In this document: piece by piece, positions 1-64,000 of the stretch | How the letters are laid out: each line of letters opens with the position of its first letter | Numbering within the stretch: position 1 is the stretch's first letter | Assembly: GCA_964497235.1 (NCBI GenBank) | Contig: CAZCCJ010000005.1 | Coordinates: 371 to 64,370 of the forward strand | DNA length: 64,000 nt | Reading direction: 5' to 3' | DNA from: an uncultured Staphylococcaceae bacterium | GTDB lineage: Bacteria > Bacillota_I > Bacilli_A > RFN20 > CAG-826 | Made by a program: the position numbers and the translations under genes | Notes under the pieces: generated by a model | What the model was told of the DNA's origin: nothing | The model's input: the letters and a program-made list of their open reading frames with translations, nothing else | Databases searched by the model: none

Positions 1-264
1 TCTTTATTGTTAATACGCAAAGGAAGGAAAAGGAAAACGAACCGTTCCGATCTCTTTGAGTTAAAAAACCAATATGGCATTTCTTCTTATGAGAAAATCT
101 ACCCATTGCTATTAAACGAATGGAAAGGCGAGCATGGGGATATCGAAGCCAAGTTCGATCGACGCGTCGAAGAACTAAGGGAAGAGATAAAAGATAAGTT
201 ATCTTCGGAGGCCATGGAGAAACCTGTCAAAAAGGCAAAAGCAAAGAAGAAAGCCAAAAGATAG
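1..264 (+). CDS. 3' end of a hypothetical protein entering from the left edge (Lys/Ala-rich tail KKAKAKKKAKR)
   Basis: Frame 1 is open from nt 1, and the ORF-track start at nt 7 is only a TTG. No motif recognised. It could be the upstream part of the neighbouring ATC-hydrolase-like ORF. Confidence 0.3.
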   Translation, partial: SLLLIRKGRKRKTNRSDLFELKNQYGISSYEKIYPLLLNEWKGEHGDIEAKFDRRVEELREEIKDKLSSEAMEKPVKKAKAKKKAKR

Positions 265-275
265 TCTTCGATGCG

Positions 276-626
276 ATGTATAGATATTTGGAGCCGAAGA
301 TACCGACGATGAGATGGATCGCCAAGCATAAGTGGTTCGTGCCGCTTCTAAAGAGGATGATGCCGAGGAAATTCAAAAGGACGTGCGGATATGGTTGGAG
401 GATAGCCTATCCCGACGCTTCGAAAAATAAGTTCTCGATGGTGACCCATTCATGTATTTTCGAAGATATCTTTAAGAAATATGGCATGCCCGAGATGGCC
501 AAAGGCTTTTGCAAGGTGGATAACTTGATGTACGATGCGTTACCGAAAACGAGGTTCTCTTATACGGAAAGGATAGGAGAAGGCGGCAAGGTCTTCGATT
601 ACGTTTTCGAATGCTTCGAAAATTAA
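276..626 (+). CDS. ATC-hydrolase-family-like small protein, possibly truncated
   Basis: The pattern ...THSCIFEDIFKKYGMPEMAKGFCKVDNLMYDAL...RIGEGGKVFDYVF resembles the C-terminal half of L-2-amino-thiazoline-4-carboxylate hydrolase family proteins. At 116 aa it is much shorter than typical members. Confidence 0.35.
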   Translation: MYRYLEPKIPTMRWIAKHKWFVPLLKRMMPRKFKRTCGYGWRIAYPDASKNKFSMVTHSCIFEDIFKKYGMPEMAKGFCKVDNLMYDALPKTRFSYTERIGEGGKVFDYVFECFEN

Positions 627-687
627 TTTTTAGCGGATTTTATCGCGATTTCTTTCCTTTGAATCTGACTTCTGATAGGACAAAAAA

Positions 688-771
688 TTCAAAACACCGA
701 ATTGTTAATGTTCAAAACTCCGAATTGTTAATGTTCAAAACTCCGAATTGCGAATGTTCAAAACACCGATT
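688..771. repeat. 23-bp tandem repeat, 3 full units plus a partial fourth
   Basis: Units read directly: 688-710 ttcaaaacaccgaattgttaatg; 711-733 ttcaaaactccgaattgttaatg; 734-756 ttcaaaactccgaattgcgaatg; 757-771 ttcaaaacaccgatt. The array ends about 45 nt upstream of the ATPase start. Confidence 0.9.
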
Positions 772-815
772 AAGATATAAATGCTAAAAAAGACGATTGC
801 GTTTTGGAGAATATC

Positions 816-2105
816 ATGGAGAAATACATCAACAGGCTCATCGAAAGAGAGATGACGAAGAAGTTGCACAGTTCTGGATGCGTTCTGGTGAAAGGACCGA
901 AATTTTCCGGGAAAAGCACCATGTGCCAGCGTTTTTCATCTTCCGTTACGGCGTTAAAAACGAAAAATCAAATCGCATTGATCGAATCTGATCCGGTATT
1001 GGCTTTAAAAGGTGAAAAGCCGCATTTGATTGACGAATGGCAAAAGGTTCCTGAGGTGTGGAATCTCATAAGGGACGATTTGGATAAGGAATACATCTTC
1101 GGGAAATTCATTTTGACAGGAAGCACGACTCCAGCCGATCCGAAAAAGATATACCATTCAGGCGCCGGAAGGATTTCGTCGCTAGTGATGAGGCCGATGT
1201 CACTATATGAATCTGGTGAATCGGATGGCCGTTTTTCTTTGAAAGACATCTTTTCCGATGGGTTCGATAAAAGCAAATCCGTGATGCCTTATTCCGACGA
1301 TTTTTCCTTGTCCGATGTCGCTTATCTCATCTGCCGCGGCGGTTGGCCGATATCCGTTTTAAGCGATGAGGAATACGCGATAGATGTGACGAAAAACTAT
1401 TACGACGGCCTTTTCGCGAATGAGAATGAAAGCGACGAATTCGCCGAATTCATCGCCAACAAAGACATAGAACTCCTTAAGGCGATCTTAAAAAGCTATG
1501 CTAGGAATGTATCGACGCAAGTGAAGAACTCCGCGGTGATAGGGGATGTTTTGAAATCTGAAGTACGTAGAACTCTGGATGAAGACACGTTCAAAAAATA
1601 CAAAAACATCTTGGAAAATCTCTTCGTCATTTTTGAGATGCCGTCGTGGAATTTGAATCTAAGATCATCGGTTTCAGTGAGGGTCGCGCCGACATATCAC
1701 TTTTTCGATACTTCGATTGCGACCGCCGCTCTTGGGATTACCCCATCTGATTTGCTTAGCGACTTGAATTCGTTCGGCTTTTTCTTCGAAGACATGGCCA
1801 TTAGGGATTTATCCGTCTATTGCAGTCCTTTGGGCGCTGCTCTCAAACATTATCGAGATAGCGTGGGCCGAGAAGTCGATGCCATATTGGAGATGCCAAA
1901 TGGCGAATATATGGCCATTGAAGTGAAAATATATAGCGAAAGCAACATTAAAAGTGGCGTTTCCTCCTTGTTGTCGTTCCAATCATCGATCATTAAAGAC
2001 GGCCGAAAGCCGCCCAAGAGAATGATGATACTTACAAGTCATGGACCCTCATATGTGACGGAGGAAGGCGTTTACGTCATCTCCATCAACCATTTGAAGG
2101 ATTGA
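816..2105 (+). CDS. AAA ATPase with C-terminal DUF4143 / PD-(D/E)XK-like domain (COG1373 type)
   Basis: Walker A is GPKFSGKST. The C-terminus GREVDAILEMPNGEYMAIEVK carries the D...E-x-K nuclease-like signature typical of DUF4143. Start moved to ATG 816, which sits 5 nt after GGAGA; the track start at 804 is a TTG. Confidence 0.8.
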   Translation: MEKYINRLIEREMTKKLHSSGCVLVKGPKFSGKSTMCQRFSSSVTALKTKNQIALIESDPVLALKGEKPHLIDEWQKVPEVWNLIRDDLDKEYIFGKFILTGSTTPADPKKIYHSGAGRISSLVMRPMSLYESGESDGRFSLKDIFSDGFDKSKSVMPYSDDFSLSDVAYLICRGGWPISVLSDEEYAIDVTKNYYDGLFANENESDEFAEFIANKDIELLKAILKSYARNVSTQVKNSAVIGDVLKSEVRRTLDEDTFKKYKNILENLFVIFEMPSWNLNLRSSVSVRVAPTYHFFDTSIATAALGITPSDLLSDLNSFGFFFEDMAIRDLSVYCSPLGAALKHYRDSVGREVDAILEMPNGEYMAIEVKIYSESNIKSGVSSLLSFQSSIIKDGRKPPKRMMILTSHGPSYVTEEGVYVISINHLKD

Positions 2106-2116
2106 TGAAATCGGCC

Positions 2117-3931
2117 TTATTCCGCGCTTGCGAACTGAGAGTTATAAAGCTCGGCATAGAAGCCGTTTGCTTCTAATAGCGATTCGTGGGTTCCGCTTTC
2201 GACGATGTTGCCTTCCTTTAAGACGAGTATCAAATCGGCGTTCTTTATCGTGCTCAAACGGTGGGCGATGATAAAGGATGTGCGGCCTTTGGTGAGTTCA
2301 TCCATGGCTTTTTGGATGACGATCTCGGTGCGGGTATCGACGCTTGAAGTGGCTTCGTCAAGTATCAACATCGGGGCGTTTTGGATCATGGCTCTCGTGA
2401 TGGTTAGCAATTGCTTTTGGCCGGAGCTTATCTCGAGATGGTTATCCAAAACCGTGTGATAGCCGTGCGGCAAGGCTTTGATGAAATGGTCGACGCCGCA
2501 GATCTTGGCGTCTCCTTTCATCGTCGCGTCATCGATTTCCGGGTTATTGAATTTGAGGTTCTCGCGAATCGTGCCATCGAATAGCCAAGTGTCTTGAAGG
2601 ACCATCCCGAATAGCGAATGCACGTTCTCGCGCGTTAGTTCCCTCGTGTCGATTCCGTCTATCGTTATCGAGCCATCCCATATCTCGTAGAAGCGCATCA
2701 ATAAATTAACCAGCGTCGTTTTGCCTGCGCCAGTAGGGCCAACAATCGCTACTTTCTGGCCCGGTTTCACCTTGGCGCTAAAATCCTTGATGATCGGTTT
2801 GCCTATGTCATAGCCGAAAACGACGTGATCGAAGACGATTTCGCCTTTCACATCCTTAGGATCGATCTTTTTCGTTATGTTAGATTCATCCGAGACCTCT
2901 TCTTCCTCTAAGAAGGCGAAGACGCGCGTTGCGGCCGCCGCGCTTTGCTGGAAGTAGGGGAAGTCTTGAGCTAAGTTCGTTAAAGGGGAGCTGAATAGGC
3001 GAATATAGATCATGAAGGTGGTGATGATTGCGATGCTCGCGGATCCTTCGTTTACCAATAAAGCACCGACGACGCAGACGGCGACGTATCCGAAATTGCC
3101 GATGAAATTCATCAAAGGCATCGTGAGGTTGCCGAAGAATTGCGATTTCCAGTTCATTTCGCAAAGCTTCGAATTGAGCTCTTCGAAATCCTTTTCGTTC
3201 GTTTTCACCGCGTTATTGGATCTTACGATGCTATGGGCGCCATAGATCTCTTCGATATGGCCGTTTACCTTGGCGACCGCTTTCTGTTGGGCGGTGAAGA
3301 AGCGCTGGCTCTTCATAAGTATCGCCATTCCTAGCACCCCGCCGATAAGCGTCGCTCCAATAGCCGTAAGGGCCATCCGCCATTCGCTGACGAACATCAT
3401 GATGGTGACGCCGATCAATTGGACGCCGCTTGAGACGAAGGAGGCAATGCTATAGGAGAGGGCTTGACTGATCAAATCCGTGTCGTTGGTGATCAAAGAC
3501 ATGATGTCGCCCGCTTCTTTTCCTTCGATCGTCTTTAGGGGGACGCGGTTTATTTTCTCGTTGATGTCTTTTCTGAGCTTCTCGCCGACGACGTTAGAGA
3601 CGATGGTCATGATGAAGGATTGGACGTAGCTAAAGACGATGCTGAGGGAATAGAAGAGGATGAGCAAAAGGCAGATGCTCCCGATTCTTTCTAAATCTAT
3701 TGATCCGGTGCCGTATATTTCGGCGGTGACGCCTTCTTGTAGCAAGTCGGTTATCTCGCCGAAGTAACTAGGGCCTAAGATAATCAAAACGGATCCGGCC
3801 ACGGCGAAAAGGACGGCGATGATGATGGATGGGAAGAAGGGTTTGCCATATCCCAGTAATTTCTTGAAGCCGCCAAAGGATTCCTTGAAGGTGAGCTTCT
3901 TTTTCTTATCGAATGCCATTTCCTCGTTCAT
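2117..3931 (-). CDS. ABC exporter permease/ATPase subunit carrying the catalytic Walker B glutamate
   Basis: Six-TM N-terminal half followed by a nucleotide-binding domain: Walker A GPTGAGKTT, atypical signature ISSGQKQ, Walker B LILDEATSSVD, H-loop IIAHRLST. There is a 4-nt overlap with the upstream partner gene. Confidence 0.9.
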   Translation of the reverse strand: MNEEMAFDKKKKLTFKESFGGFKKLLGYGKPFFPSIIIAVLFAVAGSVLIILGPSYFGEITDLLQEGVTAEIYGTGSIDLERIGSICLLLILFYSLSIVFSYVQSFIMTIVSNVVGEKLRKDINEKINRVPLKTIEGKEAGDIMSLITNDTDLISQALSYSIASFVSSGVQLIGVTIMMFVSEWRMALTAIGATLIGGVLGMAILMKSQRFFTAQQKAVAKVNGHIEEIYGAHSIVRSNNAVKTNEKDFEELNSKLCEMNWKSQFFGNLTMPLMNFIGNFGYVAVCVVGALLVNEGSASIAIITTFMIYIRLFSSPLTNLAQDFPYFQQSAAAATRVFAFLEEEEVSDESNITKKIDPKDVKGEIVFDHVVFGYDIGKPIIKDFSAKVKPGQKVAIVGPTGAGKTTLVNLLMRFYEIWDGSITIDGIDTRELTRENVHSLFGMVLQDTWLFDGTIRENLKFNNPEIDDATMKGDAKICGVDHFIKALPHGYHTVLDNHLEISSGQKQLLTITRAMIQNAPMLILDEATSSVDTRTEIVIQKAMDELTKGRTSFIIAHRLSTIKNADLILVLKEGNIVESGTHESLLEANGFYAELYNSQFASAE

Positions 3932-5697
3932 TTCGCTAACTCCTCTTGGCTGAGCTGGCTCTCGGCTATTTCCTTATATAGAGGGCAGCTCGCTAATAGT
4001 TCCTCGTGTTTTCCAAGCCCGACGACCTTCCCTTCGTCCAAAACCAGTATCTGATCGGCTTCCTTTATCGAGCCGATGCGTTGGGCGACTATTATCTTCG
4101 TCGTTTCCGGATATTCGTCGTGGAGCGCTTTCCTCACTTCGAAGTCGGTCTTGAAGTCGAGTGCGCTTAGGCTATCGTCCAAAACCAATATTTCCGGGTT
4201 TCTCGCTAGGGCTCTGGCGATGCTTAGACGTTGCTTTTGCCCGCCTGAGACGTTCTTTCCGCATTGCTCTATCTTGCTATTTAGTCCTTCCTCTTTTTTA
4301 TTTATGAATTCCTCGCTATGAGAGATGCGGATGGCTTTTTCCAATGATTCCTTGCTGTACCCTTCACTTTCCCCATAAAGGATGTTATTCGCGATTGAGC
4401 CACTAAAAAGAGTGGCTTTTTGCGGGACTAATGCGATTTTGTTGTATAAAGCGTCGAACGTGTATTCTTTTAACGAAACGCCGTCGATCGATACTTCTCC
4501 GCTTTTTGGATCATAGAATCTCATGGCCATTTTGACCAATGTGCTTTTACCGCTTCCCGTTGGGCCGATTATCGCTAGCGTCTCGCCTTTTTTCAAACTG
4601 AACGAAATGTCGCTAAGGACGTCTTCTTGCACCGTCTTATCCTCGTTATCGTATCCGAAGCTCACATGTTCGAAAACGATTTCCCCGGTCCTTTCGGTCT
4701 TCTCGTCGAACTTGCCTTCTTTGATGCTATATTCGCTCGAAAGGACTTCCGAGACGCGTTTGGCGGCCACGAAGCCACGAGGGGACATGATAAGGAAGAA
4801 GACCATCGATAGGAATCCCATGATGACCATCGTGCTATAGCTAGAGAAGACGATCATATTGGAAAAGGTCGTGAGCTTCTCTGGGGCTTCGTTTGCGGCG
4901 TGGATGCTATAGGCGCCAATCCAATATATGGCGACGGGGAGTCCACTCATGATGGCTGTCATGACGGGCGAAAGAACGCTCATCAAGATGCCTGTGAAGT
5001 TATTCGTCTTGGTGAGGTCTTTGTTGGCTTTGTCGAACTTTTTGGCTTGGTAATCCTCGGCGTTGAAGGCCTTGATGACGCGAAGACCTTGGATATCTTC
5101 GCGCGACATTGCGTTGATGCTGTCGATTTGGTTTTGGATGCGCTTGAATTTCGGTATGGCGAGAGAGCCGATTATGGCGATGGTGACGATCAAAAAGGCG
5201 ACGGCAACGCCAACGGCGATCGTCCATTCGTCATTCCCTTTTCCGAGTATTTTGAAAATCGACCAGATGGCGAGAATCGGTGATTTAAAGGTGAGAGACA
5301 TCGCCATCGTGAGCAAATTGGTGATCTGGGTGATGTCATTGGTGGTCCTGGTGATCAAGGAAGGAATGCTATAGGCTTCGATATCGTGCTCCGACATCTT
5401 TTGGACTTTCGAATAGAGAAGGCTACGGAGTTTTTTGGAGAAATTGGCGCTTATCCTCGCACTGATGAAATAGACGATGGCCATGTCAAGACACGTCGCC
5501 ACGGCGCAAAGGAGCATATAGCCGCCATCAACAAGGATTGAATTGATATTTGCATCGGTCGAGAGAAGGGAATTCGACATCGAGCCCATGTAGTCAGGAA
5601 TCAAGAGCTCTAGATATACGCTCAAAACGACGAGCCCTAAGGCTATCACTATGCCGATCCAATCTTTTAAGCTCAGATGTTTCAACAATTTGAACAT
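3928..5697 (-). CDS. ABC exporter permease/ATPase subunit with a degenerate Walker B
   Basis: Walker A GPTGSGKST, canonical signature VSGGQKQR, Walker B LVLDDSLSALD (Asp replaces the catalytic Glu). Start set at ATG 5697, 6 nt after AGGAGA; the track start at 5718 is a TTG. Confidence 0.9.
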   Translation of the reverse strand: MFKLLKHLSLKDWIGIVIALGLVVLSVYLELLIPDYMGSMSNSLLSTDANINSILVDGGYMLLCAVATCLDMAIVYFISARISANFSKKLRSLLYSKVQKMSEHDIEAYSIPSLITRTTNDITQITNLLTMAMSLTFKSPILAIWSIFKILGKGNDEWTIAVGVAVAFLIVTIAIIGSLAIPKFKRIQNQIDSINAMSREDIQGLRVIKAFNAEDYQAKKFDKANKDLTKTNNFTGILMSVLSPVMTAIMSGLPVAIYWIGAYSIHAANEAPEKLTTFSNMIVFSSYSTMVIMGFLSMVFFLIMSPRGFVAAKRVSEVLSSEYSIKEGKFDEKTERTGEIVFEHVSFGYDNEDKTVQEDVLSDISFSLKKGETLAIIGPTGSGKSTLVKMAMRFYDPKSGEVSIDGVSLKEYTFDALYNKIALVPQKATLFSGSIANNILYGESEGYSKESLEKAIRISHSEEFINKKEEGLNSKIEQCGKNVSGGQKQRLSIARALARNPEILVLDDSLSALDFKTDFEVRKALHDEYPETTKIIVAQRIGSIKEADQILVLDEGKVVGLGKHEELLASCPLYKEIAESQLSQEELAK

Positions 5698-5770
5698 AGT
5701 TCGTCTCCTAACTAACAATGCGAGATTTTATGGATTTTGATATTTTTGTCAAGCCTTATTTATGGGCGGT

Positions 5771-5786
5771 GAAATCTTAAGATTTC
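5771..5786. promoter_or_regulatory. Perfect 16-bp palindrome (candidate operator) in the divergent promoter region
   Basis: GAAATCTTAAGATTTC equals its own reverse complement. It ends 16 nt upstream of a TATAAT at 5803-5808. Confidence 0.35.
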
Positions 5787-5826
5787 GTATCCCCTGAAAG
5801 CGTATAATGTGGCCGAGGAAATAGAC

Positions 5827-6096
5827 ATGGAAAATAAGACCATATTGGTGAAGATGGCGGTGATGGGCATGAGGTGCTCGATGTGCGAAGCGCACGTCAA
5901 CGACGCCATAAGGAAAGTCGACGGCGTGCTTAAGGTTAAAGCTAGCGCTTCCAAAGGTGAAGCTCGCATTTTGGTGAAAGAAGGCACGGATTTAGAGAAA
6001 ATAAGGGATTCTGTAGCGAAAGAAGGCTATGGAGTCGGCGAGATAACTAGCGAGCCATATACGAAAAAAGGCTTTTTCTCTCGCCTTTTCTTTTGA
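5827..6096 (+). CDS. Heavy-metal-associated (HMA) domain protein, CopZ-like
   Basis: GMRCSMCEAHV is the M-x-C-x-x-C metal-binding motif at the usual position of the ferredoxin-like HMA fold. ATG 5827 is preceded by GAGGA (5815-5819) and TATAAT (5803-5808). Confidence 0.75.
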   Translation: MENKTILVKMAVMGMRCSMCEAHVNDAIRKVDGVLKVKASASKGEARILVKEGTDLEKIRDSVAKEGYGVGEITSEPYTKKGFFSRLFF

Positions 6097-6178
6097 CCTA
6101 GCATGGTTCTAAAGAAGGGATGAATGGTCGAGCGCGAGATATGTTATTTTGTTCATGTTTTTGCCTATAGGTGCAATA

Positions 6179-6205
6179 AAGGGGCGCATCAAGCGACGCG
6201 CCCTT
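6179..6205. terminator. GC-rich hairpin between the convergent HMA gene and the feo operon
   Basis: The arms aaggggcgc and gcgccctt pair with one bulge. There is no clean U-tract on either strand. Confidence 0.3.
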
Positions 6206-6228
6206 GGAGGAAAACCGAGAGGGATTTG

Positions 6229-6444
6229 CTAGGATTTTTGCTTTTCCTCTGCCTTTTTTTGTTTCTTGAGCTCTTTGGCCTTTTGCTTATGGTAAGCCTT
6301 TACCAATGATTTTCCGATGTGCTTATAGCCGCAACCCTCGTTGATCGACGGCTTCCCTTTGAAGCGCCTATATATCTCAATCGAGAAATACGACACGACG
6401 ATAAGGGAGGCGACAACGATGGTTGAGATCTCTAGAGGCCCCAT
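6229..6444 (-). CDS. Small single-TM protein downstream of feoB (FeoB-associated-like)
   Basis: It starts 6 nt after the feoB stop. It has an N-terminal TM helix, then KGKPSINEGCG, then a Lys-rich tail. It resembles FeoB-associated Cys-rich membrane proteins but has only one Cys. Confidence 0.4.
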   Translation of the reverse strand: MGPLEISTIVVASLIVVSYFSIEIYRRFKGKPSINEGCGYKHIGKSLVKAYHKQKAKELKKQKKAEEKQKS

Positions 6445-6450
6445 GGTGAA

Positions 6451-8796
6451 TTACTTCGCCGAAGCCTCTTTTTTGGCTTTCGCTTTCGAGTAGAAGAAGA
6501 CGAGAACGAGAAGGGCGGTGGCGACTGGCACGATGATGGCAATCGTCCAAGCCCAATCGATCATCACATAGAATGCGGCGGCGGTTAGATAGCTAACGGC
6601 AAGCCAGAAGAGGATCGTGCCCCAGAAGGCTTTCTTGGAACCGAGTTCTCCTTTCGCAGTGGCGACCGAAGCGAAGCAAGGAATCGTCAAGACGTTGAAG
6701 ATGATGAAGGAGATCATGCTGCCATTGGTCCAAGTGGTGGAGTTCATGATGGCGGTTATCGCCTCCGCACCTTCTTCGATTGCCTCTCCGCCGGTGATGA
6801 TTCCGCCGAGAGATCCAAGGGTTCCGATGACGTTTTCTTTGGCGATTAAGCCGTTGATCGCGGCCACGCTATAAGCCCAGCCGTTTGCTCCGGCTTGGAC
6901 GCCCCAGCCAAGAGGGGTGAAGATAGGCTGGATGATTTTGCCGATGCAAGCCAAGATGCTGTTGGATTCAAGGGCTTGCAAACTCGCATAGCCGATTTTA
7001 TTGATTTCTGCCAAACCTTCGGCGGTTTCGTCGCTGTAATTCGGGATGAATTGCCAAGAAGCGGTAAAGTTGGAGAAGACCCAAACCAAGATCGTGGTGA
7101 CTAAGATTATGGTGAAGGCTTTCTTCAAGAAGTGCTTGGCTTTGTCCCAGATATGGATGCCTAAAGCGCGTGGTTGCGGCAAGTGGTAGCTTGGAAGCTC
7201 CATCACGAATGGGGCGACTTCTTCGCGTTGGGTGGTGTGGTTCATGACGATGACCATCAAGATAGCCATCGCAACTCCAAGGATATACATGGCGAAGGTG
7301 AGGAGTCCGGCATTGATTCCCGCGGCCGTGGCCAAGGCGCCGGCGACGGCGACGAGGATCGGGAGTTTCGCGGAGCAGGCGAAGAACGGAATGACGCGAA
7401 TCGTCTTCGTGCGTTCCTTCTCGCTAGTCAAGGTGCGGGTGTTGATCATGGCTGGAACGCCGCATCCAAAGCCCATTATCATCGGCAAGAATGCGCGTCC
7501 GGAAACGCCGAAGCGGCGGAATAATCTGTCCAAAACGAAGGCGACGCGGGCCATATAGCCGCTGTCTTCGAGGATGCTGAAGAAGAAGAATAAGAGAAGG
7601 ATCTGAGGCAAGAAGCCGACGACTGCGAATAAACCGCCGAGGACGCCTTCGCAAATGAAGCCATTGACCCAACTATCGGCCGGAATCAAGTTGCTGATCC
7701 AAGTTTGGAAGGTGCCAGTCAAGGAATTAAGGAAGTTCGCAAGCACCGTGCCTAAGCTATTCCAGCCATCGGCGGTATAGAAGAGCTCGGCGAACATATG
7801 GTATGACTCTTCGTCTTCCGGATGCCATTTCCATTGGATGAGGCCTTCATAGCCTTCCCCGAAATCGACGCCCATGGCGTGGAGATAGAGGACGTCGCTA
7901 TTGAAGACGATTTGGAAGATGAGGTAGAAAAGAACGATGAGAATCGGGAAGGCGAGCCAACGGTTGGTGAGGATCCTATCGATTTTATCGGATAGCGACA
8001 GCTTCTTTTTCTCTTGCGTCGGGGCGCCCTTTTTGGCTGAGGCCAGTTCCTTGGTTATATAGGAATAGCGGTAATCCGCGCTCTTGGCTTCGAAATCGAC
8101 GTCTTCTTTGACCAAAGAACGGGCTTTTTCCGCGAATGCGGAGTTCTTTTGAAGTTCCACTTCGTCATTTTCGAGAGCCTTGACGGCGTGGAAGAGGGGG
8201 TTATCGATCTTGGCGTCGCTATAGATTTTGGTGGCTTCGTTGATCGTCTCTTCTAGTTCTTTGGCTTCCCAAACGACTCTCCCTTTGCGAGAATGGGTGG
8301 CGGTTGCGATGGCGATGGACATCAAATCGTCGAGACCTTGTTGTTTGAGTGCGCTAACAGCGATGACTGGAACGCCGAGTTTTTTAGACAAGGCCTTCAC
8401 ATCGATCGATTGACCTTGCGCCTCAAGGGCGTCAGTCATGTTTAACGCGATGACGACGGGGGTATCCATCTCAAGGATCTGAGTCGTCATGAAGAGATTT
8501 CGTTCGAGGTTAGTCGCGTCGATGACGTTGATGACGCAATCGGGCTTGGATTCGAGGATGTAGTCGCGGGAGATAACCTCTTCTGGCGAATATGGGGATA
8601 AGCTATAGATGCCAGGAAGGTCGGTGATCACGCAATCGCCGAGTTTCTTATTCTTATATGTGCCTTCGCGTTTTTCAACGGTGACGCCTGGCCAGTTGCC
8701 GACATAGGCGGTGCTCCCAGTCAAGCTATTGAAGAGGGTGGTCTTGCCGCAGTTAGGGTTACCGGCGAGGGCAAAGTTCATTTTCTTTTCGCTCAT
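6451..8796 (-). CDS. feoB: Ferrous iron transporter FeoB
   Basis: N-terminal G-domain NFALAGNPNCGKTTLFNSLTG and DLPGIYSL, followed by a long polytopic membrane domain. 781 aa. Confidence 0.95.
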   Translation of the reverse strand: MSEKKMNFALAGNPNCGKTTLFNSLTGSTAYVGNWPGVTVEKREGTYKNKKLGDCVITDLPGIYSLSPYSPEEVISRDYILESKPDCVINVIDATNLERNLFMTTQILEMDTPVVIALNMTDALEAQGQSIDVKALSKKLGVPVIAVSALKQQGLDDLMSIAIATATHSRKGRVVWEAKELEETINEATKIYSDAKIDNPLFHAVKALENDEVELQKNSAFAEKARSLVKEDVDFEAKSADYRYSYITKELASAKKGAPTQEKKKLSLSDKIDRILTNRWLAFPILIVLFYLIFQIVFNSDVLYLHAMGVDFGEGYEGLIQWKWHPEDEESYHMFAELFYTADGWNSLGTVLANFLNSLTGTFQTWISNLIPADSWVNGFICEGVLGGLFAVVGFLPQILLLFFFFSILEDSGYMARVAFVLDRLFRRFGVSGRAFLPMIMGFGCGVPAMINTRTLTSEKERTKTIRVIPFFACSAKLPILVAVAGALATAAGINAGLLTFAMYILGVAMAILMVIVMNHTTQREEVAPFVMELPSYHLPQPRALGIHIWDKAKHFLKKAFTIILVTTILVWVFSNFTASWQFIPNYSDETAEGLAEINKIGYASLQALESNSILACIGKIIQPIFTPLGWGVQAGANGWAYSVAAINGLIAKENVIGTLGSLGGIITGGEAIEEGAEAITAIMNSTTWTNGSMISFIIFNVLTIPCFASVATAKGELGSKKAFWGTILFWLAVSYLTAAAFYVMIDWAWTIAIIVPVATALLVLVFFYSKAKAKKEASAK

Positions 8797-8798
8797 TG

Positions 8799-9116
8799 CT
8801 AGTCTCCTTCGTTTAAGTCGGTGACTTTCATCATGACGTATGAGGCTTCGTTTTTCCTTAATGTGAGTTCATACCCGCGTAACGTCACTTCGGTAGGATC
8901 GCCTAGTGGAGCGCGTTTTCTGACGAATACTTCGCATCCTGGCGTAAGTCCCATGTCGAAGAGCCTACGACGTATTCTTCCTTCTCCATAGACTCCGATG
9001 ATGGAGCCAGTGGCACCGACTGGAAGGTCTTCCAAAGTCGTTTCATCGCCGACTTTGAGAGACGTTTGTTTTTTAAGTTCCTTTTCCATATATAAGAGAA
9101 CTCCTTTTCTTAGCAT
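8799..9116 (-). CDS. feoA: FeoA-domain protein
   Basis: SH3-like FeoA pattern LPVGATGSIIGV...RRRLFDMGLTPGCEV...PLGDP. An alternative start at ATG 9089 follows AAAGGAG and is equally plausible. Confidence 0.8.
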   Translation of the reverse strand: MLRKGVLLYMEKELKKQTSLKVGDETTLEDLPVGATGSIIGVYGEGRIRRRLFDMGLTPGCEVFVRKRAPLGDPTEVTLRGYELTLRKNEASYVMMKVTDLNEGD

Positions 9117-9325
9117 GCGACAAAGATTCTTGAAGCGATGTCATGGTCCAAAGCGAGTCGCGATTCTTTCACTTTGACGATGACTCCGCTCGATTGGAGG
9201 GATAGTAACGTGAGTTCGCTTTCCCTAACGATCCCAAGGCTCGCCAAATGAGATCTCATCTTTTCGTCGCCGGTGACCCTGGTGACTTTAAGCGTGGCGT
9301 TCGTTGGAGCGATAAGTAGTGGCAT
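9110..9325 (-). CDS. feoA: FeoA-domain protein
   Basis: 71 aa with LKVTRVTGDEKMRSHLASLGI...VIVKV. First gene of the feo operon, with a GAGGA ribosome-binding site upstream. Confidence 0.8.
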   Translation of the reverse strand: MPLLIAPTNATLKVTRVTGDEKMRSHLASLGIVRESELTLLSLQSSGVIVKVKESRLALDHDIASRIFVAC

Positions 9326-9338
9326 AATTTTTTCCTCA

Positions 9339-9354
9339 GTTAGAATTCACTAAC
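9339..9354. promoter_or_regulatory. Inverted repeat GTTAG-N6-CTAAC in the feoA leader (candidate metalloregulator operator)
   Basis: gttagaattcactaac lies immediately upstream (on the minus strand) of the feoA ribosome-binding site. TTAG/CTAA arms recall DtxR/IdeR-type boxes. Confidence 0.3.
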
Positions 9355-9426
9355 AGCCGTATTATGAGACTATGGAAACAAAATGCAAGAGAAAAGTTAA
9401 ATATGACTAACATTAATGTGTGAATC

Positions 9427-9455
9427 TTGACAAAATGACATTCGGAAACAATAAT
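9427..9455 (+). promoter_or_regulatory. Candidate sigma70-type promoter of the DtxR-family gene
   Basis: TTGACA (9427-9432), 17 nt spacer, AATAAT (9450-9455). It would give a very short leader. Confidence 0.35.
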
Positions 9456-9474
9456 TTTCCAAAAGGTGAAGCTT

Positions 9475-9861
9475 ATGGAAAAAACACACGAATCGGCTGA
9501 GGATTATTTGGAAAGAATATTGATGCTCGAGGAGAAGGGGGTGAAGGAGATTCACGCCGTCGATCTCGCTTCCTCTTTCGGCTATAGCAAAGCGAGCATT
9601 TCCGTCGCCTTGAAGAAACTTGAGAACAATGGCTATGTGGCTTTAGGCCCCCGTCAGCAGCTATATTTGACGCCTTCCGGCTATTCCCTCGCCAAAAAGG
9701 TCTATGAAAGGCACCGCGTCATCACCTCTTTATTGGCTAAGCTTGGAGTGAACGAAGAAGTCGCGATGAGAGACGCTTGCAAAATCGAGCATGATCTCAG
9801 CGATGAGACCTTCGATGCCTTGAAAAACGCCTTGGAAAAGATTACAAATTCGAAAAATTAA
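9475..9861 (+). CDS. DtxR/MntR-family metal-dependent transcriptional regulator
   Basis: SAEDYLERILMLEEKG...ASISVALKKLENNGYV...YERHRVITSLLAKLGV...KIEHDLSDE is collinear with MntR/DtxR winged-helix plus dimerisation domains. ATG 9475 follows AAGGTGA; the track start at 9466 is a GTG. Confidence 0.8.
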   Translation: MEKTHESAEDYLERILMLEEKGVKEIHAVDLASSFGYSKASISVALKKLENNGYVALGPRQQLYLTPSGYSLAKKVYERHRVITSLLAKLGVNEEVAMRDACKIEHDLSDETFDALKNALEKITNSKN

Positions 9862-9971
9862 GCGTCTTTCCTATCTTTGTTTTGATTCCTATTTAACTTC
9901 CCATAAAAAGTCCTAACATATTTAGGTATTAAGCAAGCCTTAATACGCATTTATCCTCGGAGGGGATTTTT

Positions 9972-11258
9972 ATGGCGTCTTTGGCAATCGAAGGAATGCA
10001 ATGGGGCGATGAAGGAAAAGGCAAGATAACCGATTATTTCGCATCGAAATGCGATATCGTCGTCCGTTCTCAAGGCGGAAACAACGCCGGGCATAGCGTG
10101 GTTCATGGCGATAAGAGGTACGCTTTAAGACTGCTTCCAAGCGGCATCCTCCATCCGAACGTCACCAACGTCATCGCCGACGGCGTCGTCGTGAATCCTG
10201 AAGCGTTATTGGAAGAGATCGCTTCGCTAAAAGAAAACGGGGTATCTTCCTTTAATCTTTTGTTAAGCGACAGGGCGACCCTTTTGCTTCCGTATCATAT
10301 CGCCCTCGACAAAGCGCGCGAATCGTTGCTTGCCAAAGACAAGATCGGCACGACTGGAAGAGGAATCGGACCATGTTATGAGGACAAAGCGTCCAGAAAT
10401 GCCCTGATGGTCGGCGATTTGCTTCATCCTGCATATCTAAAAGAGAGGCTCTCTAGAGCGTTGCTCATAAGGAACAAGGAACTATCGGCCTATGGAGTCG
10501 CTCCTTTCGACGTCGATGAGATGTTCGTGAAGCTCATTGGCTATGCCGAGAAGCTAAGGCCGTATATAACCGATACCGGACTCTACCTCCATAACTCCAT
10601 AAAAGAAGGCAAGAAAGTATTGTTCGAAGGGGCGCAAGGGGCGATGCTATCGTTAAATAACGGCACTTATCCTTTCGTCACAAGCTCTTCCCCGTTAGTG
10701 ACGGCGATACCTGCCAACACCTCCTTGCCGCTAGATTCGGTGAATGATGTGCTAGGCATTTTCAAAGCCTATACGACCCGCGTCGGAAGCGGCCCATTCC
10801 CAAGTGAGATAATGGATGAGGAACTTGCGAACAAAATTCGCGTGAGGGGTCATGAATTTGGAACCGTCACCGGTAGGCCTAGGCGCGTTGGCTGGCTCGA
10901 TATCCCTCTTCTTCGCTATGTCGCTAGGATAAGCGGCATCAAGCATGCGGCCATAATGCTTCTAGATGTGCTTGATTCGGTCGATACCATCAAAGTGGTC
11001 GTCGAATACCGCTTGAATGGCGAAAGAATCGATACATTCCCAGCTTCTTTGGCGGATGTCGGCAATCTTGAATGCGTTTACGAGTCTTTCCCAAGTTGGA
11101 AGGAAGACATATCGAGAGCCAAGACGTACGAGGAACTTCCTATAGAAGCCAAGAACTATATCGATTCGCTTGAAAAACTAATCGGCATCGATATCGATTT
11201 GATATCGGTAGGGCCAGAAGAGCATCAGACGATAAAAAGAAGGGAGATATTCCAATGA
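9972..11258 (+). CDS. purA: Adenylosuccinate synthetase
   Basis: QWGDEGKGK P-loop, GGNNAGH, TTGRGIGP. 428 aa. Confidence 0.95.
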   Translation: MASLAIEGMQWGDEGKGKITDYFASKCDIVVRSQGGNNAGHSVVHGDKRYALRLLPSGILHPNVTNVIADGVVVNPEALLEEIASLKENGVSSFNLLLSDRATLLLPYHIALDKARESLLAKDKIGTTGRGIGPCYEDKASRNALMVGDLLHPAYLKERLSRALLIRNKELSAYGVAPFDVDEMFVKLIGYAEKLRPYITDTGLYLHNSIKEGKKVLFEGAQGAMLSLNNGTYPFVTSSSPLVTAIPANTSLPLDSVNDVLGIFKAYTTRVGSGPFPSEIMDEELANKIRVRGHEFGTVTGRPRRVGWLDIPLLRYVARISGIKHAAIMLLDVLDSVDTIKVVVEYRLNGERIDTFPASLADVGNLECVYESFPSWKEDISRAKTYEELPIEAKNYIDSLEKLIGIDIDLISVGPEEHQTIKRREIFQ

Positions 11259-12550
11259 TTGACCGATATACCCCAAAGAAGATGACGGCGATTTTTAGCG
11301 ACGAATCCCGCTTCCAAGCGTATTTGGACGTTGAAATCGCCGTTTTGGAAGGACAAGCGAAAATAGGCGTCGTCCCCGCCAAAGACGTCGAGAAAGTCAA
11401 AGCGAAAGCGAAAATTAACCTCAAGAGGATCGCTGAACTAGAAGCTGTCACGAAGCATGACGTCGTCGCTTTCACCCGCTCGATAGATGAAGAGCTCGGC
11501 GAGGAAAAACGTTTCGTCCATTATGGTCTAACATCTACCGATGTCGTCGATACGGCGTTAGCCACCCTTTATAAAAGAGCCAACGATCTGATCGCTGACG
11601 ATTTTGATGAATTGCTTGGCGTCATCAAGGAAATCGCCATCCGTTACAAAAACCAAAAAGCCATCGCAAGAACCCATGGCATGCATGCGGAAGTGACTTC
11701 TTTCGGCCTTCGCTTCGCCGGATATTATGACGAAGGAAAGAGGGTGCTCGAATCTTTTACGAAAGCAAGGAGACTCATCGAATGCGCGAAGATATCCGGA
11801 GCGGTCGGCAATTTCGCGAATATCGATCCGAGCGTCCAAGACTACGTGGCCGATAAATTCGGCTTGGAAAGCGCCCCTTTCTCTAGCCAAGTGCTCTCTC
11901 GCGACCGCCATGAGCATTACGCAGCATCGTTGACGATAGCCGCTTCGCTAATCGAGAAGATGGCGACGGAGATAAGGAATCTTTCAAGAAGCGAGATAGG
12001 GGAAGTCGAGGAAGGTTTCTCTAATGGCCAAAAGGGAAGCAGCGCGATGCCTCAGAAACGCAATCCCATAAGTTCGGAGAATTTGACTGGATGTGCTAGG
12101 ATGATTCGAGGTTATTTGTTACCTATTTTAGAGGATAACGCCCTTTATCACGAAAGAGACATCTCCCATTCCAGCGTTGAGCGAGTGGCTCTTATCGACA
12201 TGATTACTTTATTCGATTACATGTTAGTCAGAATGGCCAAGGTTTTGCGTAACCTTTCCTTTTTCCCGAAAAACATGGAAAGGAATATCGCTTTGACGCA
12301 TGGTGCGATCTATTCGCAAAAGGCGATGAACGTCCTTATAGCGAAGGGGATGTCGAGAGAGAGCGCCTATGACCTCATTCAACCGTTAGCGATGAAGAGC
12401 CTCCAAGAAGGCGTTTCCTTCGAAAAATTATTAAACGGTTCAAAAGAGGCAATGGTCACTCTTTCGAAAGAGGATTTGAATACGATATTCGATGACAAAA
12501 ACGCATTCAAGAATGTTGACTATATCTATAAGAAAATCGGTATTGAATAA
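11255..12550 (+). CDS. purB: Adenylosuccinate lyase
   Basis: GSSAMPQKRNP fumarate-lyase signature. ATGA overlap with purA. 431 aa. Confidence 0.95.
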   Translation: MIDRYTPKKMTAIFSDESRFQAYLDVEIAVLEGQAKIGVVPAKDVEKVKAKAKINLKRIAELEAVTKHDVVAFTRSIDEELGEEKRFVHYGLTSTDVVDTALATLYKRANDLIADDFDELLGVIKEIAIRYKNQKAIARTHGMHAEVTSFGLRFAGYYDEGKRVLESFTKARRLIECAKISGAVGNFANIDPSVQDYVADKFGLESAPFSSQVLSRDRHEHYAASLTIAASLIEKMATEIRNLSRSEIGEVEEGFSNGQKGSSAMPQKRNPISSENLTGCARMIRGYLLPILEDNALYHERDISHSSVERVALIDMITLFDYMLVRMAKVLRNLSFFPKNMERNIALTHGAIYSQKAMNVLIAKGMSRESAYDLIQPLAMKSLQEGVSFEKLLNGSKEAMVTLSKEDLNTIFDDKNAFKNVDYIYKKIGIE

Positions 12551-12647
12551 ATTCTGGTGAATTCGAATAATATCGATTTTGACACGTATTTTTTAAATAT
12601 TTAATGCCAAAAATCGGTCGATTCATGTTTTTTCGATATCCGATAAT

Positions 12648-12667
12648 ATGAAACAAAACAATATAAG
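12648..12667 (+). promoter_or_regulatory. 20-bp box shared with the AraC/GH130 intergenic region
   Basis: atgaaacaaaacaatataag here versus atggaacaaaacaatatagt at 15712-15731: 17 of 20 matches with a 14-nt identical core. Confidence 0.35.
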
Positions 12668-12713
12668 ATTGAACCAATGTCTCATACGCGTGTAAACGTT
12701 TTTGAATTTAGAA

Positions 12714-12727
12714 TGTAAACGCTTACA
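12714..12727 (+). promoter_or_regulatory. cre-like (CcpA/LacI-type) operator
   Basis: TGTAAACGCTTACA fits WTGNAANCGNWNNCW at every constrained position. It lies 4 nt before the AAAGGAG ribosome-binding site of the 12745 gene. Confidence 0.5.
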
Positions 12728-12744
12728 TGCAAAGGAGTTTCTTT

Positions 12745-14775
12745 ATGAAGAAGAACAGAAAACTTTTGTTGGCTAGCAGCGTGGCTCTTTCGGGCCTCTT
12801 AGTCGCCGGCGTCGTATCAGCCAGCGTTAAGGGGAACATTGGCCTTTTGGGCGCGGACGATTATTCGAGTGTAAAATCGATCGCGATCACCTTCACAGCT
12901 GAAGATTTCGCCAGCGGCGTAACGACAATCACCAAAAACGGCAATCCATTTAACGTCGTCGGCGACGTCTCCGTCAAAGATGGCGTCATAACGTTCGCCA
13001 AAGATGCCGGTCTAACTAGAACCGTGACCGATGGAACGGCATCGGGTATCTACGTCGGTGCCAGCTTGTTCTATGAAATGAGCATCACTGGTTTGACGGT
13101 CGATACCCCAAGCCAATCCGTCAATCATGCTGGCAAAACTCGCACATGGTATAACGTCATCAACGATAGAGGAAGTGGCGATGGCCGTGGACTATATTCC
13201 TCAAGCGCTGAGGCTGATGCAGTCGGCTATCACGATATCTCACACACTTGGAGTAATGACCGTGACGATAACGACCCAAGCGCATTCTGGATTGAAACGT
13301 CAAAACCGGATTTGGTCGCCACGGGCGGTGCTTTCTCGTTTAAGACCCTAACGCTTAAATATGAATGCGTGCGTAGCGATAAAACCTATCAAAAGATCAT
13401 GTTCAACAACTCCCGCAACGAATTCAAGTTTGTGGGCAAAAACGGCGACGCCATCGCTCCGATCGCGGCTGTCGGCGAAACTCTTGAGTTTAAGCTGGAC
13501 GTCGATCCTTCTTACGCCAAGAGATACGATATCGCCGTCACTTATTCGAACTTCCGCGATTCCACGACCGCTAAAACGACTTTGACGCCGAATTCTGATG
13601 GCGTGTATTCGCTCGTTCTCTCTAATTCCTATGTCGAAGGGAACACTTCGGATTATACGTATTTATATGCGACCCCGACTGCGAAAGCCTCGACCGCCAT
13701 TTCCTCGGCTGCCGAATTCGCTGCCATGGAAGAGGATGGCATTTATCATTTGACGGCGGACATTGATTTAGGTGACAATGCTCCGTTGGAATCTTTCTCA
13801 GGCGTATTGGATGGCAGTGGGCATCGTATTTATAGCGGAAAACGCAGGACAGGCGGCCCGGCTTGTGGTTTATTCAAAGAACTAAAGGGCCTTGTCCGTA
13901 ACGTCGTCACGGATTTCAATATCGACTATTATGGCTATATCGGCGGTGGAATCTGCGGAACTTTGGATGGCGGTATTATCGAAGACGTGACCGCACATAC
14001 GATTTTCCGTTGGAAGATAGATGGCCAATGCGGAGGCATCGCAGCCACCGCGACAAATGGCGCGTTGATTAGAAATTCGACCGTCTATTTCTTGAGCAAA
14101 GCGATGGACAAATCCGTCGAAGAGCCGATTGGCACTGTCGTTGGCAACCTCGGCGAGAACTGCGTTGTGGATAATGTGAAAGTCAAGATTCCAGCCGCAT
14201 TCGACGCTTCCAAACTTGAAGTTGTTCGTTCTTCCGAAAACAAAGGAACAGTCACGAATTGCTCAATCGTCAATTATCAAGAGAAGGCGCTTGACGACGC
14301 TCTTTATGAGGGCGGCGAAGAGACGACGGAAACATATAATGGCATGCCATTGAGAAAGAAAACTTTCACTGCCGTCAATGATGGAACCGAATTCCTTAAT
14401 AGCACGTATGATCTTAATCAAATCAAAACGGCTTCTTTCTTCTTGAAGATCACCGAACTAAAAGCAGGAGGTTCAGCTGATTCGTTAGCGGATCTCGACT
14501 CGTTTGCAATAACCGGCGGCTCTAACTACATCCATCGTTCGACGGAAGGTCGCGAAGCGTGGAATTACGTCGAGATCAGGAAGATCGCCGACAATGAATT
14601 CACGGTTTACACGGTTATGTTGACGCCTAATACGACTTATTTTTCGGCAGCCGAATTCGCTGATAGAACAGGAGACGCGGGTGGCAACCTTCTTAGTTCT
14701 TTCACCGGAATCTACAGTTGGAAAGGCGTCAATACCATGACGATTTACTCAACTCCGTTATACGTAGAAAAATAA
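12745..14775 (+). CDS. Secreted/anchored surface protein with a GLUG-like central module; paralogue of the C-terminal half of the 24470 gene product
   Basis: Signal peptide MKKNRKLLLASSVALSGLLVAGVVSA. FSGVLDGSGHRIY matches FSGRLNGLGHRVY in the 24470 protein. The C-terminus CSIVNY...YNGMPL...WNYVEIR...STPLYVEK is collinear with CSIVKH...YLGMPL...WNYFELR...STPLYLSEK. Confidence 0.7.
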   Translation: MKKNRKLLLASSVALSGLLVAGVVSASVKGNIGLLGADDYSSVKSIAITFTAEDFASGVTTITKNGNPFNVVGDVSVKDGVITFAKDAGLTRTVTDGTASGIYVGASLFYEMSITGLTVDTPSQSVNHAGKTRTWYNVINDRGSGDGRGLYSSSAEADAVGYHDISHTWSNDRDDNDPSAFWIETSKPDLVATGGAFSFKTLTLKYECVRSDKTYQKIMFNNSRNEFKFVGKNGDAIAPIAAVGETLEFKLDVDPSYAKRYDIAVTYSNFRDSTTAKTTLTPNSDGVYSLVLSNSYVEGNTSDYTYLYATPTAKASTAISSAAEFAAMEEDGIYHLTADIDLGDNAPLESFSGVLDGSGHRIYSGKRRTGGPACGLFKELKGLVRNVVTDFNIDYYGYIGGGICGTLDGGIIEDVTAHTIFRWKIDGQCGGIAATATNGALIRNSTVYFLSKAMDKSVEEPIGTVVGNLGENCVVDNVKVKIPAAFDASKLEVVRSSENKGTVTNCSIVNYQEKALDDALYEGGEETTETYNGMPLRKKTFTAVNDGTEFLNSTYDLNQIKTASFFLKITELKAGGSADSLADLDSFAITGGSNYIHRSTEGREAWNYVEIRKIADNEFTVYTVMLTPNTTYFSAAEFADRTGDAGGNLLSSFTGIYSWKGVNTMTIYSTPLYVEK

Positions 14776-14795
14776 AGCAATCCCCATCAAAAACT

Positions 14796-14826
14796 AAAAA
14801 AGCCGTGCAAAACACGGCTTTTTTTG
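14796..14826. terminator. Bidirectional rho-independent terminator
   Basis: aagccgtg-caaaa-cacggctt is flanked by an A-run and a T-run, between convergent genes. Confidence 0.7.
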
Positions 14827-14837
14827 GTGCGATTGAA

Positions 14838-15689
14838 TTAATAAGTAGACCTTTTCCTATAAGCTCCGGGCGTCATTCCAAATTCTTTTTTGAAGTCGGC
14901 GTTAAACTGAGAAAGGTTGGAAAAGCCGACTTTCGAGGCGATTTCGCTTATTGAGATGCCACTATTGATGAGCAAGCTTGATGCATACCTCAATTTGGTC
15001 TTAATAAGAAAATCGTGCGGAGTCATATCGAAATTCTTTTTGAACAAACGGTTAAGCTGAACCCTGGAGTAGTTGAGTTTTTCACATAGATCGGAAACGG
15101 AGAACAAAAGGAAAGAGGGGTCTAGCGACAATTCGTTGACCGTTCGTTCAAAAGAAGAACGGTTAGGTGGCATTTTTATCATATTCAAATACAGACGTTG
15201 GATGGCAAGCAACGCCGCCGCACAGGCGATTTCATTCGTTTCAAGAGCCGTCGAAGAGCGGGTGTTCGCGCAATGTATGATCGAGGAGATGTCGAGGACA
15301 AATTGCTCGCTCACCTTGTAGCAATGTTCTCCTTCGATTAGCTTTTCTTTCAGATTCGGGGATATGGCATTCAATATCGGCAAAAGCGCGCTTTCTCTGG
15401 CCGTTATGTTGATGTAGCGGGGGTTCGCCTCGCCTATTTTATGAAGGGAATGAACGTCTTTTGTCGTCGCATAGAACAAAGTGTTTTTAGGACAGATATA
15501 CTTCTTGCCATTCAATCTATTTTCCAACGTTCCGTCCGTGACTATCGTGAATTCCCAGAAATCCAAATGCTCATGGAGCCTAGGATAATCGAAGGTGTTG
15601 ATATGGAAACCGAAAGAAATAAGATCCTCCTCATCGATTTCGGAATCCGGTATCCCTTGCTTCAAACAAAGATGCTCTAACGTTTCCAT
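14838..15689 (-). CDS. AraC-family transcriptional regulator (cupin sensor plus HTH)
   Basis: N-terminal HEHLDFWEFTIVTDG cupin motif. C-terminal dual HTH (SVSDLCEKLNYSRVQLNRLFKK...ISEIASKVGFSNLSQFNADFKKEFGMTPGAYR). Confidence 0.85.
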   Translation of the reverse strand: METLEHLCLKQGIPDSEIDEEDLISFGFHINTFDYPRLHEHLDFWEFTIVTDGTLENRLNGKKYICPKNTLFYATTKDVHSLHKIGEANPRYINITARESALLPILNAISPNLKEKLIEGEHCYKVSEQFVLDISSIIHCANTRSSTALETNEIACAAALLAIQRLYLNMIKMPPNRSSFERTVNELSLDPSFLLFSVSDLCEKLNYSRVQLNRLFKKNFDMTPHDFLIKTKLRYASSLLINSGISISEIASKVGFSNLSQFNADFKKEFGMTPGAYRKRSTY

Positions 15690-15711
15690 CTATATCAAGA
15701 TAAAACATTCA

Positions 15712-15731
15712 ATGGAACAAAACAATATAGT
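15712..15731 (+). promoter_or_regulatory. Second copy of the 20-bp box (candidate AraC operator)
   Basis: atggaacaaaacaatatagt lies in the 140-bp divergent region between the AraC gene and the GH130 operon. Confidence 0.35.
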
Positions 15732-15833
15732 CATGGTCAAAAGCGTGCTTTCCATGAAAGGGGTTTCAAAACACAATTACGATGTATCAAAATGAGATAG
15801 TGGCAATTAGGCCAAAATGTTTTGGAGGCAATG

Positions 15834-16868
15834 ATGATGAAATTGAAGAAATATGCCGATAATCCGATACTTTCGCCCAACCCAGACCTCGATTGGGAAA
15901 GTTTTTGCGTTCTTAACCCGGCCGTCATATTCGATAAGGAAAAAGAAAAATTCGTGATGTTATATCGCGCAGCCGGCAGTGAAACAAAACACATAATCCG
16001 TTTAGGACTAGCCACAAGCAAGGACGGAATTCATTTCGAACGTGAGAGCGATAAACCCATTTTTGACGTTGACCCTAACGACGCCGATGGCGGTTGCATC
16101 GAGGATCCAAGGCTCATCGAAATGGATGGCTATTATTATTTGACGTACGCTTCGAAGCCATTTTACGTCGGCCGTTATTGGCTAGACAGAAAGGAGCGAT
16201 GGGACGCTTCTTTGGGCTGCCCATATCCCGAAGGCCCTAGCGAGCCGAAATTCATAAGGGAAAGGCATACGACTACATATTTGGCTTACACCAAGGATTT
16301 CAAGAATTACAAGCGCTTGGGCCGCATCACAGATTCCCGTTATGACAATCGCGATTGCGTTTTGTTCCCTGAGAAAGTAAATGGGAAGTTCGTCAAGATC
16401 GACCGTCCATACCGCGATGGACCGAATCCATCGATGTGGATCACCTATAGCGACGACATGCTTGAGTGGGGTGAACCGACCCTTTTATACAAGGTCGGCG
16501 GAGAAAGATGGGAAAGCGAGCGCATCGGCGCCGGCTGTCCTCCGTTAAAGACCGACGAAGGCTGGTTGCTCTTATACCATGGAGTTTCTTTGGAAGACCA
16601 TAAATATCGTATAGGATTCATGCTTTTGGATGGCAATGATCCGATGAAAATCCTTGCGAAAACCAAGGATTTCGTGATGGAACCGGAATTTGAATACGAA
16701 TCAAGCGAAATGTATCCCGGCTGCGTTTTCCCGACGGGTTGGGTCAATAAAGATGGCGTTTTGTATATATATTATGGTTGTGGCGATAAACACATATCGC
16801 TAGCCACTTCGAGCGTCGAGGAGATTCTCGAAGAACTTCATAAACCCGAAAACAAATACAACAAATAG
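15834..16868 (+). CDS. GH130-family glycoside phosphorylase/hydrolase (beta-mannoside type), cytoplasmic
   Basis: NPILSPNPDLDWESFCVLNPAVIF...MLYRAAG...IRLGLATSKDGIHFER...GGCIEDPRL...YYYLTYAS is the typical GH130 five-bladed propeller N-terminal pattern. No signal peptide. The start is one of the ATGs at 15831-15837, after GGAGG. Confidence 0.85.
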   Translation: MMKLKKYADNPILSPNPDLDWESFCVLNPAVIFDKEKEKFVMLYRAAGSETKHIIRLGLATSKDGIHFERESDKPIFDVDPNDADGGCIEDPRLIEMDGYYYLTYASKPFYVGRYWLDRKERWDASLGCPYPEGPSEPKFIRERHTTTYLAYTKDFKNYKRLGRITDSRYDNRDCVLFPEKVNGKFVKIDRPYRDGPNPSMWITYSDDMLEWGEPTLLYKVGGERWESERIGAGCPPLKTDEGWLLLYHGVSLEDHKYRIGFMLLDGNDPMKILAKTKDFVMEPEFEYESSEMYPGCVFPTGWVNKDGVLYIYYGCGDKHISLATSSVEEILEELHKPENKYNK

Positions 16869-16882
16869 GAAGGAGCATCGAA

Positions 16883-19800
16883 ATGAGAAAAAAGATAATT
16901 CCATTATTGGTTCTGGTCCCCGCTTCATTAGCTGTCGCCGCCTCTTCTTTCTCCTCCTTGGAAGTGGCTGCGGAAGCTTCAACGAAGGACTTGTTTGATT
17001 ATTCGACGAAACTCCTTAAGACCAAAGAGGGATATGTCGATCCATCGACCGGCAAAAAGGGCCTACTCATGTATGGATACGAGAAAGGCATGTCGGCAAC
17101 CTTCAAAACCCCATTCGACGGCATCTTCACATCAGAGATAATCGCCATCAAGGAAAACGGCAACCCATCGGTTGGGAACTACACTTTGACGTTTACCGAC
17201 GTCGAGACCTCGAAATCGTTCAAACTAGGCGTCTATGGCTATAGCGACTATAGTTACGCTTATATCGAAGTCGACGGCGAGAAAGCTGGAATCTTTTATT
17301 ATCATACCGACTGGAGCAATACCGACGCCGCGATTTGCTACACCGCCGGTTATAATGCCTCCAATATCTACACAAAAATCGCGGGTCAGGATCTTAAGAT
17401 GCAATTCGACCCATCGACGATGGCCGTGAAAGCGGTCACGCCCGATGGCGCGTATCATGATGTTTGGAATTTCTCGTCAATCTATAACGATGGAAAGAGA
17501 TTGGAAAACGACTTGGGGAATTTCGCCAGTTATACCGTCACTTTAACCTTTGAAAGCATCACGAATTACACATTGTCTCCTCTTTTGGTGACGAATTTCG
17601 GCGGATATTCGTTCGAAGAGCCGTTATCGGATGTCAAATCGAGCATCAGAGCCTCCTTCAAATCCAAAGCGGTCGCTTTGCACGAATATACGCTTCCGAC
17701 GCCGATAGCGTCCAACCCGATCAAAGGGGTTCTCGATGATTCGAAGATGTCCGTCAAAGTCTATGACGCCGATAAAAATTTAGTGGCCGAAGCGCTCAAA
17801 TTCACGCCAGCGAAGGCCGGCGATTACTTCGTCGTCTATCAATATAGCGACGATACCGAGACCATCTCCCGCATATTCAAACTTCCGGTTCTTGAATCAT
17901 CCTCCGTCGACTACAGTTTCAGTTTCGATGAGACGTATTCCCTAGATATAAGCAATACCTATGGACTGCATAAGGAAGTTTATCTTCCGAAATCGAAGAT
18001 AAAGAGCAACCTCTCGCTTGCGTCATCGCCTGAAGAAGCGGTGATTCGCATCAAGAAAGACGGCGTGGCATTACCAGATTACAATGGCGTGCGCGGCGGA
18101 TTTTCCTATAGCTTCGATCAATATGGCGAATATGAGATAAGCTACGAATCGTCGAACAACGACGGCGTGAAAGATTCGAGAATCGTCAAAATCGAAAAAG
18201 AAGTGGCGTCGCTCGTGACAGATAATTCGACATCGCATAAGAAAGGCGATTCTTTTGCCTTGAAAGATGGCAAAGTGTATCAAAACGACAAGGAATACGT
18301 CGCTACTCCAACTCTTTATTACCCATCTGGCAAATCGGCCGCCGGTGATGTGACTCTAAGCGAAAGCGGCAAATATTCCATCCAATACGAATATGAAATA
18401 GACGGAGCAAAGAAATATCTATCGGAAACATTCTATATCTATGATGAGAAGGCTTCTTTATTCGAAAGCGAAGGGGCAAGCGGAGTGAGCTACGAAACCT
18501 ACGCCTATGACAATCGCTATAAAGGAGTGAAGCTTTCTTTGGCGGATAACTCGAAAGTCGTCTATAAGAAAACGATAGATCTTAACGACAACAGATTCGA
18601 TGAGACATTGGATGACTTAAGTCAAAATACGAAGTTATTGGAACTACGTTACGCCGCCCATGGCGTCGGAAGCGTCGACGCAGAGACCGTTTACGTCACT
18701 TTGACAGACGCCGACAACAAAGACAATTACGTCATGATTCGTATGAAATACTTGGCTTATATGCCACGTTTCACGAGAATTCGCGCCAAAGCGGTCGGTC
18801 AAGGCTGGGTCGGATATTATTATGACTTTGATACCGGTGATTTAGGACAAGTGGACAACGCCCAAGTCCATGAAGATGGCGGATTCATAGCCGATTTCGA
18901 TATGTCCGGCATGGCAAATGGCAGAAGCACCGACGAGACGTCGCTTCAATTATATTTTGATAATGACACAGGCCGTTTATACTCGAGGCCATGGCAATTA
19001 TACGGAACGGCTGATGGCTATAAGGACAACCGCGTTTCCTGGCTCGTCCGCGATTTCTCGACGAGCGATTCGATCCTTTCCGGCGGCGATACGGCCTGGA
19101 CGGGATTCGGAAGCGGCAAGGTCGAGCTCGCAATCCACGCGACCAGCATTTCCTCGACGGCCGATTACTACGTGACGGAAATCGACGGAGAGAAACTCGA
19201 TAACGAGTACATCGCCGATGAGCAAGGGCCTGCGATAAACGTTTCCGATGACGAGCTTCCGAAAGGCGAGGTCGGCAAACTATACCGCTATCCATCTTTT
19301 GATGTGAGCGACTCTTCCGGCGTCGCTTCTAAAAAGACGCTTGTATACCTTGGCAACACCTTAGTGGCCGATGGAGGGGAAGGATTCACGCCGACAAGCA
19401 GCGGCACCTATCGGCTTCTTATGACCGCCAGCGACTATTTCGGCAATCAATCCTCGGTCGAGAAGAAGATCGAAGTGCTTTCCTATAGCGATCCTCTTTC
19501 GATAACGTTAGATGGAGAAGTGCCGTCGAGCGCGACTTTGGGAAGCTATATAACCCTTCCTAAATTCTTGGTTAGCGGTGGCGTTGGAGGATATACGACA
19601 TCCATCTCCGTCACGAGCGGAAACAAAGAAGTGGAAATCGAGAACAACCGCATCTACATCGATCGTTTGACCGATTACATTGTCCGCTTCATCGCGACCG
19701 ATTACGTTGGGAATACTACGAAAATCATTCGTAAAATACAGGGCATAACCGCTCTTGATACACCGGTTTTCGAAGAGTCCGACTTGGATTTGCCGTTAAG

Positions 19801-21121
19801 TCTCTTTGAAGGCGATAGCTATGATCTCACGCGTTTCGTGGCTCCTTATTTCACTAGCGAAGGCGTGATGAGCGAAGTCTCTCCGAAAGTGACGGTGACT
19901 GATGGAAACGGAACGAAAATCCTGTCGTTTGGCGAAGAATACATTCCAGTTTCCTCTGATAGCGTCAAATCGGCGACGATAGAACTTCTTTTCGAGAAAG
20001 ACGGCCATGAGAAGAAGATAAGCAAAGAGATTCCGATCGTTAAGCCGCAAAACGGGAAATTAGGCTTCATGGCCGCTTATTTCGCCGGCGAGAGTTGCTC
20101 AATAGAAGCCACTGACGATGGCGTTGAAGCGACGGCTACGGCGAAAGGAATGCGTTTTGACTTCGCCCGTTCTTTGTTTGGAAAGAAATTCAACATAACG
20201 TGGGATGCTTCGAAAGTAAGCGACCACACTTTGACATTGCGCGATTCAATAGATTCTAGCGAGGCGATCGAACTCCATTTCCACCGCGAAGGAACGAAGC
20301 TATATCTATCGGTCAATGGTGCGAACGACATACGTTTCTATGAAGACGGCGATAACATCATCGGCTTGACGTATAAAGAGTCGGACAAAGGAATATATGA
20401 TTCGAGGGGCAACCTTGTGGCGAGCGTTTTAAACAATGCCGATGGCTCCTCTTTCAACGGTTTTTCCTCAGAATTGCTTCGTTTTGAGTTCGAAAGCGAG
20501 GAAGAGAATTCTTCGATAACCGTCAAGAACATCGACAATCAGATCATCAACAACATCAAAGCGGACCGCATTGGACCGGCCGTTTATTCGACTGGATCAT
20601 TATCGGGTCGTTATAAAGCGGGCTCAATGATCGCCATCCCGAAAGTGATTGGATACGATGTGCTCGGAAACGTCGCCAGCGCTGAGGTAAGCGTCTCTTG
20701 CGATGGGGCGGTGCTAAAGAAGGGGACGCCAGAGGAAGTCGGAGATAGCTTCACTCCAACTGAAATCGGCTCATACCGAATAACCTATACATTCAAAGAC
20801 GAGAAGAACAACCGCTCGACTTATTCCTATTATTTCTCCGTCTATGACGACGTGTCGCCGACATTGACGTTATCATCTCCGATGCCGAAAGAAGCGAAGG
20901 TCGGAGAAAAAGTGGTTCTCCCGGCTTACGTCATTAACGATCAGGATTCTTCAAGCGTCGTCGCCAACATCTATTGCATCGATGCCGATGGCGAGGTGAA
21001 TAACATCACCGACAGCGCTTCTTTCGTGGCGAGCAAACGAGGCATCTACACAATCAATTATTATCTCATTGATCAAAACGGCAACACTGGCTTCTATAGC
21101 TATGAAATCGTCGTGAAATAG
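16883..21121 (+). CDS. Giant (1412 aa) surface protein: array of Ig-like (HYR/DUF5011-like) domains with lectin-like inserts
   Basis: Signal peptide MRKKIIPLLVLVPASLAVAA. The domain-end signature G-x-Y-x-(I/V)-x-Y-x-x-x-D-x-x-G-N recurs (SGTYRLLMTASDYFGN, LTDYIVRFIATDYVGN, IGSYRITYTFKDEKNN, RGIYTINYYLIDQNGN and others). No LPXTG motif. Confidence 0.75.
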   Translation: MRKKIIPLLVLVPASLAVAASSFSSLEVAAEASTKDLFDYSTKLLKTKEGYVDPSTGKKGLLMYGYEKGMSATFKTPFDGIFTSEIIAIKENGNPSVGNYTLTFTDVETSKSFKLGVYGYSDYSYAYIEVDGEKAGIFYYHTDWSNTDAAICYTAGYNASNIYTKIAGQDLKMQFDPSTMAVKAVTPDGAYHDVWNFSSIYNDGKRLENDLGNFASYTVTLTFESITNYTLSPLLVTNFGGYSFEEPLSDVKSSIRASFKSKAVALHEYTLPTPIASNPIKGVLDDSKMSVKVYDADKNLVAEALKFTPAKAGDYFVVYQYSDDTETISRIFKLPVLESSSVDYSFSFDETYSLDISNTYGLHKEVYLPKSKIKSNLSLASSPEEAVIRIKKDGVALPDYNGVRGGFSYSFDQYGEYEISYESSNNDGVKDSRIVKIEKEVASLVTDNSTSHKKGDSFALKDGKVYQNDKEYVATPTLYYPSGKSAAGDVTLSESGKYSIQYEYEIDGAKKYLSETFYIYDEKASLFESEGASGVSYETYAYDNRYKGVKLSLADNSKVVYKKTIDLNDNRFDETLDDLSQNTKLLELRYAAHGVGSVDAETVYVTLTDADNKDNYVMIRMKYLAYMPRFTRIRAKAVGQGWVGYYYDFDTGDLGQVDNAQVHEDGGFIADFDMSGMANGRSTDETSLQLYFDNDTGRLYSRPWQLYGTADGYKDNRVSWLVRDFSTSDSILSGGDTAWTGFGSGKVELAIHATSISSTADYYVTEIDGEKLDNEYIADEQGPAINVSDDELPKGEVGKLYRYPSFDVSDSSGVASKKTLVYLGNTLVADGGEGFTPTSSGTYRLLMTASDYFGNQSSVEKKIEVLSYSDPLSITLDGEVPSSATLGSYITLPKFLVSGGVGGYTTSISVTSGNKEVEIENNRIYIDRLTDYIVRFIATDYVGNTTKIIRKIQGITALDTPVFEESDLDLPLSLFEGDSYDLTRFVAPYFTSEGVMSEVSPKVTVTDGNGTKILSFGEEYIPVSSDSVKSATIELLFEKDGHEKKISKEIPIVKPQNGKLGFMAAYFAGESCSIEATDDGVEATATAKGMRFDFARSLFGKKFNITWDASKVSDHTLTLRDSIDSSEAIELHFHREGTKLYLSVNGANDIRFYEDGDNIIGLTYKESDKGIYDSRGNLVASVLNNADGSSFNGFSSELLRFEFESEEENSSITVKNIDNQIINNIKADRIGPAVYSTGSLSGRYKAGSMIAIPKVIGYDVLGNVASAEVSVSCDGAVLKKGTPEEVGDSFTPTEIGSYRITYTFKDEKNNRSTYSYYFSVYDDVSPTLTLSSPMPKEAKVGEKVVLPAYVINDQDSSSVVANIYCIDADGEVNNITDSASFVASKRGIYTINYYLIDQNGNTGFYSYEIVVK

Positions 21122-21132
21122 GAGGAAAAAAG

Positions 21133-23052
21133 ATGAAAAAAATCACTAAAAGCGCATTATTCGCTTCGACGGTCTTCCTCTTCGCTTTGTCTTCTTGTAG
21201 TCCTGACGTGAAAGATAGCTCTTCCTCAAGCATCGATACGGATTCATCCTCTAGCCGCGCCGAGCCGACTGGCAAATATATCGTGACCAACGGCACGTCG
21301 AGCTATACGATCGTCATCTCAGAAGACGCCGACGCCAATGTCTCGTTCGCCGCGAGCGAGTTACAGAGTTTCTTGAAGGCTTCGACGGACGCCCTCCTTC
21401 CCATCGTTTCCGATTCATCGCTTTCTAGCGTTGACGGCTACTATATTTCTTTGGGCTCGACGAAGATATTCGATCATTACGAGATCACGATACCGGAGAG
21501 CTTAGGAAGAACTGGATACGTGATGAAAAGAATGGACGACACCCTTTTGATCAACGCGATAGACGGCGCTGGCGTCTATAGTGCGGTCTACGACATGCTT
21601 TCCGATGCCATAAACCTAGAGATCTATTCGCACGACGAATACACATACGACACAAAGACGGAAGTGGAGCTATTGGACTACAACGTCGAGTTCGAGCCGC
21701 TCATGGACATGAGAAGGCTTATTCTCAAAAACGTTTCATCGTCCACTCTCTATAGGAGGAGGTTAAGGCTCTATTCGGATCTGCAAAAGGGCAAATGGGC
21801 CGCTTTCGCGCATACGACGATAACCAAATATCTTCCGTATAACACCTATGGAACGGCACATAAAGATTGGTATAACGCGGGCGGAACGCAGGTTTGCTAT
21901 AGCAATCCCGAGGTTCTTAACGCCATAGCCGATGCCATGAAGACTTGCATCCTCGATAACCCTGAGGCCATCTGGATTCAAATGGGACATGAGGATAACC
22001 TCGATATGTGCACTTGCGACAATTGCATCGCGGAGCGCGAACTCTATGGCGGATATGGCGGACAAGAGCTCGAATTCACGAATAAATTAGAGGAAATCCT
22101 CGATCCGTGGCTTGCCAAAGTGGCTCCGGAAAGAAGCATGAAATACGTCTTCTTTGCCTATCAAACGAGTCAAGAACCGCCGGCAAAGTGGGATGAGGCA
22201 ACACAAAAATACGTGCCGGTCTCTTCGAAATTCCGCGTCAATGATAATGTCATGGTCATGTATTGCCCGATCGACGCCGATTTCTCGAAGAAGATGAGCG
22301 ATCCGAAGAACGCCACCCAATACAATCAACTCACCGGTTGGGGCGATATTTTCGATAGCGTCGGAAAACATGGTGAGATTTTCGTTTGGACATATTCGCT
22401 AAGCGCATTGGCTTCGATGGTTCCGCTAAATAACTTCGGCGTCTATGAAGAACATTACGCGTTCTTCTCGAAAGTCGGCGTCAAGCAGATCATAGATCAG
22501 AGCTATTCGGATACCGGAACGCCATCGTTAGAAGCGCTAAAGGCCTACACGCAAGCGAGGCTCATGTATACGCAGAAGGAATCCTATCAGGAACTCGCGA
22601 CGAAATTCATGAACCAATATTACGGCGAAGCGAGGGAGGCGATGAAGAAGTATTACAACCTCCTTCGTTCGCACTATAAATACCTCGAAGAAACGAAAGG
22701 GCTTGGAGCATACGTCAAAAGCGACCTTTATCAATCGAGCTATTGGAGTTATGAGATCCTAAATAAATTCTTCTCCTTGATGGAAGAAGGAATAGAGGCG
22801 ATTTCCGTCATCAAAGAAAGCAATCCGAATAGATACAAGAAACTATACGATCGCCTTCGCACGGAAGAATGCTTCCCGATTTATATGATCCTCCGCTTCT
22901 ACATGAGCGAGCTTTCTCCAAACGAGAAGAAAGAATATTGGAATATCTTCAGCGAATATTCGACGAAAGGCGATATGATCGGATCTGCGGAAAGCACATT
23001 CGATATGAGCGAGCAAATCGAAACTTGGAGGACCTCGATTTTCGGGGAATGA
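21133..23052 (+). CDS. DUF4838-like lipoprotein (putative glycoside hydrolase-like)
   Basis: Lipobox LSSC. N-terminal YTIVISEDADANVSFAASELQSFLK...YISLG pattern. Central HTTITKYLP...VCYSNPEVLN...MGHEDNLDMCTCDNCIAERE...VFFAYQ pattern that I associate with DUF4838. Assigned from memory, so tentative. Confidence 0.65.
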   Translation: MKKITKSALFASTVFLFALSSCSPDVKDSSSSSIDTDSSSSRAEPTGKYIVTNGTSSYTIVISEDADANVSFAASELQSFLKASTDALLPIVSDSSLSSVDGYYISLGSTKIFDHYEITIPESLGRTGYVMKRMDDTLLINAIDGAGVYSAVYDMLSDAINLEIYSHDEYTYDTKTEVELLDYNVEFEPLMDMRRLILKNVSSSTLYRRRLRLYSDLQKGKWAAFAHTTITKYLPYNTYGTAHKDWYNAGGTQVCYSNPEVLNAIADAMKTCILDNPEAIWIQMGHEDNLDMCTCDNCIAERELYGGYGGQELEFTNKLEEILDPWLAKVAPERSMKYVFFAYQTSQEPPAKWDEATQKYVPVSSKFRVNDNVMVMYCPIDADFSKKMSDPKNATQYNQLTGWGDIFDSVGKHGEIFVWTYSLSALASMVPLNNFGVYEEHYAFFSKVGVKQIIDQSYSDTGTPSLEALKAYTQARLMYTQKESYQELATKFMNQYYGEAREAMKKYYNLLRSHYKYLEETKGLGAYVKSDLYQSSYWSYEILNKFFSLMEEGIEAISVIKESNPNRYKKLYDRLRTEECFPIYMILRFYMSELSPNEKKEYWNIFSEYSTKGDMIGSAESTFDMSEQIETWRTSIFGE

Positions 23053-23055
23053 CCT

Positions 23056-24456
23056 ATGAAAAAAATCCTAGTCTTAGCATGCGCAGCGTTGCTATTAGCT
23101 TCTTGCGGAATGTCCGATGGGGCTGATTCAAACGGAAAGGGCAGCGATTCGCCCTCTTCTAGCTCGGTCGTTAGCGACGCTTTCTCATTTGTCGAAAAAG
23201 CGATAACGTTGCCGGAAGACACGACAGCGAAAGTCATATTCGAGAGCTCAAGCAAACCGACTTTCGTCTCAAGCGATTCCTCGGTCGCCGAACTTTCGTC
23301 TGATGGCACTCTCATCGCCAAAAGCGTAGGCACAACCTCGATCACCGGAACCGTCGGGAAGGCTTCCGACGTTCTTTCCGTGACCGTGACCTCCGAAGCG
23401 GATTCCTCGACTACATCCATCCTTTTATCTAAATCGTCATGCGTCCTTTCGCTCGATGGTGAAGTGACGTATCAAATCTCTGCCAAGGTCATCAAAGACG
23501 GCGTGGAAGTGCAAAATCCCGCGATTTCTTTCTCTTCCGCCGACTCTCTTCTGGCGACCGTCTCTTCTTCTGGATTGGTGACGGCGTTAAAGGAAGGCGA
23601 AACGGATATCGAGGTCTCTTATGGAAAACTCACCGCCTCCTTTAAGACGGATATCTACACCAAGGCCATCAAAACGACGGACGATTGGCTGTCGATGATC
23701 GCCGTAAACAACGTCCATGGCGATCGTTATTATTTGGCCAATGATTTGGATTTCTCGGGGATCTCCTATGTCGGATATATCGACATCGGCACGAAGGCCG
23801 ATAGCGATAGGGGATTCGGCGGCGAAGTCAACGGCTTCGGGCATTCCCTTTCAAATATCACCATGGGCACGAATATCAGCTATAACCAATCTTTATTCGG
23901 CTCGATATGCGGGGCGACGATAAGGAACATCGCCTTCGAAAACGTCGTTTTCACGCAAAGCGAGTCTGCCGCGAGATTGAATGGACTCGCCGGATATTCG
24001 TACGTTTATGAATACGATGTCGGCGGTAGCAAACTCGCGAAATTCAATGAGATATCCAACGTCTATATGGAACTCGTTTTCCCTAGCGTGGATGTCGAGA
24101 AGACCGGACTATTCGGAAATGGGTACGCTTATAACATCGACAACCTCTTCTTGGTGATGAAGAACAGCGATGGGAGCGACTTAAATCCCGAGAAATGCGC
24201 TTTGTTGAATGCCTTCCAATACTATTGGTGGGGAAATTCAAACATCGCTTCCTCCGTTCTCTATTGTCCAAATTCCATCGGGTATATTTCGGGGAACGGC
24301 GAACTCGATTCGTTGAAATACGGCACGCTCCAAACGAATAACGCCTATATCGCCTCCAGCGAGATGGACGCAATCTATGGCGCGGCGAATTATCTCGATT
24401 CCGATGTTTGGGATATCCATATGACTTCATTTCCGACTTTGAAAACGAGCGATTGA
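23056..24456 (+). CDS. Lipoprotein with two Big_2 Ig-like domains and a GLUG-like module
   Basis: Lipobox LASC. Big_2 pattern FVSSDSSVAELSSDGTLIAKSVGTTSITG...VTV, seen twice. YYLANDLDFSG...FGGEVNGFGHSLSNITM. Confidence 0.75.
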   Translation: MKKILVLACAALLLASCGMSDGADSNGKGSDSPSSSSVVSDAFSFVEKAITLPEDTTAKVIFESSSKPTFVSSDSSVAELSSDGTLIAKSVGTTSITGTVGKASDVLSVTVTSEADSSTTSILLSKSSCVLSLDGEVTYQISAKVIKDGVEVQNPAISFSSADSLLATVSSSGLVTALKEGETDIEVSYGKLTASFKTDIYTKAIKTTDDWLSMIAVNNVHGDRYYLANDLDFSGISYVGYIDIGTKADSDRGFGGEVNGFGHSLSNITMGTNISYNQSLFGSICGATIRNIAFENVVFTQSESAARLNGLAGYSYVYEYDVGGSKLAKFNEISNVYMELVFPSVDVEKTGLFGNGYAYNIDNLFLVMKNSDGSDLNPEKCALLNAFQYYWWGNSNIASSVLYCPNSIGYISGNGELDSLKYGTLQTNNAYIASSEMDAIYGAANYLDSDVWDIHMTSFPTLKTSD

Positions 24457-24469
24457 AAGGAGAAAAGAA

Positions 24470-27085
24470 ATGAAAAAGCCATTATTGCTCTTGCTTAGCG
24501 CCACTTTCTTGACCGCATTCCTCTCTTCATGCATATCGGCCACGACATACGACGTCACTTTCAAAAATGGTGAAGGATACACGATCGTAGGAAATGCTAA
24601 AGCGACGGAAGGAGAAAACTATTCTTTTACGGTTTCTCTTAGCGAAGGCTACGAAGCCACCTCGTCTTTCCTCGTTCAGGCAAATGGGGAAACGGTCAAT
24701 TTGAGCGGGAACAAATACGTCGTTTCCAACGTGACGAAAAATATTGAAATAACCGTTTCAGGCGTTGATAAAATCACCTATAACATTAGTTTCGTTGAAG
24801 CCAAGGGAATCAAGTTCGAAGGTGAGAAAACGGTCAAATACGGCGAAACGTATTCATTTAAGGCGAACGTTTCGGAGGGATATGATGATTCTTCCATTTC
24901 GATTTTCTACAAGATGGGAGATGCGTCGACGGTCTCGCTCACGCCGGAAATCGGCGGGCTTTATGGCATATCGAACGTCAAAGGCAACCTAATGATTTCG
25001 GCGAATGATTTGAATCTCGAAAGCTATGACGTGACGGCTCCTGAAGATAGCGATAAGTACCAATTTTCCGGCCCCGCCAAAGTCGAATATGGTAGCGACT
25101 ATCGCTTCAGCGTGACGGCGAAAGAGGGGTATGAGTTCTCTAGCATCATCGCCTACGAAGACGAAAAGAACATCTTAACGGCAGAAAGCCTAGGGGATGA
25201 CCAATATAAATTCTCGAGCGTCAAAGGATCACTTAGAATCGTCGTTCAAGGAGTGGGCGTCAAGAATTTCGTCGTCAATAAAGACTTCGATTCATCGCAT
25301 TACACGTTCAAAGGAGCCGATAAAGCCGTTTATGGTGAGGATTACGTCTTCGAACTCTCATTAAAGGGTGGATATTCGAAAGGAAGCAATTACAACTTCT
25401 TGGTGAATGATGCCGATCCAATCGAGCTTTCAAGCGGCAAATACGTCATCCATGACGTCAAATCAACGCCGCATATCGAGGCTTTTGGGGAAGAGATCAT
25501 TCTTTTGAACGTCTCTTTCTCTTGCAACATGTCTTCGGCTCTTAAAAACGCTGAAGACAAAGTGCCTTATTTCCAAAACGAATATCGTTTCAATGTCGAG
25601 CTCGATGATAAATATAGCAACTCAAGTGATTCGATGCTCGTCTATTCGTTGATCGATGGCGTCAAAACGAAGCTCACGAAAAACTCCGATGGAAGCTATT
25701 CGGTCAGCAATCCACACAAGGATTTTGAAATCGTGGTGGAAGGGGTTGATCTCAATAGTTACACCGTCCGTTTCTATAATGGCGATAACAAAGTCTACGA
25801 AGCGAAGGTTTATGACGGCTCCTCGCTTAGCGACGAGCAGCTTTCCGCCGCAAAGACCGCTTACGAAGCGACCTTAGGAGAGAACGAGAAGTTCGACGAT
25901 TGGGAAGAGGATATCTCTTCGATTTCGGGCAATATGAGTGTCCATGGCATAACTATGAAAGCCGTAAGCACCGCCTCCGAATTGGCGGCCATGAGCGATA
26001 CCGGATCATATTATCTAAGCGATGATATAAAAATCTCTTCGCCTTTGAATATTTCTTCCTTCTCTGGCCGCTTAAACGGCTTGGGCCATCGGGTCTATTC
26101 TCTTTCGGATAGCGGCAAGCTCCTTTATAGCGCTGATAACGACATGGGCGTCTTGTTTAAGAATTTCTCCGGAACCCTTAGGAACGTTGAAATAGAGGTT
26201 GGCATCTGCGATTATTCGACTGGCTTATCCGGAATCGCCGATGTCATGGATGCCGGCTTGATCGAAAACGTAATAGTTCGCGCCACATATAAGTCTCAGC
26301 TTTACGTTCCTTCTGGAGCAATGGTGGGAACGCTAAATGGCGGCATCATTAAGGACTCGGCCGTTTATTTCGTGGCCGCAAGTTATGACAATTCGCTTGA
26401 AGAATCCTATAGAAATTGCATTTATCCTTTGGCTGGTTCGATCGTCGGCGGATGTTTCGAGCATGTCACGACGTATGTGCCAGGCGATGTCGATATCTCG
26501 TCGCTAGCGTTAGCGAAAGACGGCGTTTCAACCGATACCGTTCGTTCTTGTTCGATCGTGAAACATGAGTCGAAGAAACTCGACAGCGCGCTCCTTTCCT
26601 TTGGGGCGATTAACGACACGTATTTAGGAATGCCATTGTCCGAAGGAAGCTTCACTGGCGGCTATGGCACAGAATTATTCGCCGCCCTGAATCTATATGA
26701 CGCCAAAATCGATATGATTTCCTTCTTCGTCAAAGCCAAGGAATACCATTATTCATCCACTGAGGACCGATTCACGTTCGGCCTTGACGGTGGTAACGAA
26801 CTAAATCTCACGACGTGCGTCAATGGGGGCAAAACCCATGAGATGTGGAACTATTTCGAACTTCGCCAGATTGGCGATTATAAATATCGCCTATCGATCA
26901 TAGCTTTCGTGGATAGCTCTACCGCCGCCGATTTCGGCAATAATGTGTTCGTGAGCAGCTATATCAAGGAAGTGACGATCAATGAAGGCGATACCCTCCA
27001 ATCCGTAATGGGCAAATTCTATTCGTGGGGTCCTGATTCTACCGTCACCCTTCAATCGACTCCGTTATATCTAAGCGAAAAATAA
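24470..27085 (+). CDS. Lipoprotein (871 aa): five tandem InlB-B-like repeats, a Listeria-Bacteroides-type repeat, a GLUG-like module and a conserved C-terminal domain
   Basis: Lipobox LSSC. Five repeats of about 80 aa, each with ...Y-x-F-x-(V/A)-x-(L/A)-x-x-G-Y.... FSGRLNGLGHRVYSL. C-terminus paralogous to the 12745 protein. Confidence 0.7.
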   Translation: MKKPLLLLLSATFLTAFLSSCISATTYDVTFKNGEGYTIVGNAKATEGENYSFTVSLSEGYEATSSFLVQANGETVNLSGNKYVVSNVTKNIEITVSGVDKITYNISFVEAKGIKFEGEKTVKYGETYSFKANVSEGYDDSSISIFYKMGDASTVSLTPEIGGLYGISNVKGNLMISANDLNLESYDVTAPEDSDKYQFSGPAKVEYGSDYRFSVTAKEGYEFSSIIAYEDEKNILTAESLGDDQYKFSSVKGSLRIVVQGVGVKNFVVNKDFDSSHYTFKGADKAVYGEDYVFELSLKGGYSKGSNYNFLVNDADPIELSSGKYVIHDVKSTPHIEAFGEEIILLNVSFSCNMSSALKNAEDKVPYFQNEYRFNVELDDKYSNSSDSMLVYSLIDGVKTKLTKNSDGSYSVSNPHKDFEIVVEGVDLNSYTVRFYNGDNKVYEAKVYDGSSLSDEQLSAAKTAYEATLGENEKFDDWEEDISSISGNMSVHGITMKAVSTASELAAMSDTGSYYLSDDIKISSPLNISSFSGRLNGLGHRVYSLSDSGKLLYSADNDMGVLFKNFSGTLRNVEIEVGICDYSTGLSGIADVMDAGLIENVIVRATYKSQLYVPSGAMVGTLNGGIIKDSAVYFVAASYDNSLEESYRNCIYPLAGSIVGGCFEHVTTYVPGDVDISSLALAKDGVSTDTVRSCSIVKHESKKLDSALLSFGAINDTYLGMPLSEGSFTGGYGTELFAALNLYDAKIDMISFFVKAKEYHYSSTEDRFTFGLDGGNELNLTTCVNGGKTHEMWNYFELRQIGDYKYRLSIIAFVDSSTAADFGNNVFVSSYIKEVTINEGDTLQSVMGKFYSWGPDSTVTLQSTPLYLSEK

Positions 27086-27096
27086 GGGGGTTTTGC

Positions 27097-28701
27097 ATGG
27101 ATATTCATAAAATTGTCGATGGGCTTTCCGATGAAGAATTAATCGGGCAGCTCCTTTGCTATGACGTCTATGGCAAGGATGATTTTGAGAAAAACGAGAA
27201 GATATTCAAACATATTCATCCTGGCGCCTTCTTTTTCAAAGGAATGACGGTGGAGCAAATAAAGAAATATAAGGAAACGGCCGAGAAATATGCGCCGCTT
27301 CCGGTTCTAGTTGCTTCTGACGTCGAAGAGGGGCCGGGCTCGATGATCATAGGAGAGCCGACTTTGACGCAAGAGATGGCGTGGGGCGCTGCGAATGATC
27401 CAGATTTGGTCTATGAAGCTGGGGTTGCGATTGGCGAAAGATGTCGCGAATGCGGAATGAATTACAATTTCTCGCCGATTGTCGACCTTTCGTTGAATTT
27501 TGAGTCTCCGACTGTCAATGTCAGGGCGATTAGCGATGATCCAGACGCCGTGATACGCTTAGCGAGCGCTTATGTCAAAGGACTACAGAAAAACGGCAAC
27601 ATGGCGGCAACCATCAAGCATTTTCCTGGCGAAGGCGTGGATTCGAGAAACTCGCACTTCTTAACGACCATCAATCATATGAGCCAAGAAGAATGGATGG
27701 CGAGCTATGGCAAGGTCTATAAAGCCTTGATCGAAGCCGGTTCCTGTAGCGTGATGGTAGGCCATTCATCTCTTCCTTGCTTCGAAGACGAAATCGACCC
27801 GATCTTTGGGCCCAAACCCGCTTGCCAATCGTATAATCTCATTACGAAGCTATTGAAGGGGAAACTCGGTTTCGATGGCGTCGTTGTAAGCGATTCGATG
27901 GCGATGATAGGGGTGGCGGCGAGAGTTGAAAAGACGGAAGACATCGCCATCAATTTCATCAACGCCGGTGGGGATATGGTTCTTTTTCCAGAACCAAATG
28001 ATTTCGACACTTTGCTTTCGGCCCTTCATGATGGCCGAATAAAAAGAGAAAGGGTGATCGATGCCGTCACGCGGATTTTGCGCATGAAGGAAAAACTCCA
28101 TTTGCTCGACAAAGGATTCGTCGTCAAAAAAGAATCAACGAGAAAGATCGAGGAAATCGGGGAGGACATCGCCTCCAAAGCCATCAAAATCGTGAGAAAC
28201 GTCCAAAATGTATTGCCTTTGAATCTTAATAAGGGACAAAAAGTGCTGATGCTCGACGTTTTTGAGCCGTATTTCCATAGGAATCCGGAAGGCGATGAGC
28301 TAAAGGCGTTCAAAGATACGCTTGAATCGTATGGCTTAGAAGTGGATGAGATATTCAATATCGACTATCTCGACGTCGAAAAGATAATAGACAAATACGA
28401 TGCCGTGATCGCTTGCTCGAAGATAAGCTCAAACGATTACCATGGCGGCACAATGAGAGTCGGATGGTATAACATAATGACCTTCTGGCGAGGCTATGTC
28501 CTGAGGCATCCGAAATTCGTCTTCATATCCTTTGGAGATCCGTACAAACTCTACGATTTCCCATATTTGAAGACGTATGTCAACGCTTTCTCTAGCACCT
28601 ATCCAAGCCAAGTTGCGGCCGCGAAAGCGGTCCTAGGCAAGATAAAATGCCAAGGGAAGAACCCGGTCTCCTTCCATCCGTATTTCGAAAGGGAGATATA
28701 A
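27097..28701 (+). CDS. GH3-family glycosidase (beta-hexosaminidase/glucosidase-like), cytoplasmic
   Basis: KHFPGEGVDSRNSH and GFDGVVVSDSMAM (Asp nucleophile context) are GH3 N-domain hallmarks. No signal peptide. Confidence 0.85.
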   Translation: MDIHKIVDGLSDEELIGQLLCYDVYGKDDFEKNEKIFKHIHPGAFFFKGMTVEQIKKYKETAEKYAPLPVLVASDVEEGPGSMIIGEPTLTQEMAWGAANDPDLVYEAGVAIGERCRECGMNYNFSPIVDLSLNFESPTVNVRAISDDPDAVIRLASAYVKGLQKNGNMAATIKHFPGEGVDSRNSHFLTTINHMSQEEWMASYGKVYKALIEAGSCSVMVGHSSLPCFEDEIDPIFGPKPACQSYNLITKLLKGKLGFDGVVVSDSMAMIGVAARVEKTEDIAINFINAGGDMVLFPEPNDFDTLLSALHDGRIKRERVIDAVTRILRMKEKLHLLDKGFVVKKESTRKIEEIGEDIASKAIKIVRNVQNVLPLNLNKGQKVLMLDVFEPYFHRNPEGDELKAFKDTLESYGLEVDEIFNIDYLDVEKIIDKYDAVIACSKISSNDYHGGTMRVGWYNIMTFWRGYVLRHPKFVFISFGDPYKLYDFPYLKTYVNAFSSTYPSQVAAAKAVLGKIKCQGKNPVSFHPYFEREI

Positions 28702-28702
28702 A

Positions 28703-29557
28703 ATGGCGAAAGGGGTGCTCCTAAAAGAAAAGGACGCGTTCAACATGTCCTATGTCCTTTTCACTTCCTTCGGGGGCGCCATCGTGATAGACGGTGGGAG
28801 AAGAGAGGATATGCCGTTGCTCAAGGAAGTGGTCAAAGACGCTCCCATCAAAGCCTGGATTCTTACCCATCCGCATGACGATCATATCGACGGATTCGTT
28901 TCGCTATACGAGGGGAATGATGTTCCTTTCGATATCGAGAGAGTCATTTTCAATTTCCCCGATTACGATTCGTTGATGAAGGTCGAAAACCCTCCAGACC
29001 CCGATTATTTCCATCGCGAATTGAATGAGATGTTGCCGCGTTTCAATTCGATTAAGTGGCGTTTTGCGGAGAAAACGACGATTTTGAAACAAGGAGATTG
29101 TTTCAATATAGACGATTTGCATTTCGAGTGCCTATATTCCATTCACGAGGGTCTATATGACAATCTCGATAACGATTCCAGCTTGGTAATCAAGGTCAGA
29201 GGGCCTAAGAAGGATATTCTATTCCTAGGCGATTTAGGGCCCATCGGCGGCGATTACCTTCTTTTCGAAAACGGCGACAGACTCCATTCCTATTATTGCC
29301 AGATGGCGCACCATGGGCATATGGGCGTTTCATTTGAGGCGTATAGGAAAATCCAGCCGACCATCGCCTTATGGAATGCGCCGAAATGGCTTTACGACGA
29401 GGAAGAGAAGCCAGCTTATCTAAAAGACAAGGGGTATTTGGTTCTTGAGTCGCGTCTAAGGATGCATGGCGAAAAAGTCACGAGAGAGTGGATGGAATTG
29501 CTTGGCGTAAAGGAAAACCACGTCTCATATCAAGGCAATTACGAATTCGAACTATAG
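28703..29557 (+). CDS. Metallo-beta-lactamase (MBL) fold hydrolase
   Basis: THPHDDHIDG (H-x-H-x-D-H) plus a downstream MAHHGH. Last gene of the locus A operon. Confidence 0.8.
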   Translation: MAKGVLLKEKDAFNMSYVLFTSFGGAIVIDGGRREDMPLLKEVVKDAPIKAWILTHPHDDHIDGFVSLYEGNDVPFDIERVIFNFPDYDSLMKVENPPDPDYFHRELNEMLPRFNSIKWRFAEKTTILKQGDCFNIDDLHFECLYSIHEGLYDNLDNDSSLVIKVRGPKKDILFLGDLGPIGGDYLLFENGDRLHSYYCQMAHHGHMGVSFEAYRKIQPTIALWNAPKWLYDEEEKPAYLKDKGYLVLESRLRMHGEKVTREWMELLGVKENHVSYQGNYEFEL

Positions 29558-29569
29558 GCAAGCGCCGGC

Positions 29570-30469
29570 TTAGCCTTTGATACCGCCTTCTTCGATGTTC
29601 CCCATGATTTTGTTTTTGAAGATGAGGAAGATGATGAGGATTGGAACGAAAACGACGATGCCCGATGCGATTTTGAACGGCGTTTCGGCGATTTCCGTTT
29701 CCACGTTGAGAATGGCATATAAGCCAAGGGCGGCCGTCGGATCGGAAGGCAAATAAACGTATGGAACCTGATAATCGTTCCAATAGTTGATGAATAGCAG
29801 CAGGCAGACGGTTCCCAATAGAGGCGTCACGATCGGCAGCATTATTCTCGTGAAGATCTTAAAATGCCCGGCGCCCTCCACTAAAGCGGATTCCGTATAG
29901 TCTTTCGGGATTTTGCTGAAAGCGGCATAGAATATGAGGTAATAGATATTCGCATAGCCAAACTTCAAGACATACATCCCAAGCATCGTGTCGTATAGAT
30001 GGAGAGCCCTGAGGACCTGAATCATCGACGACATGTTTCCGACGATTGGCAGAATCAAGGTGACAATCACCGAATAATGGACGATTTTGGATAACAGGCA
30101 TTTGTATTTCGACGTCAAATAGGCGACTGTCGCGGTTACTAACGTTTGGATGATCGCGCAACCGCCGGCATAAAGGATGGAGTAAAGGAACATTTGCTCG
30201 ATATATACGTATTTGCCGACGCCGTTTTTGGTGACCCAAACCCTTAGATGCGTGAAGACGCTGGAATAGCTGTTGAGGCTGAAATCATTGAACCAACCGG
30301 CTGGATCGAGGTTAAAGGCCCGCTGCGACTTGAAAGACGACATGAGAGCCCATAAAAGCAAATAGAAGAGAAAAATGGTATAAAGAGAAAGCAAAATGAA
30401 GACCAAGACGTCAAAGACGGTTGGCTTTTTGCGTTTTTTCGGAAATAGATTCGCGTTTCTGGCAAACAT
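29570..30469 (-). CDS. Carbohydrate ABC transporter permease (LplC/MalG-like)
   Basis: Six TM helices. The EAA-loop region reads ESALVEGAGHFKIFTRIMLPI. ATG 30469 follows GAGGA; the track start at 30481 is a GTG. Confidence 0.9.
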   Translation of the reverse strand: MFARNANLFPKKRKKPTVFDVLVFILLSLYTIFLFYLLLWALMSSFKSQRAFNLDPAGWFNDFSLNSYSSVFTHLRVWVTKNGVGKYVYIEQMFLYSILYAGGCAIIQTLVTATVAYLTSKYKCLLSKIVHYSVIVTLILPIVGNMSSMIQVLRALHLYDTMLGMYVLKFGYANIYYLIFYAAFSKIPKDYTESALVEGAGHFKIFTRIMLPIVTPLLGTVCLLLFINYWNDYQVPYVYLPSDPTAALGLYAILNVETEIAETPFKIASGIVVFVPILIIFLIFKNKIMGNIEEGGIKG

Positions 30470-30470
30470 A

Positions 30471-31424
30471 TCAATCCTCACTCGGTCCGAATTTGTTGAG
30501 CAAATAGCGAGATATAAACGTTAGAGGCGCAATTATCAAAGTCAAAATGACGCCGTAAGCGCTGGCGATAGGATAGGAGACGGGGTTTTCCTGCCCGCTT
30601 GAGATGACGAGCATGAATTGGTAGTAACCCAAAGTCTGCATCTCGCTTGGGGCGTTGCCGGCGTAGAAGGAGAACAAAAAGGCTTGGTTAGATGCCGTGC
30701 CGGCAATCGAGATGATGAATAGGGAGACGATCGTTTTGTAGCAGCCGGGCAGAATTATATGCCAGAAGATTTCGAATTCGCTTGCGCCGTCGATTTTGGC
30801 GGCCTCAATCAAAGACGTCTGAATGCTCGACATGGCGTTCAAATACAGCAATATCGAACTTGAGATATTGATCCATACGCAGAAAAAGATGAGCGCAAGC
30901 ATGGAAAAAACATCGCCGTTCCCCATAATCGTATTGATCGGATCGCCGGAACTCATGGCGTTGATGATCTCCGGAATCACGCGTTCGACGAAGGATTGGT
31001 AGAAGATGACGAAGACCATCGAGCAAACGATGCTAGGAAGGAAGAGCATCACCTTGAAGAAACCAGCCATGAAAGATTTTTTATAGATGTAATAGGCGAA
31101 AAGCAAAGTCAGCGGCATAACGATCAAAACGTCGACCAAAAAGAAGATGAAGGTATTTTTAATGAGGTTTTGGATTGTATGACCTGGATCGGTTGTGAAG
31201 ATCTTCCATATTTCGGCAAAATTGTCGAGTCCGACCCACGTTCTCACTTCAACACCGCCGAAATTTGAATATTTTTGGAATGCCAAGAGAATGGAGTTGA
31301 AGTTGACGAAGATATAGAAGATGGCGAATTGAAGGACCGGCAAGAAAATCATCAAGCCATAGAAAATCTTCCCATTGCGGTTAAACCAGCCGACATGTGA
31401 GGATTTGAGGCTTCTGGAAAACAT
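30471..31424 (-). CDS. Carbohydrate ABC transporter permease (LplB/MalF-like)
   Basis: EAAKIDGASEFEIFWHIILP EAA loop. The LplB-like N-terminus reads LPVLQFAIFYIFVNFNSILLAFQKY. Confidence 0.9.
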   Translation of the reverse strand: MFSRSLKSSHVGWFNRNGKIFYGLMIFLPVLQFAIFYIFVNFNSILLAFQKYSNFGGVEVRTWVGLDNFAEIWKIFTTDPGHTIQNLIKNTFIFFLVDVLIVMPLTLLFAYYIYKKSFMAGFFKVMLFLPSIVCSMVFVIFYQSFVERVIPEIINAMSSGDPINTIMGNGDVFSMLALIFFCVWINISSSILLYLNAMSSIQTSLIEAAKIDGASEFEIFWHIILPGCYKTIVSLFIISIAGTASNQAFLFSFYAGNAPSEMQTLGYYQFMLVISSGQENPVSYPIASAYGVILTLIIAPLTFISRYLLNKFGPSED

Positions 31425-31444
31425 ACGTTCTCTTTCGAAATGAA

Positions 31445-33187
31445 TTAAGCGGACCAGCTAACGTCGTAGTATTTGTTGATTTTCGCGAATAAATCGACGC
31501 CATCGCTGGCTTTTCCTTTGATGAGGATATCGAAGGGGTTGTCGTTGCTCGCATCGATCGAGAATCCCCATTTGCGGTATCCCAAAGCGCTTGTTTTGGT
31601 GGCTGCGCTTTCGGTGAGAGGACGCCAATCGAGATGCTTGGTGTTCGGATCGTGGAAGAATTTGTTGACGCGATTGCCATAATAAGTCATTTCCGATAGG
31701 GTTTCATCGGTCAATTCGTAATCCATTAAGCGGACCATGTCGGTGTAGCGAGAGAAGGTGTTCATCGAACGGTCGCTATTCAAATAAGCGGCGAAGGTTT
31801 TGGCCGCTTCGACGCGGTTCGACGGCGTTTTGGCGTTGATGAATATTGAGGAATCGCGATCGCAAAGAGAGACGTTCGGAGAGCCGATTTGGGCGGCGGT
31901 GGCGTGAGGAATCGGCATGATGCCGAACTTTTTGGTCATCTTGTCATTCCCTTTATAAAAACCGGTCGCTTCGCTATTCCACCAAGTCCCTTCGACTAAC
32001 ATCCCAATCGGGCTATTGTCGACCAATTCAAGATCGTCCATGCCGTTGACGAAACATTCCTGGGCGTCCGTATGCATAAAGGATGAGGTCATGCCTTTAC
32101 CGAGGTAATGGTCTTTGTCACATGTGATGGCGTCGACGAATTCGCAGGCGTCTAGCAATCCTTTCTGTCGGTGGGTTTTGCCGACGGTGGCGGAGTTCAC
32201 CTCGAGATTGCTACCGTAGATATAGTTCCCATCGCTATCTTTTTTCGGATGGTAATCGTTATCCAAATCGAGGATTTTGGTACTCGTTCCCGAGAATGTC
32301 AGGATGTTTTTCATCTCCTCATATCCGGTCGAACGGACCCAAGCGCTTAAGGCCAATGAGGTGAGGTATCCTGTTTCGTATCCATTCCAAGCGATGGGGG
32401 TGACGCCGTCGCTTGACATATAGGTCAATAAAGCACGGAAATCCGCAAGGGTGGCTGGAAGTCCATCGTCCCAGGAGTAGTCAACACCGTCGATCGTCCC
32501 GGTTTTGCCGTCTGGCCCAAGCGACTTCTCCTCATCTAATGAAGTGACGAAGAGGTCAGATACCTTTTCATAGGAATTAAGGTCGTCTTCGCTCCAGCCC
32601 TCGGCCGTTTGGTCTTTGGCGAAGTAATAGCATCTATCGTCGAAGAGATCGACGTTATAATTGATCGAGCAGGCGTTCTCGTAGAATGGAATGCCGTAAT
32701 AACGAGGGCTCGTGTCCGTGCCAAGGTTATAGAAATCGCGGGAATCGGCGTACATCTTCGATTCGATCGTCATCTCTTCCTTTTCGGTGGCGTTAATCGG
32801 AGCTTTGCTCGTCACGACGTCGGTGATGTCCATCAAAGTGTTCTTTGAGACGAAATTCAAATAATCGACGCCCTCCATGATATAGACGTTATATTGGTTT
32901 GACGGCAACGCATCGGCGGTGATCGGAAGTTTTTCGAATTCCTTCATGATCTGGACGCCGACTTTTCCGGTTTCAAACGAATAATCGGCATAATCTTTTT
33001 CGAAATTGCTGCAGATTTCGTCGATCCATTCGCGTCTTAAGCCGCCATTATAGTATTTGACGTATAACTGAGTTTTCGTCGAATCGATCGATTGCTGGGC
33101 GTCGTCTTCTCTGCCGCATCCGGCTAAAACGCCGCAGATGGCGGCCGCCGAAAAGGCGATTAAGAGTTTTTTCTTTGCCTTGGACAT
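31445..33187 (-). CDS. Large extracellular solute-binding lipoprotein (LplA-like) of the locus A importer
   Basis: Lipobox LAGC. 580 aa. Paralogous to the 42816 solute-binding protein. AGGAGG ribosome-binding site. Confidence 0.85.
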   Translation of the reverse strand: MSKAKKKLLIAFSAAAICGVLAGCGREDDAQQSIDSTKTQLYVKYYNGGLRREWIDEICSNFEKDYADYSFETGKVGVQIMKEFEKLPITADALPSNQYNVYIMEGVDYLNFVSKNTLMDITDVVTSKAPINATEKEEMTIESKMYADSRDFYNLGTDTSPRYYGIPFYENACSINYNVDLFDDRCYYFAKDQTAEGWSEDDLNSYEKVSDLFVTSLDEEKSLGPDGKTGTIDGVDYSWDDGLPATLADFRALLTYMSSDGVTPIAWNGYETGYLTSLALSAWVRSTGYEEMKNILTFSGTSTKILDLDNDYHPKKDSDGNYIYGSNLEVNSATVGKTHRQKGLLDACEFVDAITCDKDHYLGKGMTSSFMHTDAQECFVNGMDDLELVDNSPIGMLVEGTWWNSEATGFYKGNDKMTKKFGIMPIPHATAAQIGSPNVSLCDRDSSIFINAKTPSNRVEAAKTFAAYLNSDRSMNTFSRYTDMVRLMDYELTDETLSEMTYYGNRVNKFFHDPNTKHLDWRPLTESAATKTSALGYRKWGFSIDASNDNPFDILIKGKASDGVDLFAKINKYYDVSWSA

Positions 33188-33224
33188 GTTTTTCCTCCTG
33201 ATGCAAACGCATCACCGCTACTTT

Positions 33225-33238
33225 TGGTAGCGCTTACA
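33225..33238 (-). promoter_or_regulatory. cre-like operator upstream of the locus A importer operon
   Basis: The minus-strand reading TGTAAGCGCTACCA fits WTGNAANCGNWNNCW. It lies about 26 nt upstream of the solute-binding protein's ribosome-binding site. Confidence 0.4.
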
Positions 33239-33554
33239 ACATCGCAATATTATTCTAATTGCGACGCTATTCCTATAGTATGCGTTATTGTTGCTAACTT
33301 TGGTGATTTTGTTGCATCGGCTAAAAAGATTAAATTCATTATGAAACTTAATAAATTCGATAATCATCGGCTTTTTATGACGCATATCGTCGTTATCTAA
33401 AAACAAAGAAGAGATTGCGCTTTTGAAACAAAACGAGAATTGCTTTCGAAAATATTGAAAGCGGAAGCGGAATCATAAAGGCTAGTCCGCTTAATGGGCG
33501 TTGGCGCTTTAGGATTGTGGCGGTTTCCTTTCTCTTAACTTATAATGTTCCCAC

Positions 33555-33631
33555 GCCCCGATAGCGCAACTGGATAGAGTATCAGACTTCGAATCTGAGG
33601 GTTACGGGTTCGACTCCTGTTCGGGGCGCCA
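33555..33631 (+). tRNA. tRNA-Arg (anticodon UCG)
   Basis: Hand-folded: acceptor GCCCCGA/TCGGGGC, anticodon arm TCAGA-CTTCGAA-TCTGA, T-loop TTCGACT, encoded CCA. Confidence 0.85.
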
Positions 33632-33778
33632 ATTGCATCCTTAATATCTTCATAAAGAGAAGTCGATTGCATAAATAAGAAACATTTTTTGATACATGTG
33701 TTTTTTATTCTTGAGAGATGTTACACGATGTATTAATATGTTTCATATAAGCTTCAAATAAGCGAAAAAGGAGAGAAA

Positions 33779-34321
33779 ATGAAACAGAAGAACATCCCTT
33801 TGCAAATAACCAACGCATTATTGGAACTCATGAAAACGATGGATTACGATTCTATTTCCATCACCGACATCGTTGCCAAAGCAGGCGTGAGCCGCGTCAC
33901 GTATTACCGCCATTTCAAGAGCAAAGAGGACATCTTGATCCGTTACTTCGTGATGGCCAAAGACCGTTTCATGAAGCAAACGATAATCGATGGGGCTCCA
34001 GTGAGCAATGATGTCATAATCCTAAGCCTATTCGTTTATTTCAAAGCGAACATGGAAGTCAATAAAGCGCTAAGAAGGGCTCATCTCGATAATGAGCTAT
34101 TGAAATTCCTCTCTTCCGAATTCTTGGACAATCTGCCCGTCAAACTCGACAAATACGTGGCTTATTTCATCGCCGGCGCCCTTTATAACGTCTTGATAAA
34201 CTGGCTTGACAACGATTGCTCGGATTCAATCGACGATGTTTCGAAGCCTTTCATGTATCTTCAAAAAGCGATGGAGGTCATCATGAAAGACCGTTTATCC
34301 GAGATGTCCAACAAACGATAA
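33779..34321 (+). CDS. TetR/AcrR-family transcriptional regulator
   Basis: N-terminal HTH ISITDIVAKAGVSRVTYYRHFKSKEDIL. 180 aa. Confidence 0.85.
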   Translation: MKQKNIPLQITNALLELMKTMDYDSISITDIVAKAGVSRVTYYRHFKSKEDILIRYFVMAKDRFMKQTIIDGAPVSNDVIILSLFVYFKANMEVNKALRRAHLDNELLKFLSSEFLDNLPVKLDKYVAYFIAGALYNVLINWLDNDCSDSIDDVSKPFMYLQKAMEVIMKDRLSEMSNKR

Positions 34322-34342
34322 TCTCCGAAAAACATACAAAAT

Positions 34343-34365
34343 GCCCATTTCGCATGGGCTTTTTT
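34343..34365 (+). terminator. Rho-independent terminator after the TetR gene
   Basis: gcccat-ttcgc-atgggc followed by tttttt. A TATAAT for the next gene follows at 34367-34372. Confidence 0.6.
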
Positions 34366-34392
34366 GTATAATGTCGGCCGTGAGGTAAAAAC

Positions 34393-35670
34393 ATGAAATT
34401 GAAACGTCTTCTTCCGATTCTCGTACTGTCTGCTTCGATTTTATCCGCTTGCGGCGATGAAAACGCCGCCTCTTCGTCTAGCGCCTCTCCCGATATCACC
34501 ATCGCCCCCGATGATTCTTCAAGCGACCCAACCTCTTGGAGCGAAGACGATTTGACCATCATGAATGGATACTTGCCAGAAGGCGTGACCATTCCCTTCC
34601 CTCTTGGAGTCACGGCGAATTACACGACCGAATGGAGCGGCTCCGATGATGACGAAGTTTGCTTTATCCTCGTCGATTCGGAGTGCGGCGACTTGACCGT
34701 CCAATATGGTGCCATCCTTTCGTCCAACGATTACGTCTATGACGAAGACAATTCTTCCGACGGCAGCGATGGAGACTATGCCTATTATTTTTACTATAAG
34801 GATGTCACGGCGGCTGATGGCACAGACTACGTCCTATGGGTCCAAACCGATTATAACGACGACAACGAATTCGAGGTCTGCGCTTGGGTGGAGGATATAA
34901 GCGCCACTTACGAGGCTTTTCCATATGAGATGATCAATTCCACTTTGGGACTATCTTTGTCGGAAAGCAATTTCCCATCTTTTGAGCTTGCGGAAGGGGA
35001 GAAGTACGACGGCTATGACGACGGCGGTGCCGGCGAATATTACTACGTCGGAGGCTATTTCGACGAGAACGTGACCGACGACGATTACGTTTCGGCCTAT
35101 GAAGCAAAGCTCACGGAAAAGGGCTTTGCCGTGTCTAGCGATGATGGAACGGCAACGAACGCAGTATTGGGCGTGGAAATCGAATATATAGCAGTCGAAG
35201 GCTATTTCCTCGCTCAATTCAAAAGCTATGTCGCGTTGACGCCAGGGGATTACGCGATGACCTTTACGGCTGAGGATTTCCCAGACGTCGGAGGTAGATA
35301 TAATGAAAGCGACACCGTGCTCAAGAAGGGCAACATCAAATTCAAATACGCCTATGTGGCGAGCACCGCGGGATACATTCAGTTCAAGAAAACGAGTGGC
35401 TACATGTATAACGTTACGGATTTGGGAAAGATCAATTCGATCGTTGTTAACGTGAGTTCAAAGGCAGGATCCTATTATGGCGCTTTGAGCCTATATGTGG
35501 ATTCATCCATCATCAAAGAGACGGATTCGGCGAAAGAAGTGACGCCGACCATCGATGGATTGACGTATACCTACACAATCGCTTCGGATGTTGGTTATTT
35601 CTACCTCGTCGATGAAGCAAGCTACGCCAGCAAAAACGATAGCATCGTCATCAATTACACGATTGAGTAA
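34393..35670 (+). CDS. Acidic lipoprotein of unknown function
   Basis: Lipobox LSAC. The mature part is rich in D, E and Y. No recognisable catalytic motif. Confidence 0.6.
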   Translation: MKLKRLLPILVLSASILSACGDENAASSSSASPDITIAPDDSSSDPTSWSEDDLTIMNGYLPEGVTIPFPLGVTANYTTEWSGSDDDEVCFILVDSECGDLTVQYGAILSSNDYVYDEDNSSDGSDGDYAYYFYYKDVTAADGTDYVLWVQTDYNDDNEFEVCAWVEDISATYEAFPYEMINSTLGLSLSESNFPSFELAEGEKYDGYDDGGAGEYYYVGGYFDENVTDDDYVSAYEAKLTEKGFAVSSDDGTATNAVLGVEIEYIAVEGYFLAQFKSYVALTPGDYAMTFTAEDFPDVGGRYNESDTVLKKGNIKFKYAYVASTAGYIQFKKTSGYMYNVTDLGKINSIVVNVSSKAGSYYGALSLYVDSSIIKETDSAKEVTPTIDGLTYTYTIASDVGYFYLVDEASYASKNDSIVINYTIE

Positions 35671-35684
35671 CGATTATTGTCATA

Positions 35685-35715
35685 GGCTAAGGCTTAAAAA
35701 CCTTGGCCTTTTTCT
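35685..35715 (+). terminator. Rho-independent terminator
   Basis: ggctaagg-cttaaaaa-ccttggcc (one G.U pair) followed by ttttt. Confidence 0.6.
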
Positions 35716-35803
35716 TATTTTCTCCCGTTTTCGTTTGAAAATTGGTGCGAGGACGCTCTTTTTGCTTGAATGAGGCGAGGCGATTCGCTAATATACACGT
35801 TGC

Positions 35804-35880
35804 GGCTGAGTAGCCCAGTTGGTTAGAGCAACCGGCTCATACCCGGTATGTCGAGGGTTCGAGTCCCCCCTCAGCCACCA
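35804..35880 (+). tRNA. tRNA with CAU anticodon (elongator Met; a lysidine-type Ile2 cannot be excluded)
   Basis: Acceptor GGCTGAG/CTCAGCC, anticodon arm ACCGG-CTCATAC-CCGGT, encoded CCA. Two non-Watson-Crick pairs in my fold: 12:23 C.A and 50:64 A.C. Confidence 0.7.
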
Positions 35881-35892
35881 ACAAACAACGAA

Positions 35893-35929
35893 ATAGCGGT
35901 CATCATCATGGTGGCCGCTATTATTTTTA
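35893..35929 (+). terminator. Hairpin plus T-run after the tRNA
   Basis: atagcggtc...ggccgctat followed by tattttta. Confidence 0.5.
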
Positions 35930-36038
35930 TGCGTTAAGAGCCAATTCAAAATAAGGCTCTATAATATGGTCCAATTTGATGCCGTTCGAAATCTTCTGGA
36001 TCGAAAACGAAATAAAGAGATAAGTCTCTGCAATTTTC

Positions 36039-36075
36039 ATTTCGCAAATTTAAATAATTTTCAAAAATGCGAAAT
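36039..36075. repeat. 37-bp direct repeat, left copy (internally palindromic ATTTCGCA-N21-TGCGAAAT)
   Basis: atttcgcaaatttaaataattttcaaaaatgcgaaat. It ends 5 nt before a TATAAT (36080-36085) and 28 nt before the ATPase start. Confidence 0.9.
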
Positions 36076-36103
36076 ATAGTATAATCTAACTGAGGATGTC
36101 GAT

Positions 36104-37291
36104 ATGAAGCTGATCGAAAGAAAGAATTATCTGAACAAACTAATCGATGTCATGGATATACCTGACATCAAAGTCATAACCGGAATAAGAAGATCCGGCA
36201 AATCGAAGCTCATGGATGCTTTTCATGAATATTTGCTTGGCAAGGATTGCAATGTGATCCACATCAAGTTGAATTTGAAAGAATATGAGGGGTTGCTTGA
36301 TGAAGATGCGCTTTATCGATATGTTTCGTCTCATTTCGTAAAGGACAAAAAGAATTATCTTCTGATTGACGAGGTTCAATTATGCGACGGCTTCGAAAAA
36401 GCCATCAACAGCCTATATGAAGAAGAGAAATACGACATATACCTAACCGGTTCAAACGCGTTCTTGTTAAGCAGCGATCTCGCGACGTTATTTGGTGGTA
36501 GAGTCTTTGAGATTGACATGTATCCGTTTTCCTTTTCTGAATATATGGAGTATTACCCATCGTCGGATATAGATGATTCGTTCGACAAATACTTCAATTC
36601 GACAGGTATGGCTGGAGCGTATCTATATAGGAATGAGAAGGATTCACTTAAATATCTTGAAAGCATCGTCAAGACGACGATAGTCAGGGATATCGTCGAT
36701 AAATACAACATCGATAACCGCGATTTGCTGAAGATGATCTACGAATTCCTAATGGATAACGTCGGGAATCGGACCTCAATAAGGAATATCGCCAACAAAC
36801 TCACGTCATCATCCTACAAAACGAACGATAAAACGTGCGCGAGCTATATAGATTACCTTTGCAAAAGCTTTTTGTTTTACCCCATCCAAAGATACAATGT
36901 GAAAGGCAACAAATATTTGGAATCGGATAAGAAATATTATCTGGCCGACGTTGGCTTCAGAAAGGCGATTCTCGGAAATAGATACCTCGATAGGGGACAT
37001 CTTTATGAAAACATCGTCGCCATGGAACTTCTTAGAAGGGGATATGAGGTGTATATCGGCAAGCTGTATGACAAAGAGATCGATTTCGTGTGTTTGAAGG
37101 ATGGGAAAAAGACGTATATCCAAGTGAGCGACGATATAACCAATAACGATACGTTCGAAAGGGAAGTGACCCCTTTGAAGCAAATCAGGGACTCATATCC
37201 GAAAATATTGATAGCGAGAACCAAGGACGACGAAAAAGACTATCAAGGAATACGCATAATCGATATAGCCAGATGGTTATTGAATCAGTGA
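36104..37291 (+). CDS. AAA ATPase (AAA_14-like) with C-terminal DUF4143 domain, COG1373 type
   Basis: Walker A GIRRSGKSK, Walker B LLIDEVQ. The C-terminus KEIDFVCLKDGKKTYIQVS is a degenerate version of the D...E-x-K motif. Confidence 0.8.
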   Translation: MKLIERKNYLNKLIDVMDIPDIKVITGIRRSGKSKLMDAFHEYLLGKDCNVIHIKLNLKEYEGLLDEDALYRYVSSHFVKDKKNYLLIDEVQLCDGFEKAINSLYEEEKYDIYLTGSNAFLLSSDLATLFGGRVFEIDMYPFSFSEYMEYYPSSDIDDSFDKYFNSTGMAGAYLYRNEKDSLKYLESIVKTTIVRDIVDKYNIDNRDLLKMIYEFLMDNVGNRTSIRNIANKLTSSSYKTNDKTCASYIDYLCKSFLFYPIQRYNVKGNKYLESDKKYYLADVGFRKAILGNRYLDRGHLYENIVAMELLRRGYEVYIGKLYDKEIDFVCLKDGKKTYIQVSDDITNNDTFEREVTPLKQIRDSYPKILIARTKDDEKDYQGIRIIDIARWLLNQ

Positions 37292-37295
37292 CATT

Positions 37296-37332
37296 ATTTC
37301 GCAAATTTAAATAATTTTTAAAAATGCGAAAT
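37296..37332. repeat. 37-bp direct repeat, right copy
   Basis: atttcgcaaatttaaataatttttaaaaatgcgaaat matches the left copy at 36 of 37 positions. It starts 5 nt after the ATPase stop and is followed by the perfect palindrome AAATTGCGCAATTT (37337-37350). Confidence 0.9.
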
Positions 37333-37364
37333 GAATAAATTGCGCAATTTGTTCGTGTCAGCTA

Positions 37365-37403
37365 CAAAAAAGCCAGATTCTCGTTGAAGAAATCTGGCTT
37401 TTA
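37365..37403. terminator. Bidirectional rho-independent terminator
   Basis: agccagatt-ctcgttgaaga-aatctggct is flanked by an A-run and a T-run. Confidence 0.6.
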
Positions 37404-37754
37404 TCGATTGGAATCCGCTTCAAACGCGGTTTTCTTTCGTCTCTAACGCTTTCTCGGCTTCGTTCGATGCATTTTCGACGGCCATGGATTCGCTAGACGA
37501 TTCGAGCTTCCCCATCTTCTCATCTTTAAGATATGTTTCCGAATTTATGTCTTATCCTCCTTAGAGAGCCAACGTCTTCCCTAAGGCGGTACAACTGTGG
37601 TTTTGAACGCCTGGATTATGGCGAAAATAAAAATTTTTCGTAAACGTTTTTTCTGAAAGCGCTTCCCTATATTGTTCGATATTTTAGTCGCATATGTTTA
37701 GTAATATAGCGCTTTTTCGTATAGAATAGGCATGGCTATGAAAGGAGACTAAAA

Positions 37755-38324
37755 ATGAAAATAGCAGCGATAGTGCTTTTGGTGATAGGCATGATAGCCA
37801 ACGTCATAATGGGGATAACAAACGTCCTTGGAAACGAATACGCGACGATTGTCGCGACGTTTAAGGAATACGGGATGGAATTCCCGATTTCTAAGCAGGT
37901 CTATGACGGCATATATATCGCAATCGCCGTCTTGGCCGTTGTCGTCGGCCTTATTTCCCTTTTCTTCTTGCTTAGGAAAAAGGAATCGAAAACGGTCATA
38001 TTGACGATGGGGATCATATCGATATTCTTCGTTAACCTGATCGCCGGGATCCTTATGATCGTCTATTCCGTCAGGAATCCTTCGATGGGACAAATTTATC
38101 CGTCCAATCCGCACGTCGTCTATGAGGAAAAAGAAGAGCCGACGAAACCGAATCTAAGCGATTACGATGCGCCGAGGACTTATTTGGCCGTGGGCGACGT
38201 CGTCTTGACGAAGGATGAGAAGAGGGGAGTCATCGTCTCGATAAACGAGAAAACGGCGACCGTCAACCTAATGGATGGGAGAAACATCACTTCTGATGTC
38301 GACGATCTAAAGAGGATTCAATAG
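37755..38324 (+). CDS. Four-TM membrane protein with a small C-terminal soluble domain, function unknown
   Basis: Hydrophobic segments read from the translation. AAAGGAG ribosome-binding site. No family recognised. Confidence 0.5.
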   Translation: MKIAAIVLLVIGMIANVIMGITNVLGNEYATIVATFKEYGMEFPISKQVYDGIYIAIAVLAVVVGLISLFFLLRKKESKTVILTMGIISIFFVNLIAGILMIVYSVRNPSMGQIYPSNPHVVYEEKEEPTKPNLSDYDAPRTYLAVGDVVLTKDEKRGVIVSINEKTATVNLMDGRNITSDVDDLKRIQ

Positions 38325-38336
38325 AGAGGAAAATAT

Positions 38337-40109
38337 ATGAGAGAAACGTGGGATTTGACGCCGTTATACGAAAATGAGGCGTCTTTCGAAGCCGATTTGG
38401 CGAAGTTCAAGGACGTCTATACGCCCGAAGTCGCGAAACTAGAGGGGAAACTTGGGACCGAGGAAGGCCTTTTGGCTTATTTCAAACTCGATCACGAGGT
38501 GAATGCGTTGCTCCAAAAGGTCTATATGTACGCCGCTTCGCTTAGCGATCTCGATAAGAAGAACGTCGCCGCGACGGAAAGGGAAAGCAAGGTGCAACTT
38601 GCGCTAGAGAACTTCATCAGCGTCGCTTCCTATGTCGAGCCTGAGATTTTGGCGATAGGGGAAGAGAAAGTCGCGAAATTCTTCGAAAAGCATCCGGAAG
38701 TGAACGAATACGATTTCCAAATGAAGAAATTGTTCTTAGGGCAAAAGCACGTCCTAAGTGCCGAGAAAGAAAGGCTTTTGTCGAATTATAGCCCATTATT
38801 AGGAGCTGGAGGCGATTTGTATAGTTCCTTAAGCGTCGCCGATTTGACGCCGTCGAAAGCAAAACTAAGCGACGGCAGCGAGGTTTTGGTGACGCAAAGC
38901 AATTGGTCTGGACTCGTTAGAGATGCTAAAAACGCCGATGATAGGAAAGCCATCTTCGACACCTTATACCATTATTACGACGCCCATAAGCACACTTATG
39001 GCGAAATCTATAACAACGTCCTCAAATCCGAGCTCGCGGAGATGAAATCGAGGGGATATCCGAGCATTTTGGAATCCCATTTGGAAGGCAATAAGATTCC
39101 AAAGGAAGTCTTCTTGAATCTCATCGAAGCGGCCAAAAAAGGCAGCGCTCCGCTAAAACGTTATTACGAATTAAGGAGGAAAACGCTGGGCCTAGAGAAG
39201 CACCGCTCATATGACCGCTTCCTCCAACTTGCCAAAAGCGATAAGAAATACACCTTCCAAGAAGCCCAATCCCTTTTCTTCGATTCCATCAAGCATTTCC
39301 CTGCCGATTTCCAAGAAAAAGCCAAGGAAGTCAATAAAGAAGGCTATATCGACGTCTACCCCAAAAGCGGCAAGCGCAGCGGCGCCTATAGCAATGGCGG
39401 GGCCAACATCCATCCGTATATCCTAATGAATTTCGAAGGCGAACTGGACGACGTCTTCACCTTGGCCCATGAATCCGGCCATAGCATCCATACCCTTTAT
39501 AGCGAGGAAGCGCAGCCTCTCGCCAAGCAAAACTACACGATCTTCGTCGCTGAGATCGCAAGCACCTTCAATGAGCATAACCTTTTGGACTATCTTCTTA
39601 GAAGCGATAAGCTCGATAAGAACGACAAAATCTATCTCCTTCAGAAGGCGATAGACGAGATTTGCTCGACTTTTTACCGCCAAACCCTCTTTGGCGAATA
39701 CGAATATCGCGCCTCTTTGCTAATGGAGAAAGGCGAGCCGATCAATTACGCGGTCCTAAGCCAAATCATGACCGATTTGTATAAGGAATATTATGGGATT
39801 GACATCTCCGAAGAGGTTTTGAAGCCCCTTGTCTGGGCCTATATCCCCCATCTTTTCTACACGCCTTTCTACGTTTACCAATATGCGACGAGCTTCACAG
39901 CGTCGTTATTAATCTATGAGAGGGTGAAAGAAGGGGTGAAAGATTCTTTCGACGACTATGTTTCCTTGTTGAAGATGGGCGGAAGCGATTTCCCGATAGA
40001 GGAAGTGAAACGCGCCCACGTCGATTTCTTGGACAAGGCCACTTTTGAAGCGTGCCCTAAGAGGATGGAAGAACTTTTGAACCAGCTCGAAGCCCTCTTA
40101 AAGGAGTGA
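38337..40109 (+). CDS. pepF: Oligoendopeptidase F (M3B metallopeptidase)
   Basis: HESGHSIH zinc motif in a 590-aa protein collinear with PepF-type enzymes. Confidence 0.9.
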   Translation: MRETWDLTPLYENEASFEADLAKFKDVYTPEVAKLEGKLGTEEGLLAYFKLDHEVNALLQKVYMYAASLSDLDKKNVAATERESKVQLALENFISVASYVEPEILAIGEEKVAKFFEKHPEVNEYDFQMKKLFLGQKHVLSAEKERLLSNYSPLLGAGGDLYSSLSVADLTPSKAKLSDGSEVLVTQSNWSGLVRDAKNADDRKAIFDTLYHYYDAHKHTYGEIYNNVLKSELAEMKSRGYPSILESHLEGNKIPKEVFLNLIEAAKKGSAPLKRYYELRRKTLGLEKHRSYDRFLQLAKSDKKYTFQEAQSLFFDSIKHFPADFQEKAKEVNKEGYIDVYPKSGKRSGAYSNGGANIHPYILMNFEGELDDVFTLAHESGHSIHTLYSEEAQPLAKQNYTIFVAEIASTFNEHNLLDYLLRSDKLDKNDKIYLLQKAIDEICSTFYRQTLFGEYEYRASLLMEKGEPINYAVLSQIMTDLYKEYYGIDISEEVLKPLVWAYIPHLFYTPFYVYQYATSFTASLLIYERVKEGVKDSFDDYVSLLKMGGSDFPIEEVKRAHVDFLDKATFEACPKRMEELLNQLEALLKE

Positions 40110-40203
40110 TATCATCCGATTTTTCCAGCGTTTAGGTCGATTTGAGTAGTTTTTCTCTTTCTTAACGACTTGGAGGCGCTTATAATACGAACGCTGGATT
40201 TTT

Positions 40204-40280
40204 GGTCCATTAGCTCAGTTGGTTAGAGCACACCCCTTATAAGGGTGGGGTCGTTGGTTCAAGCCCAACATGGACCACCA
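40204..40280 (+). tRNA. tRNA-Ile (anticodon UAU)
   Basis: Perfect cloverleaf by hand: GGTCCAT/ATGGACC, D-stem GCTC/GAGC, anticodon arm CACCC-CTTATAA-GGGTG, T-arm GTTGG-TTCAAGC-CCAAC, A73, encoded CCA. Confidence 0.85.
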
Positions 40281-40284
40281 GTTT

Positions 40285-40375
40285 GGAGGAATACCCAAGT
40301 GGCTGAAGGGGTCGGTCTTGAAAACCGATAGTGGGTCTATGCCCAGCTAGGGTTCGAATCCCTATTCCTCCGCCA
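40285..40375 (+). tRNA. tRNA-Ser (anticodon UGA), class II
   Basis: Acceptor GGAGGAA/TTCCTCC, anticodon arm TCGGT-CTTGAAA-ACCGA, long variable arm, encoded CCA. Confidence 0.9.
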
Positions 40376-40417
40376 GAATTTTCTCTAAGAACACGCGAGA
40401 CGCTCAAAACGAAAGAA

Positions 40418-40446
40418 AGTCACTCAAGTTGAGTGATTTTTTCTTA
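40418..40446 (+). terminator. Rho-independent terminator after the tRNA pair
   Basis: agtcactc-aagtt-gagtgatt followed by ttttttc. Confidence 0.6.
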
Positions 40447-41052
40447 TTTTGCATGTTTCACATTGGTCTTAAGCAATCGTAATCGGCAAAAACATGGGGT
40501 TTCCGTGCGAAATGGTGAGGCGATTGAAACACACGATGGTGAAATGGCATCAAGTGTTGTGATTGAGTCCATATGGCTGAACATTGAAGATACCAATGGT
40601 TTGCCGATTTGGAATTCGCATTCGAAAATGGGTGAAAACGAAGCAATACAAATTTTCGTTTCCAATGCGTGAATTGGTTGAATAAGGGCCGGAGTTTAAC
40701 GAGAGGCCGATGGCTAAAACGTTGAGATTTGATGGAGAAGATTGGCCATAATCATCGAATTAGCGGAAATTTTTGTGTTTTAGCACAATTTTTTCCTCCA
40801 ATTCTTTGTTTTTGAAACGCTTTGCGCTTGAAAAAATGAACCTCACTGTTGTCTTTCGAGGTTTTCATCGGGCCAAAGGATGCTGTGATAGGCAAAAAAC
40901 ACAGAAAACGGCATTGATAAATATGTTTTGGAGTGATTGGTGCGGTTCTATACAAAGACTTAGACGCGTTATCTGTCGTCTAACCAAAGTCTTCTTTTTG
41001 CCTTATAATTCCTGTGTCTATTGAGAAATCGACAAAAGAAGGGGGTCCATAA

Positions 41053-41502
41053 ATGGAGACGATAGCCAAAAGGATAAAGTGGAAGAAATATTTGCTTCTG
41101 ATTATGTTTCTCTCGATGCTTGCCGTTGACGTATGGGAGTTTTATAGCCTGTTTGCCGCCACGAAACCCGATTCTTTGCTCTATGCCATCGCTTTCGTTA
41201 TCTTGGCCCTTGCGCTCGTCTTGTTAATTTTCACCGTGCTAGAATTCGCAAAGAAAAGCGATGCCATCACGCTTAATGACGATAAAGTGGTGTTAAGCGA
41301 ATATAAACGAAAAACCATCGAATTGAGCGAGATAAAAGACGTCAAATGCCGTTTGTCGTTTGGCGGAGGGCGCCTCTTTGGCGGCTATTATAAATCCGGG
41401 ACGATCGAGGTTCTCTTGAAAAACGACGAAAAGATCCGTTTGAGCGATATCGCCGATGCGAATATCGCCTGCGACAAACTTCGTCGCGCCATCTCCAAAT
41501 AA
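41053..41502 (+). CDS. Two-TM membrane protein with a bacterial PH-like C-terminal domain (tentative)
   Basis: Two N-terminal hydrophobic helices, then a beta-rich domain of about 80 aa. GGGGG ribosome-binding site. Confidence 0.45.
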   Translation: METIAKRIKWKKYLLLIMFLSMLAVDVWEFYSLFAATKPDSLLYAIAFVILALALVLLIFTVLEFAKKSDAITLNDDKVVLSEYKRKTIELSEIKDVKCRLSFGGGRLFGGYYKSGTIEVLLKNDEKIRLSDIADANIACDKLRRAISK

Positions 41503-41525
41503 GCGGCATAGGGGACGAAAGAATC

Positions 41526-42359
41526 CTATTTGGATTCGCTTTTCTTTTTCTTTTCCTTCCGATATTGCGATGGCGATAAGCCATAGTGTTTATGGAAGAC
41601 GTGGTTGAAGTGCGAATTCGAATCATAGCCGAGATTTGCGGCGATTTCGCTGATTGAAAGGTCGCTATGAAGAAGGTAATCGTGGGCGGCGTTCATTTTC
41701 ACGATCGCTAGATATGAGACAAGCGACATCCCCATATAACGTTTGAAAAGCTTAGCGAAATGAGCGTGTGAATAATCGACTTTGGCCAAGACGTCGCCGA
41801 CGCTCCAAGAGGCGTTTTCGATACGTTGCATCTCGGCTATTATCTCGTTTAGCCACTTCGGCCGCTCATTCTCCAAAGGAACGTTTTGCTCAAAAACAAG
41901 CGAGATGATGTCGTTTATCAAGAGTTGGGAATAGATTTTGCGGAGATCCTCGTTTTCGAATTTTCCGAAGCGCAGCAAATTGCAAATGTCCATTATCTTC
42001 TCGGTTTGTCGAGGGGACACCGATACTTCTAGCACTTTCGGCTTCGTCAATTCTGAAATCATGGCAGGGGATATGAAATCGCAGGTGCTTGCCATCTCGT
42101 CTTGGCGGATCAGGATATTCAAATGGCCGGCTTTCTCGCCATCGTTAAATATTGCGTGATAGTCATTAGGTCTTATCAAAAAAGCGGAGCCGACGCCCGC
42201 TTTCAAGGTCAACCCATTTATTTCATGACGATAGGAACCGTCCGTGACGATGAAGAATTCCCAATAATCGTGGGTGTGGAAACAAGGATAATCGCGAAAG
42301 ATTTGGTGCGATGCGACGGGGAGCGAAGGATCTTCGGCGTCGAGCTTATATAGGTTCAT
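41526..42359 (-). CDS. AraC-family transcriptional regulator (paralogue of 14838-15689)
   Basis: HTHDYWEFFIVTDG cupin motif and a C-terminal dual HTH (SWSVGDVLAKVDYSHAHFAKLFKR...ISEIAANLGYDSNSHFNHVFHKHYGLSPSQYR). Confidence 0.85.
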   Translation of the reverse strand: MNLYKLDAEDPSLPVASHQIFRDYPCFHTHDYWEFFIVTDGSYRHEINGLTLKAGVGSAFLIRPNDYHAIFNDGEKAGHLNILIRQDEMASTCDFISPAMISELTKPKVLEVSVSPRQTEKIMDICNLLRFGKFENEDLRKIYSQLLINDIISLVFEQNVPLENERPKWLNEIIAEMQRIENASWSVGDVLAKVDYSHAHFAKLFKRYMGMSLVSYLAIVKMNAAHDYLLHSDLSISEIAANLGYDSNSHFNHVFHKHYGLSPSQYRKEKKKKSESK

Positions 42360-42815
42360 GTCTCAATTATAGCCTTTTAGACGGAATCTCAATAAGTGAA
42401 TTGCGAAAAAATGTTATGTGAATGTATAGAAAATACGTAAATAGACGGCTTTTCTGTTTTTTCAATGATAAAAAAGAGCAAATTTTAGGTTTTATATGAC
42501 ATCGATGGTTTTTCGCTTTCGCCATTTTTTCCTCGATACGCTCGCTTAATTATAAAAAAGCAAAATGAGAAGAACGTCGATTAATGAAGGTTTTCCGACG
42601 TTTGAAAGCGAAAAGTTGCGATGAACTCTAACTTTAAGCGCCGCGAGCCCATACGTATGCGCAAAAGAACGTTCCTAGAGATAAAAAAACGCAATTTTTT
42701 AAGAGGTATATGCAAAAATGAAATGGGCGATGCTTTAAAATACCCATGATTGTAACCCCTTCCATGCTTTTCGCTAATGGCTGGGAATCAAAAAGAACAA
42801 CGGAGGAAAGAGAAT

Positions 42816-44420
42816 ATGAAAATGAAGAAAATCGTATTTCCGCTAATGGCGGCCACCTTATTGGCGTCATGCGGAACGGTGAGAGATGATAACGTTGACG
42901 TCGAAGGCAAGAGCGTGCTCCTCGTCGCCACCTACGATGGCGGTTTAGGATCGAATTGGCTTAGCGAACTCGGCAAGCGCTTCGCTGATAAATACAAGGA
43001 TGTTTCTTTTGAAGACGGCAAGACTGGCGTCGTGGTCAGAGTTTTGCCAAACCGCGCCTATAACGGCAGCGATCTTTATAACGGAGCCCTTCAACAAGAT
43101 GTCTACTTCACTGAGGACGTCTCTTATTTCGATCACGTCAACAAAGGCAATTTCCTCGATATCAGCGACATCGTCACCGAAAAATTGACCGATTTCGGCG
43201 AAACGAAGTCGATCGAAGACAAGCTTTCTTCCGATATGAAGGAATATTTGACGGCCAAAGACGGCAAATATTATGCGATTCCCTTCTATGACGGATTATA
43301 TGGATTGATCTACGATTATGATTTGTTTGAAGAACAGAATTACTTCTTCAGCCCATCCGGAACTTTCGTCGACTCGAAGACGGCTAAGAAATCAGCCGGC
43401 CCAAACGGCAAAGAGGGCGATTATGACGATGGCTTGCCTTCGACTTATGAGCAATTCTATAAGCTCATCGATGCGATTGAAGGCGATGGCAAGAACGCTT
43501 TCTCTTATTCCTCTTCGCTTAATAACGGCCTCCCGTATGTCTCTCGCGCTTTGACATCATATTGGAGCGATTTCGAAGGTTATGCCAATACGCGAGCCGC
43601 CTATTCATTAAGTGGCACCATCCCTTTGGTCACTTCCATAGAGAATGGGGTGGCGACGACCGAAAACACCGCGATAAACGATGACAATGGATATTTGGTT
43701 CAGAAGCAAGAGGGCAAGCTCAAAGCCCTTCAGTTCATGAAGAAGATAACCTCGCATATGGATAGCACCGCCGGCACAGTCGATGAGGCTCAGTCGAATT
43801 TCATCACCAATTACAGCCTTCATTCCGATCAATACGCCATGCTCTTCGATGGAGCTTGGTGGGAGAATGAAGCAACGGACACATTCAATACCGTTCAAGG
43901 GATGTATGGCACTGGTAAAGCCGATAAACGTTATGGCTTTATGTCCATTCCTAAAGCGGATGCCAGCAAGATAGGCGAAAAACAAACGCTCGTCAGCCAA
44001 AATAATTCCTATTGCTTCATTTCTTCGAAGACGAAATTGCCGAAACTGGCCAAACTTTTCTTCCAATTCGCCCACACCGATAGCAACTTAAGCGCCTTCA
44101 CGGCCGAATTATCGCTGACCCGCGCGCTTTCTTATGAACTCACCGATAGCGATAAGGAAAAAGCGACGTTCTACGCGAACAATCTGATCGACGTCAAAAA
44201 TGACAGCAACATCTTTACCCCCGTTTCCTCAAATAGCGTGGTCATCAACAATTCCTCGACCTTCAATATCGAAACCTGGGCTTGGGGAACTACGGTGAAT
44301 GGGACCGATCAAACCAATCCTTATGTCGCCTTCTCTTCCTCGAATAGCCTCACGCCAGAAGAATATTTCAACGGCATGTCCGCTAGCGCCAAGACCAAGT
44401 GGGCCACTTTGAAGAAATAA
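42816..44420 (+). CDS. Large extracellular solute-binding lipoprotein (LplA-like) of the locus B importer
   Basis: Lipobox LASC. Start set at ATG 42816, after GGAGG; the track start at 42777 has no ribosome-binding site. Confidence 0.85.
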   Translation: MKMKKIVFPLMAATLLASCGTVRDDNVDVEGKSVLLVATYDGGLGSNWLSELGKRFADKYKDVSFEDGKTGVVVRVLPNRAYNGSDLYNGALQQDVYFTEDVSYFDHVNKGNFLDISDIVTEKLTDFGETKSIEDKLSSDMKEYLTAKDGKYYAIPFYDGLYGLIYDYDLFEEQNYFFSPSGTFVDSKTAKKSAGPNGKEGDYDDGLPSTYEQFYKLIDAIEGDGKNAFSYSSSLNNGLPYVSRALTSYWSDFEGYANTRAAYSLSGTIPLVTSIENGVATTENTAINDDNGYLVQKQEGKLKALQFMKKITSHMDSTAGTVDEAQSNFITNYSLHSDQYAMLFDGAWWENEATDTFNTVQGMYGTGKADKRYGFMSIPKADASKIGEKQTLVSQNNSYCFISSKTKLPKLAKLFFQFAHTDSNLSAFTAELSLTRALSYELTDSDKEKATFYANNLIDVKNDSNIFTPVSSNSVVINNSSTFNIETWAWGTTVNGTDQTNPYVAFSSSNSLTPEEYFNGMSASAKTKWATLKK

Positions 44421-44432
44421 CCTAAAGCCACG

Positions 44433-45371
44433 ATGAATTCGACCGTTTCGTTGCCAAATAGATTCCGAAAAGCCACTCGTAAGAAAATCGATTGGCGAGA
44501 ATTGCTCTTTTATTCGTGCCTCGTGATTCTTCCTTTGGCACAATTCGCCATCTTTTATATCGGCGTCAATTTCAATTCGATACTTCTTTCCTTCAAGAGC
44601 TATGACTCTCTCACGGGAACGTACGCTTGGTCTATATCGAATTTCGAAAGGATATGGACGGTGCTCACGACGACTCCGTTATTGACCAAATCTTTGCTCA
44701 ATTCGATCCTCGTTTGGTTTTTCGTCGTTCTTCTTGGGACGACTTTGGCCGTCCTTTTCTCATATTATATCTACAAAAGGAAATTCCTTTCGAAAACGTT
44801 CAAATTCATTCTCTTCATCCCTAGCATTTTGCCTTCCATCTTGCTTGTTAAGATTTACGAATATTTCGTGGATTACGGTTTGCCTGGCTACATCAACGCG
44901 ATGTTTGGCACCGATATGAAAGGGCTTTTGCTTGGCGCGACGCCGAGTTTTTCCGCCGTCATCTTCTATTGCGTCTGGATCGGTTTCGGTTCGCAAGTCC
45001 TTCTATACACCGGGGCGATGGAGCAAATATCGCCTGAGATCAACGACGCTTTGAAAGTCGACGGAGCGGGGCCGCTTAGGGAACTCGTGCATATCGTCAT
45101 CCCGGAATGTTTGCCGACGATCTCGACTTTCTTTATTTCGGGCATCGCGACGATCTTTACCAATCAGGCGAATCTTTGGTCTTTCTTTTCGTCGCGGGCC
45201 CCAAGCAACAATTGGACGATTGGATACTATTTATTCTATTTGGTCAACAACAGCGATTTAGGCATTTCCGAATATCCATACGCTTCGGCGCTGGGGCTAT
45301 GTTGCACGCTTATCGCTTTGCCTCTTACTTTCTTGGCTAATCACTTCTTGATGAGGAGGGACAACGCATGA
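44433..45371 (+). CDS. Carbohydrate ABC transporter permease (LplB/MalF-like)
   Basis: DALKVDGAGPLRELVHIVIPE EAA loop. Roughly 45 % identical by eye to the locus A counterpart. Confidence 0.9.
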   Translation: MNSTVSLPNRFRKATRKKIDWRELLFYSCLVILPLAQFAIFYIGVNFNSILLSFKSYDSLTGTYAWSISNFERIWTVLTTTPLLTKSLLNSILVWFFVVLLGTTLAVLFSYYIYKRKFLSKTFKFILFIPSILPSILLVKIYEYFVDYGLPGYINAMFGTDMKGLLLGATPSFSAVIFYCVWIGFGSQVLLYTGAMEQISPEINDALKVDGAGPLRELVHIVIPECLPTISTFFISGIATIFTNQANLWSFFSSRAPSNNWTIGYYLFYLVNNSDLGISEYPYASALGLCCTLIALPLTFLANHFLMRRDNA

Positions 45372-46294
45372 GCAAATTCGCGCAGTTTTCCCGTTCGAAT
45401 AAGCGCAAAAGCATCAAAGAGCCGTTCAATTGGCTGGCGCTTATATTGTTTATTTTGCTCGCTCTTTATTCGTTAAGCCTTCTTTTCCCGGTTCTTTGGT
45501 CGCTTATGACCACTTTCAAAACCCCAGCCGAATACAAAATCCTCAAAAACGTGATAGGTTGGCCGCAGAACTTCAATTTCGATAACTACGTCAACGCCTA
45601 TAAGAATTTCTCCGTCTCCGTCTATAACAACGAGACTGGCAAATACACCGATTACTATATGTTGGATTTGTTCGCCAATTCGCTGGTTTATAGCATCTTA
45701 TGCGCTTTGGCGGCCACAATCACCCCATGCATCGTCGCCTATGCGGTGGCCCGTTTCGACTTCAAATTCTCGAAAGTCATCTATTCGATCGTCATCGTCG
45801 CGATGGCGCTCCCTATCGTCGGCTCTTTGCCTAGCGAAATCCAAATGGCGAAGAATTTGGGCATTTTCGACACATTCATAGGCTTATTCATCATGAAAGC
45901 GAATTTCCTAGGGATCTATTTCCTGGTCTTTTACGCTCAATTCAAGGCGATTCCGATGGCGTATTCGGAAGCCGCGAAAATCGATGGGGCCTCGCATCTA
46001 CGCATCATGGTTCAGGTTATTTTGCCATTATGCTTGGGAACCATAGGCACCGTCTTCTTGCTTAACTTCATCACTTATTGGAACGATTACCAGGTTCCTA
46101 TGATTTATTTGCCATCTCATCCTGTCGCGGCTTTTGGCATGTTCAATTTCCAATATTCTTACGTCACTGAACTACAAAACACTCCGACCCGTTTGGCCGG
46201 CATCTTTATCATGGCGGCTCCGATCGTGGTGGTTTTCGCCGTCTTAAACAAGCGTTTGATGGTCAATCTGTCCGTTGGCGGCATCAAAGGTTAG
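45368..46294 (+). CDS. Carbohydrate ABC transporter permease (LplC/MalG-like)
   Basis: EAAKIDGASHLRIMVQVILP EAA loop. ATGA overlap with the upstream permease gene. Confidence 0.9.
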   Translation: MSKFAQFSRSNKRKSIKEPFNWLALILFILLALYSLSLLFPVLWSLMTTFKTPAEYKILKNVIGWPQNFNFDNYVNAYKNFSVSVYNNETGKYTDYYMLDLFANSLVYSILCALAATITPCIVAYAVARFDFKFSKVIYSIVIVAMALPIVGSLPSEIQMAKNLGIFDTFIGLFIMKANFLGIYFLVFYAQFKAIPMAYSEAAKIDGASHLRIMVQVILPLCLGTIGTVFLLNFITYWNDYQVPMIYLPSHPVAAFGMFNFQYSYVTELQNTPTRLAGIFIMAAPIVVVFAVLNKRLMVNLSVGGIKG

Positions 46295-46332
46295 GTCAAA
46301 GCCTCAAAAATTAAGGACAAGAAAGGACAAAA

Positions 46333-49284
46333 ATGAAAAAGAAATTCCTCGCCCTTCTCTTCTTGCCATCCCTTGGCGCAGCGTCTTTTTCCGCCATGCC
46401 GTCATTTGCGGAAGCGGGGGAGCTACCGACTTCGATGAGCATCGGCGAAAGCGTGCTCATTCCTTCGAAGACGCTTTCGTATAACGGCGAAAGCAAGACG
46501 GCTGATGTGATTGTCACCTCTCCTAGCGGCGGAACCTATTCCGGAAGCCGTTTGACTGCGGTGGAAAATGGCGTTTATCAGATCACTTATCGCGCTATAT
46601 TCGGGACGCACGAAGAAAAAGAGACGCATGATATACGCGTCGATTACCGCGCGTGCGACTTATTCGAAGGGAATGGCTATGTTTCTTCTAATCTCGGCGA
46701 ATTTAGCCTTGATAGCTCATTTTCCGGCGTCAAAGCCACTTTCGAAAACAACGGCGTCTTGACTTACAAGAAGCCGGTTGATCTGAATAAGCTTTCCGAC
46801 GACACGCCATTAGTTAGTTTCATAATCGATCCTTCGACGGTGGGGACTCAAGATTTCTCGACGTTCAACATCATCGTCACCGATGCCTATGACAAAAACA
46901 ATTACGTGACCATCAATTGCGTCGATTCCATCACTAACCTCAATGGCGAGGGGATGTACGTCAAAGCGGGCGCCGTCGGACAGACGCTTTATGGTTATGA
47001 AGAGGATACAAAACGCCATGACAATCCCTCTTTCGGCGCGAGTCTCCGTTCCGGCTTCCGCTCAATCAGCCTTAGTGGCGAATATCACACGGCCGACATC
47101 TATTTCGATTACGATGAACGCGCGCTTTATGGATATCCGAATTACCTAGGCACGCCGCTTATGAGGGAGATCGTCGATTTGGATGGCAAAGCGGACCATC
47201 CGACGGATCCCTTCAAAGGCTTTTCGTCAGGCATCGTCTATCTAAGTTTCGAGGCGAAGAATTTCTCAAGCGGCAAAGGCGACGTCGTCTTCACCTCGGT
47301 TGCGGGCGAAAACCTTAGCTTATCCTCTTATGTCGATGACGAAGCTCCTACATTAAACGTCGATTTGGCTGGAAATTCATCGGTTCCCGATGCGGTGCTT
47401 GGCAAGCCATACAAGATTTTCGAGGCTTCATCATTCGACGAATTCATCGGCGATGTCGATGTTTCTAGCGAAGTTTATTATTTGGCTAGCGACGGAAAGA
47501 GAATCGATGTTGACGTTAAGGACGGTTATTTCACTCCGCTGCATTTGGGTGATTACGAGATCGTTTATTCCGTAACTGACAATTTTCGTAATGAAGAAGA
47601 AGTCGTCATAAACGTTTCCTGCGTTAGAAAAACTCCATCCATCGTCGGGCTTCTTTCGACGAATAAGATGGATGCGACCGTCTATTCTTCGGTCGCTTTG
47701 CCATCACTAGATGATTTCTCCGTAAGCGGCGGCAGTGGGCGGCTCGAAAAAAGCCGTTTGCTTATCGACCCGGACGGAAACCTCTCCTCTCTTCATGAAG
47801 ATTCATTCGTTCCGACTAAAGTCGGTACTTACACCGTCCGTTATCAGGCATTCGACTATCTTGGCCAAGCGGCGATTTCCAACATCAAAGTCTCCGTCAA
47901 AAATCTTGATTCGCCGATTTTCCTAAATGAGATAAAACTGCCAGTCGCTTTATCGAAGGGCGAAAAAGTCGCTTTGCCGATCGTCAAGGCGATGAAGCCC
48001 GGCGAATCTTCTCCCGTCGAGAGCGAAGTGGAAATATTCGTGAATGGAACGAAGCTAGAAGGCAATTCCTTCGTTGCCGATGGCGACGGCGTTTCCATCG
48101 CCTATGTGGCCTCCTCTTTAAGAAAGGAATTCGAATTGCCCGTCGTTGATTTAGGAGAAGGAGCCAATCAAGAAAAATACTTTTATGGCGATGGCGATTC
48201 GACCGTTTCCGAAAACGATGTTTCATTCACCGCGAAAGAAGACGGGGAAGTTACGTTTTTACGCGCTTTGAAGCCATCGGCTATGTCCCTCAATTTCACT
48301 CTTCCGGATATGATCGACGGAGAGAAAGCCGAAATCGAATTAACGGATGGCGAAACCACAGTCACTTTGGCGCTTTCCAAAAACAATGACAACTACGTCC
48401 TTATCACATCGGAAAGCTCCACTTCAATCAGTTTGAACAACGATTCTACGATCTATCTTTCCTATGATAACGACACCCATAAGGTCTCCGATGGAACGGG
48501 CTATACGGTCGCGGCCTTGGGCGAAGATGATAATGGGAACGTTTTCAAAGGCTTCTCTAATGACATAACCTTATCTTTCCACTTGGCCAAAGATAGGTCG
48601 ATTTCCATTAAGAAAATCAATAACCAAACATTCGGAAAGCGCGGAAGGGAAACGCCTTCCGATCGAATCGGTCCAGAGCTATCATTCCAAAACATGCCGG
48701 CCGTCAAGCAAAAGGTGGGCTCTAAGGTGATTTTGCCATCCGCCAAAGCCTATGACGTCCTAAACGAAGTCGAATCCTTCACCTGCACTTTGACGAAGCC
48801 AGACGGCACCAAAACGGCCATCGATCCCAACATCAACAATGAGTTGTCGTTTGAGCAATACGGCTCTTACCGCCTCGAATATTTGGCAAGCGATAAGAAG
48901 GGCAATTCTTCGAAAACGACCCGCTTATTCAGCGTCTATGAATCGAATGAGCCGTCCTTCTCACTTACGTCTTCGCTAAAAGATTCATATAAAGTCGGTG
49001 AGGAGATTGCCTTGCCTAGCTACAAAGTAAGCGACGATTCTTCTTCTTACGTCGTTACTTTCATATTGCTTACGCCAGATTACGAAAGGGTGATGTTACT
49101 CAAAGACGAAAACGGGACGCCGACATATTATCTGGATAAGGACGATTATGCCTCATACCGCGTCTCCTCGACTTCCTTCAAAGTGAAGAAAGAGGGCAAA
49201 TACTCATTGCTCATCACGGCTAAGGATAGATTCTACAATTTCACATCCCAAACGATCGATTTCGTAGTGAAAGGAGCGAAATAA
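46333..49284 (+). CDS. Large (983 aa) Ig-array surface protein, paralogue of the 16883 gene product
   Basis: Signal peptide MKKKFLALLFLPSLGAASFSAMPSFA. Ig-like domain ends LGDYEIVYSVTDNFRN, VGTYTVRYQAFDYLGQ, YGSYRLEYLASDKKGN. Collinear matches to the 1412-aa protein are listed in the findings. Confidence 0.75.
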   Translation: MKKKFLALLFLPSLGAASFSAMPSFAEAGELPTSMSIGESVLIPSKTLSYNGESKTADVIVTSPSGGTYSGSRLTAVENGVYQITYRAIFGTHEEKETHDIRVDYRACDLFEGNGYVSSNLGEFSLDSSFSGVKATFENNGVLTYKKPVDLNKLSDDTPLVSFIIDPSTVGTQDFSTFNIIVTDAYDKNNYVTINCVDSITNLNGEGMYVKAGAVGQTLYGYEEDTKRHDNPSFGASLRSGFRSISLSGEYHTADIYFDYDERALYGYPNYLGTPLMREIVDLDGKADHPTDPFKGFSSGIVYLSFEAKNFSSGKGDVVFTSVAGENLSLSSYVDDEAPTLNVDLAGNSSVPDAVLGKPYKIFEASSFDEFIGDVDVSSEVYYLASDGKRIDVDVKDGYFTPLHLGDYEIVYSVTDNFRNEEEVVINVSCVRKTPSIVGLLSTNKMDATVYSSVALPSLDDFSVSGGSGRLEKSRLLIDPDGNLSSLHEDSFVPTKVGTYTVRYQAFDYLGQAAISNIKVSVKNLDSPIFLNEIKLPVALSKGEKVALPIVKAMKPGESSPVESEVEIFVNGTKLEGNSFVADGDGVSIAYVASSLRKEFELPVVDLGEGANQEKYFYGDGDSTVSENDVSFTAKEDGEVTFLRALKPSAMSLNFTLPDMIDGEKAEIELTDGETTVTLALSKNNDNYVLITSESSTSISLNNDSTIYLSYDNDTHKVSDGTGYTVAALGEDDNGNVFKGFSNDITLSFHLAKDRSISIKKINNQTFGKRGRETPSDRIGPELSFQNMPAVKQKVGSKVILPSAKAYDVLNEVESFTCTLTKPDGTKTAIDPNINNELSFEQYGSYRLEYLASDKKGNSSKTTRLFSVYESNEPSFSLTSSLKDSYKVGEEIALPSYKVSDDSSSYVVTFILLTPDYERVMLLKDENGTPTYYLDKDDYASYRVSSTSFKVKKEGKYSLLITAKDRFYNFTSQTIDFVVKGAK

Positions 49285-51143
49285 TGAACGGCAGAAGAAT
49301 ACTTATTCCCTTGATTTTGCTTTCTAGCGTCATTTCTTGCTCGCCATCTGAAATCAAGAAGTCCGAAGGCGAGGGGATGTCGATCATTTCCGATGGCTTA
49401 AGCGACTATAAGATCGTGATCCCGGAGAAGGCATCGACCTACGTTAGTCTCGCTTCAAGCGAGCTTAGCTATTTCCTCATGCAGTCTAGCGGCTACAAAA
49501 TGGAAGTCGTAAGCGACGAGAAGAACGTAACCGGCAAATACATTTCCTTAGGTTTGACCTCGCTTCTTGCTTCGTCTTCATCGTATAAGGATACGGACGA
49601 TTATGGCCTCTCCGGATATCGCGTTTTTTCGGAGAATGGGAATATATACATCTATGGGACGTCGAGCAAAAACGCCGGCACGTTATATGGGGTGTATGAT
49701 TTCCTCCACGAAACCATCGATTATGAGGCTTACGCGAGCGACGAATACTATTATGCGGCAAAGGACGAAGTCACTTACGATGGCAAGGACGAAGTCGTGA
49801 TGCCGAGCTTCGACGTCCGTTCGGTCGGATATAAATCGACCAATTCCGATTCGACCGTCACAAGGCGCCTTAGGCTAGAAACCCAAAGCGGATCGGACGA
49901 TTGGTACGGCTTTGGGCATTCACAGATCAATGGCTTCTATATCAACGTCAAGGATCGAGAAGAGAAAGTGGCCTCGGGCGAGTGGAAAAACGACTGGTTC
50001 GCCTCTTCGTCCAATACCGCAGCCGACAACCAGCTTTGCTATACCGGGGGCGAAGGGTTAGTGCAAGTCGTGGCCGATGCGATGATAGAGAAAATGAAAC
50101 TCCATCCAGACGCGACTTACTTCATGTTCGGGCAACAGGACAATTCCAATTTCTGCACCTGCTCGCGTTGCGAAAAAGCCAAAAAAGAGTGGGGATGCAA
50201 CACCTCAGGCCTTCAAATAGCTTTCATGAACGACGTCATCAAACTGACCGACGCCTACTTAAAGGAAAATGAACCGGGCAGGAAAGTGCGTTATGTCGTC
50301 TTTTCCTATACCGAAACTACCGCCCCTCCGACGAAGGAAGTGGATGGCAAATACGTTCCTTATTCCGATAAGGTGATCCCGAATGAGAACCTTTATTTCT
50401 ACTACGCCCCGATTGGGACCGATTTCTCTTCTGGGCTCGATTCGTTAAGCAATGAATCGTATTACGAAGCGATCCAAGGATGGAATGTCCTCGCGAGCGG
50501 GCGCATCCTATGCTATCTATACGATATTAATTTCCGTCACTATTTCCTCAATTTCTATAACGTGAACACTATTAAGAACATGTATTCGCTTTATAAGGAA
50601 TTCGGCGTTTCCTATATGTATTCGCAAGGGCCGCTAGACACTTCCGTTCCTTGCTTTGAGGAAGCGAGGGTCTATGTCGAGAGCAAATTGATGTGGGATG
50701 TCTCGCTTGATTACGAAGAAACGCTTATGGATTTCTTCACGCATTATTACGGACCGGCCGCGAAATACGTGAAGGAATATTGGGACCTTACCTTTGATGC
50801 ATCCGCTGAATATAGCGCGAATGGCAACTACATCGGCGGCATCTATAGCGCACTCAATAGCAGCTCCTTATGGACCGAACCTCTTGTGAGCGCCTTCCGC
50901 CGCTCATTTGATAAAGCCTATGAATCGATAAAGGACTTAGAACTTGAGAACCCATCCTTATATGAATCGTTGTTCACAAGGTTAAAGAAGATCGAATTGA
51001 CGGTTATATATCTGGAACTTTCGTATTATTCCTTATATTTCTCGAGCGACGAGGTCTCATCGAAGAAAGCCGATTTCGAGAAATACTGCGCTAAATTTGG
51101 CATCACCAAATCTAGCGAAGGCGGAAGCCTGCCCAATTTCTAA
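49284..51143 (+). CDS. DUF4838-like lipoprotein, paralogue of 21133-23052
   Basis: Lipobox VISC. YKIVIPEKASTYVSLASSELSYFL...YISLG. FGQQDNSNFCTCSRCEKAKKE has the same C-x-C-x-x-C motif. TAATG overlap with the upstream gene. Confidence 0.65.
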   Translation: MNGRRILIPLILLSSVISCSPSEIKKSEGEGMSIISDGLSDYKIVIPEKASTYVSLASSELSYFLMQSSGYKMEVVSDEKNVTGKYISLGLTSLLASSSSYKDTDDYGLSGYRVFSENGNIYIYGTSSKNAGTLYGVYDFLHETIDYEAYASDEYYYAAKDEVTYDGKDEVVMPSFDVRSVGYKSTNSDSTVTRRLRLETQSGSDDWYGFGHSQINGFYINVKDREEKVASGEWKNDWFASSSNTAADNQLCYTGGEGLVQVVADAMIEKMKLHPDATYFMFGQQDNSNFCTCSRCEKAKKEWGCNTSGLQIAFMNDVIKLTDAYLKENEPGRKVRYVVFSYTETTAPPTKEVDGKYVPYSDKVIPNENLYFYYAPIGTDFSSGLDSLSNESYYEAIQGWNVLASGRILCYLYDINFRHYFLNFYNVNTIKNMYSLYKEFGVSYMYSQGPLDTSVPCFEEARVYVESKLMWDVSLDYEETLMDFFTHYYGPAAKYVKEYWDLTFDASAEYSANGNYIGGIYSALNSSSLWTEPLVSAFRRSFDKAYESIKDLELENPSLYESLFTRLKKIELTVIYLELSYYSLYFSSDEVSSKKADFEKYCAKFGITKSSEGGSLPNF

Positions 51144-51160
51144 ACAAAGGAGCGAACAAA

Positions 51161-53380
51161 ATGAAAAAACAAAATCTCGCCTTGCTTATCCTCTCCTCGA
51201 CCTTGTTGCTTGGGTCTTGCGTATCGAATGGTTCCGACAAAACGACTTCATCGAGCGATAACGAGAGCCAAAAAGAGACGATAACGCTCAATAAAAAGTC
51301 CTTTTCTTTGGCGCCTGGGCAAACGTTTCAGCTTACTTCCTCAAAAGAAGGCGTCTCTTATTCGTCAAGCGACGCTAGCGTGGCGACGGTCGATTCCAAT
51401 GGCCTAGTCAAAGCGATCTCTCTAGGTTCGGCGATCATCACCGCCTCATTGGGCGATATCCAGGGCTTAGCAAAGGTCACCGTCACTGATGAGCTTATAT
51501 CAACTTTGTCGATAAATTTCGCGACTTCAAGCGTCGCCTTATATAGCGGTGAGAGTGTTGCTCTCTCTCCGGCCGTCAAATTCGGCGATGAGACGATAGA
51601 TAACGCGAATATCGAATATGGAAGCGCGGATGAAGACGTCGTAACCTACGCCGATGGGAAAGTGACGGCGAAGAAGGAAGGGAGCGCATCGATTTACGCG
51701 AAAGTGTCTTATGATGGCTATAGCGACGTCGCCTATGTCTCCGTTGAGGTTCTTTCCCTCAAAACCAGGATTCTCCCTGAATTCAAGGAAAGGAATGTGG
51801 TGGTCGGTGAAGAAGGCCTTGATCTCTCTTTCACTTTGTTAAAAGGCGATGATGAGATCGTCGGAACCCATTCATACACGTATTCTTTAAGCGACGAGAC
51901 GCTCGCCGAAGTCGATGGCAACGTTTTGAAAGGAAAGAAGAAGGGGAAAGTCGACCTTGTTGTCTCGACGATTTATGAAGGCGAAACCGTTTCCTTGACG
52001 ATTTCCTTCGTCGTCAATGAGTGGATCGATCTCGACTTCTATAGCGAAGGGGTTTTGTTCGAAACCCATAAGATACTCAATGGGAATTCCTTTGGGGAAA
52101 ACGTGGGGACGCCTGAATTAAGCGGCTATCAATTTGCCGGATACGTCGATCAAAACGGCGATTCGTTCACCAAAGATTCGATTTATGACGATAGCACCTC
52201 CTTTGAGGCGAGATGGCTTGCGATCACCGGAAAGATCGATGGCGCGAGGGGGACGCTAGTCAAAGGATTCTATTCGATAGATGAGTTTATCTGCCCTCAA
52301 AAGGGCCAAGACGGTTTTGGCTATTATTCGTGTAACGAAAAAGGCGACGCGAAGCTTGAAGAAGGGGAGTATGCGTTCAATCTCCAAGTCTCCGGGGTCA
52401 ATGATTACGATATAACGCTTCCTGCTTTCGATTTCGTTTCGGCTGGACGCGTTGATTTCTATTTCTCGGAGAATTATGGCGAATGGGACGTCTTAAGAAT
52501 CAATGGCGCTGAATATGTCTTCAATGCGAACACCGTGATGGTCACAGTCGCCGCAAATGGCGATGGCACTGCGTCTTTATATCTGAATGACGTCATTTTC
52601 ACGACTCTTGACACAGCTGTATCAAACGGCGAGGAAGGAATGAAACTCACCTTCACCCGCGATTCGGGGCATACTTATCAATCCTTCTATATCGGCCCGT
52701 TCATGAGCTATGTCTATGACTACAGGACCAAGTTAAACGATTTGGTCTCGTCTTTGCCCGCCGATCCATCGGCTTTGAGCGATGATGAATCCATCGCCTT
52801 ATTCAAAGGATACGCTGAAGCGGTTAGCTATCTCACGCCATACGAAACCATCCATTATAGCGAGCCGGCTAAGGTCATGGCGCTTAAGAATGCGATAAAA
52901 GGGAAGACGACGTCGTTATTCACGATACCAGAGGAAAGAAACTGGACGAGTGTCCGCGCGATTGGAATCGATACCGACGGCAAAGGCTTCTCGAATAACG
53001 GCGGAAGCGAATACATGGGCATCAATTTCCAAAGCGGCGGCATAAGCGATGGGATAACGCAGTACGTAAAATTCCCGAAGATTAACTATGCCCTCTATAG
53101 CTCCGTGGATTTCAAGATAATGCATAACTACATCGGTGCTTCGGTGAAAGTCGGAGAATCAGAACTTATTACGTTTAATGTAAAAGACACTTGGGTCGAT
53201 GTTTCGATTGCGAAGAATTCCGATGACAAGATGGCAATCACCTGCGGAACGACATCTATCGTTCTTAGCGATGAGGTCGCAAACGGCAAAGCCAATCTTC
53301 GTTTCGACGTCACTCGTGATAGAAGTCTAAGCGGCATGTACGACACTTTCGCATTCACGAAATTCGTCGCGACGTTCTAA
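51161..53380 (+). CDS. Lipoprotein with three Big_2 domains, a Listeria-Bacteroides-type repeat and a C-terminal module of about 340 aa
   Basis: Lipobox LGSC. Big_2 pattern YSSSDASVATVDSNGLVKAISLGSAIITA. GYQFAGYVDQNGDSF...FEARW. The C-terminal module is shared with the 53639 gene product. Confidence 0.75.
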   Translation: MKKQNLALLILSSTLLLGSCVSNGSDKTTSSSDNESQKETITLNKKSFSLAPGQTFQLTSSKEGVSYSSSDASVATVDSNGLVKAISLGSAIITASLGDIQGLAKVTVTDELISTLSINFATSSVALYSGESVALSPAVKFGDETIDNANIEYGSADEDVVTYADGKVTAKKEGSASIYAKVSYDGYSDVAYVSVEVLSLKTRILPEFKERNVVVGEEGLDLSFTLLKGDDEIVGTHSYTYSLSDETLAEVDGNVLKGKKKGKVDLVVSTIYEGETVSLTISFVVNEWIDLDFYSEGVLFETHKILNGNSFGENVGTPELSGYQFAGYVDQNGDSFTKDSIYDDSTSFEARWLAITGKIDGARGTLVKGFYSIDEFICPQKGQDGFGYYSCNEKGDAKLEEGEYAFNLQVSGVNDYDITLPAFDFVSAGRVDFYFSENYGEWDVLRINGAEYVFNANTVMVTVAANGDGTASLYLNDVIFTTLDTAVSNGEEGMKLTFTRDSGHTYQSFYIGPFMSYVYDYRTKLNDLVSSLPADPSALSDDESIALFKGYAEAVSYLTPYETIHYSEPAKVMALKNAIKGKTTSLFTIPEERNWTSVRAIGIDTDGKGFSNNGGSEYMGINFQSGGISDGITQYVKFPKINYALYSSVDFKIMHNYIGASVKVGESELITFNVKDTWVDVSIAKNSDDKMAITCGTTSIVLSDEVANGKANLRFDVTRDRSLSGMYDTFAFTKFVATF

Positions 53381-53385
53381 TGTCT

Positions 53386-53427
53386 AAAGAGAAGGGAGCC
53401 AAAAAGCGGTTGCCTTCTCTTTTTTTC
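53386..53427 (+). terminator. Rho-independent terminator ending the locus B operon
   Basis: aaagagaagg...ccttctcttt followed by a T-run. Confidence 0.65.
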
Positions 53428-53525
53428 GTCCGTCATTAATCATTTAAAGCAACTCCATGGCCATTTATTGCCGTCAAAAGCGAAAATATGACAATTAGCG
53501 GATAAAAAGAGATAAATGCTATTTT

Positions 53526-53539
53526 TGAAAGCGGTTACA
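53526..53539 (+). promoter_or_regulatory. cre-like operator upstream of the mosaic surface-protein gene
   Basis: TGAAAGCGGTTACA, preceded by T, fits WTGNAANCGNWNNCW. Confidence 0.45.
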
Positions 53540-53638
53540 ATGATGTCGTATAAAAAGGGTCTTTTTGCGCATTCCAACTATTGATCAGCGGAAATGGCGC
53601 GAACAGAATCGCAAAACAAGAAAGAAAGGATCATCACA

Positions 53639-55846
53639 ATGAAGAAGAAAAGATTGATGGCTTTGTCGCTTGCGACCGTCGCATCCGTCATGGGCGTCGG
53701 CGCCGTCGGGATCTCGCTTGGCAATGGCGGCCTCATCGCGCCGGCCTACGCCGCGGACCACGACGCCTCGCACACGATGGTCGAGAAGACGTTCTTCGCT
53801 CCGACGACTACCACGACCGGCGAGAGGGCGCATTGGCACTGCAACGACTGCTGCAAGACGAGCGCCGAGCAGGCGAGGTACTCCTACGTCGAGAAGACCC
53901 ACGTCTCGGAGGCCGACATCACGCTCGATAAGCTCGTGGCGGCCGACGCCCCGAGCGCGGACGACGACCAGATCGCCACCATCAACACCGGGAAGTTCAA
54001 ATACGTCGACCAGGGCGCCGACGGTGTCGACGGCAAGGAGGGCACCTCGACGCCTTGCTGGGTCGAGGACGGCGGGAAGACCGCCATCTATTTCTCCCGC
54101 TCGAACAAGGCCGGCGACCCGGTGAACTCGGGGGACAACGTCAACTGCTCCGAGTTCCGCTTCACGGTCCCCGAAAGCGCCAGGAAGGCGGAATCCGTAT
54201 CCTTCTCCTACAAATACGAGGATTGGGGGACCGGCGTTTGGAACGGGGGAGACAACGGCGCCCAGCCTTACGGGTCCCACGCGATGATCCAGTTCAAGGA
54301 CGGCAGCTACGTCGGCCACGACGTCACCTCAACGCTTGAGAAAGACGGTGAATGGCACACGATGACGCTCGACTACTCGGGCGGCGCCACGACCAGCTTC
54401 TCCGACTTGATCTTCAAGTTCGTCGACCTCCGCGGATACATCATGGTCTCGGGCCTCTCATATGAGCTCGCCCCGGTCACGGTGGCCCTCAAGAACGTCA
54501 CCGCCGACAACAGCGCCGACGGAAGCGCGACCGTCGAGGTGGGATCCCTCCCCGACGCCCCGGCGGCCATAAGCGGCAAGAGGTTCCTCGGCTGGTACGA
54601 CGAAAGCGGAAGCAAGGTCACGGCCGTGACGTCAAGCACGACGGCATTGGTGGCGAAATGGGCACAAATTACAGCTAATTCGAACTATGCGACGGTTGAG
54701 ACGTTAGTGACATACAATACTGATTCTAAAATCGTTTGCCCCGATAAAAGCGGCATAGAAGAAAGGGCTGATGGCGTTACGCTTCAACTTCAAAAATCGG
54801 GCGTGAATTCTTATGATATCACCCTTCCTGCGTTCGATTATAATTCGGCAGGTCGCGTGGATTTCATTCTCAGGCAAAATTACGGCTCTAGCCATAAACA
54901 TGGCGTTATCACGGCAGGCGATGGCACATTCGCCTTCTCGACGGTTGCAAAAGATGAAGTCGCTGTTTACGTTGTTTCCGATGGCAAGAACGCTTCGCTT
55001 TATATCGAAGGCAATCTCATTACGACATATGATGAGGATGTTTCTTCCGGAAAAAGCGGTCTATCTTTCAATTTCCAAAGGGAAAGCGATTGCATATATG
55101 CGGTTCTTAAGATAGGCGATTTTAAGAGGTATACCGTTGATTATACGGAACTTTTGAAGACGAAGGCGGAATCCTTGCCTGATGCTTCTTCTATCACCGA
55201 CGATACCAAAGCGGCGGCAGTTTCATCGTACAAAGATTATGTCGATTTCGCATTGGTGGCCGATTCGATGATGACGACATACGAGAAAAACAATTACTCG
55301 GCGCCATCCAAGATTTCCGAACTTCGCACTGCGTTGGCTGGGCAAACGGTTGAGGTTCTTTCGATTCCTTCAAGCGGTTCGGGCTGGACCACTGCGAATT
55401 CGTTGGGCTTCTATAGCGATTCCCCTTATGCGGTAAGTTGCAGTAACAATTCGAAACACAGCACCAATTACATTGGAATCGATCTCCAAAATGGCGGATA
55501 CACGGAGACCAAAACATATTATGTTGATCTTCCGAAAATCAACTATGCAGCCTATAGCAAAGTGACTTTCTATATGTATTCAGCGGGTGGCAGCTGCGTT
55601 ATAAAAGCAGACGGCAACGATTGGGTTAGCGATGCCAATTGGCCGAATGGCGATTGGCCGTGCCCAATCACTATATCGACCACTAACGGTGTGACGAAAA
55701 TCAGCACAGATAGCGGAAAATCGGCTGAGCTTAGCGAAGAAGTTGCCAATGGCACCAAAGCGCTTCGTTTCGAAAGAACTCGCGAAGCTACAAGCACTGC
55801 AGGATACGATTCGATAGGCATTAGCACGATGACAGCGACTATCTAA
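53639..55846 (+). CDS. Secreted surface protein: high-GC-encoded N-terminal beta-sandwich (CBM-like) module plus Listeria-Bacteroides repeat, fused to the C-terminal module shared with 51161-53380
   Basis: Signal peptide MKKKRLMALSLATVASVMGVGAVGISLGNGGLIAPAYA. RFLGWYDESGSKVTAVTSSTTALVAKW. The C-terminus VNSYDITLPAFDYNSAGRVDF... matches VNDYDITLPAFDFVSAGRVDF.... Start set at ATG 53639, after AAAGGA. Confidence 0.7.
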   Translation: MKKKRLMALSLATVASVMGVGAVGISLGNGGLIAPAYAADHDASHTMVEKTFFAPTTTTTGERAHWHCNDCCKTSAEQARYSYVEKTHVSEADITLDKLVAADAPSADDDQIATINTGKFKYVDQGADGVDGKEGTSTPCWVEDGGKTAIYFSRSNKAGDPVNSGDNVNCSEFRFTVPESARKAESVSFSYKYEDWGTGVWNGGDNGAQPYGSHAMIQFKDGSYVGHDVTSTLEKDGEWHTMTLDYSGGATTSFSDLIFKFVDLRGYIMVSGLSYELAPVTVALKNVTADNSADGSATVEVGSLPDAPAAISGKRFLGWYDESGSKVTAVTSSTTALVAKWAQITANSNYATVETLVTYNTDSKIVCPDKSGIEERADGVTLQLQKSGVNSYDITLPAFDYNSAGRVDFILRQNYGSSHKHGVITAGDGTFAFSTVAKDEVAVYVVSDGKNASLYIEGNLITTYDEDVSSGKSGLSFNFQRESDCIYAVLKIGDFKRYTVDYTELLKTKAESLPDASSITDDTKAAAVSSYKDYVDFALVADSMMTTYEKNNYSAPSKISELRTALAGQTVEVLSIPSSGSGWTTANSLGFYSDSPYAVSCSNNSKHSTNYIGIDLQNGGYTETKTYYVDLPKINYAAYSKVTFYMYSAGGSCVIKADGNDWVSDANWPNGDWPCPITISTTNGVTKISTDSGKSAELSEEVANGTKALRFERTREATSTAGYDSIGISTMTATI
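53660..54660 (+). other. Compositionally foreign (about 70 % GC) segment inside the 53639 CDS
   Basis: Hand counts of GC per 60 nt: 44 of 60 at 53701-53760 and 41 of 60 at 54001-54060, versus 25 of 60 at 54661-54720. GC at third codon positions is 18 of 20 codons from 53702 versus 8 of 20 codons from 54658. Confidence 0.85.
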
Positions 55847-55885
55847 TTGTTCGCTGACGTTCGATATCCGAAAAACACGATTGTT

Positions 55886-55920
55886 CCTGGGCCAAGCAAC
55901 ATACTTGGCCCAGGTTTTTC
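55886..55920 (+). terminator. Strong rho-independent terminator
   Basis: cctgggccaag-caacata-cttggcccagg (11-bp stem) followed by ttttt. Confidence 0.8.
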
Positions 55921-55942
55921 TAAAATGATATAAAATGCATCT

Positions 55943-56686
55943 ATGCCTAAAATCGAAGCGGTCAATCTAACGGTGACGTATCCAGCCAAAGGAGGCCTTG
56001 AGTTCATTTGCCTCGATTCCTTGAATGCCGTTTTCGAATCCAACGAGATAAACGTCATCTTAGGCGAATCCGGTTCTGGCAAAAGCACCCTTCTTAAAGC
56101 GATCGCCGGAACGATGAAATATGAAGGCGAGATACTTTTCGATGATGTCCCAGCTAGAAAGATATCGCCGAAAAATAGGAAGATAGCCTTCGTCGATCAG
56201 GAAATAACCTTATATCCGAATAGAACCATTTTCGATAACCTCGCTTTGCCGTTATCTTTGTCTCGCCTTAAGCCGGATGAAATGAGGCACAAAATACATG
56301 AAACGGCCAAAAAATTAGGGATATTAGCCACTTTATCTCGACTTCCGAGACAAATATCGATAGGGCAACAACAACGCGCATGCCTTGCGAAAGCAATCGT
56401 CAAAGATCCTTCCGTCCTTCTTCTCGACGAGCCTTTTTCCAATATCGACGAAAATAGAAGGAAAGAAGAAAGGGAGCTTCTTAAGGGGCTCGTCAAAGAA
56501 AAGGGAATCACGGTCGTTATGGCCACGCATCTAGAAGAAGATGTGCTTTCTTTAGGAGAGAGGGTGCATCTATTGGAGAATGGGAAGATCTCATTATCGC
56601 TAAAGAAAGAGGAGCTTCCTTATTCTTCGAATCCCATGATACGTCTAATGATGGCTTCGCGTTTAAACGGTGACAACGATGGCTAA
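55943..56686 (+). CDS. ABC transporter ATP-binding protein (MalK/MsmX-like nucleotide-binding domain without the C-terminal regulatory domain)
   Basis: Walker A GESGSGKST, Q-loop FVDQ, atypical signature ISIGQQQR, Walker B LLLDEPFSNID, H-loop MATH. 247 aa. Confidence 0.85.
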   Translation: MPKIEAVNLTVTYPAKGGLEFICLDSLNAVFESNEINVILGESGSGKSTLLKAIAGTMKYEGEILFDDVPARKISPKNRKIAFVDQEITLYPNRTIFDNLALPLSLSRLKPDEMRHKIHETAKKLGILATLSRLPRQISIGQQQRACLAKAIVKDPSVLLLDEPFSNIDENRRKEERELLKGLVKEKGITVVMATHLEEDVLSLGERVHLLENGKISLSLKKEELPYSSNPMIRLMMASRLNGDNDG

Positions 56687-57536
56687 GAAGAAAAGGATCA
56701 AAAGCAAGCCCAGCGATTTTTCTTTTTCTGGTTTGCCAGACACCAGAAGAAAGCAATTTTTCGATTGCCTTAGGAATAGGTGGGGCCTTTTCCTCAAAGT
56801 GGGGGTGATATTCGCCTTCCTTTCCTTATTGATCGTCGCTCTCATCTATGCAAGGGATCTTGTCATGCATAACGTCTCGAACAACGAATCGTTGGATGAA
56901 GTGGCCAAAAAGAGCCAATTAGCCACTATGTCGACGACCTTTGCCTCGCTTATCGCCGTTTCTATCGTTATGTTTTGCCTCCCTCTTGGCGGGATTCTTA
57001 GGATTTATAGAAGTCTCATTTACGACGAAGGGGTCTTCTTCTTTTCCGACTTCAAGAAAGGCTTCAAAGAGACTTGGAAAGTTTCTTTAGTGATTGGGAT
57101 ATTACTTGGAGGCGGCTATTTCGCTTCTGCTTTCTACAAGGAGATCATCGATATTTCCTATCTTTCTTACGCTCCATATGGGGTATTGATATTTTTGGTG
57201 TTTCCATGGGCTTTCACGACTCTTTCGTACGCTTCGATTTATTCATCTTCATTCAAGGTGATCATCCAAAATGGGTTCGTGCTCACTGTCAAAAGCTTCC
57301 TTAAAGCGTTGCTTTTCGTCTTACTTTCCGTTTTGCCTTTGCTATTCCTTCTCATTCCGTCATCGGTATATAGATACGTCGCCTTGGTCCTTTGCTTCTT
57401 GCTCTATTATCCATTGGTCTTATTCGGCTTTTATCTTATGGACATCGCCTTATTCGATACGGAAATCAATTCCAAGATGGATAATGGCTTATATCATAAA
57501 GGGCTATACGACGAAAACATCAAATTGGACGAATGA
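56679..57536 (+). CDS. Polytopic membrane protein, YesL/DUF624-like (tentative)
   Basis: Five or six hydrophobic helices. The loop IYRSLIYDEGVFFFSDFKKGFKETWKVSL resembles the conserved DUF624 segment. It overlaps the ATPase gene end. A GTG at 56670 is an alternative start. Confidence 0.5.
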   Translation: MAKKKRIKSKPSDFSFSGLPDTRRKQFFDCLRNRWGLFLKVGVIFAFLSLLIVALIYARDLVMHNVSNNESLDEVAKKSQLATMSTTFASLIAVSIVMFCLPLGGILRIYRSLIYDEGVFFFSDFKKGFKETWKVSLVIGILLGGGYFASAFYKEIIDISYLSYAPYGVLIFLVFPWAFTTLSYASIYSSSFKVIIQNGFVLTVKSFLKALLFVLLSVLPLLFLLIPSSVYRYVALVLCFLLYYPLVLFGFYLMDIALFDTEINSKMDNGLYHKGLYDENIKLDE

Positions 57537-57977
57537 TGTGGTTATATTGCCTTTTTGCAGGGTTTTTATTTTTCGAGCATGAAGAATCGGGCTTGGTATT
57601 CCTCTTTGAAGCTTATTTTCAGCCCATCTTCGGAAAGACAATATTCTAAATCGTTCTTCTTCGGGTAGAGACAAGTTGCTTTCGAGTAGCCTTTTTGATT
57701 CCCAAATGCGAATCTTTGTTTTCGCCTGCGATCTGCGCTTCGGCGAAAGGGAAATAATCCTTCCCATTTGCCACCGCCATAAACGCATTCTTTTCCGTTT
57801 TGAAGGAAAGCCAACCGAAATCGAGTTCCCTATTCGCACCGCCTCGATGAGGTTTTATAACTTTATGAATGCCATAAAAAGTCGATTGTCGGCGATTTTT
57901 GCTTGTTTTCGAGATACGAATGGTTGAAAAGGGCGAAAGATTGGTATTCAATTCATTTGGATGCCAATAAAAAAGAT

Positions 57978-59189
57978 ATGAAATCGCTTAAATCGTTATT
58001 GATTTTGGGCCCTGGCCCATCATCGAGCCATACCATTGGGCCGTACCGCATCGTCCTTTCCTTCATAAGCGGCTTAGGAAGAAAAGACATCAAGGAAATC
58101 AATGTCGTTTTATATGGCTCTTTGGCGTTAACCGGCAAAGGGCATTCGACCGACGAGATCATCTCTAAAGCGATCGGGAACATCCCCCACAAAGTAACGT
58201 TCGTCACTTCCTATGAAGGATTGACGCACCCCAATACGATGACTTGCGAGGCCATTTTCATGGATGGATCTTCGCTAAAGAAGAGGTATCTATCGATAGG
58301 GGGAGGCGCTTTCAAAGAAGAAGGGAAGGAAAGCGAAGAGAAAGACGTTTACCAATTTTCGTCGTTCGACGGACTTAAGGAATATCTAAAACAAAACAAC
58401 ATCGATGATGTTTATCGGGTCATTTTGGAGAACGACGCCTCCGATATATACGAATATGGCAAAGAAATGCTCATCCATTCCTTCGACACCATCGAGGAGT
58501 CGCTTCAAAAGGAAGGGGTTTTGCCAGGGAATTTGAAATTGAAGAGAGTGGCTAAGGAAATCCATCAAAGAGCGTTGTCTAGCCAAGACGAAGAGGACAA
58601 AAGACTGTTGCTCCTTACTAGCTATGCCTATGCGACCTCGGAAGCCAACGCCAATAATGAACTCATCGTCACTACGCCGACGTGCGGTGCGGCAGGGGTG
58701 GTTCCGGCTTGTCTATATTATGAGATGAAACATCATGGATATCCGATTGAATCGCTTGTCCCGGCGTATCTAGTGGGTGCGTTGGTTTGCTCTTTCATCA
58801 AGGAAAACGCCGGGGTTTCGGGGGCGCTACTAGGCTGCCAATCGGAAATCGGCTCGGCCGCAAGCTTCGCAAGCGCTTCCTTATCCTACCTCCATGGCCT
58901 TTCCATATATCAGATCGAATACGGCGCGGAAGTGGCGATGGAGCATTTCTTGGGACTTACTTGCGATCCCGTCGATGGATACGTCCAAATTCCTTGCATA
59001 GAACGCAACGCGATAGCAGCGATTCACGCTTATAGTGGCTATCTATACGCCAAAAACATCGCCATTTACCGAAAGAACAAGGTTTCCTTCGATAAAGTGG
59101 TGGCCGCCATGAAAGAAACGGGCAACGAGCTTCCCATGGAGCTAAAGGAAACGAGCCTAGGCGGTTTGGCCAAGACTTTCTGCTCGTAG
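57978..59189 (+). CDS. sdaA: L-serine dehydratase (iron-sulfur dependent, single chain)
   Basis: GPGPSSSHTIGP, YGSLALTGKGHSTD, TPTCGAAGVVPA, GCQSEIGSA, HFLGLTCDPVDGYVQIPCIERNA and ETSLGGLA are collinear with E. coli SdaA. Start set at ATG 57978; the track start at 57903 is a TTG. Confidence 0.9.
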   Translation: MKSLKSLLILGPGPSSSHTIGPYRIVLSFISGLGRKDIKEINVVLYGSLALTGKGHSTDEIISKAIGNIPHKVTFVTSYEGLTHPNTMTCEAIFMDGSSLKKRYLSIGGGAFKEEGKESEEKDVYQFSSFDGLKEYLKQNNIDDVYRVILENDASDIYEYGKEMLIHSFDTIEESLQKEGVLPGNLKLKRVAKEIHQRALSSQDEEDKRLLLLTSYAYATSEANANNELIVTTPTCGAAGVVPACLYYEMKHHGYPIESLVPAYLVGALVCSFIKENAGVSGALLGCQSEIGSAASFASASLSYLHGLSIYQIEYGAEVAMEHFLGLTCDPVDGYVQIPCIERNAIAAIHAYSGYLYAKNIAIYRKNKVSFDKVVAAMKETGNELPMELKETSLGGLAKTFCS

Positions 59190-59200
59190 TTTCGTATATG

Positions 59201-59235
59201 AAAAACCGCCAAGAGAGACTCTTAGCGGTTCTTTG
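59201..59235. terminator. Hairpin between convergent genes
   Basis: aaccgc...gcggtt with inner agag/ctct pairing, flanked by an A-run and a T-run. Confidence 0.5.
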
Positions 59236-59242
59236 ATGTCTT

Positions 59243-60097
59243 TTATTTGATGGACACTTTGTAGGTTGTGACGTCTTCGACGACCTCGCCGTCGATTTGA
59301 AGGCCGCATGGTTTATCAAAGGAGACGACGATTTCTTTGCCTGTCTTAATGAAGACGTTCTTCTTGTATTTGACGTGTGTGCCGGAGAAGATCTTCGGGA
59401 ACATCATCAAGGTGCCGATCTTCCCTTTGCCATAGATCGTGACGAAGGAGAGGAGACCGCCATTACGGATTTGATCAGGGGCTACCCGCATGCCGCCGCC
59501 ATAATATTTTCCAAACATGGAGGAGGCCAAATAGACCTTCTTGAATTCGAATTTCTCGCCATCCACAGTGACGGTCGCGTTACGGGGTTTGAAGCCGTTG
59601 AAAAGTAACGAGATCGTGATCTTGGAATAGTCGATTTTCTTCTTGCCCGCTTTCTTCATTTGCTCGGCGACAACGCAGCAATCGCCGTCGATTCCGAATC
59701 CGATGCCGTTGATGAAGCGATATGTTTTGCCTTTGACTTCGATTGTCGGAAGCCCTTTTAAGCAATCATTTAGCTTGACTAGTCCATCTTCATCGACGAC
59801 TTCTTTCCTATCGTTAAGGAAGTCGTTTCCGGTTCCCATCGGCAAAAGATAGATATCGACTGGGAAAGAGGAAGGGTCAAAGACGTTGATGAAATGGTTG
59901 AGCGTGCCATCTCCGCCGGCCAAAAGGACTTTGTCGCCTTCTTTGAAGGTCTTTTGCTCTTCTTCCCAGGCGACGTCATGGGCGTTCCTCATCTCGATTT
60001 TTTCGCCCCACTTGGCTTCGAGCTTCGCTTTGATGGGCTCGAGGCTCGCCGATAGGTTGTTGTTATCGGCTAAAGCGTTGTAATAAAGATAGATCAT
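59243..60097 (-). CDS. Diacylglycerol-kinase-family lipid kinase (YegS/DagK-like)
   Basis: The DAGK catalytic motif reads VLLAGGDGTLNHFIN, plus PMGTGNDF. 284 aa. Confidence 0.8.
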   Translation of the reverse strand: MIYLYYNALADNNNLSASLEPIKAKLEAKWGEKIEMRNAHDVAWEEEQKTFKEGDKVLLAGGDGTLNHFINVFDPSSFPVDIYLLPMGTGNDFLNDRKEVVDEDGLVKLNDCLKGLPTIEVKGKTYRFINGIGFGIDGDCCVVAEQMKKAGKKKIDYSKITISLLFNGFKPRNATVTVDGEKFEFKKVYLASSMFGKYYGGGMRVAPDQIRNGGLLSFVTIYGKGKIGTLMMFPKIFSGTHVKYKKNVFIKTGKEIVVSFDKPCGLQIDGEVVEDVTTYKVSIK

Positions 60098-60924
60098 CGT
60101 GATTTCCTCCTTTTTTCAAAATCATCTTTAATCATATCATGGCAATAGGAAGATATTTCGGTGACGTTCTTGCCTTCGTAATCCTCTTTATGCAAGACCG
60201 TCAGCACATTGGCTTCGATTGTGACATGTCGCCAAGGGCAGCATTTCTTGATGGCTTTGGTGTTCTTTAAGTCAATCACGACGATCGGAGCGCCGATTTC
60301 CGTGGCTATTTTGAAGGTGCCAGGATGAAAGGGGAGAAGCGATTCTCTCGTCTTGTTTCTTGTTCCTTCTGGGAAAATGCAGACGTGGCCCGTATTCGAG
60401 GAAATCACCTCGCTTGCCTTCTCGATTGCTTTTAAAGCGTTCTTCGGATTCTCCCTATCGATCGGTATGAATCCGGAATGATGGACGAAGGGGCCGGCGA
60501 TTGGGAAAGACATGTTCTCGGGCTTGGTGACGCAGATAAGGGGCGCGTTTCCAACCAAATCGATGAGAATCATCGGATCGAAGTTCGAATTGTGGTTCAT
60601 GATGAAAAGGCACTTCTCATCGTGCGGTATCTTCTCGAATCCCTTTTTCCTTATGAAGATGCGAAGGATCTTTATCAGCCAAACGTCCGTGTTCCTTAAG
60701 ATCCAATAGTAGAAGGACGAATAATGCCCTTCTTTGCTCTTATCGATGAATTTCCCCCAGATGACTAGGATTATGACCCATATCCCGAAGAGTATCGCCC
60801 AAACTGGCATGAAAAAGAGAAGGGATACGAAAAAGTAATACCAATCGGTGTATATGCATAGTAGATAGGTTAGGTATCCCGATAGCCCTAATGAGGCGAG
60901 GATAGAGATGACGGTTAAAAACAT
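60094..60924 (-). CDS. plsC: 1-acyl-sn-glycerol-3-phosphate acyltransferase
   Basis: NHNSNFDP (H-x4-D) and FPEGTRN motifs. Two N-terminal TM helices. 4-nt overlap with the lipid kinase gene. Confidence 0.85.
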   Translation of the reverse strand: MFLTVISILASLGLSGYLTYLLCIYTDWYYFFVSLLFFMPVWAILFGIWVIILVIWGKFIDKSKEGHYSSFYYWILRNTDVWLIKILRIFIRKKGFEKIPHDEKCLFIMNHNSNFDPMILIDLVGNAPLICVTKPENMSFPIAGPFVHHSGFIPIDRENPKNALKAIEKASEVISSNTGHVCIFPEGTRNKTRESLLPFHPGTFKIATEIGAPIVVIDLKNTKAIKKCCPWRHVTIEANVLTVLHKEDYEGKNVTEISSYCHDMIKDDFEKRRKSR

Positions 60925-60985
60925 CACAATGATTTTAAGACAAAGCCATCTTTAATTCCATAAACAAAAAACAGGGCCCGCGAAT

Positions 60986-61013
60986 AATGAAAAAGAGGGG
61001 TCGCCCCCCTCTT
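60986..61013 (-). terminator. Rho-independent terminator of pckA
   Basis: On the minus strand: aagagggg-ggcga-cccctctt followed by ttttt. Confidence 0.65.
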
Positions 61014-61031
61014 ATTGATGAGAATCTTTTT

Positions 61032-62639
61032 TTAATCGATGGACGGACCCGCTTTAACGAGGGCTTTTCCAGCGTCGTTAGACTCGTATTTGACGAAGTT
61101 CTTTTGGAAGCGAGAGGCCAAATCCTTGGCTTTCTCTTCCCATTCCTTGGCATCTTGATAGGTGTCGCGAGGATCCAAAATCTTGGAATCGACGCCCGGA
61201 AGGGAGGTAGGGACCTCGAAATTGAAGAACGGGATCGTCTTCGTTTCGGCGTTAAGGATGTCGCCATTGAGGATGGCGTCGATGATGCCGCGGGTATCTT
61301 TGATCGAGATACGTTTGCCAGAGCCATTCCAGCCGGTGTTCACGAGATAGGCCTTCGCGCCGCTCTTTTGCATTTTCTTGACGAGCTCTTGGGCGTATTT
61401 GGTTGGATGTAACTCCAAGAAAGCCTGTCCGAAGCAAGCGGAGAAGGTCGGCGTTGGGGAGGTTATACCTCTTTCGGTGCCGGCGAGCTTGGCGGTGAAG
61501 CCGGAAAGGAAATAATATTGCGTTTGCTCAGGGGTGAGGATTGAAACAGGCGGCAAAACCCCGAAGGCGTCGGCGGATAGGAAGATGACGTTCTTCGCCG
61601 CTGGGCCATGGCTAATCGGTTTGACGATGTTGTTAATATGATATATAGGATAGGAAACGCGGGTGTTTTCTGTCACCGACTTGTCGGCGAAATCGATTTT
61701 GCCGTCTTTATCGACGGTGACGTTTTCGAGAAGGGCATCGCGCTTGATGGCGTTATAGATGTCCGGCTCGCTCTCTTTATCGAGGTTGATGACTTTCGCG
61801 TAGCATCCTCCTTCGAAATTGAAGACGCCGTTATCGTCCCAGCCATGCTCATCGTCGCCGATCAAAAGTCTCTTTGGATCCGTCGACAACGTCGTTTTGC
61901 CAGTGCCAGATAATCCGAAGAAGATGGCGGTGTTCTCACCCTTCATATCGGTGTTGGCGCTGCAATGCATGCTCGCTATGCCTTTAAGCGGGAGATAGTA
62001 GTTCATCATCGAGAACATGCCTTTCTTCATCTCGCCGCCATACCAGGTGTTCAATATGACTTGCTCTTTTGAGGTGATGTTGAAGGCGACGCAGGTCTCG
62101 CTATTCAATCCGAGTTCCGAATAGTTGTCGACTTTCGCCTTCGAGGCGTTATAGACGACGAAATCCGGCTCGAAATGCTTTAGCTCATCTTCCGATGGGC
62201 GGATGAACATGTTGCGGATGAAGTGGGCTTGCCAAGCGACTTCGACTATGAAGCGGACGGCCATTCTCGTGTCTTTGTTGGCTCCGCAATAGGCGTCGAC
62301 GACGTATAGCTTTTTGTTCGATAGCTCCTTGATGGCGAGCTCTTTGACGCTCTTCCAAGAGTCTATCGTCATCGGGTGGTTGTCGTTTGGGTATTCTTTG
62401 CTATTCCACCAAACGGTGTCCTTCGAATTCTCGTCGACGACGATGTATTTGTCTTTTGGCGAGCGTCCGGTGAAGACGCCGGTCATGACGTTCACCGCGC
62501 CAAGTTCCGTGACTTGCCCTTTCTCATATCCTTCGAGTTCTTCTTTCGTCTCTTCCTCGTAGAGGTAGTCGTAGGAGGGGTTGTATATGACCTCTTTTGC
62601 GCCTTTGATGCCGTATTTCTCCAAATCAAGTGGTTTCAT
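61032..62639 (-). CDS. pckA: Phosphoenolpyruvate carboxykinase (ATP)
   Basis: The kinase-1a motif reads [13 protein letters not shown], plus LIGDDEHGW. Start at ATG 62639, after AAAGGAG; the upstream extension in the track lacks a ribosome-binding site. Confidence 0.95.
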
Positions 62640-62667
62640 TGCAATTAGCTCCTTTCGCTTTGATTTA

Positions 62668-63387
62668 TTAATCCTGGTGAAGCGAGGCTTCCCCAGAAGT
62701 AATCGTGATTGTCTCCCCATCGTCTTTCTTTAACGACAAGGATCCGTCTTTTGCTATCCCAGCGGCTACTCCGGTTATGTTTTCGCCATAATAGTTAAGG
62801 GTGATCGTTTTGCCGTATAGATAGTCTTTTTTCCTCGCTATCGTGAGGTATTTCTCCCCACCGGCGAGATAATCTTCCAGCGTTTCGTCGAATTCCTTTA
62901 AGAAGGATTCCGTGATTTCGTCGAGATCGAATTCCTTCTTCGTTTCCATCCTTAGGGAAGTGGCTAAGGGAAGAGAAGAAGGGAAAGAGGTCTGATTGAC
63001 GTTTATTCCGATTCCTATCACGATGGCTTCTTGCTTTTCCTTATAAACGCCTTCAAGCAATATGCCAGCGCATTTTTTGTTGTTTAGATAAACGTCATTG
63101 GGCCATTTGAGATACGCGTCGATGCCTTTTTTCGCTAAAGCCGCAATAAGAGAAGCGGCGGCGATCAAGGGTAAAACGGAACGCGCTTTCTCGTATTTGT
63201 CTCCTTTTAGCAAAATGCTAAATGGCAGCATTCCTTCGCTAGATAGCCAACTTCTCCCTCTTCTTCCTTTGCCGGAAAGCTGAGAGAAGGCGATGACGAC
63301 GGTTCCATCTTCGAGGCTGTCGTAGTTCTCTAAGAGATAGTCGTTAGTGCTATTTATTTCTTCGAAGCGAAGGAAAGAGTGAGTCAT
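62668..63387 (-). CDS. birA: Biotin--[acetyl-CoA-carboxylase] ligase (class I, no HTH)
   Basis: [12 protein letters not shown] biotin-binding loop. 239 aa. Confidence 0.85.
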
Positions 63388-63388
63388 A

Positions 63389-64000
63389 TTAAGCCCCGAC
63401 TTGCAAAAGCATTATGAGAAGCCCGGCCGCGACGGCGCTTCCGATGACGCCGGCGACATTAGGCCCCATGGCGTGCATGAGCAAGAAGTTCGACGGGTCT
63501 TCTCTGACGCCTTCTTTCTGAACGACGCGGGCGGCCATCGGGACGGCGCTTACGCCAGCGGCTCCGATCATCGGGTTGATCTTGCCATGGGTAAGCCAGC
63601 ACATAAGCTTTCCGATCAGGACGCCACCGGCCGTCGCCAAGACGAAGGCGGCGATTCCCAAAGCGAATATCTTGAGGGTGCTTAGTGTCAAGAAGGTCTC
63701 GGCGGTGGCGGTCGCGCCAACGCATAAACCTAAGAGGATGGTGACTGTGTATAACAGAGCGTTTGAGGCGTTTTCCACGAGTTTTGGGACGACACCGGAT
63801 TCCTTGATCAAGTTGCCGAACATCAAGCAGCCGATAAGCGGCGCCGCGCTAGGAACCAAAAGGGTGACGATGATGGTAACGGCGATTGGGAAGATGATTT
63901 TCTTGGTCTTGCTGACCGGCTTAAGCTCCTCCATATGGATTCTTCTTTCCTTTTTGGTGGTAAGAAGCCTGATCACAGGAGGTTGGATAAACGGAACCAA
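63389..64000 (-). CDS. Na+-translocating decarboxylase beta subunit (OadB/GcdB/MmdB family), 3' part; the gene continues beyond the right edge
   Basis: INPMIGAAGVSAVPMAARV...NFLLMHAMGPNVAGVIGSAVAAG is the conserved C-terminal core of the family. The ORF is open to nt 64000. Confidence 0.85.
   Translation of the reverse strand: MVPFIQPPVIRLLTTKKERRIHMEELKPVSKTKKIIFPIAVTIIVTLLVPSAAPLIGCLMFGNLIKESGVVPKLVENASNALLYTVTILLGLCVGATATAETFLTLSTLKIFALGIAAFVLATAGGVLIGKLMCWLTHGKINPMIGAAGVSAVPMAARVVQKEGVREDPSNFLLMHAMGPNVAGVIGSAVAAGLLIMLLQVGA

Follow-up and report, generated by a model that had tools for sequence, protein, structure and literature searches.

A conserved pair of exported proteins, a DUF4838 lipoprotein and an Ig-array protein with predicted lectin-like domains, in two importer-linked loci of an uncultured Bacillota bacterium

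Introduction

DUF4838 is the catalytic domain of the CAZy glycoside hydrolase families GH163 and GH185, and its sequence network splits into many clusters. The GH163 founder, BT1035 of Bacteroides thetaiotaomicron, is a surface endo-beta-N-acetylglucosaminidase that frees LacNAc from complex N-glycans, and GH163 has been described as a surface endo-GlcNAc-β1,2-Man enzyme for N-glycans. In GH185, Sp_0475 of Streptococcus pneumoniae is an exo 6-sulfo-beta-GlcNAcase with reported fold similarity to GH84 and GH115, for which mutagenesis established a catalytic set of H227, D309 and Y436, plus Gln174; its sulfate-binding Arg is R633. Neither Sp_0475 nor the rest of its cluster has a signal peptide, and a cytoplasmic location has been suggested for them. 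The CxCxxC motif of DUF4838 glycosidases lies downstream of beta-4 and adjoins the putative acid/base residue or loop. Enzymes of a further family, GH130, cleave the Man-beta1,4-GlcNAc core of N-glycans. For Gram-positive bacteria, glycan-utilisation loci have been defined as Gram-positive polysaccharide utilisation loci (gpPULs) (Sheridan et al., 2016; PMC5320581).

Here we describe two loci with DUF4838 genes in a 64,000-nt stretch of DNA from an uncultured Staphylococcaceae bacterium (the window), and compare them with these systems. In both, the DUF4838 gene directly follows the gene for a large exported protein of a family without a Pfam match.

Results

Two old copies of one gene block

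Each cassette consists of three forward-strand genes, designated A, B and C. Cassette 1 encodes the giant secreted protein A1 (16883..21121, 1412 aa), the DUF4838 lipoprotein B1 (21133..23052, 639 aa) and the Big_2 lipoprotein C1 (23056..24456, 466 aa). Cassette 2 encodes the secreted protein A2 (46333..49284, 983 aa), the DUF4838 lipoprotein B2 (49284..51143, 619 aa) and the Big_2 lipoprotein C2 (51161..53380, 739 aa). The genes are closely packed, with spacers of 11 nt (A1/B1), 3 nt (B1/C1) and 17 nt (B2/C2) and an overlap of A2 with B2 (-1 nt). All six ORFs, with this spacing, lie exactly where a preliminary description of the window had placed them, and the peptides quoted there as visible paralogy are all present in the proteins. 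Residues 450-1391 of A1 align with residues 33-959 of A2 (~950 aa) at 27% identity (E 8e-55), and B1 aligns with B2 over the whole length at 29% identity (E 1e-72). A1/A2 and B1/B2 are thus true paralogues, similar far beyond chance. For C1 and C2, similarity is confined to a Big_2 region of ~175 aa at the N-terminus (E 1e-9), while the C-terminal halves bear no relation to each other. Because of this, the repeat of a three-gene cassette noted earlier is strictly true of the order of the genes and, at the level of families, of A and B only. Overall, the two cassettes are old copies of one widely conserved gene block.

As had been proposed, all six proteins carry export signals: the signal peptides of A1 and A2 are type-I-like and end in AEA, and lipoboxes can be read in B1 (LSSC), B2 (VISC), C1 (LASC) and C2 (LGSC).

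Regulators, importers and neighbouring genes

The association of each cassette with an AraC-family regulator and a binding-protein/two-permease ABC importer was also confirmed. In cassette 1, the regulator gene (14838..15689, reverse strand; HTH_18 E 2e-24, AraC_binding) is divergent from an operon that begins with a GH130 beta-mannoside phosphorylase-like gene (15822..16868, forward strand; PF04041 E 2e-53), whose best NCBIfam match, below the cut-off, is beta-1,2-mannobiose phosphorylase. Further along the operon is a gene for an enzyme with a GH3 N-terminal domain (27097..28701, forward strand; best NCBIfam match, below the cut-off, the NagZ type of beta-N-acetylhexosaminidase), and the last gene encodes a metallo-beta-lactamase-fold protein (28703..29557, forward strand). 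Neither the GH130 nor the GH3 protein has a signal peptide, and the GH130 protein is predicted to be cytoplasmic. The importer genes (29570..33187, reverse strand) are convergent with the operon and encode a binding-protein lipoprotein (31445-33187) and two permeases (30471-31424 and 29570-30481), a layout that recurs in the related loci L036 and L040. In cassette 2, the regulator gene (41526..42359, reverse strand) is again divergent from the operon, and the importer genes (42777..46294, forward strand), for a binding-protein lipoprotein (42777-44420) and two permeases (44433-45371 and 45368-46294), precede A2.

Additional exported proteins are encoded around both cassettes. The Big_2 domains of C1 are followed by a C-terminal domain of ~265 aa without a family match, and those of C2 by a 420-aa C-terminal module that is shared with the exported protein U750 (53594..55846, forward strand; 33% identity, E 9e-58), homologues of which come after the cassette in L012 and L014. 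Downstream of U750, a strong intrinsic-terminator-like hairpin (55886..55914, forward strand; 11 pairs, 8 GC, T-run) is predicted to end the cassette-2 transcription unit. In cassette 1, U871 (24470..27085, forward strand) is a lipoprotein without a Pfam match that has an orthologue in L036 (38%), and its C-terminus is paralogous to the C-terminal ~360 aa (32% identity, E 1e-44) of the exported U682 (12727..14775, forward strand), also without a Pfam match. We also noted a 673-aa unannotated gene in the position of U682 in L040, a correspondence by position alone.

B belongs to a family of glycoside hydrolases

The preliminary description stated that none of the six proteins has an assigned function. 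This does not hold for B, since both B1 (145.1 bits, E 3.6e-42) and B2 (133.6 bits, E 1.1e-38) match the DUF4838 model PF16126 at positions 2-325 of 325, far above the gathering threshold of 26.6 bits. The preliminary description had named membership in already characterised systems as a ground for rejecting its reading, and the DUF4838 match of B supplies part of that ground. The N-terminal domain of B2 gives a weak GH67N-like match, and a profile of B gives weak matches in the PDB to N-terminal regions of GH67, of a GH20-named beta-hexosaminidase and of GH84.

The key residues of B1 comprise the lipobox C22, H227, D288, the motif C293-x-C295-x-x-C298, Y343 and Y421. In B1, D288 is followed by C293-T-C295-D-N-C298, and in B2, D286 is followed by C291-T-C293-S-R-C296; both clusters agree with the CxCxxC motif reported for DUF4838 glycosidases. 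Across 27-31 A-linked B proteins, H227, D288, C298, N317, Y343 and W403 (B1 numbering) are invariant. Conservation is 90% or higher for C293, C295, Y421 and the lipobox Cys, the last being present in 29 of 31 homologues. By analogy only, this candidate His/Asp/Tyr set matches the catalytic set of Sp_0475 in kind; in the same comparison, an equivalent of Gln174 was not identified in B. The profile matches place B in the DUF4838 superfamily, with distant homology to GH20 and as kin to GH163 and GH185, from which we infer its activity, and B1 is probably a retaining beta-N-acetylhexosaminidase-type glycoside hydrolase.

A combines an Ig stalk with two predicted lectin-like jelly rolls

Searches with A or its jelly rolls found no sequence match in Pfam or the PDB. 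An AF2 model of A2 is all-beta (pLDDT 85) and gives the architecture Ig-JR1-Ig-Ig-Ig-JR2-Ig-Ig, where JR denotes a jelly roll; A1 has the same core behind an N-terminal extension of ~450 aa. JR1 is predicted to be ConA-like in A1 (18440..19204, forward strand, residues 520-774) and ConA/legume-lectin-like in A2 (46642..47322, forward strand, residues 104-330), where it was modelled by itself with a pLDDT of 94.6 and a pTM of 0.92. JR2 (20042..20551, residues 1054-1223 of A1, and 48148..48636, residues 606-768 of A2, both on the forward strand) is homologous to JR1 (hhalign probability 98%, E 1.5e-13).

The best fold matches for JR1 are legume lectins/ConA, a phage baseplate (receptor-binding) protein, CBM66 and GH16, all of them weak (TM about 0.4, best E 3e-4). 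The legume lectins were found by Foldseek at E 1e-3 to 6e-3 and probability 0.9-0.99, with TM just 0.37-0.41; CBM66 is a weak resemblance in fold only, and the other matches include GH16 glucanases, xyloglucan endotransglycosylase and PL7 lyases. None of the Pfam CBM models matched any of 28 JR1 sequences even at E <= 1, and the GH16-type ExDxxE strand motif is absent from JR1. In the alignment of these 28 sequences, F194 is the sole invariant column, D71 and D81 are at least 90% conserved and the motifs TDAYDxNNYV, AGAxxQ, GYE and DLD stand out. The most conserved of them, TDAYDxNN, sits at a strand-loop-strand turn of the model and is kept in the shorter JR2, which suggests a structural or metal-site role. 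As a whole, the A2 model resembles generic Ig arrays only (among them SbsB and EA1 of S-layers, the adhesin SraP and cadherins), and no recognisable anchor was found in A.

As judged from these models, A is a new family in which a stalk of about six Ig domains carries two homologous ConA/legume-lectin-like jelly rolls. Glycan binding is the most likely function, and stays putative because the ConA-like fold also houses enzymes such as GH16 and PL7.

Importer, A and B form the conserved unit

A DUF4838 gene directly follows A in all 31 A-seeded loci that have downstream DNA, genes for a binding protein and two permeases lie directly upstream of A in nearly all A-seeded loci, and an A1-type gene lies upstream of B in 4/4 B1-seeded loci. 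The position of A between importer and B holds in every locus examined, down to ~22% identity. From this synteny, the conserved unit comprises five genes, those for a large lipoprotein solute-binding protein, two ABC permeases, A and B, with C as a variable addition: the third gene encodes 193-1958 aa and is a different gene in several loci, and roughly one locus in four either lacks C or has something else in its place. Co-occurrence, on which the preliminary description had made its reading depend, extends far beyond this genome, although the unit that is conserved is not the A-B-C triad.

Full-length orthologues of A1 are present in L036 (52%), L037 (31%) and L038 (28%), near-full-length orthologues of C1 in L036 (47%) and L037 (31%), and the GH130 linkage is kept in L036, L037 and L040. 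Other CAZymes near these loci vary strongly, with GH78 rhamnosidases in L038, GH43 in L008 and GH31/GH112/GH127 in L007, and GH20, GH38, GH2, GH31, GH112 and GH43 genes in related loci overall. In several genomes, including the one sampled by the window and the single MAG that holds L027 and L030, A occurs in multiple diverged copies, and every copy has a separate importer and B. Between A and B, the matrices of pairwise identity are correlated (r = 0.95; 0.72 among distant pairs) to the same degree as those of the transporter subunits, a mirror-tree signal that can come from shared descent of neighbours without physical interaction. In an exhaustive profile search for A, 3,530 cluster representatives scored E <= 1e-30, and all but one of the best 150 matched nearly the whole profile. 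The A loci examined come from uncultured Bacillota of human, primate, ruminant and poultry guts.

Discussion

A proposed role in glycan acquisition

We consider it reasonably probable that both cassettes serve as extracellular front ends of Gram-positive polysaccharide-utilisation loci, with A binding a glycan, B cleaving it and the ABC importer taking up the products. As a membrane-tethered lipoprotein, B would work at the cell surface and cleave a complex glycan at a beta-HexNAc-type linkage, and A, as a secreted, elongated Ig stalk, would display its two jelly rolls, bind the glycan and hold it near B. Since A has no anchor of its own, we conjecture that it is probably retained at the surface via B and/or neighbouring lipoproteins. 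C, U871 and U750 would act as variable accessory surface modules, the released oligosaccharides would enter through the adjacent importer and the AraC regulators would induce each operon. In cassette 1, the imported oligosaccharides would meet two co-transcribed enzymes in the cytoplasm, one GH130 phosphorylase-like and one GH3 beta-GlcNAcase-like, and be degraded by them. The presence together of GH130, GH3 and the DUF4838 enzyme favours N-glycan-like glycans as the probable substrate of cassette 1, and it is to this cassette at most that the proposal applies, given that the strong differences in neighbouring CAZymes point to a substrate that clearly varies across the family.

A more far-reaching version, which we put forward tentatively and regard as somewhat doubtful, is that A and B are obligate partners in a single surface glycosidase, common among uncultured Bacillota of the gut. 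Here the unanchored A would dock on B, and its two lectin-like domains, as a new CBM family, would feed B complex host or dietary glycans. Such a glycosidase and its dedicated importer would amount to the monoderm equivalent, in function, of SusCDEFG, diversified into many substrate-specific paralogous modules.

A could itself be an enzyme if one or both jelly rolls were a new GH or PL catalytic domain, as in GH16, GH7 or PL7, with A and B as sequential surface enzymes. The glucanases, endotransglycosylase and lyases among the JR1 fold matches, the well-conserved acidic and polar positions such as D71 and D81, and the lack of a sequence match to known CBM families would fit this, but we think it unlikely: lectins and receptor-binding proteins are the top folds, ExDxxE is missing, the position of TDAYDxNN at a turn and its recurrence in JR2 suggest a structural or metal-site role and a single invariant column would be unusual for a catalytic domain. 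The generic Ig-array appearance of the full-length model, with neither an anchor nor a known binding motif, would also be compatible with a general surface, adhesin or S-layer-like structural protein that is merely co-transcribed and has no role in capturing the substrate of B. Such a protein would not be expected to keep the strict importer-A-B order in all loci examined, to co-diversify with B and the importer and to occur as multiple diverged copies per genome, a pattern of substrate-specific modules rather than of a housekeeping surface layer, and we give this explanation little credence. The preliminary description had viewed A, B and C together as a Sus-like capture apparatus assembled from parts without assigned function, which would here mean a non-enzymatic assembly analogous to SusD, SusE and SusF. 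The export of all three proteins, the richness of A and C in Ig/Big_2 domains and the adjoining importer agree with this, and its placing of exported surface components in a glycan-acquisition locus is supported. A non-enzymatic assembly of all three is very improbable, however, as B belongs to a catalytic-domain family with conserved catalytic-type residues, and C is not conserved as a family.

For A there is neither a Pfam model nor a solved structure nor any literature, and the family, with thousands of cluster representatives, is hosted by gut lineages with largely unstudied glycan foraging. If A is a glycan-binding partner of the enzyme, it would represent a new carbohydrate-binding module family, its pairing with B would be a recurring and recognisable mark by which glycan-utilisation loci could be annotated in metagenome-assembled genomes of Gram-positive bacteria, and the new DUF4838 enzymes would be candidate tools for N-/O-glycan remodelling, a stated motive for the study of DUF4838.

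Comparison with known systems

B and BT1035 have the PF16126 catalytic domain in common, act or are predicted to act at the cell surface and are encoded in glycan-utilisation loci, upstream of import; cassette 1 also co-encodes a GH130. Unlike BT1035, neither B1 nor B2 has a C-terminal F5/F8-type C (discoidin) domain (which the founding member has but the family as a whole need not have), both come from monoderm Bacillota with an ABC importer instead of SusC/D, and B is always paired with A, a pairing not described for BT1035 in the literature consulted. B resembles Sp_0475 in its DUF4838 domain, in Bacillota origin and, by analogy, in a His, an Asp beside CxCxxC and a Tyr that fit the mapped catalytic set, but B proteins are lipoproteins. 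B is in a known catalytic family. In the literature consulted on DUF4838, neither the A family nor its pairing with B had been characterised, in line with the preliminary description.

As in the Sus-like systems of Bacteroidota, genes for an Ig stalk that bears putative CBM-like domains and for a candidate glycosidase lipoprotein lie next to transporter genes (compare SusE/F-type SGBPs and SusG). This is an analogy only: the proteins are unrelated by sequence, there is no outer membrane and a scan of ~35 ORFs in and around the cassettes found no pair of SusC (TonB-dependent transporter) and SusD. The JR1 model weakly resembles the ConA-like beta-sandwich of legume lectins (TM about 0.4), whereas the A jelly rolls are without sequence similarity to any Pfam or PDB entry. 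In SraP, the ligand-binding region combines a lectin module with cadherin-like modules, and the full-length A model resembles this region.

The surface enzymes of gpPULs are typically multi-modular, with known CBMs and an LPXTG or S-layer-homology anchor united in one protein. In the loci described here, by contrast, the candidate enzyme is a lipoprotein, and a second, giant protein, which has no anchor and belongs to an undescribed family, bears the putative binding modules. Both loci nonetheless fit the published gpPUL definition, cassette 1 with its GH130, DUF4838 enzyme, GH3, ABC importer and AraC regulator, and cassette 2 with its DUF4838 enzyme, ABC importer and AraC regulator. Rather than a new type of machine, the locus is a sugar-harvesting system of a familiar type, with a protein family at its centre that has not been studied; the concept is unchanged, and a previously unknown component is filled in within it.

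Two paralogous surface cassettes

All six ORFs were present exactly where the preliminary description had placed them, on the forward strand: in cassette 1, A1 (16883-21121, 1412 aa), B1 (21133-23052, 639 aa) and C1 (23056-24456, 466 aa), and in cassette 2, A2 (46333-49284, 983 aa), B2 (49284-51143, 619 aa) and C2 (51161-53380, 739 aa), where A is a giant protein with immunoglobulin-like (Ig) and jelly-roll domains, B a DUF4838 lipoprotein and C a Big_2 lipoprotein. The spacers measure 11 nt (A1-B1), 3 nt (B1-C1), -1 nt (A2-B2) and 17 nt (B2-C2). The proposed paralogy of the cassettes was borne out by BLASTP for A (27% identity between A1 residues 450-1391 and A2 residues 33-959, E 8e-55) and for B (29% identity end to end, E 1e-72), but for C it extends no further than a ~175-aa N-terminal Big_2 region (E 1e-9), the C-terminal halves being unrelated. 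A1 and A2 carry type-I-like signal peptides, and B1, B2, C1 and C2 carry lipoboxes; no C-terminal anchor was found in the A1 or A2 sequences.

Cassette 1 is a unit of seven genes packed with gaps of 1-14 nt, GH130-A1-B1-C1-U871-GH3-MBL-fold protein, extending from the GH130 start at 15822 to the MBL-fold end at 29557 (U871 is a lipoprotein without a Pfam match). A divergent AraC regulator lies upstream (14838-15689, reverse strand) and a convergent ABC importer downstream (29570-33187, reverse strand). For cassette 2, the AraC regulator (41526-42359, reverse strand) lies upstream of the binding protein, which is followed by two permeases, A2, B2, C2 and U750, an exported protein, and the cassette ends at a strong terminator hairpin (55886-55914, forward strand). 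Signal peptides are absent from GH130 and GH3. In keeping with a monoderm host, the solute-binding proteins are lipoproteins. An Rfam scan of the 64-kb window returned four tRNAs and nothing else; neither a riboswitch nor a leader came up near the cassettes.

The host belongs to the Bacillota and is uncultured. No named sequence exceeds ~60% identity to its purA, and the nearest sequences are from "Bacilli bacterium" and "Candidatus Enterosoma" MAGs. One tRNA-Ile has the anticodon TAT (UAU; 40204-40280) and adjoins a tRNA-Ser(TGA). AUA is decoded in most bacteria by a modified CAU tRNA, and a UAU tRNA-Ile is hence unusual; its presence fits a reduced-genome Bacilli or "Mollicutes-like" lineage. 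The window also holds two paralogous AAA_14/DUF4143 ATPase genes (804-2105 and 36104-37291), one of which sits between tRNA genes; genes of this family are frequent companions of mobile elements.

Conservation of the importer-A-DUF4838 order

Co-occurrence outside this genome, which the preliminary description had set as a check, was found for A and DUF4838 from both directions. Seven divergent A2 homologues (22-32% identity) share one gene order: binding protein, permease, permease, A, DUF4838. A scan of GTDB species genomes, with a close alignment of 10 A sequences as the query, gave 26 further A loci, all in MAGs, which are labeled Christensenellaceae, Ca. Scatosoma, Clostridia and Bacilli, along with a few doubtful labels. 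By ORF-level BLAST, a DUF4838 gene directly follows A at every locus with downstream DNA (31/31, including L039). On the upstream side, where DNA is available, A is preceded by two permeases and a binding protein, except in locus L022 and in the cassette-1 layout. In the reverse search seeded with B, all four genes for B1-like proteins (37-65% identity) were immediately preceded by an A1-type gene encoding 1406-1420 aa.

Orthologues of cassette 1 were found at L036 and L040, with a more distant one at L037; identities of L036 to cassette 1 are 52% for A, 63% for B, 47% for C, 38% for U871 and 75% for GH130. In L040 (14659-17576), a small insertion with an AbiEii-family gene stands in place of the window's GH3 and MBL genes, and the tail of the cassette-1 operon is therefore variable. 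The closest relatives of cassette 2 (L010-L014, 56-61% identity) come from MAGs labeled "Bacteroidales", "Paludibacteraceae", "Holdemanella" or just "bacterium"; some of these labels look unreliable, since binding proteins that are lipoproteins, together with ABC importers, point to Bacillota.

Across 22 modules, the pairwise-identity matrices of A and B were correlated with r = 0.95 (0.72 among distant pairs), as high as the correlation between transporter subunits. Between the two modules of the window, identity is 26% for A, 29% for B, 28% for the binding protein and 36-39% for the permeases. Given this similar divergence in all five genes, we conclude that the five-gene block was duplicated and has diversified as a unit.

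The A family is large and, so far, confined to uncultured organisms. When 1.84 billion cluster representatives were searched exhaustively with a profile, 3,530 proteins were detected at E <= 1e-30, which overturns the tiny family of 41 clusters suggested by a word-limited search with A2. Among the best 150 of the 3,530, all but one match almost the whole profile (149/150), with lengths of ~1000 aa, or ~1360-1900 aa where N-terminal extensions are present; the lone exception is a 3175-aa repeat protein, and no entry of the combined length of A and B stands out. No informative domain fusion emerged: in six A homologues with N-terminal extensions, the only matches are to Ig/PKD.

Protein A as a predicted lectin-type stalk

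Searches of Pfam, NCBIfam and PDB (phmmer) with A1 gave only weak C-terminal Ig matches. The AlphaFold2 model of A2, based on 25 homologues (pLDDT 85), is all β and predicts an Ig domain (33-103), a jelly roll (JR1, 105-325), three Ig domains (335-605), a second jelly roll (JR2, 607-765) and two Ig domains (778-980). A1 has the same core behind ~450 extra N-terminal residues. This extension (A1 residues 1-450, window 16883-18230) is conserved in "long" A proteins (L036, L037, L038 and the ~1360-1900-aa representatives) and has no detectable Pfam family; a third jelly-roll copy was considered for residues 33-240 and rejected, hhalign having detected no match to the JR1 or JR2 profile.

JR1 is homologous to JR2 (hhalign probability 98%, E 1.5e-13). 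A fold search with full-length A2 retrieved only generic Ig arrays, uninformative on function, and nothing meaningful was found with the JR1 and JR2 profiles against PDB sequences or in a Pfam scan of 28 JR1 sequences at E <= 1. When modeled alone, JR1 (pLDDT 94.6, pTM 0.92) is predicted to adopt a ConA-like jelly roll; structurally it comes closest to a mycobacteriophage baseplate protein, legume lectins/ConA, CBM66, GH16 enzymes and PL7 lyases, with TM scores of only ~0.4. The most conserved JR1 motif, LTDAYDxNNYV, maps to a strand-loop-strand turn in the model and is kept in JR2; in the alignment of the 28 JR1 sequences, no more than a single column is invariant. At the level of the fold, A would be a lectin-type glycan-binding stalk rather than an enzyme.

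Protein B as a probable surface glycosidase

B1 and B2 each match DUF4838 (PF16126) over the whole domain model. Two CAZy families, GH163 and GH185, have DUF4838 as their catalytic domain (Bains et al., 2023, PMC10570127), and the earlier claim that all six proteins lack an assigned function thus fails for B. The GH163 founder, BT1035 of B. thetaiotaomicron, is endo-acting and cuts GlcNAc-β1,2-Man of complex N-glycans with release of LacNAc (PMC10570127), at the cell surface according to a review; the GH185 founder, Sp_0475 of S. pneumoniae, is a retaining, substrate-assisted 6-sulfo-β-GlcNAcase (PMC10570127). B1 and B2 lack the F5/F8 domain of BT1035 and, unlike the reportedly cytoplasmic Sp_0475, B is a lipoprotein.

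Conservation was counted over A-linked B proteins, in sets of 31 and 27 sequences. The lipobox Cys is kept in 29/31; H227, D288, C298, N317, Y343 and W403 (B1 numbering) are invariant, and conservation reaches at least 90% at C293, C295 and Y421. The same residue types, His, Asp and Tyr, matter in Sp_0475 mutagenesis, a likeness matched by description rather than by alignment. In GH163 and GH185, a Cys motif and a putative acid/base residue are reported in one loop, and B1 resembles this description in having D288 five residues ahead of a C-x-C-x-x-C cluster. A B-family profile search of PDB gave no solved DUF4838 structure and weak matches to GH67, a GH20-named β-hexosaminidase and GH84, mostly to their N-terminal regions. 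Given the full-length DUF4838 domain, the conserved His, Asp and Tyr residues with the Cys cluster, and the lipobox, B is very probably an active surface glycosidase, as judged from sequence.

Variable third genes and flanking modules

A third gene with a Big_2-like N-terminus is present in ~22 of ~29 loci, encoding 193 to 1958 aa, and is elsewhere replaced by GH31, a Flg_new-repeat protein or unknown proteins. U871 and U682, another exported flanking protein, were rejected as cross-cassette paralogues of U750, as neither has significant similarity to U750. U682 (12727-14775) and U871 (24470-27085) have a ~370-aa C-terminal module in common (32% identity, E 1e-44), with the motif F-S-G-x-L-[DN]-G-x-G-H-R-[IV]-Y-S, which recurs in the C1 C-terminal domain (FGGEVNGFGHSLSN); this could represent a surface domain, as yet undescribed, of repeat or beta-helix type. 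The last 420 aa of C2 (52061-53380) are paralogous to the U750 C-terminus (54551-55846; 33% identity, E 9e-58), and homologues of this module trail the cassette in L002, L012 and L014. Neither module has a Pfam match.

Beyond the cassette-2 terminator lie genes for a 247-aa ABC ATPase and a 288-aa six-TM protein without a Pfam match (55943-57536). This pair is also found beside importer-A-B modules in unrelated MAGs (L001 15561-17106, L004 998-3606, L011 4405-5998 and L014 15501-17130), and the six-TM protein alone is found in L002 (21532-22410); the ABC-ATPase clusters of L036 (1001-3614) and L039 resemble the pair in layout. Sugar importers usually use a ~370-aa MsmK-type ATPase, for which 247 aa is too short.

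Proposed mechanism and comparison with known systems

In the mechanism we propose, lipid-anchored B would cleave a β-HexNAc-type linkage of a complex glycan at the cell surface, while A would bind the polymer via JR1 and JR2, keeping it close to B and the importer. Lacking an anchor, A presumably stays in place through B or neighboring lipoproteins. C, U871 and U750 would be accessory surface modules that vary by lineage. Oligosaccharides would enter through the ABC importer and, for cassette 1, cytoplasmic GH130 (phosphorylase-like) and GH3 would complete degradation. The best match of this GH3 is a NagZ-type β-GlcNAcase, though sub-threshold, and a review counts GH130 as one of three families for which cleavage of the Man-β1,4-GlcNAc core is known. 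Taken together, the DUF4838 enzyme, GH130 and GH3 favor an N-glycan-like substrate for cassette 1. The CAZyme genes beside related modules vary (GH20/GH38, GH2, GH31/GH112/GH127, GH43 or GH78), and substrate specificity therefore evidently differs among the paralogous modules.

Several elements are undescribed: the A family, in which a lectin-like domain is duplicated, the invariant importer-A-DUF4838 arrangement, the U682/U871 C-terminal module, the C2/U750 module and the C1 C-terminal domain. The main value of the locus lies in its use as an annotation key and in what it is likely to yield, a new CBM family and new DUF4838 specificities. With no SusC/D pair, the locus falls outside the definition of a Sus system; it does combine the enzyme, transporter and regulator that make up the minimum definition of a Gram-positive polysaccharide utilization locus (gpPUL; PMC5320581).

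Follow-up and report, generated by a model that had tools for sequence, protein, structure and literature searches.

Genes for bacterial surface proteins can become mosaics through intragenic recombination, as exemplified by pneumococcal PspA and CbpA, the pbp mosaics and the M-like proteins of streptococci. Antigenic variation by gene conversion, in which an expression site draws on silent cassettes, is represented by vlsE/vls of Borrelia, whose vls sequences are also compositionally odd, and by pilE/pilS of Neisseria. In the model of Lawrence and Ochman, compositional islands reportedly arise by horizontal transfer and are later subject to amelioration; accessory or imported DNA is usually AT-shifted. 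Another kind of compositional change is described by Lassalle et al. (2015), who report that recombining bacterial genes have a higher GC3 (GC at third codon positions), mainly through non-optimal GC-ending codons (PMC4450053). In the case of the mouse gene Fxy, the 3' part lies in the highly recombining pseudoautosomal region, and AT-to-GC changes accumulate in one part of the gene and not in the other (PMC2631073).

The stretch of DNA analysed for the current report (64 kb, referred to as the window) carries a gene, ORF 53639-55846, that shares some traits with each of these systems. It resembles the pneumococcal and streptococcal mosaics in its variable, exposed N-terminal module (the head) with conserved edges, in a conflicting phylogeny, in sharp breakpoints and in a divergence faster than that of the flanks; it differs from them in that its head is ~30 GC3 points away from the rest of the gene and the genome, has no compositionally matching donor and belongs to an undescribed family. 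A variable cassette set between conserved sequences, varying by recombination and not by point mutation, is a feature in common with vls and pilS, but exchange is seen here between species and paralogues. Like the islands attributed to horizontal transfer, the atypical tract has sharp edges and lies in an accessory, surface-exposed gene; unlike them, it shows the codon usage of the recipient clade, no donor lineage was found, divergent copies of the head near synonymous saturation all stay GC-rich, and it is the tail that is AT-shifted, not the head. As in GC-biased gene conversion (gBGC) in bacteria, GC is raised mainly at synonymous sites, through non-optimal codons and on a recombining segment, but the ~30-point step looks much larger than the effects described by Lassalle et al., and a fixation bias is deduced here from composition (PMC4450053).

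The explanation that we favor overall, with a probability of roughly one half for the whole, is that a hypervariable, recombining head has had its synonymous GC raised by a recombination-linked GC-biased process, in a locus of the Gram-positive polysaccharide-utilisation type whose ORF product would be secreted or surface-exposed and putatively glycan-binding; the host is a low-GC gut member of the Bacilli, not yet cultured and similar to Acholeplasmatales or Erysipelotrichales.

A sharp compositional mosaic within one gene

The features of the locus, by position in the window, are as follows:

51161..53380, + strand: paralogue 5' of the target gene, encoding a Big_2-containing surface protein of the lipoprotein type (Pfam Big_2/Big-like matches)
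53386..53427, + strand: intrinsic terminator of the paralogue (inverted repeat I5, 53386-53400 / 53408-53422, then a T run)
53526..53539, no strand: cre-like box TGAAAGCGGTTACA, fitting TGWNANCGNTNWCA, a putative CcpA site ~100 nt 5' of the ATG
53639..53752, + strand: N-terminal hydrophobic segment, a signal peptide or anchor, aa 1-38 (...APAYA|AD), as judged from the sequence, the bar marking a probable cleavage site
53660..54655, + strand: GC-rich tract, the exchanged cassette (composition, change point, span of homology between the window and locus L005)
53759..53938, + strand: small N-terminal subdomain of the head, with H-x3-H and C-x2-C-C (C68, C71, C72)
53981..54466, + strand: core of the head, a CBM-like β-sandwich (jelly roll) and candidate module for glycan binding (AF2 model, Foldseek)
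54467..54661, + strand: linker and one degenerate Listeria-Bacteroides-type repeat (...GKRFLGWYDESGSKVTAVTSSTTALVAKW), the 3' edge of the cassette
54662..55846, + strand: tail, two β-sandwich (lectin/jelly-roll-like) domains with a helical linker between them, host-like in composition
55886..55922, + strand: intrinsic terminator of the target gene (11-bp stem with 8 GC pairs, then TTTTT)

An earlier note on this DNA had described an abrupt switch of composition inside the ORF from hand counts of GC (44/60, 41/60 and 25/60), all of which were exact on recount, and the switch was confirmed by sliding-window GC, GC3 in blocks and a change point analysis. Codons 1-339 have a GC content of 0.64 and a GC3 of 0.89, as compared with 0.46 and 0.47 for the remaining codons. 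The maximum-likelihood change point in GC3 lies at nt 54655, after codon 339 (2ΔlnL = 153; support interval, codons 329-341), and coincides with the end of ...ALVAKW, so that the 3' boundary lies right after the repeat, where the earlier note had placed it; the 5' boundary likewise lies inside the signal peptide, GC3 climbing from about codon 9-10. In 200-nt segments the GC content ranges over 0.58-0.665 between 53600 and 54700, against 0.40-0.50 on either flank, and in blocks of 20 codons GC3 is 0.75-1.0 for codons 1-340 and 0.30-0.70 beyond them. The GC content of the 1-kb tract, 0.642, compares with a mean of 0.468 for the 64-kb window (sd of 1-kb segments 0.027) and with 0.545 for the second-highest 1-kb segment, located at feoB. 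The head GC3 of 0.89 stands against 0.59±0.05 in 38 other genes of the window (z = 5.9), and the tail, at 0.47, is at the low end among host genes. The step amounts to ~30 GC3 points within ~15 codons, and nearly all of the elevation is at third positions, i.e., synonymous. The mosaic is thus real and sharp, and its composition is atypical for the recipient genome.

The upstream paralogue has a GC3 of 0.57, typical of the host, and has only the repeat and the tail in common with the target: the BLASTP alignment covers target aa 311-735 at 33% identity and starts only at the repeat, in keeping with the correspondence that the earlier note had drawn between the two genes. Both terminators and the cre-like box were found as described there, and since the paralogue ends in its own terminator, the target gene is its own transcription unit. 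Just one other site in the 64 kb fits TGWNANCGNTNWCA, and the box is present at the same position upstream of eight head genes, including those of loci L002, L005, L006, L007, L008, L009 and L014; this promoter-proximal fit, kept in orthologues, makes it a putative CcpA site. Behind its cre box, the gene is placed among ABC sugar-transporter, DUF4838, GH3, GH130 and Big_2 genes.

Long ORFs exist in two other frames of the GC-rich tract, a 244-aa antisense ORF (53585-54319, minus strand) and a 151-aa out-of-frame ORF, both listed in the earlier note. If one of these were a real gene, it might constrain the third positions of the head. The lengths of these ORFs, however, fall within the spread seen when synonymous codons of the head were shuffled 1000 times (p = 0.13-0.45), and their translations are of low complexity and rich in Arg, Pro, Val and Gly, as GC3-rich DNA would give. 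From the shuffles we reject an overlapping gene, an idea that is scarcely credible.

Exchange of the head cassette by recombination

The head family is restricted to a clade of uncultured, low-GC gut Bacilli. Only 4 matches to the head exist among 5.8 billion proteins, every one from a low-GC MAG, and ~45 head-bearing clusters were found among 1.84 billion representative proteins, in which the head is always N-terminal and the tails are diverse. Carriers occur at 11 GTDB-representative loci and 5 metagenome loci with a flanking GC content of 0.33-0.56. No head homologue was detected in any high-GC genome within these two protein collections or the GTDB species representatives, of which 185,579 were scanned with peptide patterns and hence independently of GC, and the family is absent from the viral contigs of IMG/VR and the plasmids of PLSDB. 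It is without Pfam, NCBIfam or source annotation, and exact-protein look-ups of the window head protein and of the ABC ATPase returned no record.

At four loci (L002, L006, L009 and L014) the gene order is as in the window and the neighbouring proteins are 56-78% identical, whereas contigs L021-L024, reached through the pckA homologues P0161, P0167 and P0170, are not syntenic with the head locus. The syntenic orthologues at L002, L006 and L009 have heads that are 43-51% identical and tails that are 52-54% identical to those of the window. The head nearest to the window head is instead that of L005 (67% aa identity), which belongs to a different gene type with a tail only 28% identical. The nucleotide homology between the window and L005 is confined to +36..+990, which is the GC-rich tract, and ends exactly at the GC step. 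In a tree of the heads, those of the syntenic genes (the window, L002, L006/L009 and L014) are split over three clades, alongside other gene types. Abrupt breakpoints of identity are seen in other pairs as well: for L002 and L007 the identity is 87-97% between -98 and +140 nt but 40-70% further on, and for L014 and L003 it is 80-97% between -89 and +450. Where two genomes are closely related, divergence is faster in the heads than in the sequences around them.

This conflict between module phylogeny and synteny, together with the breakpoints, identifies the tract as an exchangeable cassette, made up of the signal peptide, the small Cys/His subdomain, the CBM-like β-sandwich and a single degenerate repeat, and shows that this cassette is exchanged by recombination. 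The replacement of an N-terminal cassette at domain boundaries that the earlier note had proposed is borne out by the presence of the nearest head, that of L005, in a different gene type and by the restriction of the homology to the GC-rich tract. We envisage repeated moves of the cassette by homologous recombination, both among lineages and among paralogous types of gene, with crossovers that would fall on the 5' side in the conserved cre box, 5'UTR and signal peptide and on the 3' side where either the β-sandwich or the repeat ends; the window head would represent one such replacement, of a sub-type shared with the L005 head. A site-specific inversion or a store of silent cassettes, as in the vls and pilS systems, is ruled out for the 64-kb window, in which blastn and tblastn revealed no second head copy and no flanking repeats were found.

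The mosaic is not unique to this genome. A GC3 step is found at the same module edges in L005, L007, L008, L003/L011, L006/L009, L016 and L025, and it lies at the end of the repeat in the window, L005, L007 and L008. Measured against the GC3 of neighbouring genes, the head is raised in L008 (head 0.91, neighbours 0.57), L005 (0.87 and 0.55) and L003 (0.79 and 0.60); L016 has 0.58 against 0.45, and the first head of L025 has 0.81 against 0.65, an internal second head of the same protein reaching only 0.69. Syntenic orthologues are mildly raised (L002, 0.67 against 0.59; L009, 0.74 against 0.68), and the heads of hosts with 33-35% GC and of L012, L013 and L019 are at host level. The generalization that all heads are GC-richer than their hosts was accordingly dropped, since against the neighbour-gene baseline a strong elevation exists in a subset only.

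These loci also bear on whether the mosaic might be an artefact of assembly or binning, in which a high-GC fragment was joined into a low-GC gene. The window is probably metagenome-assembled, and no second assembly of its exact junction was found in the contig index. A chimera would nevertheless require two in-frame joins; assemblies made independently have both the head-tail arrangement and the GC step, and among them the pairs L003/L011 (96.8%) and L006/L009 (92.3%) are collinear across both junctions; and the syntenic L002 and L009 carry the same gene at the same place. Because the step recurs in the independent assemblies L005, L008, L003/L011, L016 and L025, the mosaic of the window is not a chimera, and an artefact is an explanation to which we can give next to no weight.

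Codon usage and the cause of the GC enrichment

A GC content of 0.64 with a GC3 of 0.89 is typical for genomes of about 62-65% GC, and the sharp boundaries of the tract fit its acquisition from a high-GC donor. The earlier note had proposed such a donor, with an actinobacterial neighbour as its example. Separate searches with the two halves of the gene gave a different picture: their only relatives are in the same low-GC Bacilli lineage, the head at 43-67% identity and the tail at 52-54%, and thus at comparable identity, an outcome that the note itself had named as telling against its proposal. No high-GC donor was found in the collections searched, in none of which does the head have a homologue beyond the low-GC Bacilli clade.

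The codon usage of the head is also that of the host clade, pushed towards G/C endings, and is unlike the actinobacterial pattern. CTG accounts for 0/17 Leu codons, CGG for 0/8 and AGG for 4/8 of the codons compared, whereas in the actinobacterial-type control, a single genome of 62% GC (mycobacteriophage L5), the frequencies are 0.46 for CTG, 0.30 for CGG and 0.08 for AGG. The conditional usage of G/C-ending codons in the head correlates with that of the host at r = 0.88 and with that of the phage at 0.40, and a host-conditional model fits the head better than the phage control (ΔlnL 17.9). Moreover, the same mosaic exists in many related genomes with divergent heads. An origin of the cassette in another phylum is very improbable on this evidence. 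Compositional outliers are routinely read as imports from a composition-matched donor, and a textbook-looking case fails that reading here because the relatives of the GC-rich half are confined to the low-GC clade of its host, whose codon preferences it shares.

The head might also be kept GC-rich by selection acting on synonymous positions in its mRNA or DNA, through mRNA stability or structure, the pacing of co-translational secretion or folding, or the avoidance of AT-rich motifs (internal promoters, Rho sites, slippery runs). Third positions account for nearly all of the elevation, which is retained in divergent cassette lineages, and in the tandem-head protein the first head has a higher GC than the internal one, so that position in the mRNA might matter. 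Arguing against such selection, the codons of the head differ from those of the conserved gene pckA, a proxy for high expression: the head has CAG 5/5, CAC 0.88 and AGG 0.5, and pckA has CAA 0.91, CAT 0.75 and AGG 0.06, favoring CGC where the head takes AGG. The G/C-ending codons used are non-optimal by this comparison, and translational optimisation of the head is ruled out. Nothing comparable is seen in the paralogue or in other secreted proteins of these loci, no particular motif emerged as the target, and same-family heads in other hosts are at host GC3, which implies that the protein or domain itself does not need the elevation. Selection of this kind appears improbable, if less so than a donor from another phylum.

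The main rival to a gBGC-like process, unlikely in our estimate, is the import of the cassette from an unsampled, GC-richer member of the same Bacilli clade (~60% or more GC, GC3 near 0.9) with the codon preferences of the clade; recombination at the conserved edges of the cassette would have carried it recently and independently into the window genome, L005, L008, L003/L011 and others, where its composition has not yet drifted to that of the host. The exchange of cassettes is demonstrated and GC3 steps are sharp at domain edges. Flanking GC in the clade covers 0.33-0.56, and L013 has a neighbour GC3 of 0.76, prefers CTC over CTG and is AGG-rich, so that a still GC-richer relative is conceivable; the clade-type codon usage of the head would fit such an import and an in-situ process alike. 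However, no head-bearing genome with a host GC3 >0.76 was found among 22 loci and 185,579 GTDB species representatives, and the GC-richest hosts, L012 and L013, have heads that do not exceed host level. The scenario would also call for five or more recent imports, independent of one another, of heads differing by 33-50% in amino acids. Host GC was also estimated from the amino-acid composition of the tails (GARP minus FYMINK); a GARP-rich tail was present in 0/35 representative proteins, a weak test given the poor calibration (r = 0.31).

In favor of the gBGC-like process is the synonymous divergence between two GC-rich heads. At conserved residues the window and L005 heads use the same codon with a frequency of 0.70, as compared with 0.57 expected, which places their synonymous sites ~70% of the way to saturation, and both heads retain a GC3 near 0.88 despite this divergence. 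An enrichment that is synonymous, consists of clade-type and non-optimal codons and recurs across near-saturated cassette lineages points to a GC-biased process within the clade. The raised GC3 is borne by non-optimal G/C-ending codons and no segment recombines more than the GC-rich tract does, both of which are marks of gBGC. The enrichment might thus be made or kept within the clade by GC-biased repair of heteroduplex DNA on the most-recombining segment: recurrent exchange of a hypervariable, putative glycan-binding module would drive its GC3 to ~0.9 in a genome of 47% GC, and the tail, not exchanged with the head, would remain at or below host level. Taken by itself, a gBGC-like cause has in our judgement somewhat less than an even chance of being correct. 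More tentatively still, the head cassette could represent an extreme and sharply bounded gBGC hotspot in a bacterium, a prokaryotic counterpart of mouse Fxy.

Some aspects of the data sit uneasily with gBGC, the apparent size of the step among them. A step as sharp as ~15 codons would also be expected from a recent import with a crossover at a domain edge, and the elevation is not universal across the heads of the family. The co-transferred 5'UTR (-100..-1), by eye, is still AT-rich; it holds the cre box, the promoter and the RBS and is constrained for that reason.

If biased repair is the cause, the cassette would provide unusually strong gene-internal evidence for gBGC in bacteria, which is still debated. 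It would also mean that some intragenic, foreign-looking GC islands of bacteria mark recombination hotspots and not GC-rich donors, a caution against calling horizontal transfer from composition, and hypervariable surface modules driven by recombination could be sought in uncultured gut bacteria through a simple signature in the sequence.

The head as a putative glycan-binding module

Whatever the cause of its composition, the cassette defines a previously undescribed family of ~45 clusters of swappable, CBM-like surface-protein heads with a conserved cre box, in Gram-positive glycan-utilisation loci. In AF2 models the β-sandwich core of the head has a pLDDT of 88 and the tail 82, and residues 1-33 are below 50. 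Foldseek matched the head core to CBM28, CBM16, CBM4, CBM29, CBM6 and CBM11 at E values of 1.5e-4 to 1e-3, with target TM scores of 0.4-0.56, an rmsd of 4-10 Å and 9-14% identity, a likeness at the level of the fold only; the matches also include one SGBP-B (7kwc). The locus is thus similar to CBMs and the SGBPs of Bacteroides in the β-sandwich fold of its head and in the placement of the gene among sugar-transport and GH genes behind a cre box, but differs in that the head has no sequence-level family membership and matches structurally at the fold level (TM about 0.5). The model and the genomic context (ABC sugar transporter, DUF4838, GH3, GH130) are suggestive of a putative glycan-binding, CBM-like function for the head.

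The whole protein has no Pfam match and none to any CBM family by sequence; for the repeat (aa 278-354) the Pfam model PF09479 Flg_new scores 18.8 bits (E 0.0018), below its gathering threshold of 27. The repeat region of the family profile matches many multi-repeat proteins, and one that was examined, P0027, has 19 Flg_new repeats; the Listeria-Bacteroides-type likeness of the repeat is supported indirectly, through such matches. Foldseek matches of the tail are at the level of fold class only. The AF2 model is confident over the small Cys/His subdomain (53759-53938), in which H41, C68, C71 and C72 are all invariant in an alignment of 5 sequences (A1); in a larger alignment of 27 sequences (A2), full invariance is kept by C72 and near-invariance by H41, C68 and C71.

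The compositional step and its recurrence

The target gene (ORF 53639-55846) is predicted to be a transcription unit of its own, since it is flanked by intrinsic terminators; these terminators and the cre-like box that the earlier note had described are present at the following positions.

Features around the target gene
53386-53427, intrinsic terminator upstream of the gene
53526-53539, putative cre-like box, match to the cre consensus TGWNANCGNTNWCA
55886-55922, intrinsic terminator downstream of the gene

Strict cre-consensus sites occur only twice in the 64 kb, at 12714 (just 5' of the gene 12727-14775) and at 53526, 5' of the head gene.

The switch in composition that had been noticed within this ORF is real and large by sliding-window GC, by GC at third codon positions (GC3) and by change-point likelihood, and the hand counts given for it (44/60, 41/60 and 25/60) were exact on recount. 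GC in 200-nt windows is 0.38-0.42 upstream, 0.58-0.665 over 53600-54700 and 0.40-0.50 thereafter; the 1-kb tract has a GC of 0.642 against a window mean of 0.468 (sd 0.027 for 1-kb windows), the next-highest region being feoB at 0.545. First and second codon positions shift little across the step, and nearly the whole effect lies at third positions, where GC3 per 20 codons is 0.75-1.0 in codons 1-340 and 0.30-0.70 beyond. The rise begins at about codon 9-10, placing the 5' boundary within the signal peptide as had been claimed, and a two-state likelihood analysis places the second boundary behind codon 339 (nt 54655; support interval codons 329-341; 2ΔlnL 153), coincident with the end of ...TTALVAKW. 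The N-terminal GC-rich module, or head, has a GC3 of 0.89 (z = 5.9 against the 38 other window genes, 0.59±0.05, maximum 0.71), and the remainder, or tail (54662-55846), has a GC3 of 0.47, at the low end of the window-gene range.

An overlapping gene is a less likely cause of this enrichment. The antisense 244-aa and out-of-frame 151-aa ORFs that had been taken as artefacts of high GC are both there, and their lengths are within expectation when the head is shuffled synonymously 1000 times (p = 0.13-0.45); both arise as a by-product of the high GC3. An assembly chimera, which might imitate such a step, also ranks among the less likely explanations: independent assemblies show this architecture again, GC3 step at the module edges included, and therefore the GC mosaic is neither a chimera nor unique to the window genome. 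The junction was sought in relatives, as the earlier note had proposed, and the step was found there in the following loci from other assemblies, among others.

GC3 of heads and neighbouring genes at related loci
L005: head 0.87, neighbours 0.55, tail 0.52
L008: head 0.91, neighbours 0.57
L003: head 0.79, neighbours 0.60
L016: head 0.58, neighbours 0.45
L025, first head: head 0.81, neighbours 0.65±0.06

High values are also seen on two short contigs (L007, 0.81; L004, 0.76), and two pairs of loci are collinear over both junctions (L003/L011, 96.8% identical; L006/L009, 92.3% identical). The enrichment is not uniform. Heads of syntenic orthologues are raised only mildly over their hosts (L002, 0.67 vs 0.59; L009, 0.74 vs 0.68), and head GC3 is at the host level in hosts of 33-35% GC and in L012, L013 and L019. 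Tail GC3 is generally under the host mean. For the window gene, L009, L011, L012 and L013 it is ~2-3 sd under the host gene average (for example, 0.47 vs 0.59 and 0.53 vs 0.68), so that head-bearing genes are compositionally odd in both directions.

One protein of L025 (P0005, 728 aa, encoded at 8001-10187) has two tandem head modules followed by a short tail, with GC3 values of 0.81 for the first head, 0.69 for the second, internal head and 0.61 for the tail; the first head is the one that adjoins the exchange anchors. Its gene adjoins homologues of window genes 59243-62720 (DAGK-like, acyltransferase and pckA), a place where the window has no head gene.

Relatives and codon usage of the head

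A search of 5.8 billion proteins with the head matched only four, at 43-48% identity and all from low-GC MAGs, and the tail had a single match, P0003, which is itself head-bearing and is encoded in L002, a locus syntenic with the window over 42.7-57.5 kb (neighbour proteins 56-77% identical). When 1.84 billion representative proteins were searched with a profile, ~45 head-bearing clusters were obtained, the window protein among them (as P0006), and in all of these the head is N-terminal, behind a signal peptide, and is joined to many unrelated tails. Scans by peptide pattern, on which GC has no bearing, detected 11 head loci among GTDB species representatives (L005 being the best, at 67% identity) and five in metagenomes, to which L025 was added by exact look-up. 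Flanking GC is 0.33-0.56 in 22 of 22 head loci, and no viral or plasmid-borne head homologues were among the hits. The high-GC donor that had been proposed, such as an actinobacterial neighbour, fails by the earlier note's own reckoning, since head and tail alike have their matches in one low-GC lineage, at similar identity; transfer across phyla is correspondingly a less likely origin.

The NCBI organism labels of four of the MAGs stand out (L008, Parasutterella excrementihominis; L009, Paludibacteraceae; L011, Bacteroidaceae; L012, Lachnospiraceae). Those of L009 and L011 are contradicted by synteny of the contigs with the window (neighbour proteins 61-88% identical), which makes mislabelling or contamination of these two bins likely; L008 and L012 share the head match only, without syntenic neighbours, and their labels are no more than doubtful.

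Codon usage in the head is the host's own, shifted toward G/C endings. Leucine is encoded by CTC 10, TTG 4, CTT 3 and CTG 0 times, and arginine by AGG 4, CGC 3, AGA 1 and CGG 0 times; the host clade as a whole, up to its GC-richest sampled member (L013, flanking GC 0.557), likewise uses AGG and shuns CTG and CGG, a pattern suggestive of a particular tRNA repertoire. Usage among G/C-ending synonyms correlates between head and host (r = 0.88), and the head codons fit the host better, by 17.9 lnL, than the single control genome, that of the 62% GC mycobacteriophage L5 (CTG 0.46, CGG 0.30, AGG 0.08). In window genes CTG makes up 4% of Leu and CGG 2-3% of Arg codons; most hosts among L001-L020 avoid both and use AGG and AGA heavily, with L002, L008, L009 and L013 reaching 9-13% CTG.

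Selection at synonymous sites might also raise GC3, but is less likely. The conserved gene pckA, taken as a stand-in for high expression, prefers CAA (0.91), CAT (0.75) and CGC, whereas the head prefers CAG (5/5), CAC (0.88) and AGG (0.5), and translational optimisation of the head was rejected on this difference. The head thus combines clade-type codon usage with non-optimal G/C codons. The fraction of conserved residues at which the window and L005 heads have identical codons is 0.70, where codon usage would predict 0.57; their synonymous sites are ~70% toward saturation, and both heads still have a GC3 of ~0.88.

Cassette exchange and the cause of the enrichment

The heads of syntenic genes are polyphyletic in the head tree. 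The window head groups with that of L005, a different type of gene, located beside an AraC regulator, whose tail is just 28% identical; the L002 head falls with those of L007 and L008, and the heads of L006 and L009 with those of L003, L011 and L014. Nucleotide comparisons reveal sharp breakpoints: identity between L002 and L007 is 87-97% over -98 to +140 and 40-70% beyond, the two being unrelated further upstream, that between L014 and L003 is 80-97% over -89 to +450, and homology between the window and L005 averages ~76% over +36 to +990, dropping to background exactly from the GC step. A cre-like box is conserved ~100 nt 5' of head genes of all types, so the exchangeable unit can span the cre box, promoter, 5'UTR, signal peptide and head. 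Between closely related genomes, the head has diverged more quickly than the DNA on either side (for example, L007/L008 heads 71-85% identical, AraC gene 83-93%). Neither flanking repeats around the head nor a second head copy were found in the 64-kb window. Tree conflict and breakpoints bear out one part of the earlier proposal, replacement of a head at a conserved domain boundary, and the gene is a real intragenic mosaic, its head a clade-specific, hypervariable, CBM-like cassette that is exchanged repeatedly at conserved edges; the high-GC donor is the part that is lost.

We favour, as the cause of the enrichment, a GC-biased fixation process linked to recombination, by which exchange of the cassette would lead to preferential fixation of G/C and raise synonymous GC in the head. 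This explanation links the recombination that was demonstrated to a shift that is synonymous and non-optimal and that persists over divergent cassette lineages. The head resembles recombining bacterial genes in qualitative pattern (PMC4450053), and Fxy offers a precedent in which GC has been pushed up in only one part of a gene (PMC2631073). Four points speak against the explanation: the effect is large, the step is sharp, the co-transferred 5'UTR is AT-rich and several hosts show no enrichment. Its main rival, recent import of heads from unsampled higher-GC relatives within the same clade, explains the sharp edges well, but would require five or more independent imports from a source lineage that no search detected. 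Mosaic surface-protein genes and compositional islands are already known; what is unusual here is a GC-rich cassette with host codon usage and without a compositionally matching source, and its recurrence across a family without any annotation.

The protein and its locus

A Pfam search of the target protein found no domain; the putative repeat ...GKRFLGWYDESGSKV...LVAKW has a sub-threshold match to Flg_new (18.8 bits, cut-off 27). The AlphaFold model of the head, made from a 27-sequence alignment (pLDDT 88), has a small His/Cys subdomain followed by a β-sandwich. C72 is invariant and H41, C68 and C71 are nearly so among the 27 aligned heads, over which the motif H-D-x-x-H ... C-x2-C-C (aa 41-100, window 53759-53938) is conserved; the motif may form either a metal site or a disulfide knot. 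The more distant relatives P0037, P0082 and P0112 instead have repeated CxxC...CxxC units ahead of each β-sandwich. Foldseek matches of the β-sandwich to CBM28, 16, 4, 29, 6 and 11 (E 1e-4 to 1e-3, target TM ~0.5) and to a Bacteroides surface glycan-binding protein are at the level of fold only. The tail model (pLDDT 82) has two β-sandwich domains with a helical linker between them. The upstream paralogue (51161-53380) carries Big_2 domains, and the relation that had been claimed for it is seen in an alignment that starts only at the repeat, at 33% identity.

Nearby genes encode ABC sugar-transporter permeases, a solute-binding protein, DUF4838, large Ig-like surface proteins and an ABC ATPase. 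Another locus of this kind, with GH130 and GH3 genes, lies at 15.8-29.5 kb, and from their predicted gene content both look like Gram-positive glycan-utilisation loci. The two paralogous loci (15822-29557 and 42777-57536) each encode, besides a DUF4838 protein and a surface protein with Big_2, very large surface proteins that lack annotation (1412, 871 and 983 aa); the former has an AraC regulator in addition to GH130 and GH3. The window also contains two paralogous AAA_14/DUF4143 ATPase genes (804-2105 and 36104-37291), with a similar gene in L022, and tRNA genes at 33555, 35804, 40204 and 40285. The nearest named relatives of the window pckA are in Acholeplasmataceae and Bacilli MAGs (86% identity), which places the host among the uncultured low-GC Bacilli of the gut. 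A pckA homologue of L021 (P0161, 733 aa, encoded at 3270-5471) is ~200 aa longer than usual and has two overlapping matches to the window pckA (residues 4-502 and 300-559), pointing either to a partial duplication within the gene or to an error of assembly.
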